Shown here: positions 1 through 64,000 of the stretch, piece by piece
Numbering within the stretch: position 1 is the first letter of the stretch
Layout of the letters: every line of letters begins with the position of its first letter
Assembly: GCF_041248615.1 (NCBI RefSeq)
Contig: NZ_CP158426.1
Length of the DNA: 64,000 bases
From: Escherichia coli
Lineage (GTDB): Bacteria; Pseudomonadota; Gammaproteobacteria; Enterobacterales; Enterobacteriaceae
Strand: one strand, 5' to 3'
Notes under the pieces: model-generated
Database searches by the model: none
What the model was told of the DNA's origin: nothing
The model's input: the letters and a program-made list of their open reading frames with translations, nothing else
Position numbers and translations under genes: made by a program

Positions 1-381
1 AAAAACTATCGCGTTAAATTTGAAGCGGTTCCCAGTATTGATGACGCTGCCACGGATAAAAAAGATCTCTCTATGCAGTTAACCGTTAATTTAATTTGGG
101 GGATTGTTGTTAGTGTTCCACCTCAGCAACCCATTGCCAGGTTAGAAGTAAACCCTGCCAAAAAATTATTAAATGCTGGGAATCAGCGTTTGAAAATTTT
201 AACGATCGCTTATTGTAAAAATAATAGCAAAGATAATTGTAAGATACAGACCGTAAATAAAAACATCTTCCCTGGTCAGGAAAGAAATCTGGAAAGTATA
301 TCTGGCTACGACAAAATCGTTGTCAAATATAATAACTGGATCACCAAAGATAATGGCGAGTTTGAACTGGCGGTCCATTAA
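1..381 (+). CDS. partial CDS (5' end outside window): C-terminal part of a putative fimbrial chaperone of a class 5 pilus operon
   Basis: Frame 1 is open from base 1 to the stop at 379-381; sits directly upstream of and co-directional with pilin, usher and adhesin genes. Chaperone role is inferred from operon position only. Confidence 0.35.
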   Translation, partial: KNYRVKFEAVPSIDDAATDKKDLSMQLTVNLIWGIVVSVPPQQPIARLEVNPAKKLLNAGNQRLKILTIAYCKNNSKDNCKIQTVNKNIFPGQERNLESISGYDKIVVKYNNWITKDNGEFELAVH

Positions 382-410
382 TTATCATTGTAATAAACGA
401 AGGAATAGTA

Positions 411-911
411 ATGAAAAAGGTATTTGCAAAATCTCTTCTGGTTGCCGCGATGTTGTCTGTTGCTGGCTCTGCGTTAGCAGTACAAAAAGATATCACTGTA
501 ACGGCTAACGTTGATGCCGCTCTGGATATGACACAGACCGATAACACCGCACTGCCAAAAGCAGTCGAAATGCAATATCTGCCGGGTCAGGGTCTGCAAT
601 CTTACCAGTTAATGACCAAAATCTGGTCTAACGATGTTACCAAAGATGTAAAAATGCAGTTAGTTTCCCCGGCGCAACTGGTTCAAAGCCTGGATGCTAC
701 CAAGATTGTTCCGCTGACAATAACCTGGGGTGGCGAAGAAATTAAAGCTGATGCGGCAACCACGTTTACCGCAACCAAAATCTTTGCTTCCGATGCGTTA
801 ACTAACGGTTCTCTGGCTAAAAATCTGATGTTTGCGCAAACCACCAAAGGTGTTCTGGAAACAGGTATCTACCGTGGCGTAGTAAGCATTTATCTGTCCC
901 AGGATATCTAA
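411..911 (+). CDS. fimbrial major subunit (pilin), class 5 / CFA-I CS1-like
   Basis: 166 aa; N-terminal signal peptide ending ALA-VQKDITVTANVD resembles the mature N-terminus of CfaB/CooA-type pilins; AAGGA ribosome-binding site upstream; first full gene of a pilin-usher-adhesin set. Confidence 0.6.
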   Translation: MKKVFAKSLLVAAMLSVAGSALAVQKDITVTANVDAALDMTQTDNTALPKAVEMQYLPGQGLQSYQLMTKIWSNDVTKDVKMQLVSPAQLVQSLDATKIVPLTITWGGEEIKADAATTFTATKIFASDALTNGSLAKNLMFAQTTKGVLETGIYRGVVSIYLSQDI

Positions 912-1001
912 TCCGGATAACAGAATTAACACGTAACAAAGGGGGGCTAGTCCTCCCTTATTTTAATTGTTTTAGTATTTGTTATGGATTTCAGGGTTGC
1001 C

Positions 1002-3686
1002 ATGGATAAAAAATTACTGGCTCTTTTGATCCTGGCGAGTCTCAGCCCGGCAAAGGCGACATTAACCAAAATTCCCGCTGGGTTTGAGGTTATTGCTCAG
1101 GGACAGCAGGAGTATATCGAGGTTTATTTCGCAGGGAAAAGTCTCGGTAAATATTATGCAATGGTTAATCTTGACACCGTAACATTTCTTGATTCAACAA
1201 GTTTATATAGCAAGCTGGAACTGGATGCGGACGACCAGAAAATATCGCGTATAGTAAAAGAAAAATTATCGCAACCGTTAGCCCGCCACGGCGAATTAGC
1301 ATGTGGTTTTGTTCGTACTGACTCAGGGTGTGGCTTTCTTAATACCGATACAGTGGAAATAATTTTCAACGATGAAGAGAGTTCGGCAACGTTATTTCTT
1401 AATCCGCAATGGAGTTCTGCTTTCGACGCGAAGTCATTATATTTAAATCCGGACAAAAATACGGTTAATGCCTTTATACATCAGCAAGACATCAATGTCC
1501 TGGCACAAGATGATTACCAGTCGTTGTCTGTTCAGGGTAACGGTGCGCTGGGAATAACAGAAAATAGCTATATTGGCGCACATTGGAATTTCAATGGTTA
1601 TGATGCAGATGATGTCAGTGACAGTAATGCTGATGTCAGCGATCTCTATTATCGTTATGATTTTTTACGTCGTTATTATGTGCAGGCGGGGCGCATGGAC
1701 AACCGCACGCTATTTAATGCACAAGGCGGGAACTTTACCTTTAACTTTCTGCCACTCGGTGCAATCGATGGGATGCGTATCGGGTCGACACTTAGCTATT
1801 TAAACCAGGCGCAAAGCCAGCAAGGGACGCCAGTAATGGTCCTGCTTTCGCGTAATTCTCGCGTTGACGCTTATCGTAATGAACAGCTACTGGGATCGTT
1901 TTATCTCAATAGTGGTTCGCAATTTATTGATACCAGTTCCTTTCCGCCAGGCAGCTACAGCGTGGCATTAAAAGTCTACGAAAATAACCAACTTACCCGC
2001 ACCGAGCTTGTGCCGTTTACCAAAACAGGCGGTCTGACAGATGGAAATGTGCAATGGTTTTTACAGGCAGGTAAAACCACATCACAGGTTTCTGATGATG
2101 AAAGCTCAGCTTATCAACTAGGGGTACGCCTGCCACTACACCCGCAATATGAGCTCTATGCAGGCCTGGCGAATGCCGATGATGTGAATTCATTCGAACT
2201 CGGTAATAACTGGACGTCGAGTTTAGGCGGGGCGGGGAATCTTGCTATAAGCGCCAGCCTGTTCCGTAATGATGACGGCGGCAAAGGTGATATGCAGCAG
2301 GCAAACTGGAGCAATCCGGGATGGCCGACGTTGGGCTTTTATCGGACCAACTCTGACGGCGATGCTTGTACAACCGACAGCAGAGAGAGCTACAACGCCT
2401 TAAGCTGTTATGAAAGCATTTCCGCGACGGTTTCACAGAATCTTGTTGGCTGGAATATGATGTTGGGTTATACCCGCACACAAAATAACACCGATGATAG
2501 TCTGCGTTGGGATAAACAGCAGAGCTTTGAAAATAACTATCTTCGCCAGACAACAGCGCAAAGTATCTCTGAAACTGTACAACTTAGTGCTTCCCGCGCT
2601 TTTGTGATGCGTGACTGGATTTTGAGTACTTCTGTTGGTGTTTTCCATCGTAATGACAACGGTGGTGATAATGACGACAACGGCTTGTACTTGTCGTTTT
2701 CGTTATCTGACACGCCAACGATGGACAGCAATAACAACAGCCATTCAACCAATGTTTCTACGGATTATCGTTATAGCGATCAGGATGGTGATCAAACGTC
2801 ATGGCAGTTATCGCATACCTTTTATAACGATTCATTCAGCCATAAAGAGCTTGGCGTAACCGTCGGTGGTCTGAACACAGATACCATAAACAGCGCGGTT
2901 AACGGGCGTTGGGATGGTCAGTACGGAAATGTCTACGCTACCGTGTCTGACAGTTATGATCGTAAGAATCATGATCATCTCTCGGCCTTTACAGGTACTT
3001 ACAGCTCCACGCTGGCAGTCAGTCGCTATGGCGTTAATTTGGGGGCCAGCGGTACAGAAGATTTGCTGGGGGCGGTGTTGGTAGATGTGAAAGGATTCTC
3101 TGAACAGGATGAGGAGAGTCAGGATCTGCAACTCGAAGCGCGGGTAGCAGGCAGCAGAACATTGCAACTTGGTCAAAGCGACAGTGTGTTGTTCCCTTAT
3201 CCTGGATTTCAGTCTGGTTTTGTTGAGGTCAACGACAGTAGCCAGGGCAACCAGCAAGGCACAACAAACATCATTAACGGTGCAGGGAATCGTGAATTAA
3301 TGTTGTTGCCTGGCAAGCTGCGCTATCGCGAAGTGTCAGCCAGCTTTAATTACAACTATATCGGTCGCTTGTTATTGCCAGCATCGGTAGAGAAATTCCC
3401 GCTGGTTGGTCTGAACAGCGCCATGTTACTGGTCGCTGAAGATGGCGGATTTACACTTGAAATTAACGGTAGCGAAAAAGAGCTATATCTCCTGTCGGGG
3501 CAGCAATTCCTTAAGTGTCCGCTTAGTGTTGTGAAGAAACGCGCCAGCATTCGTTACAGCGGGGATGTGAATTGTAGTGTCGTGAGTTATTCGCAATTAC
3601 CGGAGTCCATTCAGGTTCAGGCGCAGTTAAAACAGCCTAAATTACGTGGAAACGTTCAGACGGCGCAAAGGGAGGTTGCACCATGA
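1002..3686 (+). CDS. fimbrial outer-membrane usher (CfaC/CooC-like)
   Basis: About 895 aa with signal peptide (MDKKLLALLILASLSPAKA); size and position match class 5 ushers. Start moved to the ATG at 1002 (AGGG 5 nt upstream) rather than the ORF-track ATG at 984. Confidence 0.6.
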   Translation: MDKKLLALLILASLSPAKATLTKIPAGFEVIAQGQQEYIEVYFAGKSLGKYYAMVNLDTVTFLDSTSLYSKLELDADDQKISRIVKEKLSQPLARHGELACGFVRTDSGCGFLNTDTVEIIFNDEESSATLFLNPQWSSAFDAKSLYLNPDKNTVNAFIHQQDINVLAQDDYQSLSVQGNGALGITENSYIGAHWNFNGYDADDVSDSNADVSDLYYRYDFLRRYYVQAGRMDNRTLFNAQGGNFTFNFLPLGAIDGMRIGSTLSYLNQAQSQQGTPVMVLLSRNSRVDAYRNEQLLGSFYLNSGSQFIDTSSFPPGSYSVALKVYENNQLTRTELVPFTKTGGLTDGNVQWFLQAGKTTSQVSDDESSAYQLGVRLPLHPQYELYAGLANADDVNSFELGNNWTSSLGGAGNLAISASLFRNDDGGKGDMQQANWSNPGWPTLGFYRTNSDGDACTTDSRESYNALSCYESISATVSQNLVGWNMMLGYTRTQNNTDDSLRWDKQQSFENNYLRQTTAQSISETVQLSASRAFVMRDWILSTSVGVFHRNDNGGDNDDNGLYLSFSLSDTPTMDSNNNSHSTNVSTDYRYSDQDGDQTSWQLSHTFYNDSFSHKELGVTVGGLNTDTINSAVNGRWDGQYGNVYATVSDSYDRKNHDHLSAFTGTYSSTLAVSRYGVNLGASGTEDLLGAVLVDVKGFSEQDEESQDLQLEARVAGSRTLQLGQSDSVLFPYPGFQSGFVEVNDSSQGNQQGTTNIINGAGNRELMLLPGKLRYREVSASFNYNYIGRLLLPASVEKFPLVGLNSAMLLVAEDGGFTLEINGSEKELYLLSGQQFLKCPLSVVKKRASIRYSGDVNCSVVSYSQLPESIQVQAQLKQPKLRGNVQTAQREVAP

Positions 3687-4762
3687 GAAATCGATTGATT
3701 GCCGTGATTTTATGTCTATTTGGCATGGTTGCAGGTGTTCAGGCAGCGCCCAATGTAACAGCTGAAATTACTTATGATTTGGCTGTAGGTAGGGCGGATT
3801 ATTACTTCTGGAATAGAGAAGATCCACCCGGAGTAAATACGTATATGTGGTATCAATGCGCTTATAACAATTTACAGCAGACATGTACTAACTCTGGCAA
3901 TGTAACGACAGTACAAATTTATATGACAGAGCAACGAAGCGGGATGCGTTGGCCAGTCAAGCTTAAGGGATATCAAACGGTTTTAACTTCAGCTTCTGGC
4001 TCTGGTAATTGTACTGGGTATAACAGACAACGCCCCTTAAATGACAGTGGCGGACGTTCTTGTCAGGATGAAACTGGTTGGCATGATGCCAACAGGAAAC
4101 AGCTCACACTCTACATCGAACAGGCGGAAATGAAAAAGTTGCCAATTGGTGGCGTGTGGAAAGGGTCGGTATTCTTACATTTAAATAGCCCATCACAGGA
4201 CTATACCGCAGATATCACCCTGAACACTCTCGATCCGAACCATATCGATGTGTTCTTCCCGGAGTTCGCCCACGCTACGCCACGAGTGCAGTTAGACTTG
4301 CATCCAACAGGAAGCGTTAACGGCAGCAACTACGCGCAAGATCTGACCATGTTGGACATGTGTCTGTACGATGGCTTTAACGGTAATGCTATCAGTTATG
4401 AAATCATGCTCAAAGATGAAGGACGACCCGCCGCAGGGCGCAGAGACGGTTACTTCTCTATCTATCGTCAGGGAGGAACCACCACTGACGAGGGAGAACG
4501 CATTGATTACCGTGTCAAAATGTACAACCCGGAAACCGGTGGGCAAATTGATGTGCGCAATAATGAAAATATGGTCTGGACCAGCATTAATCTGAAACGT
4601 GTGCGTCCGGTCGTGTTGCCAGGCATTCGTTACGCTGTGATGTGTGTACCTACACCTTTGACTCTGGCAGTCGATAAATTCAGCGTGATGGACAAACAGG
4701 CGGGATATTATATGGGTAAATTGTCGGTCATCTTTACCCCGTCATTGCCGACAATCAATTGA
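3683..4762 (+). CDS. fimbrial minor subunit / tip adhesin (CfaE/CooD-like)
   Basis: 359 aa with signal peptide; start overlaps usher stop by 4 bp (ATGA), indicating translational coupling; size matches class 5 tip adhesins (about 360 aa). Confidence 0.5.
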   Translation: MRNRLIAVILCLFGMVAGVQAAPNVTAEITYDLAVGRADYYFWNREDPPGVNTYMWYQCAYNNLQQTCTNSGNVTTVQIYMTEQRSGMRWPVKLKGYQTVLTSASGSGNCTGYNRQRPLNDSGGRSCQDETGWHDANRKQLTLYIEQAEMKKLPIGGVWKGSVFLHLNSPSQDYTADITLNTLDPNHIDVFFPEFAHATPRVQLDLHPTGSVNGSNYAQDLTMLDMCLYDGFNGNAISYEIMLKDEGRPAAGRRDGYFSIYRQGGTTTDEGERIDYRVKMYNPETGGQIDVRNNENMVWTSINLKRVRPVVLPGIRYAVMCVPTPLTLAVDKFSVMDKQAGYYMGKLSVIFTPSLPTIN

Positions 4763-4786
4763 CCTCGCAGACCAGAAAAAACCAAA

Positions 4787-4818
4787 CAACGAAGCCGCCT
4801 GAACAGGCGGCTTCGTCA
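4787..4818. terminator. hairpin terminator between convergent fimbrial adhesin gene and exuT
   Basis: Inverted repeat ACGAAGCCGCCTG-AACA-GGCGGCTTCGT with an A-run on the plus strand (T-run on the minus strand, so best fitted as the exuT terminator). Confidence 0.6.
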
Positions 4819-4837
4819 TTACAACTTACGTTAAGCG

Positions 4838-6136
4838 TTAATGTTGCGGTGCGGGATCGTTATGTGTTTCCTGCGCCACCTCAATCGCTGGTTTGTTCTG
4901 CAACACGGTCCAGATAACCAGCGCACCCAGCAGGTCAAATACTGCCAGAACTGCGAACAGCGGGCTGAAGCCGATGGTGTCAGCCAGTGCACCGACAACC
5001 AGCGCAAACAGCGTACTTGCCAGCCATGCGGACATCCCGGTTAAACCGTTTGCCGTTGCCACTTCGTTACGACCAAACACGTCAGAAGAGAGCGTAATCA
5101 GCGCGCCAGACAGTGCCTGGTGAGCAAAACCACCGATACACAGCAGCATAATCGCGACATACGGGTTGGTGAACAGACCGATCATACCCGGGCCAATCAT
5201 CAGCACAGCACCCAGCGTTACGACCATCTTACGGGAAACGATCAGGTTCACACCAAACCAACGCTGGAACAGCGGCGGCAGGTAACCACCGAGGATACAA
5301 CCGAGGTCAGCAAACAGCATCGGCATCCAGGCAAACATCGCGATCTCTTTCAGGTTAAAGCCGTAAACTTTAAACATGAACAGCGGGATCCACGCGTTAA
5401 AAGTACCCCATGCCGGTTCTGCCAGGAAGCGCGGCAGCGCGATACCCCAGAACTGACGGTTACGCAGGATCTGACCAACGGACATTTTCTTCGCTGTGTC
5501 AACCTGGTGCTGGGCTTCCTGACCATTAATAATGTAGTCGCGTTCTTCATCGGTCAGATGCTTCTGGTCGCGCGGATGTTTATAGAAAATCAGCCATGCC
5601 ATCGCCCAGATAAAGCTCAATGCACCGGAGATGATAAATGCCATCTGCCAGCTGTGCATTACGATTGCCCATACCACCAGCGGCGGTGCAATCATCGCAC
5701 CAATCGAAGAACCTACGTTAAAGTAACCTACCGCGATGGAACGCTCTTTCGCCGGGAACCATTCGGAGCTGGCTTTCAGACCCGCCGGGATCATCGCTGC
5801 TTCCGCGGCACCGACCGCACCACGAGCAACAGCCAGGCCGCCCCAGCTACCTGCCAGCGCGGTTGCACCACAGAACACGGCCCACAGCACAGCAAACATT
5901 GCATAACCGATTTTCGTACCCAGCACATCCAGTACATAACCTGCTACCGGTTGCATGACCGTATAAGCAGCAGAATAGGCTGCGATGATATAGGAATACT
6001 GTTGGGTGGAGATGTTTAACTCTTCCATCAGAGTTGGCGCAGCTGCCGCCACAGTGTTACGCGTCAGGTAACCAAGCACGGTGCCGAGCGTCACCAGTGC
6101 GATCATATACCAACGTAACCCTTTAATTTTACGCAT
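4838..6136 (-). CDS. exuT: hexuronate transporter (MFS)
   Basis: ORF-track protein matches ExuT throughout; start trimmed to MRKIKGLRWYM (ATG at 6134-6136) for the 432-aa K-12-type product. The 472-aa upstream ATG at 6256 is an alternative. Confidence 0.9.
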   Translation of the reverse strand: MRKIKGLRWYMIALVTLGTVLGYLTRNTVAAAAPTLMEELNISTQQYSYIIAAYSAAYTVMQPVAGYVLDVLGTKIGYAMFAVLWAVFCGATALAGSWGGLAVARGAVGAAEAAMIPAGLKASSEWFPAKERSIAVGYFNVGSSIGAMIAPPLVVWAIVMHSWQMAFIISGALSFIWAMAWLIFYKHPRDQKHLTDEERDYIINGQEAQHQVDTAKKMSVGQILRNRQFWGIALPRFLAEPAWGTFNAWIPLFMFKVYGFNLKEIAMFAWMPMLFADLGCILGGYLPPLFQRWFGVNLIVSRKMVVTLGAVLMIGPGMIGLFTNPYVAIMLLCIGGFAHQALSGALITLSSDVFGRNEVATANGLTGMSAWLASTLFALVVGALADTIGFSPLFAVLAVFDLLGALVIWTVLQNKPAIEVAQETHNDPAPQH

Positions 6137-8031
<1,895 letters not shown>

Positions 8032-8045
8032 GGTCTGGGGTTGAT

Positions 8046-9533
8046 ATGCAATACATCAAGATCCATGCGCTGGATAACGTCGCGGTCGCTTTAGCGGATT
8101 TGGCTGAAGGCACAGAAGTCAGTGTCGATAACCAGACTGTTACGCTGCGCCAGGATGTTGCTCGTGGACATAAATTTGCGTTAACGGATATCGCAAAAGG
8201 GGCCAACGTCATCAAATATGGCCTGCCGATTGGTTATGCATTGGCGGATATTGCGGCGGGGGAACACGTCCACGCCCACAATACGCGCACGAATCTGAGC
8301 GATCTGGATCAGTATCGCTATCAACCTGATTTTCAGGATCTGCCTGCGCAAGCGGCAGATCGTGAAGTGCAGATCTATCGTCGCGCTAACGGCGATGTCG
8401 GGGTGCGCAATGAGCTGTGGATCCTGCCAACCGTGGGCTGTGTTAACGGCATCGCGCGGCAGATCCAGAACCGTTTCCTGAAAGAGACCAACAACGCCGA
8501 AGGTACTGACGGCGTGTTCCTCTTCAGCCACACCTACGGCTGCTCGCAGCTGGGCGACGATCACATCAATACCCGCACCATGCTGCAAAATATGGTGCGC
8601 CACCCGAACGCGGGCGCAGTGCTGGTGATTGGCCTGGGTTGTGAAAACAACCAGGTTGCCGCATTCCGTGAAACGCTGGGCGATATCGATCCTGAACGCG
8701 TTCATTTCATGATCTGCCAACAGCAGGATGATGAGATCGAAGCCGGGATCGAGCATTTGCATCAGCTGTATAGCGTGATGCGCAACGATAAACGCGAACC
8801 GGGCAAACTCAGCGAACTGAAGTTTGGTCTGGAGTGTGGTGGTTCTGACGGTCTTTCTGGTATTACTGCTAACCCGATGCTGGGGCGTTTCTCTGACTAC
8901 GTGATTGCTAACGGCGGTACTACCGTACTGACCGAAGTGCCGGAGATGTTTGGCGCAGAGCAGTTGCTGATGGACCATTGCCGCGACGAAGCAACGTTTG
9001 AAAAACTGGTCACCATGGTCAATGACTTCAAGCAGTACTTTATTGCCCATGACCAGCCGATCTATGAAAACCCATCGCCGGGGAACAAAGCGGGCGGTAT
9101 CACCACGCTGGAAGACAAATCACTTGGCTGTACCCAGAAAGCGGGTTCCAGCGTCGTGGTTGACGTGCTGCGTTACGGTGAGCGTCTGAAAACACCGGGG
9201 CTGAACTTGTTAAGTGCGCCGGGTAACGATGCCGTAGCGACCAGCGCCCTGGCGGGTGCGGGCTGCCATATGGTGCTGTTCAGTACTGGTCGTGGCACGC
9301 CGTATGGTGGATTTGTGCCGACGGTGAAAATCGCCACCAACAGTGAACTGGCGGCGAAGAAAAAACACTGGATCGACTTTGACGCGGGTCAGCTGATCCA
9401 CGGTAAAGCGATGCCGCAGTTGCTGGAAGAATTTATCGATACCATCGTTGAGTTTGCCAATGGTAAACAAACCTGCAACGAGCGTAACGACTTCCGCGAA
9501 CTGGCGATCTTCAAAAGCGGCGTAACGCTATAA
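8046..9533 (+). CDS. uxaA: altronate dehydratase
   Basis: 495 aa, MQYIKIHALDNVAVALADL; follows uxaC by 14 bp in the uxaCA operon arrangement. Confidence 0.92.
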   Translation: MQYIKIHALDNVAVALADLAEGTEVSVDNQTVTLRQDVARGHKFALTDIAKGANVIKYGLPIGYALADIAAGEHVHAHNTRTNLSDLDQYRYQPDFQDLPAQAADREVQIYRRANGDVGVRNELWILPTVGCVNGIARQIQNRFLKETNNAEGTDGVFLFSHTYGCSQLGDDHINTRTMLQNMVRHPNAGAVLVIGLGCENNQVAAFRETLGDIDPERVHFMICQQQDDEIEAGIEHLHQLYSVMRNDKREPGKLSELKFGLECGGSDGLSGITANPMLGRFSDYVIANGGTTVLTEVPEMFGAEQLLMDHCRDEATFEKLVTMVNDFKQYFIAHDQPIYENPSPGNKAGGITTLEDKSLGCTQKAGSSVVVDVLRYGERLKTPGLNLLSAPGNDAVATSALAGAGCHMVLFSTGRGTPYGGFVPTVKIATNSELAAKKKHWIDFDAGQLIHGKAMPQLLEEFIDTIVEFANGKQTCNERNDFRELAIFKSGVTL

Positions 9534-9555
9534 AGTCGAAATGAGTTGTTAATAA

Positions 9556-9595
9556 AAAACGGCGTTTCATAATGTGAAGCGCCGTTTGCTTTTCC
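9556..9595 (+). terminator. rho-independent terminator after uxaA
   Basis: Hairpin AACGGCGTTTCA-TAATG-TGAAGCGCCGTT followed by a T-run. Confidence 0.6.
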
Positions 9596-9615
9596 ATACC
9601 TGCTAAGGATTTATC

Positions 9616-10167
9616 ATGACCGCGTATTGGCTGGCCCAGGGCGTGGGTGTCATCGCCTTTCTGATCGGTATCACAACATTTTTCAATCGTGACGAACGTC
9701 GCTTCAAAAAGCAGCTTTCGGTCTATAGCGCCGTTATTGGCGTACATTTTTTTCTTCTGGGCACCTATCCCGCTGGTGCCAGTGCCATCCTTAATGCCAT
9801 TCGTACGCTGATTACTTTACGCACGCGCAGCTTATGGGTAATGGCGATTTTTATTGTGCTGACTGGCGGAATTGGCCTCGCGAAGTTCCATCATCCTGTC
9901 GAACTACTGCCGGTAATCGGCACGATTGTCAGTACCTGGGCGCTGTTCCGCTGTAAAGGGCTGACCATGCGCTGCGTAATGTGGTTTTCAACGTGTTGCT
10001 GGGTGATTCACAACTTCTGGGCGGGGTCGATAGGCGGCACGATGATTGAGGGGAGTTTTCTGCTGATGAATGGTCTGAATATCATTCGTTTCTGGCGGAT
10101 GCAGAAAAGGGGAATTGATCCGTTTAAAGTAGAGAAAACCCCTTCCGCCGTAGACGAAAGGGGTTAA
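9616..10167 (+). CDS. ygjV: inner-membrane protein YgjV
   Basis: 183 aa, hydrophobic multi-span protein; position between uxaA and sstT as in K-12. Confidence 0.85.
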   Translation: MTAYWLAQGVGVIAFLIGITTFFNRDERRFKKQLSVYSAVIGVHFFLLGTYPAGASAILNAIRTLITLRTRSLWVMAIFIVLTGGIGLAKFHHPVELLPVIGTIVSTWALFRCKGLTMRCVMWFSTCCWVIHNFWAGSIGGTMIEGSFLLMNGLNIIRFWRMQKRGIDPFKVEKTPSAVDERG

Positions 10168-10171
10168 ACAA

Positions 10172-11416
10172 TTAATTACGCAGGGCGCTATTTGCCAGAC
10201 GATCGTCTTCTGCCTGGCAAGCTGCCGCAGTGAACAGCACGTCAGTTGAAGAGTTCAGCGCGGTTTCGCAAGAGTCCTGCAATACGCCGATGATAAAGCC
10301 GACGGCAACCACCTGCATGGCGATATCGTTCGAAATACCGAACATATTACAGGCCAGTGGGATCAGCAGCAGAGAACCCCCCGCCACGCCGGATGCGCCA
10401 CAGGCACACAGAGAAGCCACTACGCTCAACAGCAGCGCTGTGGGCAGATCGACCGGAATACCCAGCGTATTAACCGCAGCCAGCGTCAACACGGTAATGG
10501 TGATTGCTGCGCCCGCCATATTGATGGTGGCACCCAGCGGAATAGAAACGGAATAGGTATCGCGATCCAGATTCAGCTTTTCACAAAGCGCCATATTCAC
10601 CGGAATGTTCGCCGCAGAGCTGCGGGTGAAGAAGGCGTACACGCCGCTTTCGCGCAGGCACAGCAGCACCAGCGGGAACGGGTTACGACGAATTTTCCAC
10701 CACACCAGCAAGGGGTTAACCACCAGCGCCACCAGCAGCATACAGCCAACCAGCACGACCAGCAGTTGCGCGTAGCCCCACAGTGTGGAGAAACCGGTGG
10801 TTGCCAGGGTAGAAGAAACCAGACCAAAAATACCGATCGGTGCGAAGCGAATGACCAGTTTCACCATAAAGGTGACGGCATTCGACATATCGTTGACCAG
10901 GTTTTTGGTTGTCTCGTTACCGTGACGCAGTGCGAAACCGAGGCCAATTGCCCACACCAGGATCCCGATGTAGTTACCTTTCAGCAGCGCGTCGATGGGG
11001 TTGGAAACCATGCTCATTACCAGCCCGCGCATCACTTCGACAATGCCTGACGGCGGCGAAATATCACCCGCGCTACTGGACAAGTGCAGGGTAGAAGGGA
11101 AGGCAAAGCTGAAGACTACTGCGGCCAGAGCAGCAGAGAAGGTACCCAGCAGATAGAGGAACAAAATAGGGCGGATATTGGTTTTCTGCCCGTGCTGGTG
11201 GTTAGCAATAGATGCCATTACCAGCATCAACACCAGGATGGGGGCAACGGCTTTCAGTGCGCCGACGAACAAAGTACCTAACAGACCAACAGCTTCCGCC
11301 GCGGGTTTTGAGATCCATGCCAGAAGAATCCCCAGAACAAGGCCGACCAGGATTTGTTTTACCAGGCTGCCATGAGCCAGACGCCGGAATAGCCCCGGTG
11401 AACGTTGCGTAGTCAT
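10172..11416 (-). CDS. sstT: serine/threonine:Na+ symporter
   Basis: 414 aa, [21 protein letters not shown]; DAACS-family transporter. Confidence 0.92.
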
Positions 11417-11689
11417 TTTTCGATCCTTTCATTGTGTTGTCGCACATCCCTGGTGCGTTCTGTCGACGCGTCTTTCAGGATGTAACAAAGTGTTTGCAAG
11501 GTCGAGTATAAGGAAAGTTACAGCTTCGGAAAGCGAAAAATGCTGGATTTTAAAGAGAGGTCATATTTTGCAACTTAATGGTTACATTTATTTGACATAA
11601 ACAGAGGGAAGGACTGGCTACTAAGGCTGATTAGATAACATATGGGCAAAACTATTTGGAATATGAGAACGGTTGCGCTCTTTTAATGT

Positions 11690-11935
11690 GCTATGCCATA
11701 TAAAGTCACTGGCGCAGGGAGCGCGCAGGGGGCGGCCAATCGCCGCCGCCCCCTGCACCCCCAGGCTCTGGCGAACAAAATCGCCGCTGCGCGGTTCCCT
11801 CAGCTTATCCCTTGCGGCTACCGGGTCGGGCGCAAGGGAACGTCCCTGTAAGATGCCCCCTCGCCGCGCATCCATGCGCGTCGCCCCGGCCTCCAGGGAA
11901 CGCTTCGGCGATTTTGACGCCACCAACACCCGTGC
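11690..11935. repeat. GC-rich palindromic intergenic repeat region (box-type repeat; family not assigned)
   Basis: Nested inverted repeats such as GCGCAGGGGGCGGCC...GCCGCCCCCTGCACCC and TCCCTTGCGGCT...GGCGCAAGGGA in an intergenic gap; overlapping ORFs on both strands are treated as artefacts. Confidence 0.35.
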
Positions 11936-12031
11936 GGTCTTTTTGTAAAGAGCTATAAGCCGATTACATAATTAATAGCTCACCTTTGTCTGGAATGAGT
12001 TATCTCTAGGAATGGCTTAATATACAGCGAA

Positions 12032-12997
12032 TCATTCTCCCCGCTGCTTATCATGCCGATAATTCACCCAGGCGTTGATAATAAATGTCATCACCAGAAT
12101 GCCAAACACCACGCCCAGCGAGACGGCGATTGGAATATGGTAGAAGTCGACAATCAGCATCTTGATACCGATAAACACCAGAATCACCGCCAGGCCATAT
12201 TTGAGCATCGAGAAACGTTCTGCTACGCCCGCCAGCAGGAAATACATCGCACGCAGGCCGAGGATCGCAAAGAGGTTTGAGGTCAGCACAATGAACGGGT
12301 CAGTGGTCACGGCGAAGATAGCCGGAATGCTATCCACGGCGAAAATCACGTCGCTCAATTCCACCAGAATCAGCACCAGCATCAGCGGCGTGGCATACAG
12401 CAAGCCATTTTTACGCACAAAGAAATGCTCGTTGTCGATGGTGTCGGTCATACGCAAATGACCGCGTAGCCAGCGCACCAGCGGCTTGTCGCCAATGCCT
12501 GATTCATCTTCATGGGCCAGCGCCATCTTCACGCCGGTAAACAGCAGGAAGGCACCGAAGATATACAGGATCCAGTCGAACTGCGAAATCAGCCAACTGC
12601 CAGTGAAGATCATGATGGTACGCAGAACAATCGCCCCGAGTACGCCATACACCAGCACGCGCCGTTGTAACGCCGCCGGAACAGAGAAATAGCTGAACAA
12701 CATCAGCCAGACAAAGACGTTATCGACCGCCAGCGATTTCTCAATCAGATAACCCGTGAGAAAGGCCAGTGCCTGTGGATCGGCAACGGCGCGACCTTCG
12801 GTTTGCACCAGATACCACCAGAAAGCGGCGTTAAACAGTAACGACAGCGTCACCCAGACCAGCGACCAGGCCGCAGCCTGTTTCATGGTCATGCCATGTG
12901 CCCCACGACGCCCCTGCAACAACAGGTCGATAGCCAGCATAATGGCGACAACAACAGCGAATCCGCCCCATAGCAACGGCGTGCCGACAGTATTCAT
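12032..12997 (-). CDS. alx: TerC-family membrane protein Alx
   Basis: 321 aa, [29 protein letters not shown]. Confidence 0.9.
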
Positions 12998-13200
12998 AGA
13001 AGTTCCTTACACATAAAAAAACGGCCAACGTCGGAAGACGTCAGCCGCTGCTTTTTATGCATAGACCTCGCCTTCCGGCAAGGTCTCACTTACAACAAAA
13101 AAGGAATACGTCTGCGTATTCCTTTCGGGTTGCCCGGTGACCGGATGTGGTTTTGCACACATCGTAATGACGATCGACCGACAATGAAGTTACTCCCCTT
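12998..13200 (-). ncRNA. alx 5' leader (pH-responsive RNA element, SraF region); boundaries approximate
   Basis: Long structured untranslated region directly upstream of alx in the ygjR-alx gap, where K-12 carries the alkaline-responsive leader RNA. Called from position and K-12 knowledge, not from a structure model. Confidence 0.4.
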
Positions 13201-13279
13201 TGCAGGTAACAAAGTATGACAGACCATTCAGCCAGTCAATGGTCTGTTACATACCTTTTACACTGTTTTACTTTGGCAA

Positions 13280-14266
13280 TTATAGTTTTACGCTATCTGC
13301 CGGAAAAATCACCCCAGTCTGGCTGCGGATCTCGGTCAGCAGTTTGGCGGTGATGCGACTGACCGCCAGCCCTGGATGATCCACCAGATGCTCATCCACC
13401 AGGGTAGCGAACAGCTCTGCTTCGTAGAGCATGGTATTAATATGCTGCGGTTGGGTGAGATCCTGCATCTGGCTGCCACGCGGCACAAAACACACTTTCT
13501 GGCATTCAGACAGTTTTTCAATCACCAGCGATCCCGCTTCGCCCTGAATCTCGCTTGCCAGGACAGAATCGCTCACTTTTGAGTGCTGCAACGTAACGCT
13601 GAAATCACCGTAATCCATCACCACCACGCCGTGGGCATCTACGCCGCTTGCCAACAAACTGGCGGTTGCCTGCACGCTTTTCGGCTCACCAAATAACGCC
13701 ACCGCTGACGCCAGACAGTAAAAGCCGATATCCATAATTGAACCGTTAGAGAATGCCGGATTAAAGGTGTTGGGATTCTCACCATCCAGGTAACGTTGAT
13801 ACCGCGAGGAATACTGGCAATAGTTGAAAAAGACTTTACGCAATTTGCCGACTTTCGGCAGCGCCTGGCGCAGCAAATAAAAGTTCGGCAGGCAGGCGGT
13901 TTTAAATGCCTCAAACAGCACCACCTGATTTTCCCGCGCACAGGCAATGGCGGCATCCACTTCCGCCAGATTCGACGCCAGCGGTTTCTCGCAAATCACA
14001 TGAATTTTATGGCTAAGGAAAAGTTGTGTCTGGGAAAAGTGCAGGGCATTCGGGCTGGCAATATACACCGCGTCAATGGCATCGCTTTCTGCCATCGCTT
14101 CCAGCGACGTAAACAGATGCTCGACAGAAAAATCATTGGCGAAGTGCTGGGCCTGTTCAAGGCTGCGGGAATATACGGCGGTTAACTTGTATTTACCGCT
14201 CTCATGGGCGGCCTCGACGAACTGGCGAGTGATCCAGTTCGTACCAATCACAGCGAAACGTATCAT
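13280..14266 (-). CDS. ygjR: predicted NAD(P)-dependent oxidoreductase (GFO/IDH/MocA family)
   Basis: Start set at MIRFAVIGTNWITRQF (ATG 14264-14266), 328 aa; the ORF track offers a 6-codon longer alternative from 14284. Confidence 0.85.
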   Translation of the reverse strand: MIRFAVIGTNWITRQFVEAAHESGKYKLTAVYSRSLEQAQHFANDFSVEHLFTSLEAMAESDAIDAVYIASPNALHFSQTQLFLSHKIHVICEKPLASNLAEVDAAIACARENQVVLFEAFKTACLPNFYLLRQALPKVGKLRKVFFNYCQYSSRYQRYLDGENPNTFNPAFSNGSIMDIGFYCLASAVALFGEPKSVQATASLLASGVDAHGVVVMDYGDFSVTLQHSKVSDSVLASEIQGEAGSLVIEKLSECQKVCFVPRGSQMQDLTQPQHINTMLYEAELFATLVDEHLVDHPGLAVSRITAKLLTEIRSQTGVIFPADSVKL

Positions 14267-14344
14267 AACGCGTGGATACTCCATAAAGGGATTCTGTCGT
14301 CAATGTAGCACGCCTTTTTCATCTTCGACGTGCGCAGATACGCA

Positions 14345-15037
14345 TTATTCTTTCGCCGGACAGCCATGCTCACTAAACGGCCCAATCATGACCGATGGCC
14401 CGAGATATTTCGGCTGGCGATGGAGGATTTTTGCGTCAATCACCGCGCTGACTCTGGCGAGTTTCTCCCGTAACTGAGTATAAAAACCGTGCTTCATATT
14501 GAGGTCTGGCGCGTTAAAGCCGATAGCGTCGATGCCGTACTGTTTTGCCAGCCAGATGGCGCGTTGGTTATGAAATTCTTGCGAAATAATGGTGATATGG
14601 TTTTCCCCAAACACCTTTTTGGCACGCACTACCGAATCCAGCGTTGAGAATCCGGCATAGTCGCAGAAGATCACTTTCGCCGGTACGCCTTTAGCGATCA
14701 AAGCCTGCTGCATACCTGAGGCTTCATCGTAATTTTTACGTCCGTTATCGCCACTTACCAGTAGCCATTTCACTTTTCCGGCGTGGTACAACGCTGCTGC
14801 GGTATCAATACGTCGGGTAAAGTAGCGATTACCCGGCCTCGCCCCCAGCAATAAACCCACGTTACGCGCCGGAACTGCGTTGACATCGCTCCAGGTCAGC
14901 TGCTTGCTGGTGTTGACCATAACGCGATCGGCAATAAAAAGGGTCGCTCCTGCTGTAAGCAACAATAAACAGCCAATCTTAAGAGTCCGGCGAGAAAAAC
15001 AAATACGGAGAAGAAGGCGGGCAAAGGCGCGCAGCAT
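14345..15037 (-). CDS. ygjQ: DUF218-domain protein YgjQ
   Basis: 230 aa, N-terminal membrane anchor; synteny with K-12. Confidence 0.85.
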
Positions 15038-15113
15038 GGTCGTTATCCTTAACGAAAGGGGGGAGGTCGATTTTAGGCGCTAAAGGAAGAAAAGATAACG
15101 CCTGACATCATTT

Positions 15114-15617
15114 TCAGATTTTGTCCTGCCCAAGTGACAACTGCGTTAGCCACAGACGAGTGTCGAATTCAAGCTGGTGGTACTGCGGCTCCATATGACA
15201 GCACAATTGATAGAACGCTTTGTTATGCTCTTTCTCCTTCAGGTGCGCCAACTCGTGCACCACGATCATGCGCAAAAACGGTTCCGGCGCGTTGCGAAAC
15301 ACGGTAGCGACGCGGATCTCCGCCTTTGCTTTCAGCTTACCGCCCTGCACACGCGAAATAGCGGTATGTAACCCGAGCGCGTTTTTCAGCACATGGATCT
15401 TATTGTCATACATCACTTTAGTGATCGGCGGGGCATTGCGCAGAAACTGATTTTTCAGATCCTGGGTATATTGCCAGAGGGCTTTATCGGTGGCGTAGTC
15501 GTGTGTTCCCGGATAGCGTTTTGCCAGCACATCGCCCAGACGCTGTTCGTTAATCAGCGTTCGCACCTGGGAAAGTAGCTGGTCGGGATAACCCTGAAGA
15601 TAAGTAAGATTGCTCAT
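15114..15617 (-). CDS. ygjP: predicted metal-dependent hydrolase YgjP
   Basis: HELAH(L) zinc-hydrolase motif; start set at [13 protein letters not shown] (ATG 15615-15617); ORF-track 5' extension rejected. Confidence 0.85.
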
Positions 15618-15701
15618 AACCGCCCACGAAAAAGAGAAAAAGGGTATACTCACGCACCCTTTTCAGGGGCAACGTCGAAATTTTATCATTCAGGAGGGCC
15701 G

Positions 15702-16838
15702 ATGAGCCACTTAGACAACGGTTTCCGTTCACTGACACTACAACGTTTTCCGGCGACGGATGACGTTAACCCGCTACAGGCGTGGGAAGCGGCGGATGAA
15801 TATTTGCTGCAACAGTTGGACGACACAGAAATCCGCGGCCCGGTGTTGATCCTGAATGATGCCTTTGGTGCGTTAAGTTGTGCACTGGCGGAACATAAGC
15901 CTTACAGCATTGGCGACTCATACATCAGCGAACTGGCGACGCGCGAGAATTTACGCCTCAACGGGATTGATGAATCGAGCGTGAAGTTTCTCGACAGCAC
16001 CGCTGACTACCCGCAACAGCCGGGCGTGGTACTGATCAAAGTACCGAAAACACTGGCGTTGCTGGAACAACAACTGCGTGCGCTGCGCAAAGTGGTCACG
16101 CCGGATACACGTATTATTGCCGGTGCCAAAGCCCGTGACATCCACACTTCCACGCTGGAACTGTTCGAAAAAGTGCTCGGCCCGACCACCACCACGCTGG
16201 CATGGAAGAAGGCACGCTTAATTAACTGTACTTTCAACGAGCCGCCGCTGGCCGATGCGCCGCAGACCGTTAGCTGGAAACTGGAAGGTACTGACTGGAC
16301 TATCCACAACCATGCGAATGTCTTCTCCCGCACCGGGCTGGATATTGGCGCGCGCTTCTTTATGCAGCATCTGCCAGAGAATCTCGAAGGTGAGATTGTC
16401 GATCTCGGTTGTGGTAATGGCGTTATTGGTCTGACGCTGCTTGATAAAAACCCGCAGGCGAAAGTGGTGTTTGTCGATGAATCGCCGATGGCGGTTGCTT
16501 CCAGCCGTTTGAACGTTGAAACCAACATGCCAGAGGCGTTGGATCGCTGCGAGTTTATGATCAACAACGCGCTCTCCGGCGTGGAGCCTTTCCGCTTTAA
16601 TGCTGTGCTCTGCAACCCGCCGTTTCATCAGCAACATGCGCTGACCGATAACGTCGCCTGGGAGATGTTCCACCACGCCCGCCGCTGTCTGAAAATCAAC
16701 GGCGAGCTGTATATCGTTGCCAACCGTCACCTGGATTACTTCCATAAACTGAAGAAGATTTTCGGCAACTGCACCACCATCGCCACGAATAATAAATTTG
16801 TGGTGCTGAAAGCAGTGAAGCTGGGGCGTCGTCGGTAA
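15702..16838 (+). CDS. rlmG: 23S rRNA m2G1835 methyltransferase
   Basis: 378 aa; SAM-binding motif [10 protein letters not shown] and NPPFH catalytic motif. Confidence 0.9.
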
Positions 16839-16849
16839 GATTGGCAGCT

Positions 16850-16945
16850 ACCTGCCAGATAAGGCGTAAACGCCTTATCTGGCATACGTTCAGCACATTA
16901 CCCCCAGGTCGGATAAGACGCGGCAAGCGTCGCATCCGGCACTTC
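16850..16945. repeat. REP elements (BIME-like cluster)
   Basis: Palindromic units GCCAGATAAGGCGTAAACGCCTTATCTGGC and GGTCGGATAAGACGCGGCAAGCGTCGCATCCGGCAC between convergent rlmG and fadH. Confidence 0.55.
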
Positions 16946-16955
16946 AATGCACGAT

Positions 16956-19001
<2,046 letters not shown>

Positions 19002-19099
19002 TTATGTGGTCGGATGAGTTCTAATTTAGCCGTCGCCGGAGAAAAGGGAAAAGGGGAGTGCGGGGTTTGTGATGGGATTCAAAAAGAATACGCCCGGTG

Positions 19100-19190
<91 letters not shown>

Positions 19191-19199
19191 CATTGCAAA

Positions 19200-31080
<11,881 letters not shown>

Positions 31081-31286
31081 TTAACATCTGTTGTTATTTT
31101 GCACGGTTTTTGTCGGGTATGGATTTGGCGATTGCTGCGCAAATGCACACTTTCAGGGCAACAACTGCCTGATTTTTGGGCAAGATAATTAACGTTTTCG
31201 TATAGTAATAGAGTGAAAGTATTTTAAATCAAGAGATTAGATTTATGCTTTAATCGCAAATTGCGATCTAAATCAAATTAATCAGT

Positions 31287-31315
31287 TAAAGATAACCGCA
31301 GCGGGGCCGACATAA
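31287..31315 (+). promoter_or_regulatory. sigma-28 (FliA) class III promoter of aer
   Basis: TAAAGATA - 11 bp - GCCGACATAA matches the sigma-28 consensus TAAAGTTT-N11-GCCGATAA about 50 bp upstream of aer. Confidence 0.55.
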
Positions 31316-31362
31316 ACTCTGACAAGAAGTTAACAACCATATAACCTGCACAGGACGCGAAC

Positions 31363-32883
31363 ATGTCTTCTCATCCGTATGTCACCCAGCAAAATACCCC
31401 GCTGGCGGACGATACCACTCTGATGTCCACTACCGATCTGCAAAGCTATATCACTCATGCTAATGACACTTTTGTGCAGGTGAGCGGCTTTACCTTGCAA
31501 GAGTTACAAGGGCAGCCGCACAACATGGTGCGTCACCCGGATATGCCAAAAGCGGCGTTTGCAGATATGTGGTTCACCCTGAAAAAAGGGGAGCCCTGGA
31601 GCGGCATCGTGAAAAATCGCCGCAAAAATGGCGACCATTATTGGGTGCGGGCCAATGCGGTACCGATGGTGCGCGAGGGAAAAATCAGTGGCTATATGTC
31701 GATTCGTACCCGGGCGACGGATGAAGAGATCGCGGCGGTGGAGCCGCTGTACAAAGCGTTAAACGCCGGACGTACCAGTAAACGTATTCATAAAGGCCTG
31801 GTGGTGCGTAAAGGCTGGCTGGGTAAACTGCCTTCATTACCGCTTCGCTGGCGGGCGCGTGGCGTGATGACCCTGATGTTTATCTTGCTGGCGGTCATGC
31901 TTTGGTTTGTTGCTGCCCCGGTGGTGACGTATATCCTCTGTGCGTTAGTGGTATTGTTGGCAAGCGCCTGTTTTGAATGGCAGATTGTCCGCCCGATAGA
32001 AAATGTCGCCCGTCAGGCACTGAAGGTGGCGACCGGAGAGCGTAATAGTGTTGAGCATCTGAATCGCAGCGATGAGCTGGGGCTGACATTACGCGCGGTA
32101 GGGCAGCTTGGCCTGATGTGCCGTTGGCTAATTAACGATGTCTCAAGCCAGGTGTCCAGTGTCAGAAACGGCAGTGAGACGCTGGCGAAAGGCACCGATG
32201 AACTGAACGAACATACCCAGCAGACAGTTGATAACGTTCAGCAAACGGTGGCGACCATGAACCAAATGGCGGCGTCGGTGAAACAGAACTCTGCCACGGC
32301 GTCGGCTGCCGATAAACTTTCTATCACTGCCAGTAATGCGGCAGTGCAGGGCGGGGAGGCGATGACCACGGTGATCAAGACAATGGACGATATCGCCGAC
32401 AGTACCCAGCGCATTGGCACCATTACTTCGCTGATTAACGATATTGCGTTTCAGACCAATATTCTGGCCCTGAATGCGGCGGTGGAAGCGGCGCGTGCCG
32501 GCAAACAAGGCAAAGGTTTTGCAGTGGTGGCAGGGGAAGTGCGTCATTTAGCCAGCCGCAGCGCCAATGCTGCCAACGATATTCGCAAGCTGATTGATGC
32601 CAGTGCTGATAAGGTGCAATCCGGTTCGCAGCAGGTACATGCAGCCGGACGGACGATGGAAGATATTGTGGCACAGGTGAAAAACGTCACCCAATTGATC
32701 GCCCAGATTAGCCATTCAACGCTGGAACAGGCCGATGGGCTTTCCAGCCTGACCCGTGCAGTGGATGAGCTTAACCTCATCACCCAGAAAAATGCCGAGC
32801 TGGTGGAAGAGAGTGCGCAGGTGTCGGCGATGGTGAAACACCGCGCCAGCCGACTGGAAGACGCGGTGACGGTGCTGCATTAA
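31363..32883 (+). CDS. aer: aerotaxis receptor (PAS-FAD, HAMP, MCP signalling domain)
   Basis: 506 aa, [34 protein letters not shown]. Confidence 0.92.
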
Positions 32884-32889
32884 TCGATA

Positions 32890-32985
32890 TGCCGGATCCG
32901 GTGTTTGATACACGATGCCTGATGCGATGCTGGCGCATCTTATCAGGCCTACGGGGGGGTAGGGTACGCCGCATCCGGCAATCGG
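32890..32985. repeat. REP elements
   Basis: TGCCGGATCCGG..., ATGCTGGCGCATCTTATCAGGCCTAC and GGGTACGCCGCATCCGGCA between convergent aer and yqjI. Confidence 0.5.
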
Positions 32986-32988
32986 TGA

Positions 32989-33612
32989 TTAATCCAGTTG
33001 CGTAATATCAAAAGCGGCGCGGTCGATCACCGCAATGATCTTTTTTATTTGTGCATCAGTGATATCGCTCTGGTTGACGCGTAAATCCAGCACCGCTTTA
33101 AAATTATCCAGTGCCCGCTTCATTTGCGGGTTCTGGCGCAGCGCAGCGCCAACGCAACGCGCTTTGATGCGTTCTTCAATCATCTCTACCTGTTCGCGGT
33201 TTTCTTCCAGCCACTGCGCGCCTTGTTCGGTCAACGCAATCTGCTTCTTACCACCTTCCTCTTCGCGGATGGTAATCAGCGACTGCTCCTGCAGAAAATC
33301 CAGCGTTGGGTAGATGACGCCCGGGCTTGGGGTGTAATTCCCCTGGGTTAGATTCTCAATCGCTTTAATCAATTCGTAACCGTGGCTGTCATCGCGCGAG
33401 AGAATATCCAGAATCACCAGACGTAATTCACCGTGACCAAAGAAACGTTGCCGACGACCGCCGCCGCGACCGTGGCGACCACCGCAGCATTGACCGTGTT
33501 CATGCTGGTGACCGTGTCCGCAGTGCTCATGTTCTGACTTCTCACCTTTGCAGCAGCCTTCATGGCGTGGCTGGCCTTCATGTTTACAACACCCTTCGTG
33601 ATGATGGCTCAT
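32989..33612 (-). CDS. yqjI: PadR-family metal-responsive repressor
   Basis: 207 aa with His/Cys-rich N-terminus (HHHEGCCKHEGQPRHEGCCKGE) and PadR-type winged helix. Confidence 0.88.
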   Translation of the reverse strand: MSHHHEGCCKHEGQPRHEGCCKGEKSEHEHCGHGHQHEHGQCCGGRHGRGGGRRQRFFGHGELRLVILDILSRDDSHGYELIKAIENLTQGNYTPSPGVIYPTLDFLQEQSLITIREEEGGKKQIALTEQGAQWLEENREQVEMIEERIKARCVGAALRQNPQMKRALDNFKAVLDLRVNQSDITDAQIKKIIAVIDRAAFDITQLD

Positions 33613-33619
33613 ATCAGCC

Positions 33620-33885
33620 TCCTTTTGCTTAATTAGATATATCTAATTTATATCTGATATGAGCGCTCTTGCAAGTATAAAAATGATTTTTAAACGTGAA
33701 TGCACCTCACATCCAGGCCGGATAATACGTTCACGCCGCATCCGCCAGCCTTTCTACGACGTTGAATGTCTTCTCATACCTCAGATATATCAGTTCTACA
33801 AATCGCTTGCATTTATCATGATTAACAATCATTATCATTTACGAAATTTATTTAGATATATCTGATTACTATCACGAAGGCGATA
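33620..33885. promoter_or_regulatory. yqjI / yqjH divergent promoter region with Fur box and repeated palindrome TTAGATATATCT
   Basis: GATTAACAATCATTATCATT (about 33820-33839) matches the Fur box consensus GATAATGATAATCATTATC; the palindrome TTAGATATATCT occurs at about 33633-33644 and 33852-33863, next to each start codon; a REP-like unit lies at about 33706-33750. Confidence 0.5.
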
Positions 33886-33888
33886 ACA

Positions 33889-34653
33889 ATGAATAACTCC
33901 CCCCGCTACCCGCAGCGCGTTCGCAATGATCTGCGCTTCCGTGAACTGACTGTGCTACGCGTTGAGCGTATTAGCGCCGGTTTTCAGCGCATTGTCCTTG
34001 GCGGCGAGGCGCTGGACGGTTTTACATCGCGCGGCTTTGACGATCACAGCAAACTCTTCTTTCCTCAATCTGATGCTCACTTTGTGCCGCCAACGGTAAC
34101 GGAAGAGGGTATCGTCTGGCCGGAAGGACCACGCCCACCGTCGCGTGACTATACGCCGCTGTATGACGAACTACGCCATGAACTGGCGATTGATTTCTTT
34201 ATTCACGAAGGTGGCGTCGCCAGCAGCTGGGCAATGCAGGCGCAACCGGGCGATAAACTTACGGTGGCAGGTCCGCGCGGTTCGCTGGTGGTGCCAGAGG
34301 ATTACGCGTATCAGCTGTATGTCTGCGATGAATCCGGAATGCCCGCACTGCGCCGCCGCCTGGAAACGTTGAGCAAACTTGCCGTTAAACCGCAAGTTAG
34401 CGCACTGGTTAGCGTGCGGGATCACGCCTGCCAGGATTATCTCGCGCACCTTGATGGTTTTAATATCGAATGGCTGGCGCATGATGAGCAGGCGGTAGAT
34501 GCGCGTCTGGCGCAGATGCAAATCCCTGCCGATGATTACTTCATCTGGATAACCGGCGAAGGCAAAGTCGTTAAGAATTTAAGCCGCCGCTTTGAAGCGG
34601 AACAGTATGATCCACAGCGGGTACGTGCAGCGGCTTACTGGCACGCAAAGTAA
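33889..34653 (+). CDS. yqjH: NADPH-dependent ferric-siderophore reductase (siderophore-interacting protein family)
   Basis: 254 aa, MNNSPRYPQRVRNDLRFRELTVLRVERISAGFQRIVLGG. Confidence 0.88.
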   Translation: MNNSPRYPQRVRNDLRFRELTVLRVERISAGFQRIVLGGEALDGFTSRGFDDHSKLFFPQSDAHFVPPTVTEEGIVWPEGPRPPSRDYTPLYDELRHELAIDFFIHEGGVASSWAMQAQPGDKLTVAGPRGSLVVPEDYAYQLYVCDESGMPALRRRLETLSKLAVKPQVSALVSVRDHACQDYLAHLDGFNIEWLAHDEQAVDARLAQMQIPADDYFIWITGEGKVVKNLSRRFEAEQYDPQRVRAAAYWHAK

Positions 34654-34659
34654 CTGATA

Positions 34660-34702
34660 TATAAAAAGAAAAAGGCTGATGATTTCTCGTCAGCCTTTGC
34701 TA
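34660..34702 (-). terminator. rho-independent terminator downstream of the tRNA fragment
   Basis: Minus-strand hairpin AAAGGCTGACGAGAAATCATCAGCCTTT followed by a T-run, directly 3' of the tRNA 3' end. Confidence 0.55.
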
Positions 34703-34706
34703 TATC

Positions 34707-34753
34707 TGGTGGCCCCTGCTGGACTTGAACCAGCGACCAAGCGATTATGAGTC
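34707..34753 (-). tRNA. ileX: 3'-terminal 47-nt fragment of a CAU-anticodon tRNA (ileX-type tRNA-Ile2); not a complete gene; candidate island att site
   Basis: Revcomp reads GACTCATAATCGCTTGGTCGCTGGTTCAAGTCCAGCAGGGGCCACCA (anticodon loop with CAU, T-arm, acceptor 3' strand, CCA); upstream sequence cannot pair as a 5' acceptor strand, so the gene is truncated at the anticodon stem. Confidence 0.7.
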
Positions 34754-34879
34754 ATGAGGCAAGTTCGTTCTATATTGTTTTTGTTTGTTCGTGATTGCTT
34801 TATTAGTTGTTTGTAATCAATAAATTATGTGATTTTCCCTGTCTCCGCTTGGTTCCGTTTTTTCTTCATTGTACGATCG

Positions 34880-34903
34880 TTACCTGACCCATTACCTGAC
34901 CCA
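34880..34903 (+). repeat. perfect tandem 12-bp direct repeat TTACCTGACCCA x2 (candidate integrase arm-type sites)
   Basis: Two adjacent identical copies about 50 bp upstream of the integrase start, inside the att-proximal region. Confidence 0.4.
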
Positions 34904-34949
34904 AAATCACGAGTTATTCTGATTGTTACTGGTTTAGAAAAGAGGTTCT

Positions 34950-36266
34950 ATGGCCGTCAATCTTACTGAAACAGCCATCCGAGCATTGAAAGCAAAAAAG
35001 ACATCGTTCTATGTCTGGAGCAACAGCTCTCAACGTGGCACTGGACGACTTGGTGTCAAAGTTCAGCCTTCTGGCAGCAAGATTTTCTATTTCCGCTATT
35101 ACGTGGAAAAAGGGAAAAAAGAAAGATTCATTCAATTGGGTATATGGCCTGAGATGAAACTGGCCACAGCGAATGAACTGGCAAAAAAGTATGGTGCCTG
35201 GCTCATTGAAGGAAAGGCTCCCCAGGCAGAACTGGAACGACAACAGTTTGCAGAACAGCAGCGGATACAACTCCATCAATCACAGGGCTCATTTGAAGCA
35301 TTGATTCATGGTTATGTTAACAAAATGAAAATTGATAATAAGAGGACATGGCAGGATGTTCTGAAACGCCTTGAAAATGAATGCTATACAGTGATCCCCC
35401 GTGAAACTAAAGCTAAAGATGTGACTTCCGGACAGATTAAACATATCCTGGCCGGGATCATTCAGCGCGGTGCTGTGGTTCACTCTAACCGGATCCGTTC
35501 TTACCTGATGGCTGCATTTAACTATGGACTGAAAGCAGATAACGATCCGATGAACACAAGTGTAGGGATTACTTTTGGGCTGGAGGCAAATCCGGTGTCA
35601 GTGATACCGAAACAGTCATCTGCTGAAAAAGTCGGTGATACCTGGCTGACACTTGAAGAGTTGCGTTTTCTAATGGAACATTTTGCTGAAGCAACCAACG
35701 TTGGATTATTGATGCAACATTTGATCCGATTCTGTATCTATACCGGAGGGCAACGTCCTTTCGAAATGATCGCCAGTCAGTGGTGTGATGTTGATTTTCA
35801 ACAAAAAACGCTGCTGGTGACTGCTGATGTCTCTAAAAATAAACGAGAGCATTTGATACCGTTGACTGAATCAGCATTACAGGAATTATCCTGTGTGCAG
35901 GAGTTAACAAAAGAAAAATCCAGCCCTTACATTTTTCCACTTTCGACTAATGGTAAGCGTCCGGTTCGTACGGACAGTCTGGCTCGCGCTATCATGTATT
36001 TCCGGGCTTTTAATCCTGACTTTAAAATTTTTACAGCACGTGACTTACGTCGGACCTGTAAAACGTTAATGGGAGAAGCTGGGATCAGTAAGGAAATCCG
36101 CGATCGTATTCAAAATCATGCGTTGAACGATGTCAGTTCAAAACATTATGATCGATACGATTATTTGCCAGAAAAACGCAGAGCACTTGAGATCTGGGAG
36201 GACCGGGTTAATAACTATCAACAGCAAACAGGCAATAATGTTGTCAATCTGTTTGGCAGAAGGTGA
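34950..36266 (+). CDS. tyrosine site-specific integrase (P4-type)
   Basis: 438 aa; N-terminal arm-binding-like region (KVQPSGSKIFYFRYYVEKGKK); C-terminal catalytic-region motifs (HDLRRT..., ...HYDRYDY); good ribosome-binding site AAAAGAGG. Confidence 0.88.
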   Translation: MAVNLTETAIRALKAKKTSFYVWSNSSQRGTGRLGVKVQPSGSKIFYFRYYVEKGKKERFIQLGIWPEMKLATANELAKKYGAWLIEGKAPQAELERQQFAEQQRIQLHQSQGSFEALIHGYVNKMKIDNKRTWQDVLKRLENECYTVIPRETKAKDVTSGQIKHILAGIIQRGAVVHSNRIRSYLMAAFNYGLKADNDPMNTSVGITFGLEANPVSVIPKQSSAEKVGDTWLTLEELRFLMEHFAEATNVGLLMQHLIRFCIYTGGQRPFEMIASQWCDVDFQQKTLLVTADVSKNKREHLIPLTESALQELSCVQELTKEKSSPYIFPLSTNGKRPVRTDSLARAIMYFRAFNPDFKIFTARDLRRTCKTLMGEAGISKEIRDRIQNHALNDVSSKHYDRYDYLPEKRRALEIWEDRVNNYQQQTGNNVVNLFGRR

Positions 36267-36395
36267 GGGAGTTCCTGGTTGCTGTACGAATTGTGTACAA
36301 TTGATGGGTATTGTTGATGCACTTGGTTCTTGTATTGTTTACTATAATTATTGAGGTAAATTTTCGTGCCGGTATTACTCAGAGGGGATTCAAAA

Positions 36396-36992
36396 ATGGC
36401 TGTAATTCCAATGTCTTACTCCCCTGCTACTGTAGCTCGTCGTTTTTCGATACTGGATGGAGTAACTATTCAGGGCGTGCTTTACCAGATCATCTGGGAT
36501 CCAAAGACTCCGTTTGCTGCGGTAATCGAAGCTGCACCTTCTGTTATTGATGGTGATGTTCGCCATAAGGTTGTTGCCACTCTGGAGCTTCAGCGTCGTC
36601 CCCGGCTTGAAGGCGTGTTTGTCCAGAAATTCTGGGAAGAACAGGATGTTGCTCAGATTGAAGGGATTGTTGTCGATGGCGCTGTACGTGATGTTGGTCT
36701 TGCAACGTTTGTTTATGAAACGATAGTCACAAAAGCGGGCGTTGTACTATTAAGTGATAACGAGCAATATGAAGGAGGTAAAGCTCTCTGGCAGCATATT
36801 GCGCGTCGTTCAACGAATCTGAAGGTGTTTATTTTAGATACTGATTCCGCACGGTATTACCCGTTTGATGGCGAACGGATCAGTTATGACGGGAAAAGCA
36901 TCCCGGAATCAGAAATCTGGAGTGAACATCCTGAGCGAAACAGACACGCTGTCGTTCTTGTGGCTGAATCTGTTAATGGTAAAGCCGCATAA
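36396..36992 (+). CDS. hypothetical protein (possible GNAT-like fold, unverified)
   Basis: 198 aa from the ATG with AGAGGGGA ribosome-binding site (ORF track starts 10 codons earlier at GTG); segment IEGIVVDGAVRDVGLATFVYETIV loosely resembles GNAT motif A; no confident family assignment. Confidence 0.5.
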   Translation: MAVIPMSYSPATVARRFSILDGVTIQGVLYQIIWDPKTPFAAVIEAAPSVIDGDVRHKVVATLELQRRPRLEGVFVQKFWEEQDVAQIEGIVVDGAVRDVGLATFVYETIVTKAGVVLLSDNEQYEGGKALWQHIARRSTNLKVFILDTDSARYYPFDGERISYDGKSIPESEIWSEHPERNRHAVVLVAESVNGKAA

Positions 36993-37074
36993 TTTGCTGA
37001 GTGTCTCATTTTTTGAGATCTTGCTGGAAAGTCTCCTTTGGGGATAGCGAACTGCTATCCCCTTTCTCAGTGAG

Positions 37075-38679
37075 TTACTGTTCGACCAGACATTTTCCCC
37101 ATAAAGGTCGTATCGAGTATCTATCTTCGCTATATGGATTTATTTTATTTTTTTCCCTCTGTGCTATCAGCAACGTGTCGATCTCATCCTTAATAATGTG
37201 TTGAACTGCTTGACGGTAACGGTTAAGCGAAGTGTCACTGATATCTTGTGGAAGTTGTAGACTGCCATCTGCCTTGACAAGTTCATTCACACCATCTTTA
37301 ATTCTGCGTCCCTGACCATCAGGTATACCTTCATTCAGATCATAGCCTTTTAGTCCTGCAAGACGAATATTCACGTCAATCTTTTCTGTACGTATCTTTT
37401 TGTTACTTACCAACAGAATTTTATTGGCGTTATACCATTTTTCAAATATTTCCAGTTGTTTCATGATGTTTGTGAAGTTATTCAGTTCGCTCCTGAATTC
37501 AATAGATTTTCTAATTTTACGCTCTTTTGCATCAATGTTTATTCCTGGATAATTTATTTCCATTTTTAACGGTTCTGTGTATGCCTGTTGCAGGCAATCA
37601 GCAAGATTCATTGCTGCATCCTGCAGGGTATTGGTATAAATCAGTTTCAGAAGTTCATCACGCTGTATAGTGATTTGACAATAGTCTTTTTCCCATGCGG
37701 TGGTGTTTTCAATCGTGTCACTTTCATCGGAAATAATTGTTGTGAACTTCCAGGTGTAACGAATAAAATCATTTCCTTTAAAATATTGCACTAATTTATT
37801 TAACCATTCATATATTTCCAGAGCATAAAGTTTAACGTATCCATCATATATTATCTTTGTTGCATTTTTGTTGGCTAGCGAAAACATTTTGTCCACGAAT
37901 TCTGTACGCCCGATTGTTAGCAATTGTTTTCTAAGTTTACTCACATCGTTAGTATCTGGTTTCTCACAATTCCAGGGACTTTTGTATTCATTTTCAAAAG
38001 GAGAAAGCCATTCAGGAATCTCTGTTTCTGAGTGATAGCAGTTGTTAATAGCCAAACCAAGGGTTCTGGCAAGTATCGCTGATTCATCAATTTGATGGTA
38101 TCGGTTCAGTTGTTCCAGTAATTCTTTAGTACATGAGTGCGCAACAGAAAGATCCTGATGGCAATATCCTTGTCGAACCAGAGCGGGAAGTGGTGAGCAA
38201 TGAGCTTTACAATCTGTCAGAATATTGAACAAATCGTTTCTGACGAATTCTTCCATCTCAGGTGTTTTCCAGCCACCACTATTTTGGCCGACAAATTTTG
38301 CTGTTGGTTCCCTGTTCATATCTCCCCAGGTTTTCAGGCTGACGAGTCTGTTATCAAAACCATTGTATAAATGGCACATAACCTGAAAAGCAGCATACAG
38401 ATCTTTAGATAGTGGATTATCGGTCTCACTTATGGAGTAGTTCTCTCTGTTTTTCTCTAAAATACTTTGGAGTTTTGTGTTAGCGCGTAATGCCGAGAGA
38501 ATCCGATGTTGTTCATCAAACCAAGGACGATATTCTGGATCCAGATACAATCTGCGTGCTTTGAAAATGAGTAGAAGCAACTGTTCGGAAACAGCTTCAT
38601 GTATGTGGGGAAACGGCATGGAGGTGCCGGATAAAACACGATAGTACGGGTGGTTTGTTTTTACCTTTTTAGTTACCAT
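37075..38679 (-). CDS. hypothetical protein, 534 aa, no recognisable domain
   Basis: Long uninterrupted ORF in an AT-rich segment flanked by long AT-rich non-coding DNA; no Walker A motif; one Rx4H element (RQGYCH) is insufficient for a HEPN call. Confidence 0.6.
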   Translation of the reverse strand: MVTKKVKTNHPYYRVLSGTSMPFPHIHEAVSEQLLLLIFKARRLYLDPEYRPWFDEQHRILSALRANTKLQSILEKNRENYSISETDNPLSKDLYAAFQVMCHLYNGFDNRLVSLKTWGDMNREPTAKFVGQNSGGWKTPEMEEFVRNDLFNILTDCKAHCSPLPALVRQGYCHQDLSVAHSCTKELLEQLNRYHQIDESAILARTLGLAINNCYHSETEIPEWLSPFENEYKSPWNCEKPDTNDVSKLRKQLLTIGRTEFVDKMFSLANKNATKIIYDGYVKLYALEIYEWLNKLVQYFKGNDFIRYTWKFTTIISDESDTIENTTAWEKDYCQITIQRDELLKLIYTNTLQDAAMNLADCLQQAYTEPLKMEINYPGINIDAKERKIRKSIEFRSELNNFTNIMKQLEIFEKWYNANKILLVSNKKIRTEKIDVNIRLAGLKGYDLNEGIPDGQGRRIKDGVNELVKADGSLQLPQDISDTSLNRYRQAVQHIIKDEIDTLLIAQREKNKINPYSEDRYSIRPLWGKCLVEQ

Positions 38680-39458
38680 AATGTTAAATTCTTCCGTCTA
38701 TTGCATAGCTGTTTCCAGTAGAGAAACTTGATACAGTCCTTTGTCAGGACATTGATACAGAGTTAACAGCCTCTACGAAATGGGAATCAGTTATGCAGTG
38801 GCATTATACGATGCTGAATCTAATACGATATCCTTAGCGTTTATTCCTGATTTTTTTACGAGCATTCCCTTTTGTTGCATATTGCTCAGGACGCAAATGA
38901 TTTTACGGTTATAGCCCTCTACAGTCACGTCACTTTCATCTGAAAATATGTATCGTTTTCATTCAATTATTATCTTTTGTCTGCACTTTAGCTTTAGAAA
39001 GTTGGCAAAAATCAACTCCCTCTTACAAGTTCTATTATCGCCAGAAGATAATTTTGTGAACTTCGTCACGTTTTCAAACTAATGTTGTGGGGGCTTTTCT
39101 GGGGAGAATTTTTGGTCACTACCCCTCCTCTTGATATCATAGATTATAACAAGATTTTTTTTGTTTTTGTCTGCATAAAATAACCTACGAATATTGTGAT
39201 TTTGATTTTTATTTTGTATACCAAAAAGCATTGTTTAAGTTATTTTTATATTGTGACTTTCTTTGTTGTTATTGTGTTATTAGAAGTCAGTTAATTAAAT
39301 CATTTCTCGCAATTTGATTTCTTGGTTGTGCAAATGTATTGTTTTGCTCGTGAGTTGCTGGTGCTGTTCAACAGCATACCACTACAGATAGATGTAGTGA
39401 TTTGAGCAGCTCACATGCATATACAATCTGAAAATCATGAATATATAAGGAGAGCAAT

Positions 39459-39686
39459 ATGTGGAAGCCGTTAAGAGATGAGAACCGTTTATCAATTTTG
39501 AAGATCTATGGATACACCTGTGACAGACTGGTACGAGAAAAGGAACGCCAGAAAATTACGTCTATTTCTCGTTCACAAGCCTGGAAACTGGAACGTGAAG
39601 GAAAATTCCCGCCACGTAAAACTATTGGAAAGAAATCCTGTGGGTGGTTATTAAGTGATCTATTGTGGTGGATTAGTCAGTATTAA
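39459..39686 (+). CDS. AlpA-family phage/island transcriptional regulator
   Basis: 75 aa; pattern RLV...ISRSQAW.LEREGKFP...GKKSCGW fits the AlpA (prophage CP4-57 regulatory) fold; ribosome-binding site TAAGGAGAG. Confidence 0.75.
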   Translation: MWKPLRDENRLSILKIYGYTCDRLVREKERQKITSISRSQAWKLEREGKFPPRKTIGKKSCGWLLSDLLWWISQY

Positions 39687-39748
39687 CCTTATAGTATCAG
39701 AATAATATATATTTCTATATTTTAATTTTATAATTAAAAAGGAGTTTC

Positions 39749-40495
39749 ATGATGAAACGTGTCTCTTTCTCTCTTGCAGAAACATATGAAGCTGATGTAA
39801 TTAAAAAGTATCAGCATTTAAAAAAATGCTCATTTTCAGCAGCGATTAAAGAGTGTTTAAAGCTAGGGGCTCCTGTTTTAAACAGGATAAATGAAAATAT
39901 TGCTGCTATAACTGATATAGAGGATAAGCTACGTCAGTTTTTTAATGAGGAACCATTTGTGCAACGGACAAAGCCTGAAATAACAAAAGGAGAGTTTTTT
40001 CATAGCATTTATAAATCGCATATCAAATATGAATATGATGTTCTCGATAGAAAGATATTTCCTCATGAAAGCACCAGAAATGCTATGGGAGTTGCAGAGA
40101 AAAAGGGAATTAAAGAGAATGCGACCTTAATGCTGGAATATTATAAAGTTGAGAAGGCAATTTGTATTTACACGAACAGAAAAGTTTCCCATACCCTGAA
40201 TCGTGCAGGAGGGTTTTATAAAACCATTCTGATTAAAACCAGTGTTTTTGGGGATTATTTTTTTGACTTTTGCAATTCAGTTTGCCTGCCGATAGATGAG
40301 TTGATTGAGTATGGTACGAAAGAAACAGTGAGGCGACATCAGATTCGTAGTACAGGATTTTGTACTTTTCATATTCCGATTTTTTATATCAATAATAAGG
40401 CTGTAATAGTGCCTGTTCTGAGAACAGAGGAAGTTTCACAAAGTTCCAGAACAGGTGGAGATGTTATTATTATTAACCCATTTGAAGATGAATGA
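39749..40495 (+). CDS. hypothetical protein
   Basis: 248 aa, AT-rich codon usage, ribosome-binding site AAAAGGAG; no family recognised. Confidence 0.55.
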   Translation: MMKRVSFSLAETYEADVIKKYQHLKKCSFSAAIKECLKLGAPVLNRINENIAAITDIEDKLRQFFNEEPFVQRTKPEITKGEFFHSIYKSHIKYEYDVLDRKIFPHESTRNAMGVAEKKGIKENATLMLEYYKVEKAICIYTNRKVSHTLNRAGGFYKTILIKTSVFGDYFFDFCNSVCLPIDELIEYGTKETVRRHQIRSTGFCTFHIPIFYINNKAVIVPVLRTEEVSQSSRTGGDVIIINPFEDE

Positions 40496-40716
40496 TTATG
40501 GCCCGCGTAGATTTATTCATAACCCAGAAATCGTGGTGTAAATGATGAACAGAAACCGCTTTCTGAGGTTAAAGAGAGCAATCATTACCCGGGAGTGGCC
40601 AACTCTTTTATCGAGTACTTTTCCGATGTATCTGGAGAGCCTCCCTTAGAAAAGAGTAATGCGACTCAGGAAAAAACAGGTTCAATAATTAATTCATGAC
40701 ACCAGTTTGAGGCATT

Positions 40717-41277
40717 ATGGCGAGTTTTGCATACATAGACTCTGAAAAATGGTCAAAACTTAATCGCTTAAAATCCATGATTCAGAGATATTTTAAAGAA
40801 CCACTATTGCAGTTAACAGGCGAATTGGGTCGCCCGGATTATACTCTGGCAGACAGAAAACGGTTAGTTCGACTCCTGACGCAGGATATGCAAAGGGGTG
40901 ATATTCTGATTACTAAATCGTTAACTTGTTTTGGTAATACGCCGGAAAAAATACAGGAGGTTTTATCTTTAAGTATCAGACAAGGTATTAATATTTGCTT
41001 TTTTACGTCATCAGAGTTGCCGGATGGTGATGATATTCCTGTGGTACTCACCGGGATGATTTTACCTACAGATATTAGAGGAAAAATTCCCGACATCAGT
41101 ATCCGGAAAATTAAAAGAAAACCAGGAAGGAAAGAAGGGAGTATTCATAGTAAAAATATCAGACAGTTGAAATTGCAGGGGTTCAGTCAGTCACAAACAG
41201 CCAGAAAATTAAGCATCAGTTTATCCACTGTAAAAAGACACTGGGATAAAGGTATTGTTGATCTAACTGCAGAGTAA
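40717..41277 (+). CDS. hypothetical protein with C-terminal resolvase/invertase-type HTH
   Basis: 186 aa; C-terminus QGFSQSQTARKLSISLSTVKRHW resembles the HTH of serine recombinases; the N-terminal region lacks an obvious catalytic serine motif, so likely a regulator or degenerate recombinase. Confidence 0.5.
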   Translation: MASFAYIDSEKWSKLNRLKSMIQRYFKEPLLQLTGELGRPDYTLADRKRLVRLLTQDMQRGDILITKSLTCFGNTPEKIQEVLSLSIRQGINICFFTSSELPDGDDIPVVLTGMILPTDIRGKIPDISIRKIKRKPGRKEGSIHSKNIRQLKLQGFSQSQTARKLSISLSTVKRHWDKGIVDLTAE

Positions 41278-41473
41278 CATTTTATAGTCCTTGTAGCTAT
41301 TGGCAATGGAGTTATAAATACATGTGCGTTGGATAGGTAATATATATTATATCTGTGATGTATAGTATATGTGTAATGATGGATATGATGTACTAATAGA
41401 GCTAATGGTATTCTGATACCAAATAATTAGTTGTGTGTAGATCATAACTCTGTTTAATGTTTTAGAACGTTCT

Positions 41474-41558
41474 AATGTAACTGTGTAACATCATCCTGTT
41501 CTCTAATGTAACAATAGGCAGTAGCGTTTTTCTTAATTGACGCCCAGAGGGTTATATA
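41474..41558. repeat. intergenic repeats: direct repeat TCTAATGTAAC x2 and perfect palindrome CCCAGAGGG-TTATATAT-CCCTCTGGG
   Basis: Read directly in the 380-bp AT-rich gap upstream of the first YagK/YfjJ-like gene; coordinates approximate. Confidence 0.45.
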
Positions 41559-41658
41559 TCCCTCTGGGAACTACTGATACGAATATTAATATCTGCTTCT
41601 GTTGTGTATTGGGTAGGTTAACTATTAGCTTATCTCTGAAAGCAAAAGGAATATTAAC

Positions 41659-42273
41659 ATGATTACGATTGAAACTCTTTACGGTGAATGTCATGAGGCT
41701 CACGGGTTAAAAATAAGAAACCAGGTGAATAACCTCTTCCAGAAACATCCCAGAATAACGGCAATACGGGTGGATCTCCATTATCCTCCCGTGATTGACA
41801 ACGGGGATACCATTACCTGTTTTCCTAACCTGAGTCCCGGAGAGATATCTCGTTTCCGTAACTCGCTGAATGCGAAAATTAATGCAGATCAACACCGTAA
41901 AAAACAACAAGGCAAACGCACCTACGCAACGTCGGTTTGTATTATCTGGGCGAAAGAATATACGCAGTCCTTTAAATGTCATTATCACGTCTGCCTTTTT
42001 TTTAACAAAGACGCCTATTACCACCTGGGAGACTATGAGCGCTCTGACACCCTGAGAGGGTTAATTACCGGAGCCTGGTACAGTGCCTTAGGGTTAGAAC
42101 TGGAAGATCACCAGGGACTAGTTCATTTCCCTGCTAATGGACGTTACATCCTGGATATTAACGATCCTGATTTCCCTGAGCAATATCAGCGCTTATTGGC
42201 ACGTCTGGATTATCTGACGAAGCTCGACACTAAAGCATCAGGCCAGCGTAACTTTGGCTACAGCGGTTTTTGA
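41659..42273 (+). CDS. YagK/YfjJ-family protein (Inovirus Gp2-like domain)
   Basis: 204 aa; architecture and motifs (…HYHVCLFFNKDAYYHLG…) typical of the YagK/YfjJ family common in CP4-like islands; ribosome-binding site AAAAGGA. Confidence 0.55.
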   Translation: MITIETLYGECHEAHGLKIRNQVNNLFQKHPRITAIRVDLHYPPVIDNGDTITCFPNLSPGEISRFRNSLNAKINADQHRKKQQGKRTYATSVCIIWAKEYTQSFKCHYHVCLFFNKDAYYHLGDYERSDTLRGLITGAWYSALGLELEDHQGLVHFPANGRYILDINDPDFPEQYQRLLARLDYLTKLDTKASGQRNFGYSGF

Positions 42274-42300
42274 CCTATTGTAACTGTAAGGTGATTTATT

Positions 42301-42867
42301 ATGTATACAGAATCAAACGTTAAGCTTTCCTGTAACGCCCTCTGGCAAAAGTATGTCCTTGCAACTCTGTATCGGGCTGCAGCTACACATCCTAAAATTA
42401 AATTATTACAATTTAAATTAATACCTTGCCCAGGTATGAACAAGGCAATTCCCTCTCTGATGGCTGATTTTACTGGTGAACTGCATAGACTAATTTCTGA
42501 ATATTTGCAGTGCAAGCGACGTAAAGATAAATCTGTTGAGCCCGCCCCTTTATATTATCTCTGGAGTAGGGAAGCTGTGGCTAACGATACCACTCCTTAT
42601 CTTATGGTACTGCTACTTAATAACGATGTCTGGTGTAAGAGTCGTGAGGTGGTGGCTCTCAGAAATCTGATTGAGCAGGCGTGGGGAAAAGTATTGGGTG
42701 AAGATAACTCCATTACACATCTGGTTGTGTATCCTGAAGTGCTGTCGTTGGTATTTGATGCAGCTAACACATACAACGCTGAGCCTGGTGTACTGGAACA
42801 GACGGCCCAGGCTTACATTGAATCGCATGGTGCCATTGAACGTCATCTTGGGTGTAGTGACTTTTAA
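42301..42867 (+). CDS. YagK/YfjJ-like paralogue (divergent)
   Basis: 188 aa; similar length and motif spacing to the preceding gene (…PYLMVLLLNNDVWCKS…); followed by hairpin AGGGCCTTTCGCTGAGAGGCCCT. Confidence 0.45.
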   Translation: MYTESNVKLSCNALWQKYVLATLYRAAATHPKIKLLQFKLIPCPGMNKAIPSLMADFTGELHRLISEYLQCKRRKDKSVEPAPLYYLWSREAVANDTTPYLMVLLLNNDVWCKSREVVALRNLIEQAWGKVLGEDNSITHLVVYPEVLSLVFDAANTYNAEPGVLEQTAQAYIESHGAIERHLGCSDF

Positions 42868-42974
42868 CGACGTCAGGTGATGCATAAGGGCCTTTCGCTG
42901 AGAGGCCCTGTTTACACAATTAAATAAGTCGAGCCCGACCAGCAATTTTGACGTTGACGGCAGGATTATTGAGG

Positions 42975-43062
42975 GGCAATCAATGTGTTCTTCGGCAGCG
43001 ATTACGGTAGTGAACGGACCTGCTGTCTGAATGGTATCGATCCGCAAGCGTATCTGCGCCAT
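42975..43062 (+). pseudogene. IS66-family transposase C-terminal remnant, truncated by IS2
   Basis: Translation FGSDYGSERTCCLNGIDPQAYLRH matches the conserved …CKLNGIDPxAYL… region of IS66-family transposases; reading frame is cut at the IS2 end at 43063. Confidence 0.4.
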
Positions 43063-44151
43063 TGGATTTGCCCCTATATTTCCAGACACCTGTTATCACT
43101 TAACCCATTACTGGCCCGCTGCCGTAGATATTCCCGTGGCGAGCGATAACCCAGTGCACTATGCGGATGCCATTCGTTATAATGCTCGAACGCCTCTGCA
43201 AGGTTCTTTGCTGCCGTTAACCCGTCTGGTTTGGGCATGATACTGATGTAATCACGCTTTATCGTTTTCACGAAGCTCTCTGCTATGCCGTTACTCTCCG
43301 GACTCCGCACCGCCGTGTTCTTCGGTTCAAGTCCCAGCATCCGGGCGAACTGGCGTGTTTCATTAGCCCGGTAGCATGAACCATTATCCGTCAGCCACTC
43401 CACTGGAGATGTCGGAAGCTCGCTGCCGAAGCGGCGTTCCACCGCTCCCAGCATGACGTCCTGTACTGTTTCACTGTCGAAGCCGCCCGTAGTGACCGCC
43501 CAGTGCAGTGCCTCACGGTCACAGCAGTCCAGCGCGAACGTGACCCCCAGTTTTTCTCCGTTATCACAGCGGAACTCGAACCCGTCAGAGCACCATCGTT
43601 GATTGCTTTCTTTCACGGCCACTTTGCCAGTATGTGCCCGTTTCGATGGCGGTACAGCGGTTTTTCGCTCAAGCAACAGCGCATTCTGGCGCATGATCCG
43701 GTAAACACGTTTGGCATTGATAGCAGGCATACCATCAAGTTCGGCCTGTCTGCGAAGCAGCGCCCATACCCGACGATAACCATACGTGGGCAGCTCTCCG
43801 ATAACATGGTGTATACGGAGAAGCACATCCGTATCATCTGAGTGACGGCTGCGGCGACCATCTTTCCAGTCATCGGTTCGTCTGAGAATGACGTGCAACT
43901 GCGCACGCGACACCCGGAGACAACGGCTGACTAAGCTTACTCCCCATCCCCGGGCAACAAGGGAGACCGTCATTCCCGGTTCAAAGCTCTGCTGAACAAT
44001 AGCGATCTTTTCCTGTGTAGTACGCCGTCTGCGTTTCTCCGGCCCTAAGACATCAATCATCTGTTCTCCAATGACTAGTCTAGAAACTAGTATTAAGACT
44101 ATCACTTATTTAAGTGATATTGATTGTCTGGAGATTCAGGGGGCCAGTCTA
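43063..44151 (-). mobile_element. IS2 copy with internal deletion of about 240 bp (1089 bp versus 1331 bp canonical)
   Basis: Both IS2 termini recognised (TGGATTTGCCCCTATATTTCCAGACA at 43063; GGGGGCCAGTCTA ending 44151); the 5 bp flanking the two ends differ (GCCAT versus TATAT), so no target-site duplication. Confidence 0.8.
43074..44105 (-). CDS. IS2 transposase, in-frame InsC-InsD fusion created by the internal deletion
   Basis: N-terminal 37 aa equal InsC ([36 protein letters not shown]); the remainder equals InsD ([21 protein letters not shown]…DNRCLEI). Confidence 0.8.
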
Positions 44152-44485
44152 TATATCAATTAATCATTAGTTTAAAAGCTTGTTCAACTGCATACATCAT
44201 TAGCGTTTAAGCCAGTGAACAGGAAGTTTACTGGCTTAATTACAGTAATATAGTGTATCGCTATGCTCACTGAGTCTTAGATCTCCACCGTCGGTCTAAT
44301 ATTCGCACTCCTGCTAACAACCGGTAATCAAATCGTCCTCCGGTATTGAAAGTTAATACACAAATCAGGATGATGGAGGCTCATACTGGTACAGCGCGAC
44401 CACTTATGCAGGCGTCTCTGTCAGGTTTGTTGCCCGGATCACCCGCATCAGGGACAGGGCTGTTCAGTTATCCGCAGGAGAAAAT

Positions 44486-45496
44486 ATGTCACTCAAGGCT
44501 ATCGCCGCCGAACTCGGGATCTCTGTCACCACAGTCAGCCGGGCGCTTGGCGGATTTTCGGACGTTTCCGCTTCGACCCGTGCACGTGTAGAAGCGGAAG
44601 CTCGGCGTCGTGGTTATCGCCCGAATACCCTGGCAAGACGTCTCAAAACCGGTAAAACCGATGCGGTCGGCCTGGTCTTCCCTGAACATGCTGTACTGTT
44701 CAGCAGTAGTGTGTTTGTGGATATGGTCAGTTGTATCAGCCGGGAACTGGCCCGCCATGATATTGACTTACTGCTGATAGCCGATGATGAACGGGCTGAC
44801 AGCCACAGCTATATGCGTCTGGTCGAAAGCCGCCGGGTTGATGCCCTTATCGTGGCGCACACGATGGATAATGACCCGCGTCTTACACACCTGCAGGAGG
44901 CCGGTATTCCGTTTCTGGCACTCGGTCAGGTGCCGTCCGGTCTTCCCTGTGCCTGGTTTGACTTTGATAACCATGCAGGAACCTGGCAGGCCACACAGCA
45001 CCTGATTGCCCTGGGCCATCAGCGAATTGCCCTGCTGAGTGAGGACAACTCCCGTGCCTATGTCACTGCACGACGTCAGGGATGGCGCGATGCCCTGAGT
45101 GAACATGGTCTGCCTGAGACCTGGCTACGCCGGGTCTCTCCCACCCGACGCTCAGGTTTCCAGGCAGTGACTGAGTTAATGTCACTTCCGCTTCCCCCGA
45201 CGGCCATTATTACCGACAGTGACCTGATCGGTGATGGCGCGGCCATGTCGCTGCAGTTATCCGGTCATCTGTCCGGAGAGGATGCCGTCTCTCTTGTGGT
45301 TTATGATGGTCTGCCGCAGGACAGTATTATTGAACAGGATGTGGCTGCAGTTCTTCAGTCAACACGACATCGCGTCGGTCGTCAGATTGCCGACATGATA
45401 CGCCAGCTGGTCACGAATGTTTCACCTGAAATGCTACAAGTACTCTGGCAGCCGGAATTTCATCCTGGCAAGACAACGCTTGCTCCCTCCGCCTGA
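44486..45496 (+). CDS. rafR: LacI-family repressor of the raffinose operon (RafR-like)
   Basis: 336 aa with N-terminal HTH MSLKAIAAELGISVTTVSRAL; directly upstream of alpha-galactosidase, permease and invertase genes. Confidence 0.75.
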   Translation: MSLKAIAAELGISVTTVSRALGGFSDVSASTRARVEAEARRRGYRPNTLARRLKTGKTDAVGLVFPEHAVLFSSSVFVDMVSCISRELARHDIDLLLIADDERADSHSYMRLVESRRVDALIVAHTMDNDPRLTHLQEAGIPFLALGQVPSGLPCAWFDFDNHAGTWQATQHLIALGHQRIALLSEDNSRAYVTARRQGWRDALSEHGLPETWLRRVSPTRRSGFQAVTELMSLPLPPTAIITDSDLIGDGAAMSLQLSGHLSGEDAVSLVVYDGLPQDSIIEQDVAAVLQSTRHRVGRQIADMIRQLVTNVSPEMLQVLWQPEFHPGKTTLAPSA

Positions 45497-45515
45497 TTTT
45501 TAATCCCGCTCACAA

Positions 45516-45554
45516 ATTCGAATCGTTTCGGTTGCTATCCGAAACGATTCGGAT
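45516..45554. promoter_or_regulatory. near-perfect 16-bp inverted repeat (candidate RafR operator pair) upstream of rafA
   Basis: ATTCGAATCGTTTCGG - 7 bp - CCGAAACGATTCGGAT, located 35-75 bp before the rafA start. Confidence 0.5.
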
Positions 45555-45589
45555 CAACAGTAAGGCATACCCGAAAACGGAGATGTCTT

Positions 45590-47716
45590 ATGGAACCGAT
45601 GTACCGCAGGCTGACCAGTCCCCACTCAGACCTGATTATTAAAACCCACCCGTATGCAGAGATTGTCTGGTGGGGATCCACCCTGAAACACTTTTCACCG
45701 GATGACTGTATCAGCCTGGAAAGGCCGGTTGCGAATGGTCGTCTGGATACCGACACCCCACTGACGCTGATGGCCGAAAACGGCGCGGGACTTTTTGGCT
45801 CGCCGGGGCTGGAGGGACACCGCAACGGGCTGGATGCGTCCCCTGTGTTCCGTACCATCAGCGTGGTACAGGCCGGAGAATCACTCACCCTGACCAGTGA
45901 GGATGCAGTGGCGGGTCTGCGCATGGTCAGTGAACTGGTGCTGACATCGTCCGGTGTGCTGAAGATGCGTCATGCCCTGACGAACCTCCGTGAAGGGGAC
46001 TGGCAGGTGAACCGCTTCGCCATCACGCTCCCTGTGGCTGAAAGGGCAGAGGAAGTCATGGCCTTCCACGGACGCTGGACTCGTGAGTTTCAGCCGCACA
46101 GGGTCCGTCTCACACATGACGGTTTTGTGCTGGAGAACCGCCGGGGCCGCACGTCCCATGAGCATTTTCCGGCACTGATTGCCGGTGCCCCCGGTTTCTC
46201 AGAACAGCAGGGCGAGGTGTGGGCCGTACATCTGGGCTGGAGTGGCAACCATCGCATGAAATGTGAGGTCAAAACTGACGGACGGCGTTACCTCCAGGCG
46301 GAAGCACTGTGGATGCCCGGAGAAAAAGCCCTGAAGAAGGATGAGACCGTGTACACGCCGTGGCTGTACGCCAGCTATTCCCCGGAGGGGCTCAATGGTA
46401 TGAGTCAGCAGTACCACCGTTTTCTGCGCGATGAAATCATCCGTTTTCCTGAGCAGAAACCCCGTCCGGTGCACCTCAATACCTGGGAAGGTATTTATTT
46501 TGACCACGACCCGAACTACATCATGCAGATGGCCGGACGTGCGGCAGCGCTTGGCGTTGAACGTTTCATTATCGACGACGGCTGGTTTAAGGGACGCAAT
46601 GATGACCATGCGGCTCTGGGCGACTGGTATCTGGATGAACAGAAGTATCCGGACGGACTGATGCCGGTGATTAACCATGTGAAATCACTCGGCATGGAGT
46701 TCGGTATCTGGGTGGAACCGGAAATGATTAACCCGGACTCTGACCTCTTTCGCCGCCATCCTGACTGGGTACTGTCAATGCCGGGGTACACACAACCAAC
46801 CGGGAGACATCAGTATGTTCTCAACCTGAACATTCCTGAGGCCTTTGCTTACATTTATGAACGCTGTTTATGGCTGCTGGGCGAACACCCAGTTGACTAT
46901 GTGAAATGGGACATGAACCGCGAGCTGGTCCAGGCCGGGCATGAAGGTCGGGCGGCGGCGGACGCGCAGACCCGTCAGTTTTACCGGCTGCTGGATCTCC
47001 TGCGCGAACGTTTTCCCCGTGTTGAGTTTGAGTCCTGCGCTTCCGGCGGTGGACGTATCGACTTTGAGGTTCTGACCCGCACGCACCGCTTCTGGGCTTC
47101 TGACAACAATGACGCCCTGGAGCGCTGCACCATACAGCGTGGCATGAGTTACTTTTTCCCGCCGGAGGTTATGGGGGCACACATCGGTCATCATCGCTGC
47201 CATGCCACCTTCCGGCAGCACAGCATTGCCTTTCGCGGTCTGACGGCCCTGTTCGGTCATATGGGACTGGAGCTGGATCCGGTAACGGCCGGAGAAGAGG
47301 AATCCGCCGGTTACCGCCGCTATGCCTCGCTCTACAAAGAATGGCGGCAGCTTATCCACACGGGCACCCTATGGCGGGTGGATATGCCGGATGCGGCGAC
47401 ACAGGTGCAGGGGGTGGTCAGCCCGGATCAGTCGCAGGCGCTCTTCCTGGTGAGCCAGCTTGCCATGCCGGATCACACCCTGCCGGGTGCTCTACGTTTT
47501 CCGGGGCTGGCACCACAGGCCCGTTACCGGCTTCGTGTTGTTGACCATCCGGATATTCAGCTGGTCGGTGAAGGCGGGCATACCATGCGCAGGCTGCCCG
47601 GCTGGATGAACCAGACCTCCGACATCAGTGGGGAATGGCTGGCGCAGGCCGGTATTCAGCTTCCCGTACTGGATCCGGAAAGCGCCATGCTGATTGCCCT
47701 TGAACGTTTGGCATAA
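45590..47716 (+). CDS. rafA: alpha-galactosidase (GH36), RafA-like
   Basis: 708 aa; size and context match raffinose-plasmid RafA. Confidence 0.85.
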   Translation: MEPMYRRLTSPHSDLIIKTHPYAEIVWWGSTLKHFSPDDCISLERPVANGRLDTDTPLTLMAENGAGLFGSPGLEGHRNGLDASPVFRTISVVQAGESLTLTSEDAVAGLRMVSELVLTSSGVLKMRHALTNLREGDWQVNRFAITLPVAERAEEVMAFHGRWTREFQPHRVRLTHDGFVLENRRGRTSHEHFPALIAGAPGFSEQQGEVWAVHLGWSGNHRMKCEVKTDGRRYLQAEALWMPGEKALKKDETVYTPWLYASYSPEGLNGMSQQYHRFLRDEIIRFPEQKPRPVHLNTWEGIYFDHDPNYIMQMAGRAAALGVERFIIDDGWFKGRNDDHAALGDWYLDEQKYPDGLMPVINHVKSLGMEFGIWVEPEMINPDSDLFRRHPDWVLSMPGYTQPTGRHQYVLNLNIPEAFAYIYERCLWLLGEHPVDYVKWDMNRELVQAGHEGRAAADAQTRQFYRLLDLLRERFPRVEFESCASGGGRIDFEVLTRTHRFWASDNNDALERCTIQRGMSYFFPPEVMGAHIGHHRCHATFRQHSIAFRGLTALFGHMGLELDPVTAGEEESAGYRRYASLYKEWRQLIHTGTLWRVDMPDAATQVQGVVSPDQSQALFLVSQLAMPDHTLPGALRFPGLAPQARYRLRVVDHPDIQLVGEGGHTMRRLPGWMNQTSDISGEWLAQAGIQLPVLDPESAMLIALERLA

Positions 47717-47770
47717 AAGGACCGGAGCCGGTCACGGCTCCCTGCACTCAGTCCCGTGAGGATAACAATA

Positions 47771-49048
47771 ATGAATACTGTCAGTACTCATAAAAACCCC
47801 GATTTCTGGATATTTGGTCTGTTCTTTTTTCTCTACTTTTTCATCATGGCAACCTGTTTCCCGTTTCTGCCCGTCTGGCTGTCAGACATTGTGGGGCTGA
47901 GTAAAACGGATACCGGGATTGTTTTTTCATGCCTCTCCCTGTTTGCCATCAGCTTCCAGCCGCTGCTGGGGGTCATCTCAGACCGTCTTGGCCTGAAAAA
48001 ACACCTGATGTGGATCATCAGCCTGCTGCTGGTCCTGTTTGCACCGTTCTTTCTGTACGTTTTTGCGCCGCTGCTGCGGTTCAACATCTGGGCCGGAGCA
48101 CTGAGCGGCGGGATTTTTATCGGCTTCGTTTTTTCTGCGGGAGCCGGTGCCATCGAAGCCTATATTGAACGTGTCAGCCGCAGCAGCGGATTTGAATACG
48201 GTAAGGCCCGGATGTTCGGCTGTCTGGGCTGGGCGCTGTGTGCCACCACGGCAGGGCTGCTTTTCAACGTGGATCCGTCCCTGGTATTCTGGATGGGGTC
48301 CGGCTGCGCATTGCTGCTGGTCCTTCTGGTGGCGCTGGCGCGTCCCGGAACCAGTCAGACAGCGATGGTCATGAATGCGCTGGGTGCCAACTCGCCCGTG
48401 ATTTCCGCCGGAATGGTGTTCAGTCTGTTTCGTATGCGTCAGATGTGGATGTTCGTGCTTTACATGATTGGGGTGGCCTGCGTCTATGACGTGTTTGACC
48501 AGCAGTTTGCCACGTTCTTCCGTGCATTTTTTGACACGCCGCAGGCGGGGATCCGGGCATTTGGTTTTGCCACCACGGCTGGCGAGATTTGCAATGCCAT
48601 CATCATGTTCTGCTCCCCCTGGATAATCAACCGCATTGGTGCCAAAAACACACTGCTTGTCGCGGGTCTGATTATGACCATCCGCATCACAGGGTCGGCC
48701 TTTGCCACCACGGCTACTGAAGTGGTGATCCTGAAAATGCTGCATGCCCTTGAAGTCCCATTCCTGCTGGTTGGTGCGTTCAAGTATATCACCGGCGTGT
48801 TTGATACCCGGCTGTCGGCCACCATTTATCTGATTGGCTTTCAGTTCTCCAAACAACTGGCGGCGATATTCCTCTCAACCTTTGCAGGTCACCTGTATGA
48901 CCGCATGGGGTTCCAGAACACCTATCTGGTTCTGGGCGGTATTGTCCTTGCGGTCACCGTGTTATCGGCTTTCACCCTGAGCAGTACCCGTAAAACGGCT
49001 GCCCCGTCAGCAGAAACCGCTACAGCACAGACGGAGGTTCGCTTATGA
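47771..49048 (+). CDS. rafB: raffinose permease (LacY-family oligosaccharide:H+ symporter), RafB-like
   Basis: Start at MNTVSTHKNPDFWIFGLFFFLYFF with GAGGA ribosome-binding site; LacY-like throughout. Confidence 0.85.
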   Translation: MNTVSTHKNPDFWIFGLFFFLYFFIMATCFPFLPVWLSDIVGLSKTDTGIVFSCLSLFAISFQPLLGVISDRLGLKKHLMWIISLLLVLFAPFFLYVFAPLLRFNIWAGALSGGIFIGFVFSAGAGAIEAYIERVSRSSGFEYGKARMFGCLGWALCATTAGLLFNVDPSLVFWMGSGCALLLVLLVALARPGTSQTAMVMNALGANSPVISAGMVFSLFRMRQMWMFVLYMIGVACVYDVFDQQFATFFRAFFDTPQAGIRAFGFATTAGEICNAIIMFCSPWIINRIGAKNTLLVAGLIMTIRITGSAFATTATEVVILKMLHALEVPFLLVGAFKYITGVFDTRLSATIYLIGFQFSKQLAAIFLSTFAGHLYDRMGFQNTYLVLGGIVLAVTVLSAFTLSSTRKTAAPSAETATAQTEVRL

Positions 49049-50475
49049 AACAGCGTCTTGCCTCTGCACAGGTTGCACTTGATACACTCCGCGCCCGTCG
49101 TGGTGATACCTGGTACCCGGTTTTTCATCTGGCTCCACCTGCCGGATGGATGAATGATCCGAACGGGCTTATTTATTTCAGCGGTCGCTATCACGCATTC
49201 TTTCAGCACCATCCGGCAAGTGAACATCAGGGGCCGATGCACTGGGGACATGCCACCAGTCCGGACATGCTGCACTGGCAGCATGAGCCGGTTGCGCTGG
49301 CACCCGGTGATGAATATGACCGGGATGGCTGTTTTTCCGGCAGCGCAGTGGACGACAACGGCGTGCTGTCGCTTATCTACACCGGTCATCTCTGTCTGGA
49401 GGATCGGGGGGATGACAGCATCATCCGCGAAGTCCAGTGTCTGGCAACCAGCCGTGACGGCATTCACTTTGAGAAACAGGGCTGCGTGCTGACGCCACCG
49501 GAAGGCATCATGCATTTCCGTGACCCGAAGGTCTGGCGGGAAGGGGGATACTGGTGGATGGTTATCGGCGCGCGGGATACCTCTGACACCGGTCAGGTGC
49601 TGCTGTATCGCGGCACATCCCTGCGGGACTGGCGCCAGGAACGGGTTCTAGCGCAGTCGGCAGCCGGAGAAAGCTATATGTGGGAATGTCCGGACTTTTT
49701 CCGCTGTGGCGACCATCACTGGCTGATGTTCTCCCCGCAGGGGATGACGCCCGGCGGATACCGGTTCCGCAACCGCTTTCAGAGCGGAGTTTTACCGGGT
49801 CACTGGCAGCCGGGGGCCGCCTTTGCCCTGAGCGGGGCATTTGAAGAACTGGATCACGGTCATGATTTTTATGCCCCGCAGTCCCTGGTCGCGGAGGACG
49901 GACGGCGCATCATCATGGCCTGGATGAATATGTGGGACTCCCCGATGCCTACAAAGCGTGAGGCCTGGGCCGGATGTCTGACCCTGCCGAGGGAACTTTT
50001 TGAACGCCATGGTCGTCTGTGTCAGCGTCCGGTTCGCGAAGCCGAATCCCTTCGCGGGACGTGCCAGCCGTTACACCCTGTAAGGCTCAGTGGCACGCAG
50101 TTGCTGGCTGAGGACGCACAGGCCGTGGAACTGGTGCTGACGTGGCATACCCTCGACAGTCAGGCAGAGCATTACGGCATCCACCTGGGAGACGGGCTCC
50201 GGCTGTATGTGGATAACCAGGCAGGACGGCTGGTGCTTTGGCGTCACTACCCGGATGAGGGGCTGGACGGTTACCGCAGTATCGCGCTGCCTGGCGCAGA
50301 ATATCTGACGCTACGGGTTTTCCTGGACCGTTCATCGGTGGAAGTGTTCGTTAACGATGGCGATGCCACCCTGTCCAGCCGTATTTACCCGCAGCCCGGA
50401 ACCCGCCGGTTGTCGCTATATGCAGCTCACGGCGAGGCTGTGCTGACGGACGGCTCACTGTGGACGCTGGCCTGA
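49045..50475 (+). CDS. rafD: GH32 invertase / sucrose hydrolase, RafD-like
   Basis: 476 aa; GH32 signature WMNDPNG near the N-terminus; start overlaps rafB stop by 4 bp. Confidence 0.85.
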   Translation: MKQRLASAQVALDTLRARRGDTWYPVFHLAPPAGWMNDPNGLIYFSGRYHAFFQHHPASEHQGPMHWGHATSPDMLHWQHEPVALAPGDEYDRDGCFSGSAVDDNGVLSLIYTGHLCLEDRGDDSIIREVQCLATSRDGIHFEKQGCVLTPPEGIMHFRDPKVWREGGYWWMVIGARDTSDTGQVLLYRGTSLRDWRQERVLAQSAAGESYMWECPDFFRCGDHHWLMFSPQGMTPGGYRFRNRFQSGVLPGHWQPGAAFALSGAFEELDHGHDFYAPQSLVAEDGRRIIMAWMNMWDSPMPTKREAWAGCLTLPRELFERHGRLCQRPVREAESLRGTCQPLHPVRLSGTQLLAEDAQAVELVLTWHTLDSQAEHYGIHLGDGLRLYVDNQAGRLVLWRHYPDEGLDGYRSIALPGAEYLTLRVFLDRSSVEVFVNDGDATLSSRIYPQPGTRRLSLYAAHGEAVLTDGSLWTLA

Positions 50476-50538
50476 AATAATTCCACTGCCGTCGGTGACG
50501 GCAGTACTTTCGGTTCACCCGTAATGAAGGAAAGCACA

Positions 50539-51054
50539 ATGGGATTACTGGGCAGGATTAAACAACTGATAAGTGAAAATGAGAAACCGGCGGAAGTCAC
50601 CCGCGTGATGGCACCGCTGTCCGGTGAAATTGTCCCTCTGGACACGGTTCCGGATGCTGTGTTTGCCGGGAAAATAGTGGGGGATGGTATTGCTATCCGT
50701 CCTTCCGGCGGCGATACCTTGATGGCTCCTGTCAGCGGCACTATCGGTAAAATACTGGAGACAAACCACGCGTTTTCCATCCGCACCGACAGTGGCACTG
50801 AACTGTTCGTGCACTTCGGTATTAACACAGTTGACCTCAGGGGAGAGGGTTTCCGGCGTATTGCCCAGGAAGGCCAGCTGATCAGCACCGGTGACCCCGT
50901 CATCGGGTTTGACCTTGCGTTACTTCAGCAGAAAGCACAGTCCACGCTGACACCGGTGATTGTGGCGGACTCTGACCGTGTCCAGGAGATAACCCTGTTC
51001 TCCGGCCCGGTCATCGCCGGAGAAACACCGGTTTTTGATATCAGCAGCCAGTAA
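50539..51054 (+). CDS. PTS EIIA(Glc)-like protein (Crr paralogue)
   Basis: 171 aa from MGLLGRIK (ribosome-binding site AAGGA 7 nt upstream); contains the EIIA-Glc core …KIVGDGIAIRPSG…GKILETNHAFSI…LFVHFGINTVDLRGEGF… including the two active-site His. Confidence 0.75.
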   Translation: MGLLGRIKQLISENEKPAEVTRVMAPLSGEIVPLDTVPDAVFAGKIVGDGIAIRPSGGDTLMAPVSGTIGKILETNHAFSIRTDSGTELFVHFGINTVDLRGEGFRRIAQEGQLISTGDPVIGFDLALLQQKAQSTLTPVIVADSDRVQEITLFSGPVIAGETPVFDISSQ

Positions 51055-51324
51055 GCGCCATGAGTGACAATATCGCCAGCGGGCAGCTGGTATCAGGGAA
51101 AGCCGCACATCTGGCCTGGTGCGGGCTGGTAGCCCTGCATCTGGCCCGCCGGGATGGCCGGATTGCGTCAAAAATCCAGGAAAACCTGTTTCTAAACCGC
51201 TGGCGGAGCACAGCACTGAAACAGCACCGTTTTCCCCGCACATATCAGAGCCCTGCAGAGTGAAAGCGGGGCGAAAGATATCCGCAGCAGGCTGGAGTAT
51301 CTGTGGCAGGCCTGCTCTGGTGAT

Positions 51325-51636
51325 GTGTCGGTACAGACTGACCTGTTCCGCCTGACATTCGCCCTGGAAACCATCAGGGAGCAGGGCTGGTGCTGGCGGA
51401 TACTGAGCGACCGGAAATGGGAGGGGCGTAATGTCGTGGTTCCGAACGGGGATGCCGGCAGCTTTTATCTTTCCCGCTCACGTCTTGAGGCGGCATTTGA
51501 TTATCAGGGGAGGTTGCTGCATCCCCTGACCGGCGATGTGTCTGCCCTCGCTGCCCTGCTCCGGAATGCGGGTTGGTATCCAATTCCAGCCGGAACCACG
51601 GATATGGCGATGTTTGAGCTGTCTGTCATCCGCTGA
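51325..51636 (+). CDS. hypothetical small protein (uncertain; possibly part of a decayed gene)
   Basis: 103-aa ORF with GTG start in a GC-rich stretch where all three plus frames carry 60-100-codon ORFs (51060-51263, 51119-51355, 51325-51636). Confidence 0.25.
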   Translation: MSVQTDLFRLTFALETIREQGWCWRILSDRKWEGRNVVVPNGDAGSFYLSRSRLEAAFDYQGRLLHPLTGDVSALAALLRNAGWYPIPAGTTDMAMFELSVIR

Positions 51637-51665
51637 ATATGACTGATGAAAATCATGGAGTATGA

Positions 51666-52592
51666 ATGAGTACAGTAAAAGTATGGGGTCTCGGTGATGC
51701 CGTGGTGGATTTATTACCGGAGAAGCCGGGCACGCTGTTGCAGTGCCCTGGTGGTGCGCCTGCCAATGTTGCCGTGGGCGTGGCCCGACTGGGGGGCCTG
51801 AGCGGGTTTGTCGGGTGTGTGGGGGATGACCCTTTCGGGCGTTTTATGCGCAAAACCCTGGCTGATGAGGGTGTGGACACGGCGTATATGCATACCGACC
51901 CTCTGTACCGGACTTCCACAGTGGTGGTGTCGCTGGTGCCGGGTGGTGAACGAACCTTCACATTTATGGTGCGCCCTTCGGCAGACCTTTTCCTTACCCC
52001 TGATGATTTACCGCCCTTTCGTGCCGGTGAATGGCTGCATACCTGCTCCAATGCCCTGAGTGCAGAGCCCTGCCGCAGCGCCACGTTTCAGGCCATGGAG
52101 AACATCCGGCAGGCTGGCGGCAGGGTCAGCTTTGACCCCAACATCCGGACTGACCTGTGGCAGAGCACATCGCAACTGCGTGAGTGTCTGCACCGGGCGC
52201 TCATGCTGGCGGATGTGGCAAAGGTATCGGAAGAGGAACTGTTCTTTATCAGCGGTGAACAGGATGTCCGGAAGGGAACCGATGTTCTGGCATCACATTA
52301 TCCCCTGGCACTGCTGCTGGTAACCCAAGGAAAGGATGGCGTGATGGCTCGCTGGCAGGGAAAAAACCTGTACTTCCCGGCAACACCGGTGGTGAGTGTG
52401 GACACGACCGGTGCCGGTGACGCCTTCGTGGCAGGTCTGCTGGCAGCGCTGGCGGCAGAGGGGATGCCCTCCGGTGAGCAGGCACTCGCATCCGTCATCG
52501 AACAGGCCCAGCGCTGTGGTGCGCTTGCCACGACAGCAAAAGGTGCCATGACAGCGTTACCCCGTCGCCAGGATTTACTGAAACACCCCTGA
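51666..52592 (+). CDS. scrK: fructokinase (ribokinase/pfkB family; ScrK/CscK-like)
   Basis: 308 aa; VLGDAVVDLL N-terminus and DTTGAGDAF ATP-binding motif. Confidence 0.85.
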   Translation: MSTVKVWGLGDAVVDLLPEKPGTLLQCPGGAPANVAVGVARLGGLSGFVGCVGDDPFGRFMRKTLADEGVDTAYMHTDPLYRTSTVVVSLVPGGERTFTFMVRPSADLFLTPDDLPPFRAGEWLHTCSNALSAEPCRSATFQAMENIRQAGGRVSFDPNIRTDLWQSTSQLRECLHRALMLADVAKVSEEELFFISGEQDVRKGTDVLASHYPLALLLVTQGKDGVMARWQGKNLYFPATPVVSVDTTGAGDAFVAGLLAALAAEGMPSGEQALASVIEQAQRCGALATTAKGAMTALPRRQDLLKHP

Positions 52593-52640
52593 CCGTTTCC
52601 TGCCCGTAACCGTTGTGCACGTCATTTTTGTTGCGGGTGA

Positions 52641-54188
<1,548 letters not shown>

Positions 54189-54193
54189 ACACT

Positions 54194-54219
54194 AACGCTC
54201 CCGGTGTACCGGGAGCGTT
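54194..54219 (+). terminator. hairpin terminator after the porin gene
   Basis: AACGCTCCCGGT-GTAC-CGGGAGCGTT perfect stem directly after the stop codon. Confidence 0.6.
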
Positions 54220-54424
54220 GCCGGTCATTGTCCCGTAAATGAAAGCGTTGTTCATCAATAGGAATTTAAACCCCAAAAAGATTAAAAAAACACCTGAAAA
54301 AGGGCGCTTTCTCAGCATCGTCACACATGCCATAACTTCGACGTCATCAATTAAATGGACTTCATTGATTGATACCGGGTATCGTGACGGGAGCCTGTTT
54401 AGGATTCTGTGTAAATGCCTTTTC

Positions 54425-55217
54425 TCAGAAGTGACCGTCCAGGCGGTCACCGAACTCGATAATAAAGCGGCTCATTGCCATTCGCCAGTCCTTCAACGGC
54501 ATCGTCCATTTCTGGGACGCAGACTGGATTGCCAGCCACACCACTTTTTTCACCGAGTCGTCTGTCGGGAACACTTTACGCTTTTTGATCGCATGGCGGA
54601 TCACGCTGTTTAGCGACTCGATGGCATTCGTCGTATAGATCACTTTGCGGATGTCCGTTGGATAAGCGAAGAACGTGGCAAGATTCGGCCAGTTAGCCTG
54701 CCAGCTTCGGCTTATCTGAGGATAGCGACTGTCCCAGGCCGCAGCGAACGCTTCCAGTGCCTGCTGACCTGCCTCTTCCGTGGGAGCTTGATAAATCGCT
54801 TTCAGGTCGCGAGTGACGGCCTTGTAGTCCTTCCATGACACGAAGCGCAGGCTGTTGCGCACCATATGCACGATGCATAACTGGATGCGGGCCTTCGGAT
54901 ATACTGTGTTGATGGCATCCGGGAAGCCTTTCAGGCCATCCACACAGGCGATGAGGATATCGTTCAGACCGCGGTTTTTCAGTTCAGTCAGCACATTGAG
55001 CCAGAACTTCGCCCCTTCATTTTCGGCCAGCCACATACCCAGCAGTTCCTTCTGACCTTCGATATTGATGCCCAGTGCCAGGAACACCGATTTGTTGATG
55101 ACGCGACTGTCCTGCCGAACTTTCAGGACGATACAGTCAAGATAAACAATGGGGTAAACAGCATCCAGTGGTCTGTTTTGCCATTCTACAACCTGCTCCA
55201 TCACGGCATCGGTGACC
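54425..55217 (-). pseudogene. IS256-family (mutator-type) transposase, N-terminally truncated by IS3-family insertion
   Basis: Encodes only the C-terminal roughly 260 aa (…VTDAVMEQVVEWQNRPLDAVYPIVYLDCIVLKVRQD…); the frame runs open into the terminal inverted repeat of the neighbouring IS3-family element at 55218. Confidence 0.75.
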
Positions 55218-55271
55218 TGAGCCGCCCCGGGAATCCTGGAGACTAAACTCCCTGAGAAAGAGGTAAACAGA

Positions 55272-55598
55272 ATGACTAAAAATACTCGTTTTTCCCCCGA
55301 AGTCCGTCAGAGGGCGATTCGTATGGTTCTGGAAAGTCAGGGCGAATATGACTCACAGTGGGCGGCAATTTGTTCCATTGCCCCAAAGATTGGCTGTACA
55401 CCGGAGACTCTGCGTGTCTGGGTGCGCCAGCATGAGCGGGATACCGGAGGCGGTGATGGCGGGCTCACCACCGCTGAACGTCAGCGTCTGAAAGAGCTGG
55501 AACGTGAAAATCGTGAACTGCGCCGCAGTAACGATATCCTTCGCCAGGCTTCCGCTTATTTTGCGAAGGTGGAGTTCGACCGCCTCTGGAAAAAGTGA
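55272..55598 (+). CDS. IS3-family transposase OrfA (IS629/IS1203-like)
   Basis: 108 aa, [51 protein letters not shown]; HTH plus leucine zipper. Confidence 0.85.
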
Positions 55599-56012
55599 TG
55601 CCACTGCTGGATAAGCTGCGTAAGCTGTACGGGGTCGGACCGGTATGCAGTGAACTACATATTGCCCCGTCAACGTATTACCACTGTCAGCAACAGCGAC
55701 ATCATCCTGATAAACGCAGTGCCCGTGCGCAGCGCGATGACTGGCTGAAGAAAGAGATACTGCGCGTATACGATGGGAATCATCAGGTATACGGTGTGCG
55801 TAAAGTCTGGCGTCAGTTGTTACGGGAAGGAATCAGGGTAGCCAGATGTACAGTGGCGCGCCTCATGGCGGTTATGGGACTTGCCGGTGTTCTCCGGGGT
55901 AAAAAGGTCCGCACTACCGTCAGCCGGAAAGCCGTTGCCGCAGGCGACCGCGTAAACCGTCAGTTTGTGGCAGAACGTCCTGACCAGTTGTGGGTGGCTG
56001 ATTTTACTTACG
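55595..56012 (+). CDS. IS3-family transposase OrfB, 5' exon (interrupted by group II intron)
   Basis: Frame runs to …[10 protein letters not shown] then meets GTGTG at 56013; the ORF-track continuation [15 protein letters not shown] is intron read-through. Confidence 0.65.
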
Positions 56013-58761
<2,749 letters not shown>

Positions 58762-58799
58762 CCACTTCAGTGGGTGGTGGTGTTAAGAGCATGCGGTCT

Positions 58800-58935
58800 G
58801 CGTAAGAGAAAGGGGTGAGCATTTTACGCTGCTGTTGCTGCCGGATGCGGCTCGCGCCTTATCCGGCCTATAAATGAGCGTGAAACGCAGGCCTACAAAT
58901 GAGTGTGAAATGTAGGCCTGATAAGCGAAGCGCCA
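58800..58935. repeat. REP-like elements
   Basis: TGCCGGATGCGGCTCGCGCCTTATCCGGCCTA and GTAGGCCTGATAAGCGAAGCGCCATCAGG between the IS3-family end and the lactate module. Confidence 0.45.
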
Positions 58936-59142
58936 TCAGGAATAAGTGCCAGGTATTACACGCGGAAGTAGCGTGGTGGAATCAACGCGGAAAAGGCGTC
59001 GAACTTCTTCACCATCTTTTTCCAGAACAACATAACAACAATCCTCGATTTGAAACATCGGCGCTATTTTAGTCAGCGCCGACAAATCGTAAAGCCTGTC
59101 GCCTTGTTCCGTTTCTGGGGTGGTATAAACCTTTTTGGTCAC
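58936..59142 (-). CDS. hypothetical small protein (low confidence)
   Basis: 68-aa ORF co-directional with and 48 bp downstream of the lactate permease gene; no family recognised. Confidence 0.25.
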   Translation of the reverse strand: MTKKVYTTPETEQGDRLYDLSALTKIAPMFQIEDCCYVVLEKDGEEVRRLFRVDSTTLLPRVIPGTYS

Positions 59143-59190
59143 TGTGTCGTCAAATACGATTGCCGCGAATTTGACGGGGTTGACAATGGC

Positions 59191-60744
59191 TTACGCCATA
59201 AACCAGTAATAAAAGAGACCGACTTTCAGGCCAAGGATCACAATGTAGGCACAGCAGTATTTCATGGTGCCAGACATGATCTGATTGGCCTGACCGTCCA
59301 TTTTGGTGGCAGAAACCGCGATGGCGATGCTTTGCGGCGAAATCATTTTGCCCCCCGTAGCGCCAGAGGTATTGGCCGCCGCCAGCCAGTTGGGATCGAT
59401 ATGTAACTTGCTGGCAGCTATGGTTTGCAGCTTGCCAAACAGAATGTTCGAGTTGGTATCGCTGCCGGTAACGAACGTGCCCAGCGCGCCAATCACCGGG
59501 GCGAGGAAGACGTACGAGCTGCCGGTCAGATCGACAATCGACTGCGCCAGTGTGGAGATAATCCCGCTGAGATCCATCACCGTGGCCAGCGCGACGATCG
59601 CCATAATTGCCACGATAGAGTTTTTAAGCTGGAAAATCGTTTTGATAAATACTTCCAGCATCCCGCGTGCGGACGCTCCCTGAATAAAACCGCCGATAAT
59701 GGTCGCAAAGATAATCAGCATCCCTGGTGTGGTCACCCATTCAACTTTCAGTGCCATCGTTTTGCCGTCAGCCAACGTGAAATGCAGCACCGAAGCCAGT
59801 TGGGATGCCGCGCCTTTTATTGTCGGAAACAGCGGCGAACACAGCAGGATAAACACAAAAATAAACAGATAGATAGAGCCCACGCGGAACAACACTTTTG
59901 CCGAGCGCGGCGTGGTTTCGCGGGTATGGCTGACCTCAATGCGCCACTCTGGATCGGTTTTCCCTTTGCGCAGGCGACTGACCATCGCCACGGCAAACAG
60001 GCTGACCAGGCTACCGGCAAAAGCGGGTAATTCCGCGCCAAGATGGATGGCGACAAAATATTGCGGAATCAGCGTGGAAATGCCGCAAATCAACGTGATC
60101 AGAAATACGCCGCGAATGGCTTTCAGGCCACCGCCAATAATGCAGACAATCACAAACGGCAGCAGGATATTAAACAGCGCGAGCTGCAAAATAATGGTTC
60201 CGCCTAAGGTATAAACCGGCAGATTAACCTGCTCTGCCAGAATAGAAACCGGGATCCCAACCGCGCCAAATGCGGTCGGAACGGTATTTGCTACGAGGGA
60301 AGCAATCGCCGCCTTCAACGGGTTGAATCCCAGCGCAATGAGAATACCGATCGGAATAGCGACCGCCGTGCCATAGCCCGCAGCGGCTTCAAGAAATCCA
60401 CCAAAACACCATGAAATCAGCAGCACCTGAATACGCTTATCTTCGCTAATGCTGGCGAGAATATCGCGCAGAATATCCAGCGCTTTGGTCGCCTGCATGA
60501 CGTTATAACTGAAGATAGCGCCGAGGATAACAATTACGATCGGCCATAGTCCCTTCAGTGCACCATAGCCTATCGCGGCTTTCAAATTTTGTACGGGCAT
60601 TTCCCAGAATATTGCCGATAGTGCAGCGGTGAATACCAAAGAGATCAGTACGGAATAATGGATGGGCATTTTTAATTTCAGTATTAAAAATACCATCAGC
60701 AGCAAAGGAGAGAGTGCCAGAGCAAACATTAAATATTCGTGCAT
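59191..60744 (-). CDS. lactate permease (LctP family)
   Basis: 517 aa, highly hydrophobic multi-span protein with LctP-type segments; divergent from the Dld-like gene across a 430-bp AT-rich promoter region. Confidence 0.8.
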   Translation of the reverse strand: MHEYLMFALALSPLLLMVFLILKLKMPIHYSVLISLVFTAALSAIFWEMPVQNLKAAIGYGALKGLWPIVIVILGAIFSYNVMQATKALDILRDILASISEDKRIQVLLISWCFGGFLEAAAGYGTAVAIPIGILIALGFNPLKAAIASLVANTVPTAFGAVGIPVSILAEQVNLPVYTLGGTIILQLALFNILLPFVIVCIIGGGLKAIRGVFLITLICGISTLIPQYFVAIHLGAELPAFAGSLVSLFAVAMVSRLRKGKTDPEWRIEVSHTRETTPRSAKVLFRVGSIYLFIFVFILLCSPLFPTIKGAASQLASVLHFTLADGKTMALKVEWVTTPGMLIIFATIIGGFIQGASARGMLEVFIKTIFQLKNSIVAIMAIVALATVMDLSGIISTLAQSIVDLTGSSYVFLAPVIGALGTFVTGSDTNSNILFGKLQTIAASKLHIDPNWLAAANTSGATGGKMISPQSIAIAVSATKMDGQANQIMSGTMKYCCAYIVILGLKVGLFYYWFMA

Positions 60745-61174
60745 TACAATTCCCGATTTACTTTTTTAGACTGAGCTATATTTATGGGGAAGGAAGCTAC
60801 CTGAATAATAAAATAAAAAATGCTAACTGAATCGCTTCAGTGAAATAAAGTTATAAAGGTTAATAATTGTATAAATAATGTTATTTTTTTATTAAATATG
60901 AATAACCACTAAATATTACAACACCCATTAGAGTTAATCATTAATAGGTATGGGATGATCTTTGCAATAAATAAGTGTTTTGGCATCCCCTCAAAGGGCG
61001 AGGTATGAATTATATGGCGGTGGTAATTTCATTAAAAAATGTGAGCGGTACCGAAAGAAATAAAATGGGGTATTGCATGTGGATATTGATTGAGGGAATA
61101 TTCTGCTTTGTCATACAAATGAACTTATAGCCATTTTCACTGGCCCTGATATAAGGAGCGGAGAGCCGCCCTCC

Positions 61175-62872
61175 ATGAAACATACTGATAATAAGACCTT
61201 TTTGACGACTCTTACCCAATTGGTTGGCCCTGCTCATATCCTCACCGAACCGTCAAAAACTGCGTGTTACCGTAAGGGATTCCGCTCGGGTCAGGGTGAT
61301 GCTCTGGCGGTGGTTATCCCCGGCTCTTTGCTTGAACTCTGGAAAGTCCTCAGCGCCTGCGTTGAGGCTGATAAAATAATCCTGATGCAGGCGTCGAACA
61401 CAGGCCTGACCGAGGGTTCGACGCCAAATGGTAATGACTACGACCGCGAGATCGTCATTATCAGCACGCTGCGGCTGGACAGTCTGCATGTGCTGGATGA
61501 GGGCAAGCAGGTGCTGGCTTATCCGGGCACCACGCTGTACTCGCTGGAAAGGGCGCTGAAGCCGTTTGGCCGTGAGCCGCATTCGGTGATCGGCTCTTCG
61601 TGCATCGGCGCGTCGGTTATCGGCGGTATCTGTAATAACTCGGGCGGTTCTCTGGTCCAGCGAGGCCCGGCTTACACCGAGATGTCGCTGTTTGCCCGCA
61701 TTGATGAACAGGGACGCTTGCAGCTGGTCAATCACCTTGGCATTGAGCTAGGTCAGACGCCAGAGCAAATCCTTGCCCGGCTGGATAACAATGTGATTGA
61801 AGCCGCGCTCGTCAACCATGACGGACGTCACGCGCACGATCACGACTATGTTAGCCGCGTGCGGGACATCAATGCCGACACGCCAGCACGTTACAACGCT
61901 GACCCGGATCGCCTGTTTGAATCCTCTGGCTGCGCGGGCAAGTTAGCGGTGTTTGCCGTACGTCTGGATACCTTTGAAGCCGAGAAGAACCAGCAGGTCT
62001 TTTATATCGGTACCAATCAGACTGATGTCCTGACTGAGATTCGCCGCCACATCCTGGCGAATTTTACAAACCTGCCGGTTGCTGGGGAGTATATGCACCG
62101 CGATATCTATGATATTGCAGAGAAATACAGCAAAGATACCTTCCTGATGATCGACAAACTTGGCACGGACAAAATGCCGTTCTTCTTCAACCTGAAGGGG
62201 CGTACCGAGGCCATACTTGAGAAGGTGAAGATCTTTCGCCCGCACTTTACTGACCGCGCGATGCAGGCTTTTAGCCATCTGTTCCCGAGCCATCTCCCGG
62301 CGCGGATGAAGACCTGGCGCGATAACTATGAACACCATCTGATGTTGAAAATGTCCGGCGAGGGTGTGGCCGAAGCCCAGGCATGGTTAACGGACTATTT
62401 TAAATCGGCCGAGGGCGCGTTCTTTACCTGTACCGCGGAAGAGGGCAGTAAGGCGTTTCTGCATCGTTTTGCCGCCGCGGGTGCTGCCATTCGTTATCAG
62501 GCCGTTCATTCTGACGAGGTTGAGGATATTCTCGCGCTGGATATTGCATTACGCCGCAATGATACCGAATGGTATGAGTATTTACCTGCGGAAATTGACA
62601 GTCAGTTGGTGCATAAACTCTATTACGGCCATTTTATGTGCCATGTATTCCATCAGGATTATATCGTTAAAAAAGGCGTAGATGCCCACGCGTTAAAAGA
62701 ACAGATGCTGGAATTACTGCGCCAACGCGGAGCGCAATATCCGGCGGAACACAATGTCGGCCATCTGTATAAAGCGCCGGAAAATTTGGCACGTTTTTAT
62801 CAGGAAAATGATCCGACCAACACTATGAATCCAGGTATTGGTAAAACCAGCAAACATAAAAACTGGGCATGA
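61175..62872 (+). CDS. dld: FAD-dependent D-lactate dehydrogenase (Dld family)
   Basis: 565 aa; colinear with E. coli Dld (…YRKGFRSGQGDALAVV…PGTTLYSLE…VIGSSCIGASVIGGICNNSGGSLVQRGPAYTEMSLFARI…) but in a non-K-12 context. Confidence 0.85.
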   Translation: MKHTDNKTFLTTLTQLVGPAHILTEPSKTACYRKGFRSGQGDALAVVIPGSLLELWKVLSACVEADKIILMQASNTGLTEGSTPNGNDYDREIVIISTLRLDSLHVLDEGKQVLAYPGTTLYSLERALKPFGREPHSVIGSSCIGASVIGGICNNSGGSLVQRGPAYTEMSLFARIDEQGRLQLVNHLGIELGQTPEQILARLDNNVIEAALVNHDGRHAHDHDYVSRVRDINADTPARYNADPDRLFESSGCAGKLAVFAVRLDTFEAEKNQQVFYIGTNQTDVLTEIRRHILANFTNLPVAGEYMHRDIYDIAEKYSKDTFLMIDKLGTDKMPFFFNLKGRTEAILEKVKIFRPHFTDRAMQAFSHLFPSHLPARMKTWRDNYEHHLMLKMSGEGVAEAQAWLTDYFKSAEGAFFTCTAEEGSKAFLHRFAAAGAAIRYQAVHSDEVEDILALDIALRRNDTEWYEYLPAEIDSQLVHKLYYGHFMCHVFHQDYIVKKGVDAHALKEQMLELLRQRGAQYPAEHNVGHLYKAPENLARFYQENDPTNTMNPGIGKTSKHKNWA

Positions 62873-62946
62873 AATACGAATGAACATTTGTTTGATATCG
62901 CGATATCAAGCGCAATAAACAGAAATGAAGCAATGGAGTAGTTATT

Positions 62947-63666
62947 GTGAATGTAAATTTCTTTGTCACCTGTATTGGTGACGCACTGAAATCACGGATG
63001 GCACGAGACTCCGTATTGCTGCTGGAAAAACTGGGTTGTCGCGTTAATTTCCCCGAGAAGCAAGGGTGTTGCGGTCAGCCAGCCATCAACAGCGGTTACA
63101 TCAAAGAGGCGATCCCCGGGATGAAAAACCTGATCGCCGCGCTGGAAGACAACGACGATCCGATTATCTCCCCGGCGGGCTCCTGCACCTACGCGGTTAA
63201 AAGCTACCCGACGTATCTGGCCGATGAACCGGAATGGGCGCTGCGTGCTGAGAAAGTTTCCGCGCGTATGCAGGATCTCACCTCCTTTATCGTCAACAAA
63301 CTGGGTGTGGTGGACGTTGGTGCCAGCCTGCAGGGCCGCGCTGTGTATCATCCTTCCTGTAGCCTGACCCGCAAACTGGGAGTGAAGGAAGAGCCGCTTA
63401 CGCTGCTGAAAAACGTGCGCGGACTGGAGCTGTTGACGTTTGCCGATCAGGATACCTGTTGCGGCTTTGGCGGGACGTTCTCGGTCAAGATGGCCGAGAT
63501 ATCCGGTGAGATGGTGAAAGAGAAAGTATTACATCTGATGGACGCAAAGCCGGAATTTTTGATTGGCGCAGACGTTAGCTGCCTGCTGAACATTGGCGGT
63601 CGACTGCAACGGGAAGGCCAGCCGGTCAAAGTGATGCATATTGCTGAAGTGCTGATGAGCCGCTGA
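62947..63666 (+). CDS. lactate utilisation protein A (LutA/YkgE-like Fe-S oxidoreductase, CCG domains)
   Basis: 239 aa; two cysteine-rich CCG motifs (GCCGQPA…, TCCGFGG…). Confidence 0.85.
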   Translation: MNVNFFVTCIGDALKSRMARDSVLLLEKLGCRVNFPEKQGCCGQPAINSGYIKEAIPGMKNLIAALEDNDDPIISPAGSCTYAVKSYPTYLADEPEWALRAEKVSARMQDLTSFIVNKLGVVDVGASLQGRAVYHPSCSLTRKLGVKEEPLTLLKNVRGLELLTFADQDTCCGFGGTFSVKMAEISGEMVKEKVLHLMDAKPEFLIGADVSCLLNIGGRLQREGQPVKVMHIAEVLMSR

Positions 63667-63676
63667 GGGGAAAGAG

Positions 63677-64000
63677 ATGTCGATAAAAACCAGCGATGTA
63701 GAATTTAAACTGCGTATTCGTCAGCAGATAGAAGATCCGATTATGCGCAAAGCCGTGGCTAATGCGCAGGAGCGTATCGGCGCGAATCGGCAAAAAATGG
63801 TCGATGAGTTAGGCCACTGGGAAGAATGGCGCGATCGTGCCAGCCAGATCCGCGATCACGTTCTGAGCAACCTCGACGCTTACCTGTACCAACTCTCCGA
63901 GAAAGTGACGGAAAACGGCGGACACGTCTATTTCGCCAAAACCAAAGAAGATGCCACTCGCTACATTTTGCAGGTCGCGCAGAGTAAAAATGCGCAGAAG
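63677..64000 (+). CDS. partial CDS (3' end outside window): lactate utilisation protein B (LutB/YkgF-like)
   Basis: Starts 11 bp after the LutA-like stop with AGGGGAAAGAG ribosome-binding site; N-terminus MSIKTSDVEFKLRIRQQIEDPIMRKAVANAQERIG typical of YkgF/LutB. Confidence 0.8.
   Translation, partial: MSIKTSDVEFKLRIRQQIEDPIMRKAVANAQERIGANRQKMVDELGHWEEWRDRASQIRDHVLSNLDAYLYQLSEKVTENGGHVYFAKTKEDATRYILQVAQSKNAQK

Follow-up and report, generated by a model that had tools for sequence, protein, structure and literature searches.

Copies of insertion sequences provide portable homology for RecA-dependent rearrangement, as in the integration of F through IS2 or IS3 that gives rise to Hfr strains. 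The transposase of canonical IS2 (IS3 family, IS2 group; 1331 bp in the K-12 copy, IS2A) has a helix-turn-helix (HTH) at residues 30-51 and a coiled coil at residues 73-100; the coiled coil is needed for oligomerisation, binding and transposition, and point mutations in the HTH or in the coiled coil abolish binding or transposition (PMC3219604). In an engineered IS2 with fused frames, the A7G mutant, OrfAB is made from a single ORF without ribosomal frameshifting, and this full-length protein of 409 aa is active (Lewis et al., Mob DNA 2011, PMC3219604). Also familiar are non-autonomous IS derivatives, internally deleted and MITE-like, whose ends are intact while the transposase gene is damaged.

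The element described here, termed IS2-delta, lies in an Escherichia coli contig (NZ_CP158426.1), within the 64,000-nucleotide stretch that was analysed and that we call the window, and it resembles each of these systems in part. With canonical IS2 it shares the inverted repeats, the DDE core of InsD and ~96% nucleotide identity, but 242 bp are missing from it, insC no longer exists as a separate gene, the A6G window is gone and a single fused ORF is left; nor is it flanked by a 5-bp target duplication. Like the engineered A7G protein, its product would be read from one ORF without frameshifting; unlike that protein, the natural fusion lacks residues ~38-118, which include helix 3 of the HTH and the 73-100 coiled coil (PMC3219604). 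It has the intact ends and damaged gene of the non-autonomous derivatives, without their signs of amplification or transposition: one copy is the rule, and no inspected copy is bordered by a duplication. In its surroundings it resembles Hfr-type IS recombination, since the breakpoints lie exactly at the ends of the IS, a target duplication is absent, different IS2 bodies are found at one and the same junction, and the flanking arms are of different ancestry; the differences are that IS2-delta is a defective copy and that the units joined are modules of a chromosomal island, not whole replicons. As an IS with an internal deletion that sits at a recombination junction, IS2-delta belongs to a class already known; it is widespread and has an annotation in RefSeq, and it reveals no new mechanism and no new kind of element. 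What it does is explain the local architecture of the island. In several hundred E. coli genomes, and in one Salmonella contig, the raf (raffinose-utilisation) block is bordered by the same defective copy, which is useful in practice for following how the raf module has spread and which shows cleanly, in nature, an IS serving as a recombination handle.

Table 1. Coordinates of IS2-delta and its surroundings in the window, and the arrangements (contexts) in which the deleted copy or its junctions are found; a slash marks a junction.
Feature	Position	Strand	Details
IS2 deletion derivative (IS2-delta)	43063..44151	-	1089 bp; IRL at the 44151 end, IRR at the 43063 end
IRR (right inverted repeat of IS2), intact	43063..43103	-	one substitution relative to K-12, at position 27
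IRL (left inverted repeat of IS2), intact	44110..44151	-	aligned end to end with IS2A
Fused insC-insD ORF, 328 aa	43074..44060	-	InsC ATG at 44060; RefSeq WP_001354443.1, 'IS3 family transposase'
Deletion junction, single remaining copy of the 14-bp direct repeat CCCTTGTTGCCCGG	43950..43963	-	BLAST pieces overlap by exactly 14 bases
5 bp flanking IRR, GCCAT	43058..43062	.	same junction in 168 genomes
5 bp flanking IRL, TATAT	44152..44156	.	no duplicate of GCCAT; same junction in 233 genomes
Degenerate remnant, probably of an IS66-family transposase C-terminus	42868..43062	+	coding match 42979-43062; cut at GCCAT
Left arm	34950..42867	+	integrase, low-GC core, two YagK/YfjJ (Gp2-like) genes
Right arm, always found with IS2-delta	44157..58769	+	shared with C-type L013 over 43063-58769 at 99.8% identity
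Context A (window)			backbone, IS66 remnant, GCCAT / deleted IS2 / TATAT, raf
Context B			left side of A / deleted IS2 / AGTTT..., second YagK module, then efa1/lifA-like toxin gene
Context C			different backbone, galactan operon, ISL3 remnant, ATGAA / deleted IS2 / raf
Context D (L015)			long IS66 remnant / full-length K-12-like IS2 / raf
Context E			A-like backbone, long IS66 remnant, IS5, ycdT-pgaABCD-phoH, GTTGG / deleted IS2 / raf
Context F			GCCAT / deleted IS2, IRL end cut by IS26 / IS26 region
Context H (L023)			...CTTTA / deleted IS2 / raf
Context L009			GCCAT / non-deleted, truncated IS2 / other right side

A reading made from the sequence alone had taken this region for an IS2 with both ends intact and about 240 bp missing internally. 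Alignment to IS2A agrees on each point: both inverted-repeat ends match through the final base, and the 40 differences in 1089 aligned bases are accompanied by one internal gap, of 242 columns, with no gap-free full-length match, so that the loss is measured at 242 bp. IRR starts at 43063 (TGGATTTGCCCC...) and IRL ends at 44151 (...GGGGCCAGTCTA), and the terminal imperfect inverted repeats of IS2 are present at both (IRL TAGACTGG..., IRR ...CAAATCCA). The interval first assigned to the element, 42975-44151, is right at its upper end; its start takes in the adjoining IS66 remnant, IS2 proper being 43063-44151. At IRL position 29 stands an A (44123) that is common only to the raf-linked copies and L015. 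The nearest full-length relative found is a plasmid copy on p13C1065T-1 (L008), which differs from IS2-delta at 18 positions. The idea of a second IS2 copy in the 64-kb window was dropped, sequence search finding none.

In L008 the interval lost from IS2-delta is bracketed by CCCTTGTTGCCCGG and CCCTTATTGCCCGG, and both copies of the 14-bp repeat are present there and in K-12. The deletion most likely arose by replication slippage, or by short-homology recombination, between these direct repeats; it removed the 3' two-thirds of insC together with the frameshift site, and the in-frame joining of insC codons 1-37 to insD would be accidental. With the A6G slippery site (IS2 position 409) inside the deletion, separate insC and insD are gone and one fused ORF is left. 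The sequence-only reading had described this as a fusion at the level of DNA, not the product of the programmed -1 frameshift, that joins the first 37 codons of InsC to InsD; that is how it stands, the deletion having taken out A6G and set InsD in frame with InsC, with the fusion point ...MTVSLVAR/GWGVSLV... falling after InsC residues 1-37. The 343-codon length given for the ORF is that of its longest form (43074-44105, minus strand), read from an upstream GTG at 44105; the likely product is the 328-aa protein that begins at the InsC ATG, as in RefSeq. Relative to a reconstructed 409-aa OrfAB, whose numbering reproduces the published positions of W237, D240 and E342, this product is OrfAB minus 81 residues, ~38-118, limits that are ambiguous by two residues since both sides carry L(V/I)AR, encoded by the repeat.

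The catalytic core of the protein is kept. Pfam matches comprise rve (E=5.5e-19), rve_3 (E=2.2e-18), HTH_21 and the first half only of HTH_Tnp_1; the WCSD, TDNGS and NGIAES motifs of the DDE core are kept, with the equivalents of D240, D306 and E342 intact; and the ORF is unbroken in all copies examined (A, B and C) despite 3-14 SNPs. Together with the intact inverted repeats, these properties are what would be expected if the fused ORF encoded a functional, frameshift-independent short transposase or regulator, the element having moved by transposition either alone or aided by full-length IS2, which is present in most E. coli and could act in trans. A chimeric HTH is even conceivable, in that the deletion joins equivalent spots of two HTH-like segments (SLVAR/QHGV and ALIAR/GWGV). 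We nevertheless consider such an active element very improbable. Helix 3 of the HTH and the whole coiled coil are gone, and substitutions in these parts abolish function (PMC3219604); none of the eight contexts inspected (A, B, C, D, E, F, H and L009) has a target duplication; nearly all copies are tied to a single neighbour, the raf block; and 4 of the 7 coding differences between A-type and B-type copies change the amino acid, a ratio in which we see no sign of purifying selection on the fused ORF. Because it has neither helix 3 nor the coiled coil, the fused protein should not be able to act on IS2 ends, and the literature on point and deletion mutants implies that it is probably inactive and unable to bind them.

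The absence of a target duplication had already been remarked on in the earlier reading, and the 5-bp flanks, GCCAT and TATAT, are indeed unlike. The check itself works, because full-length L008 shows a perfect 5-bp duplication, TCAGA, on both sides. The present position of IS2-delta would, then, not be the outcome of simple transposition. On its IRR side the element abuts, as that reading also held, what is probably a short C-terminal remnant of an IS66-family transposase: IRR adjoins 43062, and in L010, L011 and L043 the remnant extends past the GCCAT point. The translation of 42979-43062 (...FFGSDYGSERTCCLNGIDPQAYLRH) matches Pfam DDE_Tnp_IS66_C with E=1.8e-4 and 22 bits, and the longer allele of L010 with 25 bits, both under the cut-off of 30 bits; longer alleles in other genomes carry the RefSeq label 'IS66 family transposase' pseudogene. 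Some 85-195 bp of the IS66 element are left in the window, where tnpA, tnpB, the DDE domain of tnpC and the terminal repeats are absent, and a search for the parent recovered no full IS66 element at this locus in any genome inspected. Upstream of the remnant lies a YagK/YfjJ gene with its terminator hairpin. Islands of this family have in common, as a conserved landmark, a short IS66 remnant behind the Gp2/YagK genes, seen also in L016 (O157:H7 NE 1169-1), L010 (Rb-3) and L006/L007; the cargo beyond it varies by strain, being a type I Zorya system, a two-partner-secretion hemolysin locus, an efa1/lifA-like toxin gene, or raf.

The distribution of the deleted copy was followed with a 40-mer across the deletion junction, which cannot seed on full-length IS2. 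It detected the junction in at least 257 places, distributed over at least 249 of the 5426 complete E. coli genomes and always chromosomal, 257 being a lower bound because megablast with a 40-mer needs an exact word of 28 bases; it also matched two records filed as plasmids. These figures correspond to one deleted copy per genome as a rule; some genomes have two or three, and EPSSH018 has one of B-type and one of E-type. The whole 1.9-kb neighbourhood seen in the window recurs in 150 genomes. One of the two plasmid-filed records is L005 (CP101360.1, Salmonella enterica 'plasmid' pIndS102_1), a linear record of 17 kb that ends inside IS2-delta and whose IS2-raf sequence is 100% identical to that of the window over the 4.3 kb compared, which suggests either that the sequence recently passed between genera or that the contig is misassigned.

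Searches for the individual junctions in the same 5426 genomes placed GCCAT/IRR in 168, the ISL3 remnant/IRR junction in 60, phoH/IRR in 51 and the left junction of the D-type, with the full-length IS2 of L015, in 4; on the other side, IRL/TATAT-raf occurs in 233 and IRL/AGTTT in 11. These counts do not sum (168 + 60 + 51 left junctions against 257 places), and some junctions carry a non-deleted IS2. The IRL/raf junction is constant, whereas IRR adjoins at least five different partners: the IS66 remnant, the ISL3 remnant, phoH, and the flanks in L023 and L015. GCCAT/IRR, for its part, occurs with other right arms as well. The same deleted copy, varying by 0-11 SNPs, is found with the window's left flank next to other right arms, and with its right arm next to at least four other left flanks. 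This mixing of flank pairs across genomes bears out the suggestion that the copy marks a rearrangement site, having mediated an adjacent deletion or a recombination. A literature search on this raf island or the IS2 junction returned no relevant description.

Two of the arrangements deserve description in themselves. In L043 (NZ_CP125889.1, 6053-15981) and 51 genomes, the IS66 remnant and IS2-delta are separated by ~10 kb containing IS5, ycdT, pgaABCD and phoH; almost all 51 E-type genomes have the phoH flank twice, so these islands appear to have captured a second PGA biofilm operon. L011 (NZ_CP173479.1, 3990-4010) and L012 (NZ_CP091044.1, 3990-4010) have the raf block without any IS2, raf starting at most 2 bases from its usual abutment with IRL (TATCAATT... 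compared with TATATCAATT...); the two may carry the footprint of an excision, or show where raf originally began. In L011 raf is joined to the complete IS66 remnant. We had entertained L011 as an ancestral empty site and L015 as the primary insertion with a decayed duplication, and rejected this on inspection of the E-type sequence: there ...AATAGTACT continues natively as CCTCTGG..., and the left flank of L015 is therefore no duplicate of TATAT.

The two arms of the window have separate histories. The sequence-only reading had placed a breakpoint between an AT-rich island core and the raf module, and this is where composition and divergence both change: GC content is 33-47% in the core and 54-61% in the raf block, and the divergence of the two arms is discordant. 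Over its first 4 kb the raf arm shows 99.8-100% identity among all contexts, whereas the identity of the left arm to the window is 99.5% in the E-type, 99.0% in L023, 98.3-98.5% in B, L009 and L010, and 95.7% in L011 and L015. Shared sequence stops exactly at the termini of the IS: against the C-type the limit is 43063, from which 15.7 kb are shared, and against the B-type it is 44151, the left arm plus IS2-delta being 98.7% identical to L006 over 35936-44151. The raf block was probably not inherited along with the integrase/low-GC backbone, having been joined to that backbone at a shared IS2 copy. The right arm comprises genes for the raf regulator, alpha-galactosidase, permease, invertase, a crr-like protein, a DUF2913 protein, a kinase and a porin, an IS1414 remnant, and an IS3-family element that a group II intron interrupts; the terminus of this element (...TTGACCACTTCA, at 58769) is the limit of the arm. 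The possibility that 43063-58769 is a composite transposon was rejected, there being no duplication around the segment (GCCAT and GTGGG in the window, ATGAA and TCTTA in the C-type).

Comparison of the window with the E-type bears most directly on how the junction was formed. The two are identical over 41604-42868, differ at 50 columns within the 195 bp of the IS66 remnant, two indels included, and beyond it show 0 differences in IS2-delta and 3 in 8.8 kb of raf. The window's allele of the remnant is also that of B, L009, L010 and L023; the E-type's allele is found in L011 and L015. Because the remnant allele differs, the window is not a shortened E or D arrangement. From its alignments, the remnant stretch in the window reads as a recombination patch for which IS2-delta would have supplied the right-hand homology, the exchange having ended at or inside the IS2 copy. 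In addition, diverged and non-deleted IS2 bodies occupy identical junctions, that of L009 lying at GCCAT/IRR and that of L015 at IRL/TATAT, which implies exchange between IS2 copies or repeat insertion at the same base. Within IS2-delta itself the window differs from the C-type copy at 3 positions and from the B-type copy at 11, none of the latter in the first 275 bp (P ~0.04 under a uniform spread), and this pattern of SNPs weakly suggests a crossover inside the element. Its SNPs had at first looked like the mosaic of a B-left/C-right crossover, a candidate that was rejected when it was weakened by polarising with full-length copies and by the existence of E-type copies identical to that of the window.

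The nested endpoints on the IRR side, in the E, D and A types, resemble those of IS-promoted adjacent deletions, and count against exchange as the explanation; nor was a resident IS2 that could have acted as a landing pad found for the phoH or the L023 junction. On a deletion model, IS2 would have inserted at the raf boundary, and a transposase-driven intramolecular event from IRR would then have deleted DNA as far as GCCAT, removing one of the two copies of the duplicated target. The geometry suits this: the IRL side is fixed and, within a single series of backbones, the endpoints on the IRR side are nested, with ~10.3 kb (IS5, ycdT, pgaABCD, phoH) between remnant and IRR in the E-type, IRR exactly at the end of the remnant in the D-type, and the window 118 bp deeper; and in IS2 only IRR serves as the donor end (PMC3219604). 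We hold such a deletion to be unlikely all the same. The window's remnant allele, as described above, is not that of E or D, and GCCAT/IRR is common to the B-type and L009, where the right arm is a different one and the left arm has diverged by ~1.6%. The intermediate or duplicate junction that the model predicts, IRL/GCCATATACTG... (IRL/GCCAT...), was found by junction search in 0 genomes. To our knowledge, IS3-family elements of the copy-out/paste-in kind are not classically tied to adjacent deletions.

Recombination through IS2 homology thus appears better supported, on the sequence comparisons, than a simple adjacent deletion promoted by IS2. IS2-delta would be a defective relic with a passive role, offering ~1.1 kb of shared homology through which modules of the island could be joined or swapped by homologous recombination. 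In the window it would join the integrase/low-GC/YagK backbone, with its cut IS66 remnant, to a nearly invariant raf block of 14.6 kb, which would always bring this IS2 copy along at its left edge. The explanation that we favour as a whole, and think likely, is accordingly worded: IS2-delta is a non-autonomous deletion derivative of IS2, most likely deleted by slippage or short-homology recombination, probably inactive in its product, and used as a block of homology for the exchange of modules. Two further proposals, alternatives to one another, are improbable even when taken together. In one, the ~15.7-kb unit formed by IS2-delta, raf and the IS3-family element may act as an IS-bounded cassette, repeatedly exchanged between diverged backbones and even placed beside the duplicated pga-phoH; were that true, the defective IS2 would be kept as a homology handle. 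In the other, the frameshift-independent 328-aa OrfAB minus 38-118 may be a trans-dominant modulator of resident IS2.

Several other features of the island can be recorded. Its tyrosine integrase gene (34950-36266) directly follows nfeF, and the integration site is no obvious tRNA gene, since a scan of the 64 kb with ARAGORN gives neither tRNA nor tmRNA genes. The two YagK/YfjJ (inovirus Gp2-like) genes lie in tandem at 41659-42867 and encode 204 and 188 aa, the second having a much weaker Pfam match (E=6.6e-10 against 4e-55). Within the raf block, ~655 bp at 52122-52776 are missing from strain NT1N25 (L001), and the PfkB-type sugar kinase gene (51666-52592), intact in the window, is a truncated pseudogene in that strain. 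The IS256-family (IS1414-like) transposase remnant at 54425-55204, just after the raf porin gene, is without its N-terminus and covers positions 145-377 of the Pfam Transposase_mut profile. The IS3-family element that follows (55200-58769) is split by a group II intron with an RT/maturase ORF at 56669-58192 (Pfam RVT_1 and GIIM), and REP-like repeats come directly after its terminus.

Follow-up and report, generated by a model that had tools for sequence, protein, structure and literature searches.

Inducer exclusion is usually described as the action of one global regulator, the EIIA(Glc) protein Crr, on many permeases, and its targets include LacY, MelB, MalK and RafB. Permeases of the ScrA type also depend on EIIA(Glc). 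In LacS of Streptococcus thermophilus and RafP of Pediococcus, a IIA(Glc)-like domain, which is presumably controlled by HPr, forms the C-terminus of the galactoside or raffinose carrier. The regulation of LacY-type permeases by Crr is known and extends to RafB (Titgemeyer et al. 1994, as cited in PMC4996493). According to two reports (PMC5770620, PMC6629953), accessory EIIAs such as KPN00353/EtcA of Klebsiella pneumoniae and EIIA(Ntr) likewise act as regulators by protein-protein contact and not in transport; these belong to other EIIA families or EIIABC clusters, and none of them is part of a raffinose/LacY-type regulon. The classical raf operon of pRSD2 has the gene order rafR-rafA-rafB-rafD, ends with rafY and contains no EIIA gene. 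In the window, i. e. the stretch of 64,000 nucleotides of Escherichia coli DNA that was analysed, a raf regulon with such a gene is located on a mobile island:

44486 to 45496, plus strand: rafR, a LacI-family repressor of 336 aa (matches to LacI-family NCBIfam models; 79% aa identity to the pRSD2-type RafR)
45516 to 45554, plus strand: tandem palindromic operators of the RafR type in the rafA promoter region (45516-45533 and 45537-45554, matches to AACCGAAACGTTTCGGTT)
45590 to 47716, plus strand: rafA, a GH36 alpha-galactosidase of 708 aa (RefSeq annotation; 87% aa identity to the pRSD2-type RafA)
47771 to 49048, plus strand: rafB, a raffinose/proton symporter of the LacY family (TIGR00882, 679 bits; start according to the RefSeq CDS)
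49045 to 50475, plus strand: rafD, a CscA-like GH32 invertase of 476 aa (TIGR01322, 445 bits)
50485 to 50505, plus strand: a GC-rich 9-bp hairpin, ACTGCCGTC-ggt-GACGGCAGT, in the spacer between rafD and the EIIA gene (terminator-like match)
50539 to 51054, plus strand: the raf-linked EIIA(Glc) paralogue of 171 aa, with His77 and His92 as the equivalents of Crr His75 and His90
51060 to 51636, plus strand: a decayed, frame-shifted DUF2913-like remnant (51060-51263 and 51325-51636, two RefSeq 'DUF2913 family' CDSs)
51666 to 52592, plus strand: a ScrK/CscK-like fructokinase of 308 aa (NF006957, 477 bits against a cut-off of 450)
52692 to 54188, plus strand: a sugar porin of the ScrY/LamB family of 498 aa with an N-terminal coiled coil (matches to the maltoporin family; not RafY)
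54425 to 55204, minus strand: a truncated IS1414 (IS256-like) transposase gene that bounds the sugar cluster (RefSeq annotation of an identical island and the list of open reading frames)

The EIIA reading frame is intact from its ATG start to the TAA stop, and a Shine-Dalgarno sequence, AAGGAAA, lies 6-7 nt upstream of the ATG. Were translation to begin at another ATG, at 50524, the protein would have 176 aa; the start at 50539 is favoured because the resulting MGLL... pairs with MGLF... of Crr from residue 1. The RefSeq CDS of identical islands comprises the same 516 nt and is labelled 'crr'. In a BLASTP alignment over 170 residues, the protein shows 59% identity with Crr of E. coli (E = 5e-75); it belongs to the EIIA(Glc) family, as it contains a full-length PTS_EIIA_1 domain (Pfam PF00358, E = 2.1e-42, model positions 2-126 of 127) and scores 235.9 bits with the Crr equivalog model of NCBIfam (NF006962, 'PTS glucose transporter subunit IIA'), above the cut-off of 212. 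His77 in the context ETNHAFS corresponds to Crr His75 (literature numbering), His92 in the context ELFVHFGINTV to the phosphorylatable His90 of Crr, and both contexts align with Crr without gaps in that region. The initial annotation had proposed a Crr-like protein of 171 aa with both active-site histidine contexts and had named the loss of the catalytic histidines on careful alignment as the finding that would speak against it; the alignment and the profile matches confirm the proposal, and both histidines are present. In the hydrophobic active-site patch F42, I46, V47, F90 and V98 are kept, and Phe71 of Crr is conservatively replaced by Leu73. Gly47, Ala76 and Ser78 (Crr numbering), which are reported to be required for the regulation of LacY, are all retained in the alignment of the raf-linked EIIA. 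Asp94, Glu43 and Glu97 of Crr presumably have roles at the interfaces with HPr, IIB and GlpK, and were not counted as evidence. The N-terminal helix of EIIA(Glc) serves phosphotransfer to the membrane-bound EIIBC as well. For the action of EIIA(Glc) on a membrane transporter this helix is required (PMC6906923). In all three raf-linked EIIAs (see below), the hydrophobic positions 3, 4, 7, 10 and 11 of the amphipathic pattern (residues 1-18) are kept, and the N-terminus is thus predicted to form an amphipathic membrane-anchor helix. Solved structures of Crr are available (1GGR, 4JBW, 3OUR), and the raf-linked EIIA is 59% identical to this protein.

The raf-linked EIIA shares with the housekeeping Crr the fold family, the length, both histidines, the hydrophobic patch and the N-terminal anchor helix, but it is not its orthologue: the housekeeping gene, in ptsH-ptsI-crr, lies directly 3' of ptsH-ptsI and its product keeps an identity of more than about 80% throughout the Enterobacterales and Vibrionales, whereas the gene studied here belongs to a sugar regulon under RafR control that is carried by a mobile island. 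It is located between the invertase gene rafD upstream and the fructokinase gene (NF006957) downstream, as stated in the initial annotation. Two further claims of that annotation were correct: The transporter of the cluster is of the LacY type and not a PTS permease (TIGR00882, 679 bits), the RefSeq annotation of the whole island contains no EIIB or EIIC gene, and the arrangement lies outside the classical raf operon, as the EIIA gene is absent from the pRSD2-type rafRABD-rafY cluster. The right end of the window, its non-APEC part, contains lactate genes and no PTS genes, and RafB is the sole inner-membrane protein of the raf regulon. With about 425 aa it is co-linear with LacY and has no extra domain when it is aligned to LacY and the RafB proteins of four further clusters, and its central loop shares the LGAN (GAN) motif with LacY. 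With the raf operon of pRSD2 the window has in common the order rafR-rafA-rafB-rafD at 79-89% aa identity and the tandem RafR operators; unlike pRSD2, where rafY follows, it continues with the EIIA gene, the DUF2913 remnant, the fructokinase gene and the gene of the ScrY/LamB-type porin. The latter two recall the scrKYABR regulons of pUR400, Klebsiella and Rahnella, but the scrA gene for EIIBC is absent from the island and the invertase is of the CscA/RafD and not the ScrB type: RafD reaches 68-73% identity with invertases of the csc type, but only 40% with the ScrB-type enzyme of the Rahnella scr loci. The fructokinase is 70-72% identical to CscK of the csc loci of Providencia and Morganella; the porin shows 59% identity to a ScrY-like porin of Rahnella and resembles RafY in its N-terminal coiled coil only. 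With LacS and RafP the arrangement is comparable by analogy, as a IIA(Glc)-type module would be dedicated to a non-PTS oligosaccharide symporter; however, in these proteins IIA is fused to a carrier of the GPH family, whereas in the window EIIA is encoded by a separate reading frame after rafD and the carrier belongs to the LacY family. The DUF2913-like remnant begins 5 nt after the stop codon of the EIIA gene. We rejected it as a functional partner because of its frame-shift, the weak Pfam support (E = 0.0023), its absence from the other two lineages and the failure to find intact relatives.

Relatives of the EIIA gene are located 3' of rafD in the raf clusters of Citrobacter braakii and Klebsiella michiganensis (L002 and L005, the clusters compared with the window), and their products are 60-63% identical to the window EIIA. 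The gene order differs (rafR-A-B-Y-D-EIIA in C. braakii, rafD-EIIA ... rafR-A-B-Y in K. michiganensis), the RafA homologues contain the Melibiase Pfam domain, and in contrast to the scr regulons the EIIA gene is tied to rafD and not to scrK or scrY, neither of which accompanies it there. An EIIBC gene is absent from all three raf cluster types. With up to three mismatches, AACCGAAACGTTTCGGTT has two matches in the window, where 0.03 would be expected from chance alone. In L005 (6213-6266) and in L002, the rafA promoter/operator block is copied upstream of rafD-EIIA in addition to its position 5' of rafA, and the rafD-EIIA pair of the Citrobacter and Klebsiella clusters is therefore predicted to have its own promoter with RafR operators. 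The region of about 800 nt 5' of rafD in both clusters, which we had considered as a decayed permease gene, contains this duplicated promoter and operator instead. The spacer between rafD and the EIIA gene has 63 nt in the window and 63-68 nt in C. braakii and K. michiganensis. The RNA of the spacer (69 nt, with the hairpin and a second small stem) has a minimum free energy of -20 kcal/mol (z = -2.6), and no known RNA element was found in it by a search for Rfam matches. Weaker stems occur at the same position of the spacer in L002 and L005; the position recurs but the sequence does not, in a comparison of only 3-4 sequences that are too few for covariation. The hairpin is possibly a partial terminator or an mRNA-stabilising stem, and it could lower the read-through into the EIIA gene.

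The raf-linked EIIA of the window is far more diverged than any orthologous Crr: it is 57-66% identical to any Crr, whereas the Crr-like proteins that were compared pairwise reach 81-85% identity with the E. coli protein. In a set of 110 Crr-like sequences, the three raf-linked lineages form an exclusive neighbour-joining clade of six members, i. e. the three lineages and near-identical copies, and this clade was recovered in 200 of 200 bootstrap replicates against 29 diverse Crr proteins. Its members share the derived residues E44G, D95N/S, E98D, V140I and others at positions where the conservation among 104 housekeeping Crr proteins is 95% or higher. Each of the three lineages has lost E44 and D95 (UniProt numbering) of the acidic rim, and further common changes in the C-terminal strands are K133, N143, M144, K148 and K152. 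By E44G and D95N/S, the negative charge is removed at two places on the edge of the interaction face, which could weaken the binding of HPr or change the partners. Between L002 and L005, the identities are 98% for RafA, 96% for RafB, 83% for RafD and 75% for EIIA; the dS values of RafD (1.11) and EIIA (1.23) are similar, and dN/dS of EIIA is 0.13. The EIIA gene is thus under purifying selection, and it co-diverges with rafD. Its reading frame has stayed intact although the proteins of the three lineages differ by 25-40%. A single gain of the gene, followed by its loss in the pRSD2 lineage, is predicted. Two large protein searches, for which the window protein and P0079 served as queries, revealed no raf-linked EIIA lineage beyond these three, and the identity of the matches drops from 99% to about 66%.

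In E. coli, the island is present in 246 of 5426 complete genomes (4.5%); APEC O2-211 is one of the strains that bear it. As the housekeeping crr gene is found in 5425 of these genomes, the island EIIA is always a second copy. The stretch 50715-51455, which covers the 3' two-thirds of the EIIA gene and the DUF2913 remnant, is present as a whole in 222 of the 246 island-bearing genomes and matched in part in 22 more. A natural in-frame deletion that removes both histidines was found on 32 contigs, and the EIIA gene is thus dispensable in some strains. Genuine plasmid-borne examples are limited to 9 plasmids of the window type; other apparently plasmid-borne homologues with 58-60% identity (H61 and H70 were checked) are chromosomal ptsHI-crr fragments that had been filed as plasmids. 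Isolates from chicken and pig recur among the listed island matches.

These observations identify the gene as an EIIA(Glc) paralogue of the raffinose regulon that has diverged from the housekeeping Crr and travels with rafD. The linkage to rafD, the separate clade, the selection acting on the gene, the promoter copies and its absence from the pRSD2 and csc loci argue for a paralogue of the raf regulon rather than a relic of a PTS operon. The idea of a relic of a scrA-scrB-type operon was rejected, as RafD is CscA-like and an EIIA gene is adjacent to the GH32 gene in none of 80 csc/scr-type loci of GTDB species representatives; moreover, no EIIBC remnant was found beside the porin gene or rafD. 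In the full-text literature searched, whose coverage ends short of the older key papers (Titgemeyer 1994; Ulmke 1997; Chen 2013), a raf-linked EIIA is not described.

The pairing of rafD and the EIIA gene in three lineages, the purifying selection and the RafR-operator promoter in two of the lineages favour a raf-specific role. We infer that the private regulation of RafB is the reading that fits best, and tentatively, at somewhat less than an even chance, we propose that the raf regulon encodes its own EIIA(Glc) that is phosphorylated by HPr, brakes RafB in its dephospho form and is supplied together with this permease. The promoter controlled by RafR would drive the EIIA gene together with rafA, rafB and rafD; in Citrobacter and Klebsiella, the gene would instead be transcribed with rafD from the duplicated promoter and operator block. 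The HPr protein of the host would reversibly phosphorylate the EIIA on His92 (the equivalent of Crr His90), the amphipathic N-terminal helix would place it at the membrane, and the dephospho form would bind the LacY-type RafB and slow down raffinose/proton uptake; the influx of raffinose would thereby be coupled to the state of the PTS and to the PEP:pyruvate state. By co-expression with RafB, the regulator would be proportional to the permease, and the limited Crr pool of the host would not be drained. That HPr phosphorylates the protein, that it binds RafB and that it acts as a brake are inferences. Several points count against control of RafB: As RafB is already regulated by the Crr of the host, a second EIIA looks redundant; the pRSD2 type, the raf lineage nearest to the window (83-89% aa identity for RafA, RafB and RafD), works without an EIIA; and the deletion allele, the neutralised residues of the rim and the hairpin in front of the gene also speak against it. 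In addition, the alignment of LacY and five RafB proteins revealed no obvious difference in the central loop between RafB from clusters with and without EIIA.

The initial annotation had also considered phosphotransfer to a PTS partner encoded elsewhere. In this case, the paralogue would be an extra phosphocarrier for Crr-dependent EIIBC permeases such as the sucrose permease ScrA, PtsG, TreB or MalX; it could serve the re-capture of glucose or sucrose leaked during raffinose breakdown, or provide a compatible EIIA in a new host. The score with the Crr equivalog model and the retention of the phosphorylation-site signature, the hydrophobic patch and the N-terminal helix agree with such a function, as do the fructokinase and the ScrY-like porin, which follow in the window as in scrKYABR regulons. 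Yet fructokinases and ScrY-type porins are also found in non-PTS csc clusters, and in Citrobacter and Klebsiella the EIIA gene goes with rafD in the absence of scrK and scrY. To our knowledge, Crr is a core PTS gene across the Enterobacterales, and the hosts from Citrobacter, Klebsiella and Salmonella are no exception. The presence of the housekeeping gene in the hosts (5425 of 5426 complete genomes for E. coli), the lack of an EIIBC gene in the three cluster types and elsewhere in the island, and the CscA-like RafD (about 70% identity, as compared to 40% with ScrB) weaken this possibility, and the fast divergence argues against a role that needs all partner contacts of Crr. We therefore consider service to a PTS permease elsewhere to be rather improbable and less likely than control of RafB. 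The predicted co-regulation with the raf genes and the conserved catalytic histidines would also suit a modulator of signalling, of which the phospho form stimulates adenylate cyclase or which buffers the Crr pool, so that the cAMP-CRP-dependent raf expression and the outputs of Crr are kept steady even if the abundant permease and the intracellular release of glucose perturb the PTS. Crr has many regulatory partners (PMC4996493), and the accessory Klebsiella EIIA homologue KPN00353 is reported to interfere with the Crr target glycerol kinase (PMC5770620). However, no sequence feature points to adenylate cyclase, and the specific tie to rafD would be left unexplained, which makes such a modulator quite unlikely.

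The paralogue might also fill the EIIA site of RafB without inhibition, or activate RafB when phosphorylated, like the IIA domain of LacS; raffinose uptake would then be shielded from the Crr of the host, and raffinose would be used alongside glucose. The common changes in the rim and the C-terminal strands of the three lineages fit an altered behaviour towards partners better than a simple duplication, and with LacS and RafP of Gram-positive bacteria there are IIA domains that modulate non-PTS galactoside carriers. But this idea is purely speculative and, in our view, very unlikely to be correct: no residue indicates a lost inhibitory capacity, and the conservation of the presumed residues for LacY regulation fits an inhibitor equally well as a decoy. 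Put more specifically, it is unlikely that the raffinose regulons of Enterobacteriaceae possess a private EIIA(Glc) that acts in trans and, through E44G, D95N/S, E98D and the changes in the C-terminal strands, has become specific for RafB as a decoy or a LacS-like activator; if it were true, a mobile element would rewire the PTS hierarchy of the host for its own sugar, and in the case of a decoy the uptake would be immune to inducer exclusion. Finally, the gene might be a hitch-hiking duplicate without function, neither expressed nor selected in E. coli. The pRSD2-type raf operons without EIIA, the deletion allele, the strong hairpin in front of the gene and the decay of the DUF2913 remnant next to it could be understood in this way. 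This view is highly doubtful given the reading frame that is intact in three lineages with a dN/dS of 0.13, the conserved catalytic signature and helix, the good Shine-Dalgarno sequence, the dedicated RafR-operator promoter in two lineages and the stretch 50715-51455 that is whole in 222 of the 246 E. coli carriers of the island and matched in part in 22.

If the proposed control of RafB holds, a sugar regulon with its own EIIA(Glc), both diverged and co-regulated, would represent an arrangement new to Gram-negative bacteria. It would demonstrate a private delivery of PTS signalling that keeps pace with a non-PTS transporter acquired by horizontal transfer. The RefSeq label 'crr' conceals that the raf-linked EIIA is a paralogue, and as a natural diverged EIIA(Glc) the protein is an aid for mapping the surfaces of Crr to its partners. 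The island is common, and soy-based feed is rich in sugars of the raffinose family (PMC12987596). The EIIA may therefore affect gut fitness and the hierarchy of sugar use in E. coli, Salmonella, Citrobacter and Klebsiella associated with livestock.

The open reading frame at 50539-51054 on the plus strand (ATG, 171 codons, TAA; AAGGAAA ribosome-binding site 6-7 nt upstream) encodes a member of the EIIA(Glc) family. Its product matches E. coli Crr, the housekeeping EIIA(Glc), over the full length (59% identity, 78% similarity, E = 5e-75), passes the NCBIfam Crr equivalog model (235.9 bits; cut-off 212 bits) and contains a complete Pfam PTS_EIIA_1 domain, in agreement with the Crr-like protein of 171 amino acids proposed in the initial annotation; RefSeq labels the same CDS crr in identical islands. 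The proposed conservation of both active-site histidine contexts was confirmed by alignment to Crr: His77 (ETNHAFS) and His92 (LFVHFGI) correspond to Crr His75 and His90 as commonly numbered in the literature. The hydrophobic patch around these histidines (F42, I46, V47, F90, V98) is retained, as are G48, A78 and S80 (numbering of the window protein), and Phe71 of Crr is conservatively replaced by Leu73. Moreover, the N-terminal 18 residues keep their amphipathic pattern; in Crr, the N-terminal helix is the membrane anchor and is needed for the action on MalFGK2 (PMC6906923). The protein is predicted to work in a Crr-like manner, but its context, its divergence and its presence as a second copy set the gene apart from a crr orthologue.

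The raf cluster of the window is organized as follows:

44486-45496, plus strand: rafR
45516-45533 and 45537-45554, plus strand: two tandem RafR-type palindromic operators
45590-47716, plus strand: rafA
47771-49048, plus strand: rafB (LacY family)
49045-50475, plus strand: rafD (GH32 invertase)
50476-50538, plus strand: rafD-EIIA spacer of 63 nt with a 9-bp GC-rich hairpin at 50485-50505
50539-51054, plus strand: EIIA gene
51060-51636, plus strand: frame-shifted DUF2913-like remnant (51060-51263, 51325-51636), beginning 5 nt 3' of the EIIA stop codon
51666-52592, plus strand: fructokinase
52692-54188, plus strand: LamB/ScrY-family porin
54425-55204, minus strand: truncated IS1414

The EIIA gene indeed lies between the invertase and fructokinase genes, and its composition (G+C 0.55, GC3 0.61) is that of the rest of the cluster. 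As had been suggested, the transporter is a LacY-type symporter rather than a PTS permease: the annotation of the island lists no EIIB or EIIC gene, and no large ORF towards the right end of the window encodes one either. The arrangement is also outside the textbook descriptions, as claimed. The closest relatives of the window rafRABD genes (79-89% amino acid identity) are found on raf plasmids of the pRSD2 type, which carry rafY and lack EIIA; the Pantoea raf plasmids gave no EIIA match either. Compared to the pRSD2 operon, the window cluster lacks RafY but has EIIA, a fructokinase and a ScrY-type porin, and compared to the scr regulon, it lacks ScrA and its invertase is not of the ScrB type. 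RafD belongs with the CscA-type invertases (about 70% identity, as compared to 40% with the ScrB type), and since non-PTS csc clusters also carry a fructokinase and ScrY-type porins, the island can be regarded as wholly non-PTS with the exception of EIIA. The linkage of rafD and EIIA is specific to raf clusters: EIIA was adjacent to a GH32 gene in none of 80 csc/scr-type loci of GTDB species representatives. The idea that EIIA is a leftover of a sucrose PTS operon is thus supported neither by the type of RafD nor by these loci. The nearest functional analogy is provided by LacS and RafP, the galactoside and raffinose carriers of Gram-positive bacteria with a fused IIA(Glc)-like domain, whereas here a separate gene accompanies a LacY-type carrier.

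Among 5.8 billion proteins, the window EIIA has its own near-identical cluster and then nothing above 66% identity. The matches at or below this value are mostly housekeeping Crr, with two exceptions: P0079 of Citrobacter braakii (62-63% identity, depending on the alignment) and the widespread P0090 of Klebsiella michiganensis (60%). Both genes are located directly 3' of rafD with a gap of 63-68 nt, even though the raf clusters are built differently (rafR-rafA-rafB-rafY-rafD-EIIA in C. braakii; rafD-EIIA, 1.1 kb, rafR-rafA-rafB-rafY in K. michiganensis). A protein search with P0079 as the query gave no additional raf-linked lineage. In a neighbour-joining analysis of 110 Crr-like sequences, the proteins of the three raf-linked lineages group to the exclusion of all others, with a bootstrap of 200/200 against 29 diverse Crr proteins, a result to which long-branch attraction may contribute. 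This clade also shares derived states at sites where at least 95% of 104 housekeeping Crr proteins have the same residue (UniProt numbering): E44G, D95N/S, E98D, K133Q/V, V140I, N143D/E, M144S/T, K148Q/I and K152L/P. Thus, two acidic rim residues of the interaction face (E44, D95) and a block of the C-terminal strands (residues 133-152) are altered in all three lineages. The raf-linked proteins are about 60-66% identical to any Crr, whereas Crr-like proteins compared pairwise are 81-85% identical to E. coli Crr; judged from these sequences, the raf-linked EIIA changes at a rate much above that of Crr orthologues.

The Citrobacter and Klebsiella loci are mosaics: comparison of the two gives 98% identity for RafA and 96% for RafB, but only 83% for RafD and 75% for EIIA. 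The dS values of RafD (1.11) and EIIA (1.23) are similar; rafD-EIIA is therefore a module with its own history whose genes stayed together. The dN/dS ratio is 0.13 for EIIA as compared to 0.086 for RafD. Moreover, the rafA promoter/operator block (GCTCACAAA-O1-O2-ATCAACAGT; 10655-10712 in the K. michiganensis locus L005, 45509-45562 in the window) recurs upstream of rafD-EIIA in K. michiganensis (L005, 6213-6266) and C. braakii (L002, about 6270-6330). This duplication suggests that rafD-EIIA is a separate RafR-controlled unit in these two species, and EIIA is predicted to be under RafR control in all three lineages. We are highly confident that the raf-linked EIIA is a selected EIIA paralogue of the raf regulon.

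What might such a protein do? Its features fit a protein that would still be plugged into the phosphorelay and work at the membrane, freed from most of the constraints imposed by Crr partners. The raf regulon encodes no inner-membrane protein besides RafB, and in all lineages the central loop of RafB keeps the LGAN motif that LacY has as well. We tentatively suggest, as the best-supported reading, that the EIIA paralogue is co-expressed with RafB and phosphorylated by the HPr of the host, that its dephosphorylated form would bind RafB and throttle raffinose/H+ symport, and that co-expression would hold regulator and permease in proportion. This idea draws on Crr reportedly regulating LacY-type carriers, including RafB (Titgemeyer et al. 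1994, cited in PMC4996493), and on non-PTS carbon flux, which is reported to lower EIIA(Glc) phosphorylation (Hogema et al. 1998, cited there too); the step from an intact raf-regulon EIIA to a protein that binds and inhibits RafB is one that we infer. A decoy or activator shielding RafB from the host Crr is very unlikely: this is purely speculative, and every residue said to be connected with the regulation of LacY is conserved.

An extra phosphocarrier serving EIIBC permeases encoded elsewhere would be redundant with Crr, and EIIBC is found in none of the raf cluster types, making this role rather unlikely. It is even harder to envisage that the protein modulates cAMP or further outputs of Crr, as nothing in the sequence hints at adenylate cyclase and the tie to rafD would be left unexplained. 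Finally, the possibility of a functionless passenger is contradicted by the dN/dS ratio, the conservation in three lineages and the dedicated promoter, and deserves little credence.

The island containing the cluster begins past a tyrosine integrase gene (34950-36266), beside the core gene nfeF, and the window contains no tRNA gene. It is 99.9% identical over 22 kb to the island of E. coli APEC O2-211, as compared to only about 97% for the core sequence on its flanks. Its left part (36366-44105) contains paralogous genes with inovirus-Gp2/YagK-YfjJ domains (41659-42273, 42301-42867) and, just 5' of rafR, an IS3-family transposase gene (43074-44105, minus strand). A group II intron (reverse transcriptase/maturase ORF 56669-58192; Intron_gpII, RF00029, 58196-58282) splits an IS3-family element at 55272-58770, which also contains an ALIL frameshift pseudoknot (Rfam match 55553-55669). 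Beyond the right border of the shared island (58770-64000), the two sequences differ: APEC O2-211 carries a methylation-associated defence system (MADS), whereas the window encodes a lactate-permease-family transporter (59191-60744, minus strand), a D-lactate dehydrogenase (61175-62872) and an LdhH/GlcF-like Fe-S protein (62947-63666).

Window-type rafD (at least 99% identity) is present, mostly on the chromosome, in 246 of 5426 complete E. coli genomes, and on nine plasmids of E. coli and Salmonella. Of the 246 carriers, 222 have the complete segment 50715-51455 (3' two-thirds of the EIIA gene and the DUF2913 remnant) and 22 more have part of it; in the one partial case inspected, the EIIA portion is retained and the match stops at a group II intron. 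Since housekeeping crr is present in 5425 of the 5426 genomes, island carriers included, the island EIIA is always a second EIIA(Glc). Several PLSDB "plasmid" records with a Crr-like gene (matches H60-H73) were rejected as chromosomal fragments or whole chromosomes carrying ligA-zipA-cysZK-ptsHI-crr (e.g. NZ_OU015330.1 and NZ_MT039221.1; loci L091 and L092); such records would inflate counts of plasmid-borne EIIA genes.

The DUF2913-like remnant (Pfam E = 0.0023, a weak match) has no intact relative among the 5.8 billion proteins and may mark the junction between a rafRABD-EIIA and a fructokinase-porin module; in other strains, it is also broken by a group II intron (match H101). The 69-nt rafD-EIIA spacer fold has a minimum free energy of -20 kcal/mol (z = -2.6), with a weak U-tract after the hairpin, and weaker stems of other sequence occupy the same position in C. 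braakii (L002, about 7945-7965) and K. michiganensis (L005, about 7941-7962). By terminating transcription in part or by stabilising the mRNA, the hairpin may set the ratio of RafD to EIIA. In a natural in-frame deletion allele (P0178; 32 contigs in a large protein collection), 750 bp (window about 50710-51459) were lost at a CCGGC microhomology, so that EIIA codon 57 runs on into the DUF2913 remnant and both catalytic histidines are missing.

The E. coli raf gene lists in the literature comprise only rafRABD and rafY, our full-text literature search found no description of a raf-linked EIIA, and the island gene, though labelled crr, is apparently unstudied. The EIIA(Glc) family itself is well known, and the comparative evidence presented here yields a concrete and easily testable hypothesis on one of its members, for which the strains with the deletion allele provide ready natural knock-outs for the comparison of phenotypes.

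Follow-up and report, generated by a model that had tools for sequence, protein, structure and literature searches.

A split DUF2913 gene in the raffinose locus of Escherichia coli is very probably a single gene inactivated by a frameshift

Genetic Environment of the Stretch Between crr and the Kinase Gene

The window analyzed here, a stretch of 64,000 nucleotides of Escherichia coli contig NZ_CP158426.1, contains a locus for the utilization of raffinose. The raffinose locus has been described as rafRABD with a downstream rafY gene (PMC4809568, PMC12987596), and the same order, rafR-rafA-rafB-rafD with the glycoporin gene rafY downstream, is found in the window on the basis of RefSeq annotation, Pfam analysis of an orthologous locus and the published description (PMC4809568). 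In the RefSeq annotation of an identical E. coli chromosome region, the block comprises genes for a LacI-type repressor, an alpha-galactosidase, an MFS permease, a GH32 hydrolase, crr, two DUF2913 coding sequences, a kinase and a carbohydrate porin, and it is flanked by IS elements. According to the same annotation, a partial IS1414 is situated between rafY and an interrupted IS3-family element. The transposase of the latter (approximately 54.4–57.8 kb) is split by a group II intron reverse-transcriptase pseudogene and contains an ALIL frameshifting pseudoknot (RF01497, 111.7 bits) at 55553–55669.

Our analysis focused on positions 51060–51636, which lie between an intact crr paralogue and an intact sugar kinase gene. 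The open reading frames (ORFs) in and around this stretch are as follows:

50539..51054, plus strand: crr paralogue (EIIA-Glc family, 171 aa), intact; longest ORF from 50524; PF00358, E 1.9e-42
51060..51263, plus strand: 67-codon ORF, frame 0
51119..51355, plus strand: 78-codon ORF, frame 2
51325..51636, plus strand: 103-codon ORF, frame 1, GTG start at 51325
50920..51243, antisense: ORF of 107 aa
51041..51241, antisense: ORF of 66 aa
51192..51374, antisense: ORF of 60 aa
51374..51583, antisense: ORF of 69 aa
51504..51656, antisense: ORF of 50 aa
51666..52592, plus strand: PfkB-family sugar kinase (ScrK-like; 'aminoimidazole riboside kinase' in PGAP), intact; PF00294, E 2.6e-58

The two Pfam matches bear out the flanking genes named in a first-pass annotation, a crr-like gene upstream and a fructokinase gene downstream. 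The crr paralogue is about 59%–60% identical to the chromosomal Crr proteins of E. coli and Klebsiella, and in PLSDB high identity to it was found within the raf locus only. When compared with the related raf locus of Citrobacter sp. L55 (Citrobacter-type locus, see below), the gene is intact and constrained (dN/dS 0.11), and the kinase gene shows a dN/dS of 0.27. The open-access raf papers examined do not describe a role for the crr paralogue, for instance one in inducer exclusion acting on the permease RafB. Directly past the rafD stop codon and before crr, at 50485–50505, there is a terminator-like hairpin with a stem of 9–10 bp, six G-C pairs and a T-rich tail, which suggests that rafRABD and the genes from crr to rafY may be separate transcription units.

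Open Reading Frames and Base Composition

The first-pass annotation had described the stretch as GC-rich, with overlapping ORFs of 67, 78 and 103 codons in all three forward frames and further ORFs antisense. The ORF listing agrees on the three forward ORFs and gives five antisense ORFs of 50–107 aa. As to base composition, the description applies to the stretch relative to the whole window (58.8% versus 50.9% GC), but not relative to its own locus, since the raf block (47756–54188) itself has a GC content of 56.9%. The multi-frame pattern alone is likewise unremarkable, because 11.6% of composition-matched random sequences also contained a stop-free run of 67 codons or more in each of the three forward frames and because the neighboring genuine genes hold 1.9–6.5 off-frame or antisense ORFs of 60 aa or more per kb. 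What distinguishes the stretch is that no single long ORF dominates it, and this is accounted for by homology.

No match to a Pfam or NCBIfam family and no homologues were found for the 78-codon ORF, which spans the lesion described below; the antisense ORFs had neither a Pfam family match nor homologues. These ORFs are chance by-products of a GC content of about 59% and not genes. The earlier statement that the stretch does not contain three real genes thus stands, as the 67- and 103-codon ORFs belong together as halves of one gene and the 78-codon ORF belongs to no family. Only the 103-codon ORF had been listed as a feature; it is a real fragment, but so is the 67-codon ORF.

DUF2913 Homology in Two Reading Frames

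Taken individually, the two fragments match the DUF2913 family (PF11140) with scores under the Pfam gathering threshold of 23 bits: the 67-aa ORF covers profile positions 9–53 with 21.1 bits and the frame-1 stretch covers positions 66–155 with 12.2 bits. When the two frames are conceptually rejoined, the score rises to 33.4 bits. The rejoined protein also matches phrog_15786 (2.6e-45 over positions 13–177) and aligns, over 85%–99% of its own length and at 43%–49% identity, with approximately 100 DUF2913 proteins that are intact and have about 200 aa. The frameshift-tolerant translated search that had been proposed with the first-pass annotation gave strong DUF2913 matches, first in frame 0 and then in frame 1, with combined E values of 1e-43 to 1e-45. 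In tblastn searches with intact homologues, the N-terminal HSP lies in frame 0 (51060/51099–51239/51260) and the C-terminal HSP in frame 1 (51280–51588/51627), and frameshift-aware dynamic programming placed a single switch from frame 0 to frame 1 at 51240–51261 for nine of the ten homologues tried. Judged by this homology, the DNA descends from a member of the DUF2913 family, even though neither of the encoded ORFs reaches the Pfam threshold alone. The parts of the gene are:

51060..51239, plus strand: 5' part of the DUF2913 pseudogene, codons 1–60, frame 0 (MSDNIASGQ...ALKQHRFPR), supported by Pfam, tblastn and frameshift-aware dynamic programming and collinear with the intact orthologue P0120
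51240..51263, plus strand: out-of-frame tail of the 67-codon ORF (TYQSPAE, TGA at 51261–51263), from translations and alignment A4
51241..51636, plus strand: 3' part, frame 1, 131 codons and stop, corresponding to intact residues 65–199 minus LTAR, from Pfam and alignment A4

Read in frame 1, the bases 51240..51263 encode the authentic continuation of the protein (HIRALQSE...), and the 103-codon ORF covers the distal part of the frame-1 portion. All 15 invariant columns of the family (alignment A3) are kept in the rejoined protein, while the near-invariant residues L44, V57 and D60 (numbering of the intact homologue P0007) are substituted or deleted in the window copy; in the raf lineage, even the intact orthologue has another residue in place of W63. 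The DUF2913 coding sequence in the window is not one ORF of about 200 codons, as it passes from frame 0 to frame 1 at the junction of positions 51238 and 51239. A single-protein scan of 100,044 species genomes returned no match.

An Intact Orthologue Defines the Lesions

An intact orthologue, P0120 (WP_101701266.1, 199 aa, PF11140), was found in Citrobacter sp. L55 by an exact-sequence cluster look-up, as a member of the 90% cluster of the 67-aa fragment. Because the 67-aa fragment represents this 90%-identity cluster, the first protein search had missed P0120; clusters with fragments as representatives can hide the intact versions of split genes. P0120 is encoded on 16 contigs, from one genome and from JGI, ENA and Logan assemblies, and in all six of the contigs listed (L096–L101) its gene sits between crr and the kinase gene of a raf locus in the order rafR-rafA-rafB-rafD-crr-DUF2913-kinase-porin. 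The locus that carries it is 97.9% identical to that of the window over 10.7 kb, so that the comparison with intact clusters, also suggested at the outset, provides an uninterrupted 199-codon gene at the very same position. Synteny and the start and stop contexts are shared; in both cases the ATG is located 5 nt past the crr stop codon. The difference is that P0120 is encoded by one uninterrupted ORF, whereas the window copy lacks 23 nt (600 minus 577) and carries 25 substitutions, 15 of them non-synonymous. Of the two possibilities originally offered for the stretch, a frameshifted decayed gene or non-coding GC-rich DNA, it is the former that is backed by the intact orthologue and by DUF2913 homology across frames 0 and 1, while the latter is not.

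When the window was aligned at the DNA level with the copies from Citrobacter sp. L55, from a JGI metagenome and from a Salmonella plasmid (alignment A4), the missing nucleotides resolved into two separate lesions:

Between 51238 and 51239, plus strand: disabling 11-nt deletion, TGAAGTCGCAC missing
51526..51532, plus strand: 12-nt in-frame deletion, CTGACCGCCCGG missing, with 7-bp direct repeats CTGACCG

At the first site the intact orthologue reads CCCCG-TGAAGTCGCAC-CACATATC; the intact TTT CCC CGT GAA GTC GCA CCA CAT ATC (FPREVAPHI) has become TTT CCC CGC ACA TAT ... TGA in the window. The loss takes out E61-V-A-P64 and moves the reading frame from 0 to 1 after codon 60, and translation from the native ATG therefore ends after 67 codons at the stop codon 51261–51263. 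The second deletion removes L-T-A-R, its exact position being ambiguous within the CTGACCG repeat; the same loss is seen as a four-residue gap relative to the family in alignment A1. From homologues with 43%–49% identity, a single net loss of 23 nt within 51240–51294, with the frames joined at a T4C4 run, had been deduced. This is superseded by the alignment with the intact orthologue; the intact raf-type lineage is itself four residues shorter than the rest of the DUF2913 family in a loop near 51240–51294. A 3' truncation, considered on account of homology to an Escherichia albertii kinase leader that begins at about 51617–51620, inside the end of the pseudogene ORF, was discarded because the intact orthologue has the same C-terminus (...MFELSVFR*). 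Two further proteins, P0001 and P0038, were rejected as read-through or diverged versions, as the assemblies from which they stem are full of errors, with every gene in fragments.

Distribution of the Broken Copy

Of 5,426 complete E. coli genomes, 245 carry a 901-nt region around the stretch at 99% identity or more (249 records); the region is also found on nine plasmids of E. coli and Salmonella (98.7%–100% identity). Both deletions occur in every full-length copy found, that is in 226 E. coli records and the nine plasmids, including the Salmonella plasmid copy, which is 98.7% identical over the 901-nt query and 99.25% identical over the whole 9.4-kb locus. Neither the 5,426 E. coli genomes nor PLSDB contained an intact version. 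An assembly error is excluded, because the same lesions recur in more than 200 independent complete assemblies. In all copies, RefSeq/PGAP lists two ordinary coding sequences for 'DUF2913 family protein', WP_001313182.1 (67 aa) and WP_001313183.1 (103 aa), with no pseudogene flag; each of the two is found on at least about 1000 contigs.

Additional deletion variants of the region exist. In P0142 (147 aa), 133 nt have been lost between the CCGCACAT repeats located at 51103 and 51236, and in P0083, found on 32 contigs, a deletion of about 760 nt fuses crr at about codon 57 to the C-terminal frame of the remnant. In E. coli M505 (L095 6001–6191, corresponding to window positions 51060–51250), the locus is cut at 51250 beside an IS3 element and everything past this point is gone, including the kinase gene and rafY.

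Constraint and Decay of the Remnant

Relative to the Citrobacter-type locus, the DUF2913 remnant has lost 23 nt through indels, whereas none are found in the other raf genes. Its mismatch is 4.2% (1.4%–3.1% in the other raf genes), its dN of 0.036 is the highest of all (0.003–0.013 in the others), and its dN/dS of 0.48, derived from small counts (25 substitutions), compares with 0.06–0.29 for the others. The dN/dS is raised but is not 1; it averages one constrained and one unconstrained branch. Compared with the neighboring raf genes, the remnant thus appears to be under relaxed constraint.

The 15 amino-acid differences between window and Citrobacter were polarized against 63 family members. 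The changes derived in the window lineage affect conserved columns: L49R, at a position where 61 of the 63 have L, L70Q, in a column with 50 L and 11 I, A129V, where 43 family members have A, and E123K, which the Salmonella plasmid copy does not share with the window copy. By comparison, those derived in the Citrobacter lineage are confined to variable columns. The lost EVAP motif includes a V that is conserved in 57 of the 63 family members. In an AlphaFold2 model of P0007 (pLDDT 89.9), an N-terminal five-helix bundle is followed by an alpha/beta domain, and the EVAP deletion and the frameshift map to the start of helix 3 of the bundle. The 67-aa ORF is therefore predicted to encode helices 1–2 only and the 103-aa ORF to lack helices 1–4. 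Outside the lesions the sequence is well kept, which may reflect either an inactivation that happened recently or some remaining constraint, the small counts favoring neither. With just eight positions at which they differ, the remnants of E. coli and Salmonella offer too few to gauge constraint.

Origin and Fate of the DUF2913 Gene

An intact syntenic orthologue, a disabling lesion and constraint that is relaxed relative to the neighboring genes are in keeping with a unitary pseudogene. We consider it very probable that the stretch is a single inactivated DUF2913 gene of the raf locus, situated between the crr paralogue and the sugar kinase gene. The ancestral state is one ORF of 199 codons, as still present in Citrobacter sp. 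L55 and in several metagenome assemblies. In the lineage leading to the E. coli and Salmonella loci, the 11-nt deletion after codon 60 broke the frame, and a further deletion of 12 nt by slippage between repeats cost four more codons. The gene would then no longer yield a functional product in this lineage and would be drifting. Since every other raf gene is intact and constrained, DUF2913 is probably dispensable for raffinose use in E. coli, and the remnant DNA probably persists only as part of a gene block that is transferred as a whole and from which it has yet to be lost.

The RefSeq annotation implies a different reading, namely a naturally split gene whose two DUF2913 ORFs are separately translated into functional small proteins. 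The uniform annotation by PGAP, an arrangement that is stable across more than 200 genomes and the retention of the invariant family residues agree with it, as does the fact that three of the four changes between the C-terminal fragments of E. coli and Salmonella are synonymous (three synonymous, one non-synonymous). However, what splits the gene is the loss of 11 nt, as seen against the intact orthologue in the same locus, and not a conserved architecture, since a single ORF is found in 80 of 80 relatives from species genomes and in the approximately 100 database homologues. Conserved helix-3 residues were lost at the split, and each fragment alone stays under the Pfam cut-off. The 103-aa ORF begins with an internal GTG that has no canonical Shine–Dalgarno sequence and would, according to the model, lack most of the N-terminal bundle. 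Conserved-site substitutions have accumulated and further deletion variants have arisen. It is therefore very unlikely that two functional small proteins are made, because a recent deletion relative to a syntenic intact gene has removed conserved residues and constraint is relaxed.

The 67-aa peptide could still be made and may be translationally coupled to crr. A bolder proposal would be that intact DUF2913 is a functional partner of the EIIA-Glc paralogue of the raf locus, forming a translationally coupled module with it, and that the 67-aa peptide keeps part of this activity and, although truncated, still regulates the uptake of raffinose or sucrose. The combination of crr and DUF2913 is found in both window-type and Citrobacter-type loci and is absent from a related cluster of E. 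albertii. We regard the proposal as a whole as slightly less probable still than the production of two functional small proteins.

An even smaller chance is left for a non-coding GC-rich spacer in which all ORFs are fortuitous and which may have been kept in a regulatory or leader role for the kinase gene and rafY. The frequency with which three-frame openness arises by chance and the local abundance of off-frame ORFs are in line with this idea, and for the 78-codon and antisense ORFs the chance reading holds; furthermore, the GH32 and kinase genes are adjacent in the E. albertii cluster, and homology to its kinase leader begins inside the end of the pseudogene ORF, as mentioned above. However, DUF2913 homology that is collinear across two frames at the E values given above, together with the intact orthologue, excludes a purely chance origin, and no sigma-70-like promoter was found in 50300–52800.

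Least probable of all, and close to negligible, is a programmed +1 ribosomal frameshift, for example at TTT-CCC-C (51231–51237), that restores a full-length DUF2913 protein: frame 1 is open from 51220, frames 0 and 1 are both open over 51220–51262, this overlap holds the T4C4 run and a P-site tRNA-Phe or tRNA-Pro could re-pair there in the +1 frame, but there is no stalling codon or stop codon beside the run, the shifted product would still be without EVAP and LTAR and would carry the conserved-site substitutions, Rfam searches gave no family in the stretch and, within 44000–56000, only the IS3 ALIL pseudoknot elsewhere, and the intact orthologue, like every other family member, is encoded in one frame, which therefore speaks for a recent lesion and not for a conserved recoding site.

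The stretch is very probably an ordinary, fixed, frameshifted pseudogene of a known, uncharacterized family in a well-known mobile sugar-utilization locus, and what is new is an annotation correction only: WP_001313182.1 and WP_001313183.1 are halves of one gene, very probably a dead one, and should carry a pseudogene flag. The raf-embedded DUF2913 gene has been dispensable for the spread of the locus in E. coli and Salmonella, including chicken-associated lineages (PMC12987596), and the 11-nt deletion is a marker that separates the E. coli/Salmonella raf lineage from the Citrobacter-type lineage.

Comparison With Related Systems

By description, the plasmid-type raf locus (pRSD2; Aslanidis 1989, Ulmke 1997, as summarized in PMC4809568 and PMC12987596) shares with the window a LacI-type repressor, an alpha-galactosidase, a LacY-family permease, a GH32 invertase and a downstream glycoporin, in this order. 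Window-type loci occur on chromosomes as well as on conjugative plasmids. The two open-access papers name rafR, rafA, rafB, rafD and rafY only, whereas the crr paralogue, the DUF2913 remnant and the kinase gene between rafD and rafY are not mentioned there. A literature search for papers combining rafB, rafD and fructokinase gave none.

On the E. albertii plasmid pEA8_2 (NZ_CP117560.1), the invertase gene is also followed by the kinase gene (77% and 72% identity, respectively). Here, however, the two are separated by just 42 nt of unrelated sequence (L013 4959–5000), and a 1.14-kb segment with crr and DUF2913 (window positions 50480–51619) is absent. Because this segment is missing from the pEA8_2 cluster, crr and DUF2913 can be viewed as a separable two-gene module of the raf locus.

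When its two frames are joined, the remnant aligns collinearly with nearly the entire profile of the DUF2913 family (PF11140; phrog_15786). The family is mentioned only in passing in the literature; no relative was found in the PDB by sequence and there was no credible match to defence-system families. It is restricted to Enterobacterales and strongly tied to mobile DNA: members are present on 3,249 of 72,556 plasmids, mostly in Klebsiella, and 2,275 of these plasmids are conjugative. On IncFII-type plasmids (e.g., from Klebsiella grimontii, L014 2263–3421), an intact DUF2913 gene overlaps the 3' end of a gene for a ProQ/FinO-family RNA chaperone by 17 nt just downstream of repA, an arrangement that suggests a co-translated pair. 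Identity between the raf-locus lineage and the other members of the family does not exceed 49%, and the lineage differs from them in its genetic environment. Genes for crr, kinase, GH32 or porin were found within 5 kb of none of 80 DUF2913 loci in species-representative genomes. Elsewhere, members typically reside in the backbone of plasmids, with IncFII repA, traI or umuDC nearby, and often directly follow a ProQ/FinO gene or overlap its end, whereas the window copy follows a crr paralogue in a sugar operon.

What the first reader, a model, noticed from the sequence alone, without database searches (positions are those of the whole stretch)
58800..64000. Island-borne lactate utilisation module: permease, Dld-like dehydrogenase and LutAB-like genes, preceded by REP elements
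A lactate permease gene is divergently paired with a Dld-family D-lactate dehydrogenase gene and followed by LutA(YkgE)- and LutB(YkgF)-like genes running off the window. In K-12, dld and ykgEFG are at separate loci far from ileX and neither is linked to a permease. So this is either a second accessory copy or a relocated, differently organised lactate locus. REP-like elements just upstream suggest the segment originated as chromosomal DNA of an enterobacterium, not phage or plasmid DNA.
Basis: partly seen in the sequence, partly recalled or inferred. Interest (0 to 1): 0.45.

Follow-up and report, generated by a model that had tools for sequence, protein, structure and literature searches.

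The report
Extra lactate-use gene cluster from Citrobacter
This is an intact, horizontally acquired second set of lactate uptake and oxidation genes that came from a Citrobacter chromosome, also rides on many Klebsiella plasmids, and is ordinary accessory-metabolism cargo already noted in the literature.

Summary
Window 58800-64000 carries REP elements, a small conserved ORF, an LctP-family permease (-), then dld, lutA and the start of lutB (+). lutB, lutC, a truncated gntP and ISKpn26 follow just past the window.

The window is E. coli NRZ14408. That chromosome also has canonical dld (pbpG/bglX) and ykgEFG (betA/rclR), so this is an extra copy, not a relocation. Protein identity to K-12 is 85.8% (Dld), 94.6% (LutA), 94.7% (LutB) and 85.7% (LutC). 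The permease is 33.6% identical to LldP.

The source is a 7.5-kb piece of a Citrobacter portucalensis-like chromosome (97.5% nt, REPs included), abutting an ISEc52 remnant. The same IS junction occurs on the two plasmids examined, and 142 mostly Klebsiella plasmids carry the module at about 98.7%. It is present in 107 of 5426 complete E. coli genomes, at ileX or pheU islands.

No regulator travels with it. A conserved palindrome upstream of dld matches the K-12 ykgE upstream region, suggesting control in trans, perhaps by YieP.

Gene content like this is already described (pFec10, ST127 islands). Interest is low.

The parts
58283..58769 (+). 3' remnant of an IS3-family ISEc52-like element. Its outer end at 58769/58770 is the left junction with Citrobacter-derived DNA.
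   Evidence: 97.1% identical to the last 517 bp region of intact ISEc52 on Klebsiella plasmid p69-1. Homology to the Citrobacter chromosome starts at 58770. A group II intron 3' end (Rfam RF00029, 58196-58282) abuts it.
58840..58935 (.). REP/BIME-like cluster: two inverted REPs plus a central stem at 58888-58920. It lies downstream of the permease/orf68 transcription unit.
   Evidence: Consensus matches at 58858-58870 (-) and 58913-58925 (+), against 0.04 expected by chance. Fold z = -4.0. Inverted repeat I3. Present in the native Citrobacter locus.
58936..59142 (-). orf68, a small conserved ORF (68 aa) downstream of the permease. Function unknown.
   Evidence: Found at the same position in Citrobacter loci at 74-96% aa identity and called as a gene in several assemblies. 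No Pfam or NCBIfam hit.
59191..60744 (-). LctP-family lactate permease (LutP-like, 517 aa). It is not an LldP or GlcA orthologue.
   Evidence: TIGR00795 406 bits against cut-off 341. LldP model 260 against 918, GlcA model 254 against 1121. 33.6% aa identity to K-12 LldP. 100% aa identity to the Citrobacter-like chromosome L090.
60745..61174 (.). AT-rich divergent control region. It holds the palindrome TTTGTCATACAAA at 61107-61119, 56 bp before the dld ATG (candidate GntR/FadR-type operator).
   Evidence: Sequence. The motif is identical in the K-12 ykgE upstream region and in all 10 Citrobacter loci scanned. The K-12 dld upstream region has TTGTTATACAA. Background rate is 0.029 per 480 bp.
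61175..62872 (+). dld: FAD-dependent, quinone-linked respiratory D-lactate dehydrogenase (565 aa).
   Evidence: NF008387 1041 bits. Pfam PF01565 plus PF09330. PDB 1F0X 1139 bits, residues 2-564. 85.8% aa identity to K-12 Dld and 98.6% to L090.
62892..62909 (.). Perfect 18-bp palindrome TTGATATCGCGATATCAA between dld and lutA. Role unknown; possibly an internal operator.
   Evidence: Also present in C. portucalensis A60.
62947..63666 (+). lutA/ykgE-like Fe-S subunit (239 aa, two CCG domains).
   Evidence: Pfam CCG 113 bits, 2 stretches. 94.6% aa identity to K-12 YkgE.
63677..64000 (+). 5' part of lutB/ykgF-like. The gene continues to window-equivalent 65104. lutC is at 65097-65792, the gntP fragment at 65842-66255 and ISKpn26 at 66505-67485, all beyond the window.
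   Evidence: TIGR00273 125 bits on the first 108 aa. The full-length protein has LUD, 4Fe-4S dicluster and LutB_C domains. RefSeq annotation of the same record.

Best explanation
This is an accessory, horizontally acquired lactate uptake and oxidation module.

Origin. A 7.5-kb block (REPs, orf68, permease <> dld-lutA-lutB-lutC, and the 3' end of gntP) was cut out of a Citrobacter portucalensis-like chromosome next to an ISEc52 element. It then spread on conjugative Klebsiella-type plasmids and into tRNA-associated islands of E. coli. Here it sits in a roughly 48-kb ileX island.

Inferred function, from homology:
- The LctP-family permease imports lactate with a proton.
- Dld oxidises D-lactate to pyruvate and passes electrons to quinone.
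- LutABC oxidises L-lactate to pyruvate.

The module would add transport plus both stereospecific dehydrogenases on top of the host's own lldPRD, dld and ykgEFG.

Regulation. dld-lutABC is probably one operon driven from the ancestral lutA promoter region. No regulator travels with the module. A conserved GntR-type palindrome suggests control in trans by a core-genome factor, with YieP as the candidate.

What is shown and what is inferred. Shown: gene content, family membership, extra-copy status, donor lineage, shared junctions and distribution. Inferred: transport and enzyme activities, operon structure, and the regulator.

Extra copy:
- NZ_LT599825.1 has two places for dld and two for lutABC.
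- The canonical loci were located directly.
- Divergence from K-12 proteins is 85.8% (Dld), 94.6% (LutA), 94.7% (LutB) and 85.7% (LutC) aa identity.

Donor:
- Window 58770-66255 aligns continuously at 97.5% with chromosome CP056293.1 (L090).
- L090's flanks (uxuR-uxuB-uxuA-gntP on one side; a PfkB kinase, a Trp/Tyr permease and a beta-elimination lyase on the other) are collinear at 97.1% with C. portucalensis A60.
- Module proteins are 97.8-100% identical to those of L090.

Spread:
- 142 plasmids carry at least 80% of the query at about 98.7% identity. The 169 matching plasmid records are mostly Klebsiella, and most are typed conjugative.
- On p69-1 the module lies between pco/sil and ars, with an intact ISEc52 at the same junction.
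- 107 of 5426 complete E. coli genomes carry it.
- The same gntP'/ISKpn26 right junction occurs in a pheU island of strain CX04.
- An independent IS1-flanked capture from a C. gillenii-like genome (96-99% identity) sits on the examined E. coli IncHI1B plasmid pF829-1.

Island status:
- An integrase and a 47-bp partial ileX copy mark one end, and full ileX marks the other.

Function by homology:
- E. coli YkgEFG behaves as a respiratory L-lactate dehydrogenase and Dld as D-lactate specific (PMC9701030).

Regulation:
- The dld upstream region is homologous to the K-12 ykgE upstream region and includes the TTTGTCATACAAA palindrome.
- The YieP ChIP-exo regulon is reported to include ykgE (PMC11340327, citing Gao 2018).
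- The YieP-repressed rydC promoter contains ATTTGTATGATAAAT, a 14/15 match.
Against: - No expression or activity data exist for this copy.
- The simple promoter scan found no more sigma-70-like sites than in shuffled sequence.
- The permease's substrate range is untested; LctP members also carry glycolate.
- L090 is identified as Citrobacter portucalensis-like from collinearity and identity with named Citrobacter genomes, not from its record title.
- The direction of transfer between plasmid and E. coli island is not resolved. The E. coli copies keep 32 bp more of gntP than the Klebsiella plasmid examined, so they do not derive from that plasmid form.
- The YieP link rests on one literature statement plus motif similarity.
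Confidence: 0.85

Rival explanations
1. The locus is the strain's only dld/lutABC set, moved from its normal positions by rearrangement.
For: None found. It was only conceivable before copy number was checked.
Against: Canonical dld and ykgEFG are both present in their K-12 contexts in the same chromosome. The island genes are 77.8% and about 83.6% identical in DNA to canonical E. coli genes. They are 97.5% identical to a Citrobacter chromosome.
Confidence: 0.01
2. The module is inert hitch-hiking cargo. It was dragged along by IS elements and plasmids, is silent or redundant, and gives no lactate-related benefit in E. coli.
For: - It is flanked by IS debris and a group II intron.
- The host already has lldPRD-type, dld and ykgEFG functions.
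- In mouse colitis models, dld and ykgEFG mutants of E. coli MP1 showed no fitness defect (PMC9701030).
- Only about 2% of E. coli genomes carry the module.
- The dld CDS is deleted in C. portucalensis A60 and partly deleted in the IncHI1B version.
Against: - All five ORFs are full length and 97.8-100% identical to the native Citrobacter proteins.
- The block is conserved at about 98.7% across more than 140 plasmids in several genera.
- The orthologous locus was captured at least twice independently, from two Citrobacter species.
- Promoter-region elements are conserved.
Confidence: 0.12
3. E. coli acquired the block directly from a Citrobacter chromosome, independently of the plasmid-borne copies.
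For: The E. coli copies retain 32 bp more of gntP than the Klebsiella plasmid form. They are slightly less similar to L090 (97.5%) than the plasmid copy is (98.3%).
Against: The ileX copy shares the exact ISEc52/Citrobacter junction at 58770, plus 487 bp of ISEc52, with both plasmids examined. This points to one capture event followed by secondary truncations. The pheU copy shares the right junction with the ileX copy.
Confidence: 0.15

Closest known systems
E. coli K-12 ykgEFG (LutABC/LldEFG-type L-lactate oxidase) and dld
   Same: Same protein families and domain sets. Identity to K-12 is 94.6% (LutA), 94.7% (LutB), 85.7% (LutC) and 85.8% (Dld). The promoter region upstream of ykgE is homologous and carries the same palindrome.
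   Different: Here dld sits between that promoter region and lutA, and an intact LctP-family permease is divergently linked. In K-12, dld is at a separate locus and only a 72-bp fossil of the permease remains next to rclR.
Native Citrobacter freundii-complex chromosomal locus (gntP | lutCBA-dld <> permease-orf68-REP)
   Same: Collinear and 97.5% identical over 7.5 kb with a C. portucalensis-like chromosome, REPs and orf68 included. The gene order with dld is also seen in C. gillenii.
   Different: In E. coli the block is cut at both ends, by an ISEc52 remnant on the left and by truncation within gntP followed by ISKpn26 on the right, and it lies in an ileX island. Most Citrobacter species representatives lack dld at this locus. 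A60 has a clean deletion that leaves the last 70 bp of dld.
Lactate utilisation cluster of plasmid pFec10 (Kamal et al. 2020, PMC7984374) and lutABC/lutP islands of E. coli ST127 (PMC9769692)
   Same: Same reported gene content (LctP permease, Dld, YkgEFG) and matching reported identity levels (Dld over 85%, YkgE 94% to K-12). The ST127 island is at tRNA-Phe next to hsdMSR, like the CX04 and NRZ14408 contexts.
   Different: Sequence identity with pFec10 could not be checked because it is a WGS record not held in the collections. Those papers did not trace the donor or the shared IS junctions.
lutP-lutABC operons of other Enterobacterales and B. subtilis lutABC/lutP
   Same: The permease of this subfamily is adjacent to lutABC in Kosakonia, Edwardsiella, Pectobacterium, Dickeya, Proteus, Serratia, Budvicia and Sutterella loci.
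   Different: There the permease is co-directional and directly upstream of lutA, with no dld. Here and in Citrobacter it is divergent.

Membership tests
Dld (quinone-dependent D-lactate dehydrogenase, NCBIfam NF008387) | Whole-protein score above the curated equivalog cut-off | tested here: met
   1041.5 bits against cut-off 391, covering profile positions 4-567 of 570.
Dld (quinone-dependent D-lactate dehydrogenase, NCBIfam NF008387) | N-terminal FAD_binding_4 domain plus C-terminal membrane-binding domain, full-length similarity to the solved E. coli enzyme | tested here: met
   PF01565 and PF09330 (492 bits). PDB 1F0X 1139 bits, residues 2-564.
Dld (quinone-dependent D-lactate dehydrogenase, NCBIfam NF008387) | D-lactate:quinone oxidoreductase activity | not testable with these tools
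   Needs an enzyme assay or growth phenotype.
LutABC / YkgEFG / LldEFG L-lactate oxidation complex | LutA with two CCG cysteine-rich domains | tested here: met
   PF02754, 2 stretches, 113 bits.
LutABC / YkgEFG / LldEFG L-lactate oxidation complex | LutB with LUD domain, 4Fe-4S dicluster and LutB_C | tested here: met
   PF02589 179 bits, PF13183 54 bits and PF11870 39 bits on the full-length protein from L001. The N-terminal 108 aa match TIGR00273.
LutABC / YkgEFG / LldEFG L-lactate oxidation complex | LutC with LUD domain; three genes contiguous in A-B-C order | tested here: met
   PF02589 105 bits. Gene order, with lutB and lutC overlapping, from the annotation.
LctP lactate permease family (TIGR00795 / PF02652) | Score above the family cut-off over the full length | tested here: met
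   406 bits against 341.15. PF02652 420 bits.
LldP or GlcA orthologue (NF007740 / NF007249) | Score above the equivalog cut-off | tested here: not met
   260 against 918 and 254 against 1121. 33.6% aa identity to K-12 LldP. It belongs to the LctP family but to a different, lutABC-linked subgroup.
REP/BIME elements of Enterobacteriaceae | Imperfect palindromes matching the GCCKGATGCG...CTTATCMGGCCTA type, in inverted pairs, extragenic and downstream of a transcription unit | tested here: met
   Two inverted matches at 58858-58870 and 58913-58925 against 0.04 expected. Stable fold, z = -4.0. Located after orf68 and the permease. The consensus was recalled from general knowledge, not taken from a curated model.
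tRNA-associated genomic island | Tyrosine integrase, tRNA gene at one end, and a direct repeat of the tRNA 3' part at the other | tested here: met
   Integrase at window 34950-36266. A 47-bp, 91.5% copy of the ileX 3' half lies at about window 34708-34754. Full tRNA (CAU) is at record 819124-819199.
Composite transposon | Two copies of the same IS flanking the cargo | tested here: not met
   The left flank is an ISEc52 remnant and the right flank is ISKpn26 (IS5 family) after about 200 bp of unrelated DNA. On p69-1 the right flank shows no ISEc52 sequence. Target-site duplications were not examined.

The most novel reading that the evidence does not exclude
The 13-bp palindrome TTTGTCATACAAA may be the operator of the orphan GntR/FadR-family regulator YieP.

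The palindrome is conserved upstream of:
- the island dld;
- K-12 ykgE;
- Citrobacter lutA/dld;
- Kosakonia and Proteus lutP, in related form;
- K-12 dld and the YieP-repressed rydC promoter, as near-matches.

If so, YieP would be the missing regulator of respiratory lactate oxidation, perhaps sensing lactate or pyruvate. That would explain why this module spreads between genera without a regulator of its own. It would also make E. coli's ykgEFG locus a decayed remnant of an ancestral permease <> lutABC unit that the island restores.
Probability: 0.3. Interest if true: 0.5.

Novelty: already known. Interest (0 to 1): 0.22.

Why it matters
Lactate is abundant in the inflamed gut, and respiratory lactate oxidation is a documented fitness factor for Enterobacteriaceae. 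A portable unit combining a transporter with both stereospecific dehydrogenases could give a modest colonisation advantage. It travels with metal-resistance regions on Klebsiella plasmids and sits in islands of E. coli genomes.

All components are well-known families, and clusters with the same reported gene content have been described. The main value here is a clean provenance: a Citrobacter chromosome, one IS-mediated capture, then plasmids and islands. A secondary value is a testable lead on regulation, the YieP-type operator.

Tried and rejected
- Phage carriage: no match in 50,697 phage records. A P1-type phage-plasmid vehicle was not supported in that collection.
- Composite transposon: rejected, because the flanking IS elements differ.
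- IS fragment at 55272-56011: it is not the 5' half of the ISEc52 remnant. blastn finds no similarity to ISEc52 there, so the intron-flanked IS fragments are a patchwork.
- LldR/PdhR-type boxes (TGGT-N3-ACCA) were considered by eye for the control region. The palindrome found is the TTGT-N3-ACAA type instead, and the K-12 lldP upstream region lacks it.
- Promoter and terminator consensus scans gave no enrichment over shuffles and were not used.
- The YieP operator sequence could not be found in the two papers read, so the link remains an inference.
- pFec10 itself could not be fetched to confirm sequence identity.
Full report
**What the window is**

The window is identical to E. coli NRZ14408 chromosome NZ_LT599825.1, positions 736001-800000. 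RefSeq annotation of that record could therefore be read alongside the sequence, including the 20 kb beyond the window end.

**Checking the observation**

| Feature | Coordinates | Evidence |
|---|---|---|
| LctP-family permease, 517 aa | 59191-60744 (-) | TIGR00795 406 bits, cut-off 341; PF02652 420 bits |
| Dld, 565 aa | 61175-62872 (+) | NF008387 1041 bits, cut-off 391; FAD_binding_4 plus Lact-deh-memb; full-length match to PDB 1F0X |
| LutA/YkgE-like, 239 aa | 62947-63666 (+) | Two CCG domains |
| LutB | from 63677 (+) | Runs off the window |

- Beyond the window lie the rest of lutB (to 65104), lutC (65097-65792) and the last 137 codons of a gntP-family permease (65842-66255). About 200 bp of unrelated DNA and ISKpn26 follow.
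- The REP elements are real. Two inverted copies of TAGGCCKGATAAG lie at 58858-58870 and 58913-58925, against 0.04 matches expected by chance in the window. The stretch folds far better than shuffled controls, z = -4.0.
- A 68-codon ORF at 58936-59142 (-) lies between the REPs and the permease. It is conserved at that position in Citrobacter at 74-96% aa identity but has no family assignment.

**Island status**

- No tRNA lies in the window.
- The module sits inside a segment of about 48 kb. One end has a tyrosine integrase (window 34950-36266) next to nfeF. The other end has a tRNA with anticodon CAU, annotated tRNA-Ile, next to mug/rpoD (ileX) at record 819124-819199.
- A 47-bp, 91.5% copy of the tRNA's 3' half lies just before the integrase.
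- The island also carries a raffinose-type operon, IS fragments, a group II intron, a type I restriction system, an Ag43 gene and CP4-like toxin-antitoxin genes.

**Copy number**

- With sensitive blastn, the NRZ14408 chromosome has two places for dld and two for lutABC.
- I located both canonical loci. dld is at record 1873573-1875288 between pbpG and bglX. ykgEFG is at 4133746-4136591 between betA and rclR. Both are arranged as in K-12.
- The island genes are 77.8% (dld) and about 83.6% (ykgEF) identical in DNA to canonical E. coli genes.
- Protein identity to K-12 is 85.8% (Dld), 94.6% (LutA), 94.7% (LutB) and 85.7% (LutC). The permease is 33.6% identical to LldP.

**Where it came from**

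- A scan of one genome per species with the permease found 93-99% identical proteins on large chromosomal contigs of the Citrobacter freundii complex.
- An exact-protein look-up found a 4.92-Mb chromosome, CP056293.1 (L090), in which window 58770-66255 aligns continuously at 97.5%.
- The native context in L090 is uxuR-uxuB-uxuA-gntP | lutC-lutB-lutA-dld <> permease-orf68-REP | PfkB-type kinase, Trp/Tyr permease, beta-elimination lyase.
- L090's flanks are collinear at 97.1% with C. portucalensis A60. I call it C. portucalensis-like on that basis, since its record title was not shown.
- The REPs are therefore native Citrobacter chromosomal REPs that were carried along.
- Most Citrobacter species representatives lack dld at this locus. 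In A60 the dld coding sequence is cleanly deleted, and the dld promoter region is fused to the last 70 bp of dld ahead of lutA. C. gillenii keeps dld there, at 91% aa identity.

**How it moved**

- The left edge of the Citrobacter DNA (58770) abuts the outer end of an ISEc52-like IS3-family element, of which only the last 487 bp remain here (58283-58769).
- Exactly the same junction occurs on Klebsiella pneumoniae plasmid p69-1 (IncFIB/IncFII), there with an intact ISEc52. On that plasmid the module lies between the pco/sil and ars regions. The Citrobacter plasmid also examined shares the junction.
- In the plasmid collection, 169 records match and 142 carry at least 80% of the query. Identity is at least 95% in 140 of them.
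- By genus, the 169 records are Klebsiella 122, Escherichia 35, Raoultella 8, Salmonella 2, Citrobacter 1 and Serratia 1. 116 of the 169 are typed conjugative.
- No phage record matches.
- In E. coli, 107 of 5426 complete genomes carry the module.
- Nine of ten contexts sampled by exact permease sequence are the same raf-IS-module arrangement. Most of these continue into ISKpn26 and hsdR.
- In strain CX04 the module lies in a tRNA-Phe island. It has the same gntP'/ISKpn26 right junction but an IS1-truncated left end.
- The Klebsiella plasmid form has 32 bp less of gntP than the E. coli forms. The simplest history is one capture followed by secondary truncations. The direction of plasmid/island exchange is unresolved.
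- A second, independent capture exists. On the examined E. coli IncHI1B plasmid pF829-1 there is an IS1-flanked version, about 85% identical to ours. It derives from a C. gillenii-like genome (96-99% identity) and has a partly deleted dld.
- A third kind occurs in some E. coli, for example an O111:H8 strain. It is a co-directional permease-lutABC operon without dld, about 68% identical in the permease, next to a type I restriction system.

**How it most likely works**

- By homology, the permease imports lactate, Dld oxidises D-lactate with electron transfer to quinone, and LutABC oxidises L-lactate.
- For the E. coli orthologues this stereospecificity has been shown by competition assays: Dld with D-lactate aerobically, and YkgEFG with L-lactate plus nitrate (PMC9701030).
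- In most other Enterobacterales sampled, the permease subgroup sits directly upstream of lutABC in the same orientation. This supports a dedicated lactate-uptake role.
- All five ORFs here are intact and 97.8-100% identical to the native Citrobacter proteins.

**Regulation**

- No regulator gene is in the block.
- The 230 bp upstream of the island dld are homologous to the K-12 ykgE upstream region, not to the K-12 dld upstream region.
- That stretch contains the palindrome TTTGTCATACAAA (61107-61119), which fits the GntR/FadR-type T.GT-N3-AC.A pattern.

| Location | Form of the motif |
|---|---|
| K-12 ykgE upstream | identical |
| All 10 Citrobacter loci scanned | identical |
| Kosakonia, Tenebrionibacter and Proteus, upstream of the permease | related |
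| K-12 dld upstream | TTGTTATACAA |

- Background for this motif is 0.029 hits per 480 bp.
- The literature reports ykgE in the ChIP-exo regulon of the FadR-subfamily regulator YieP, whose ligand is unknown (PMC11340327, citing Gao et al. 2018).
- The YieP-repressed rydC promoter contains ATTTGTATGATAAAT over its -15 to -29 region, a 14/15 match to the ykgE palindrome.
- I infer, without direct evidence, that the module is controlled in trans by a conserved core-genome regulator, with YieP as the candidate.
- The same alignment implies that dld sits just downstream of the ancestral lutA promoter region, so dld-lutABC is probably one operon.
- An 18-bp perfect palindrome (62892-62909) between dld and lutA is unexplained.

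**A side result on K-12**

A 72-bp fragment at the 3' end of rclR (NC_000913.3 321069-321144) matches permease residues 334-358. Identity is 80% aa (tblastn E = 7e-7) and 78% nt (blastn E = 2e-11). It lies on the strand divergent from ykgE, as in Citrobacter. The K-12 ykgEFG locus therefore looks like a decayed version of a permease <> lutABC unit.

**Comparison with what is known**

- All parts are members of well-characterised families (see the membership table).
- A cluster of an LctP permease, Dld (over 85% to K-12) and YkgEFG (YkgE 94%) was described on E. coli plasmid pFec10. The authors remarked that the reason for acquiring a second ykgEFG is unknown (PMC7984374).
- lutABC with lutP next to hsdMSR in a tRNA-Phe island was reported for E. 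coli ST127 (PMC9769692).
- I could not fetch pFec10 to confirm sequence identity.
- The donor lineage, the shared junctions, the K-12 permease fossil and the operator link were not mentioned in the passages of those papers that I read.

**Verdict**

The finding is real and correctly read. It is an ordinary accessory metabolic module of known kind. Interest is low (0.22). The only lead with some reach is the possible YieP operator.

Noticed in passing
K-12 locus L096 3070-3145 (NC_000913.3 321069-321144): A 72-bp fossil of the lutABC-linked permease (residues 334-358, 80% aa identity) overlaps the 3' end of rclR on the strand divergent from ykgE. blastn detects it in many E. coli genomes.
   Followed up: partly
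window 61107-61119; L096 3479-3491; L095 3126-3136; L103 1022-1036: The palindrome TTTGTCATACAAA is shared by the island dld upstream region, the K-12 ykgE upstream region and all 10 Citrobacter loci scanned. Near-matches occur upstream of K-12 dld and in the YieP-repressed rydC promoter. It may be the YieP operator.
   Followed up: partly
window 62892-62909: A perfect 18-bp palindrome TTGATATCGCGATATCAA lies 38 bp upstream of lutA. It is conserved in C. portucalensis and absent from the K-12 ykgE upstream region. Role unknown.
   Followed up: no
L005 9420-10000 (C. portucalensis A60): The dld coding sequence is cleanly deleted, leaving its promoter region fused to the last 70 bp of dld ahead of lutA. 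Presence of dld at this locus is polymorphic among Citrobacter.
   Followed up: yes
window 54425-58769: A patchwork of mobile-element debris.
- A truncated IS1414 (IS256-like) transposase gene.
- An IS3-family 5' fragment with an ALIL frameshift pseudoknot (55553-55669).
- A group II intron with an intact reverse transcriptase (56669-58192; domain V-VI at 58196-58282).
- An ISEc52 3' remnant.
The two IS3-family fragments are not halves of one element.
   Followed up: partly
window 44486-54188: A raffinose-type operon lies on the same island. It comprises a LacI-like regulator, alpha-galactosidase, an MFS permease, a GH32 invertase, an EIIA-Glc homologue, a PfkB kinase and a LamB-type porin.
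   Followed up: no
window 1-4762: A CS1/CFA-type fimbrial operon (chaperone, major subunit, TcfC-like usher, CfaE-like tip adhesin) is inserted between exuR and exuT. GC is low here (0.41-0.47).
   Followed up: no
L098 (E. coli plasmid pF829-1, IncHI1B) 8251-15501: An independent IS1-flanked capture of the orthologous locus from a C. gillenii-like genome (96-99% identity). Its dld is partly deleted, and it lies next to a narZYWV nitrate reductase operon.
   Followed up: partly
L106 (E. coli O111:H8 chromosome) 6100-10553: A third accessory type: a co-directional permease-lutABC operon without dld (permease about 68% nt identity). It is flanked by a type I restriction system, a group II intron and an IS91-rmtE1 region.
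   Followed up: no
L105 (E. coli Nissle-type chromosome) 8950-9459: A truncated fragment of a related lactate permease (71.5% nt identity) lies in the sat/iha pathogenicity island among IS debris that includes ISEc52. Similar short fragment matches occur in many other E. coli genomes.
   Followed up: no
window ~34708-34950 and L001 39051-39068: The integrase lies at the island end far from the intact ileX, next to the partial tRNA copy. An 18-bp repeat, ACCCATTACCTGACCCAA, occurs just inside both island ends. This may indicate tandem or rearranged islands.
   Followed up: no
window 58936-59142: orf68 is a 68-codon ORF conserved downstream of the permease in Citrobacter (74-96% aa identity). 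It has no Pfam or NCBIfam family.
   Followed up: partly
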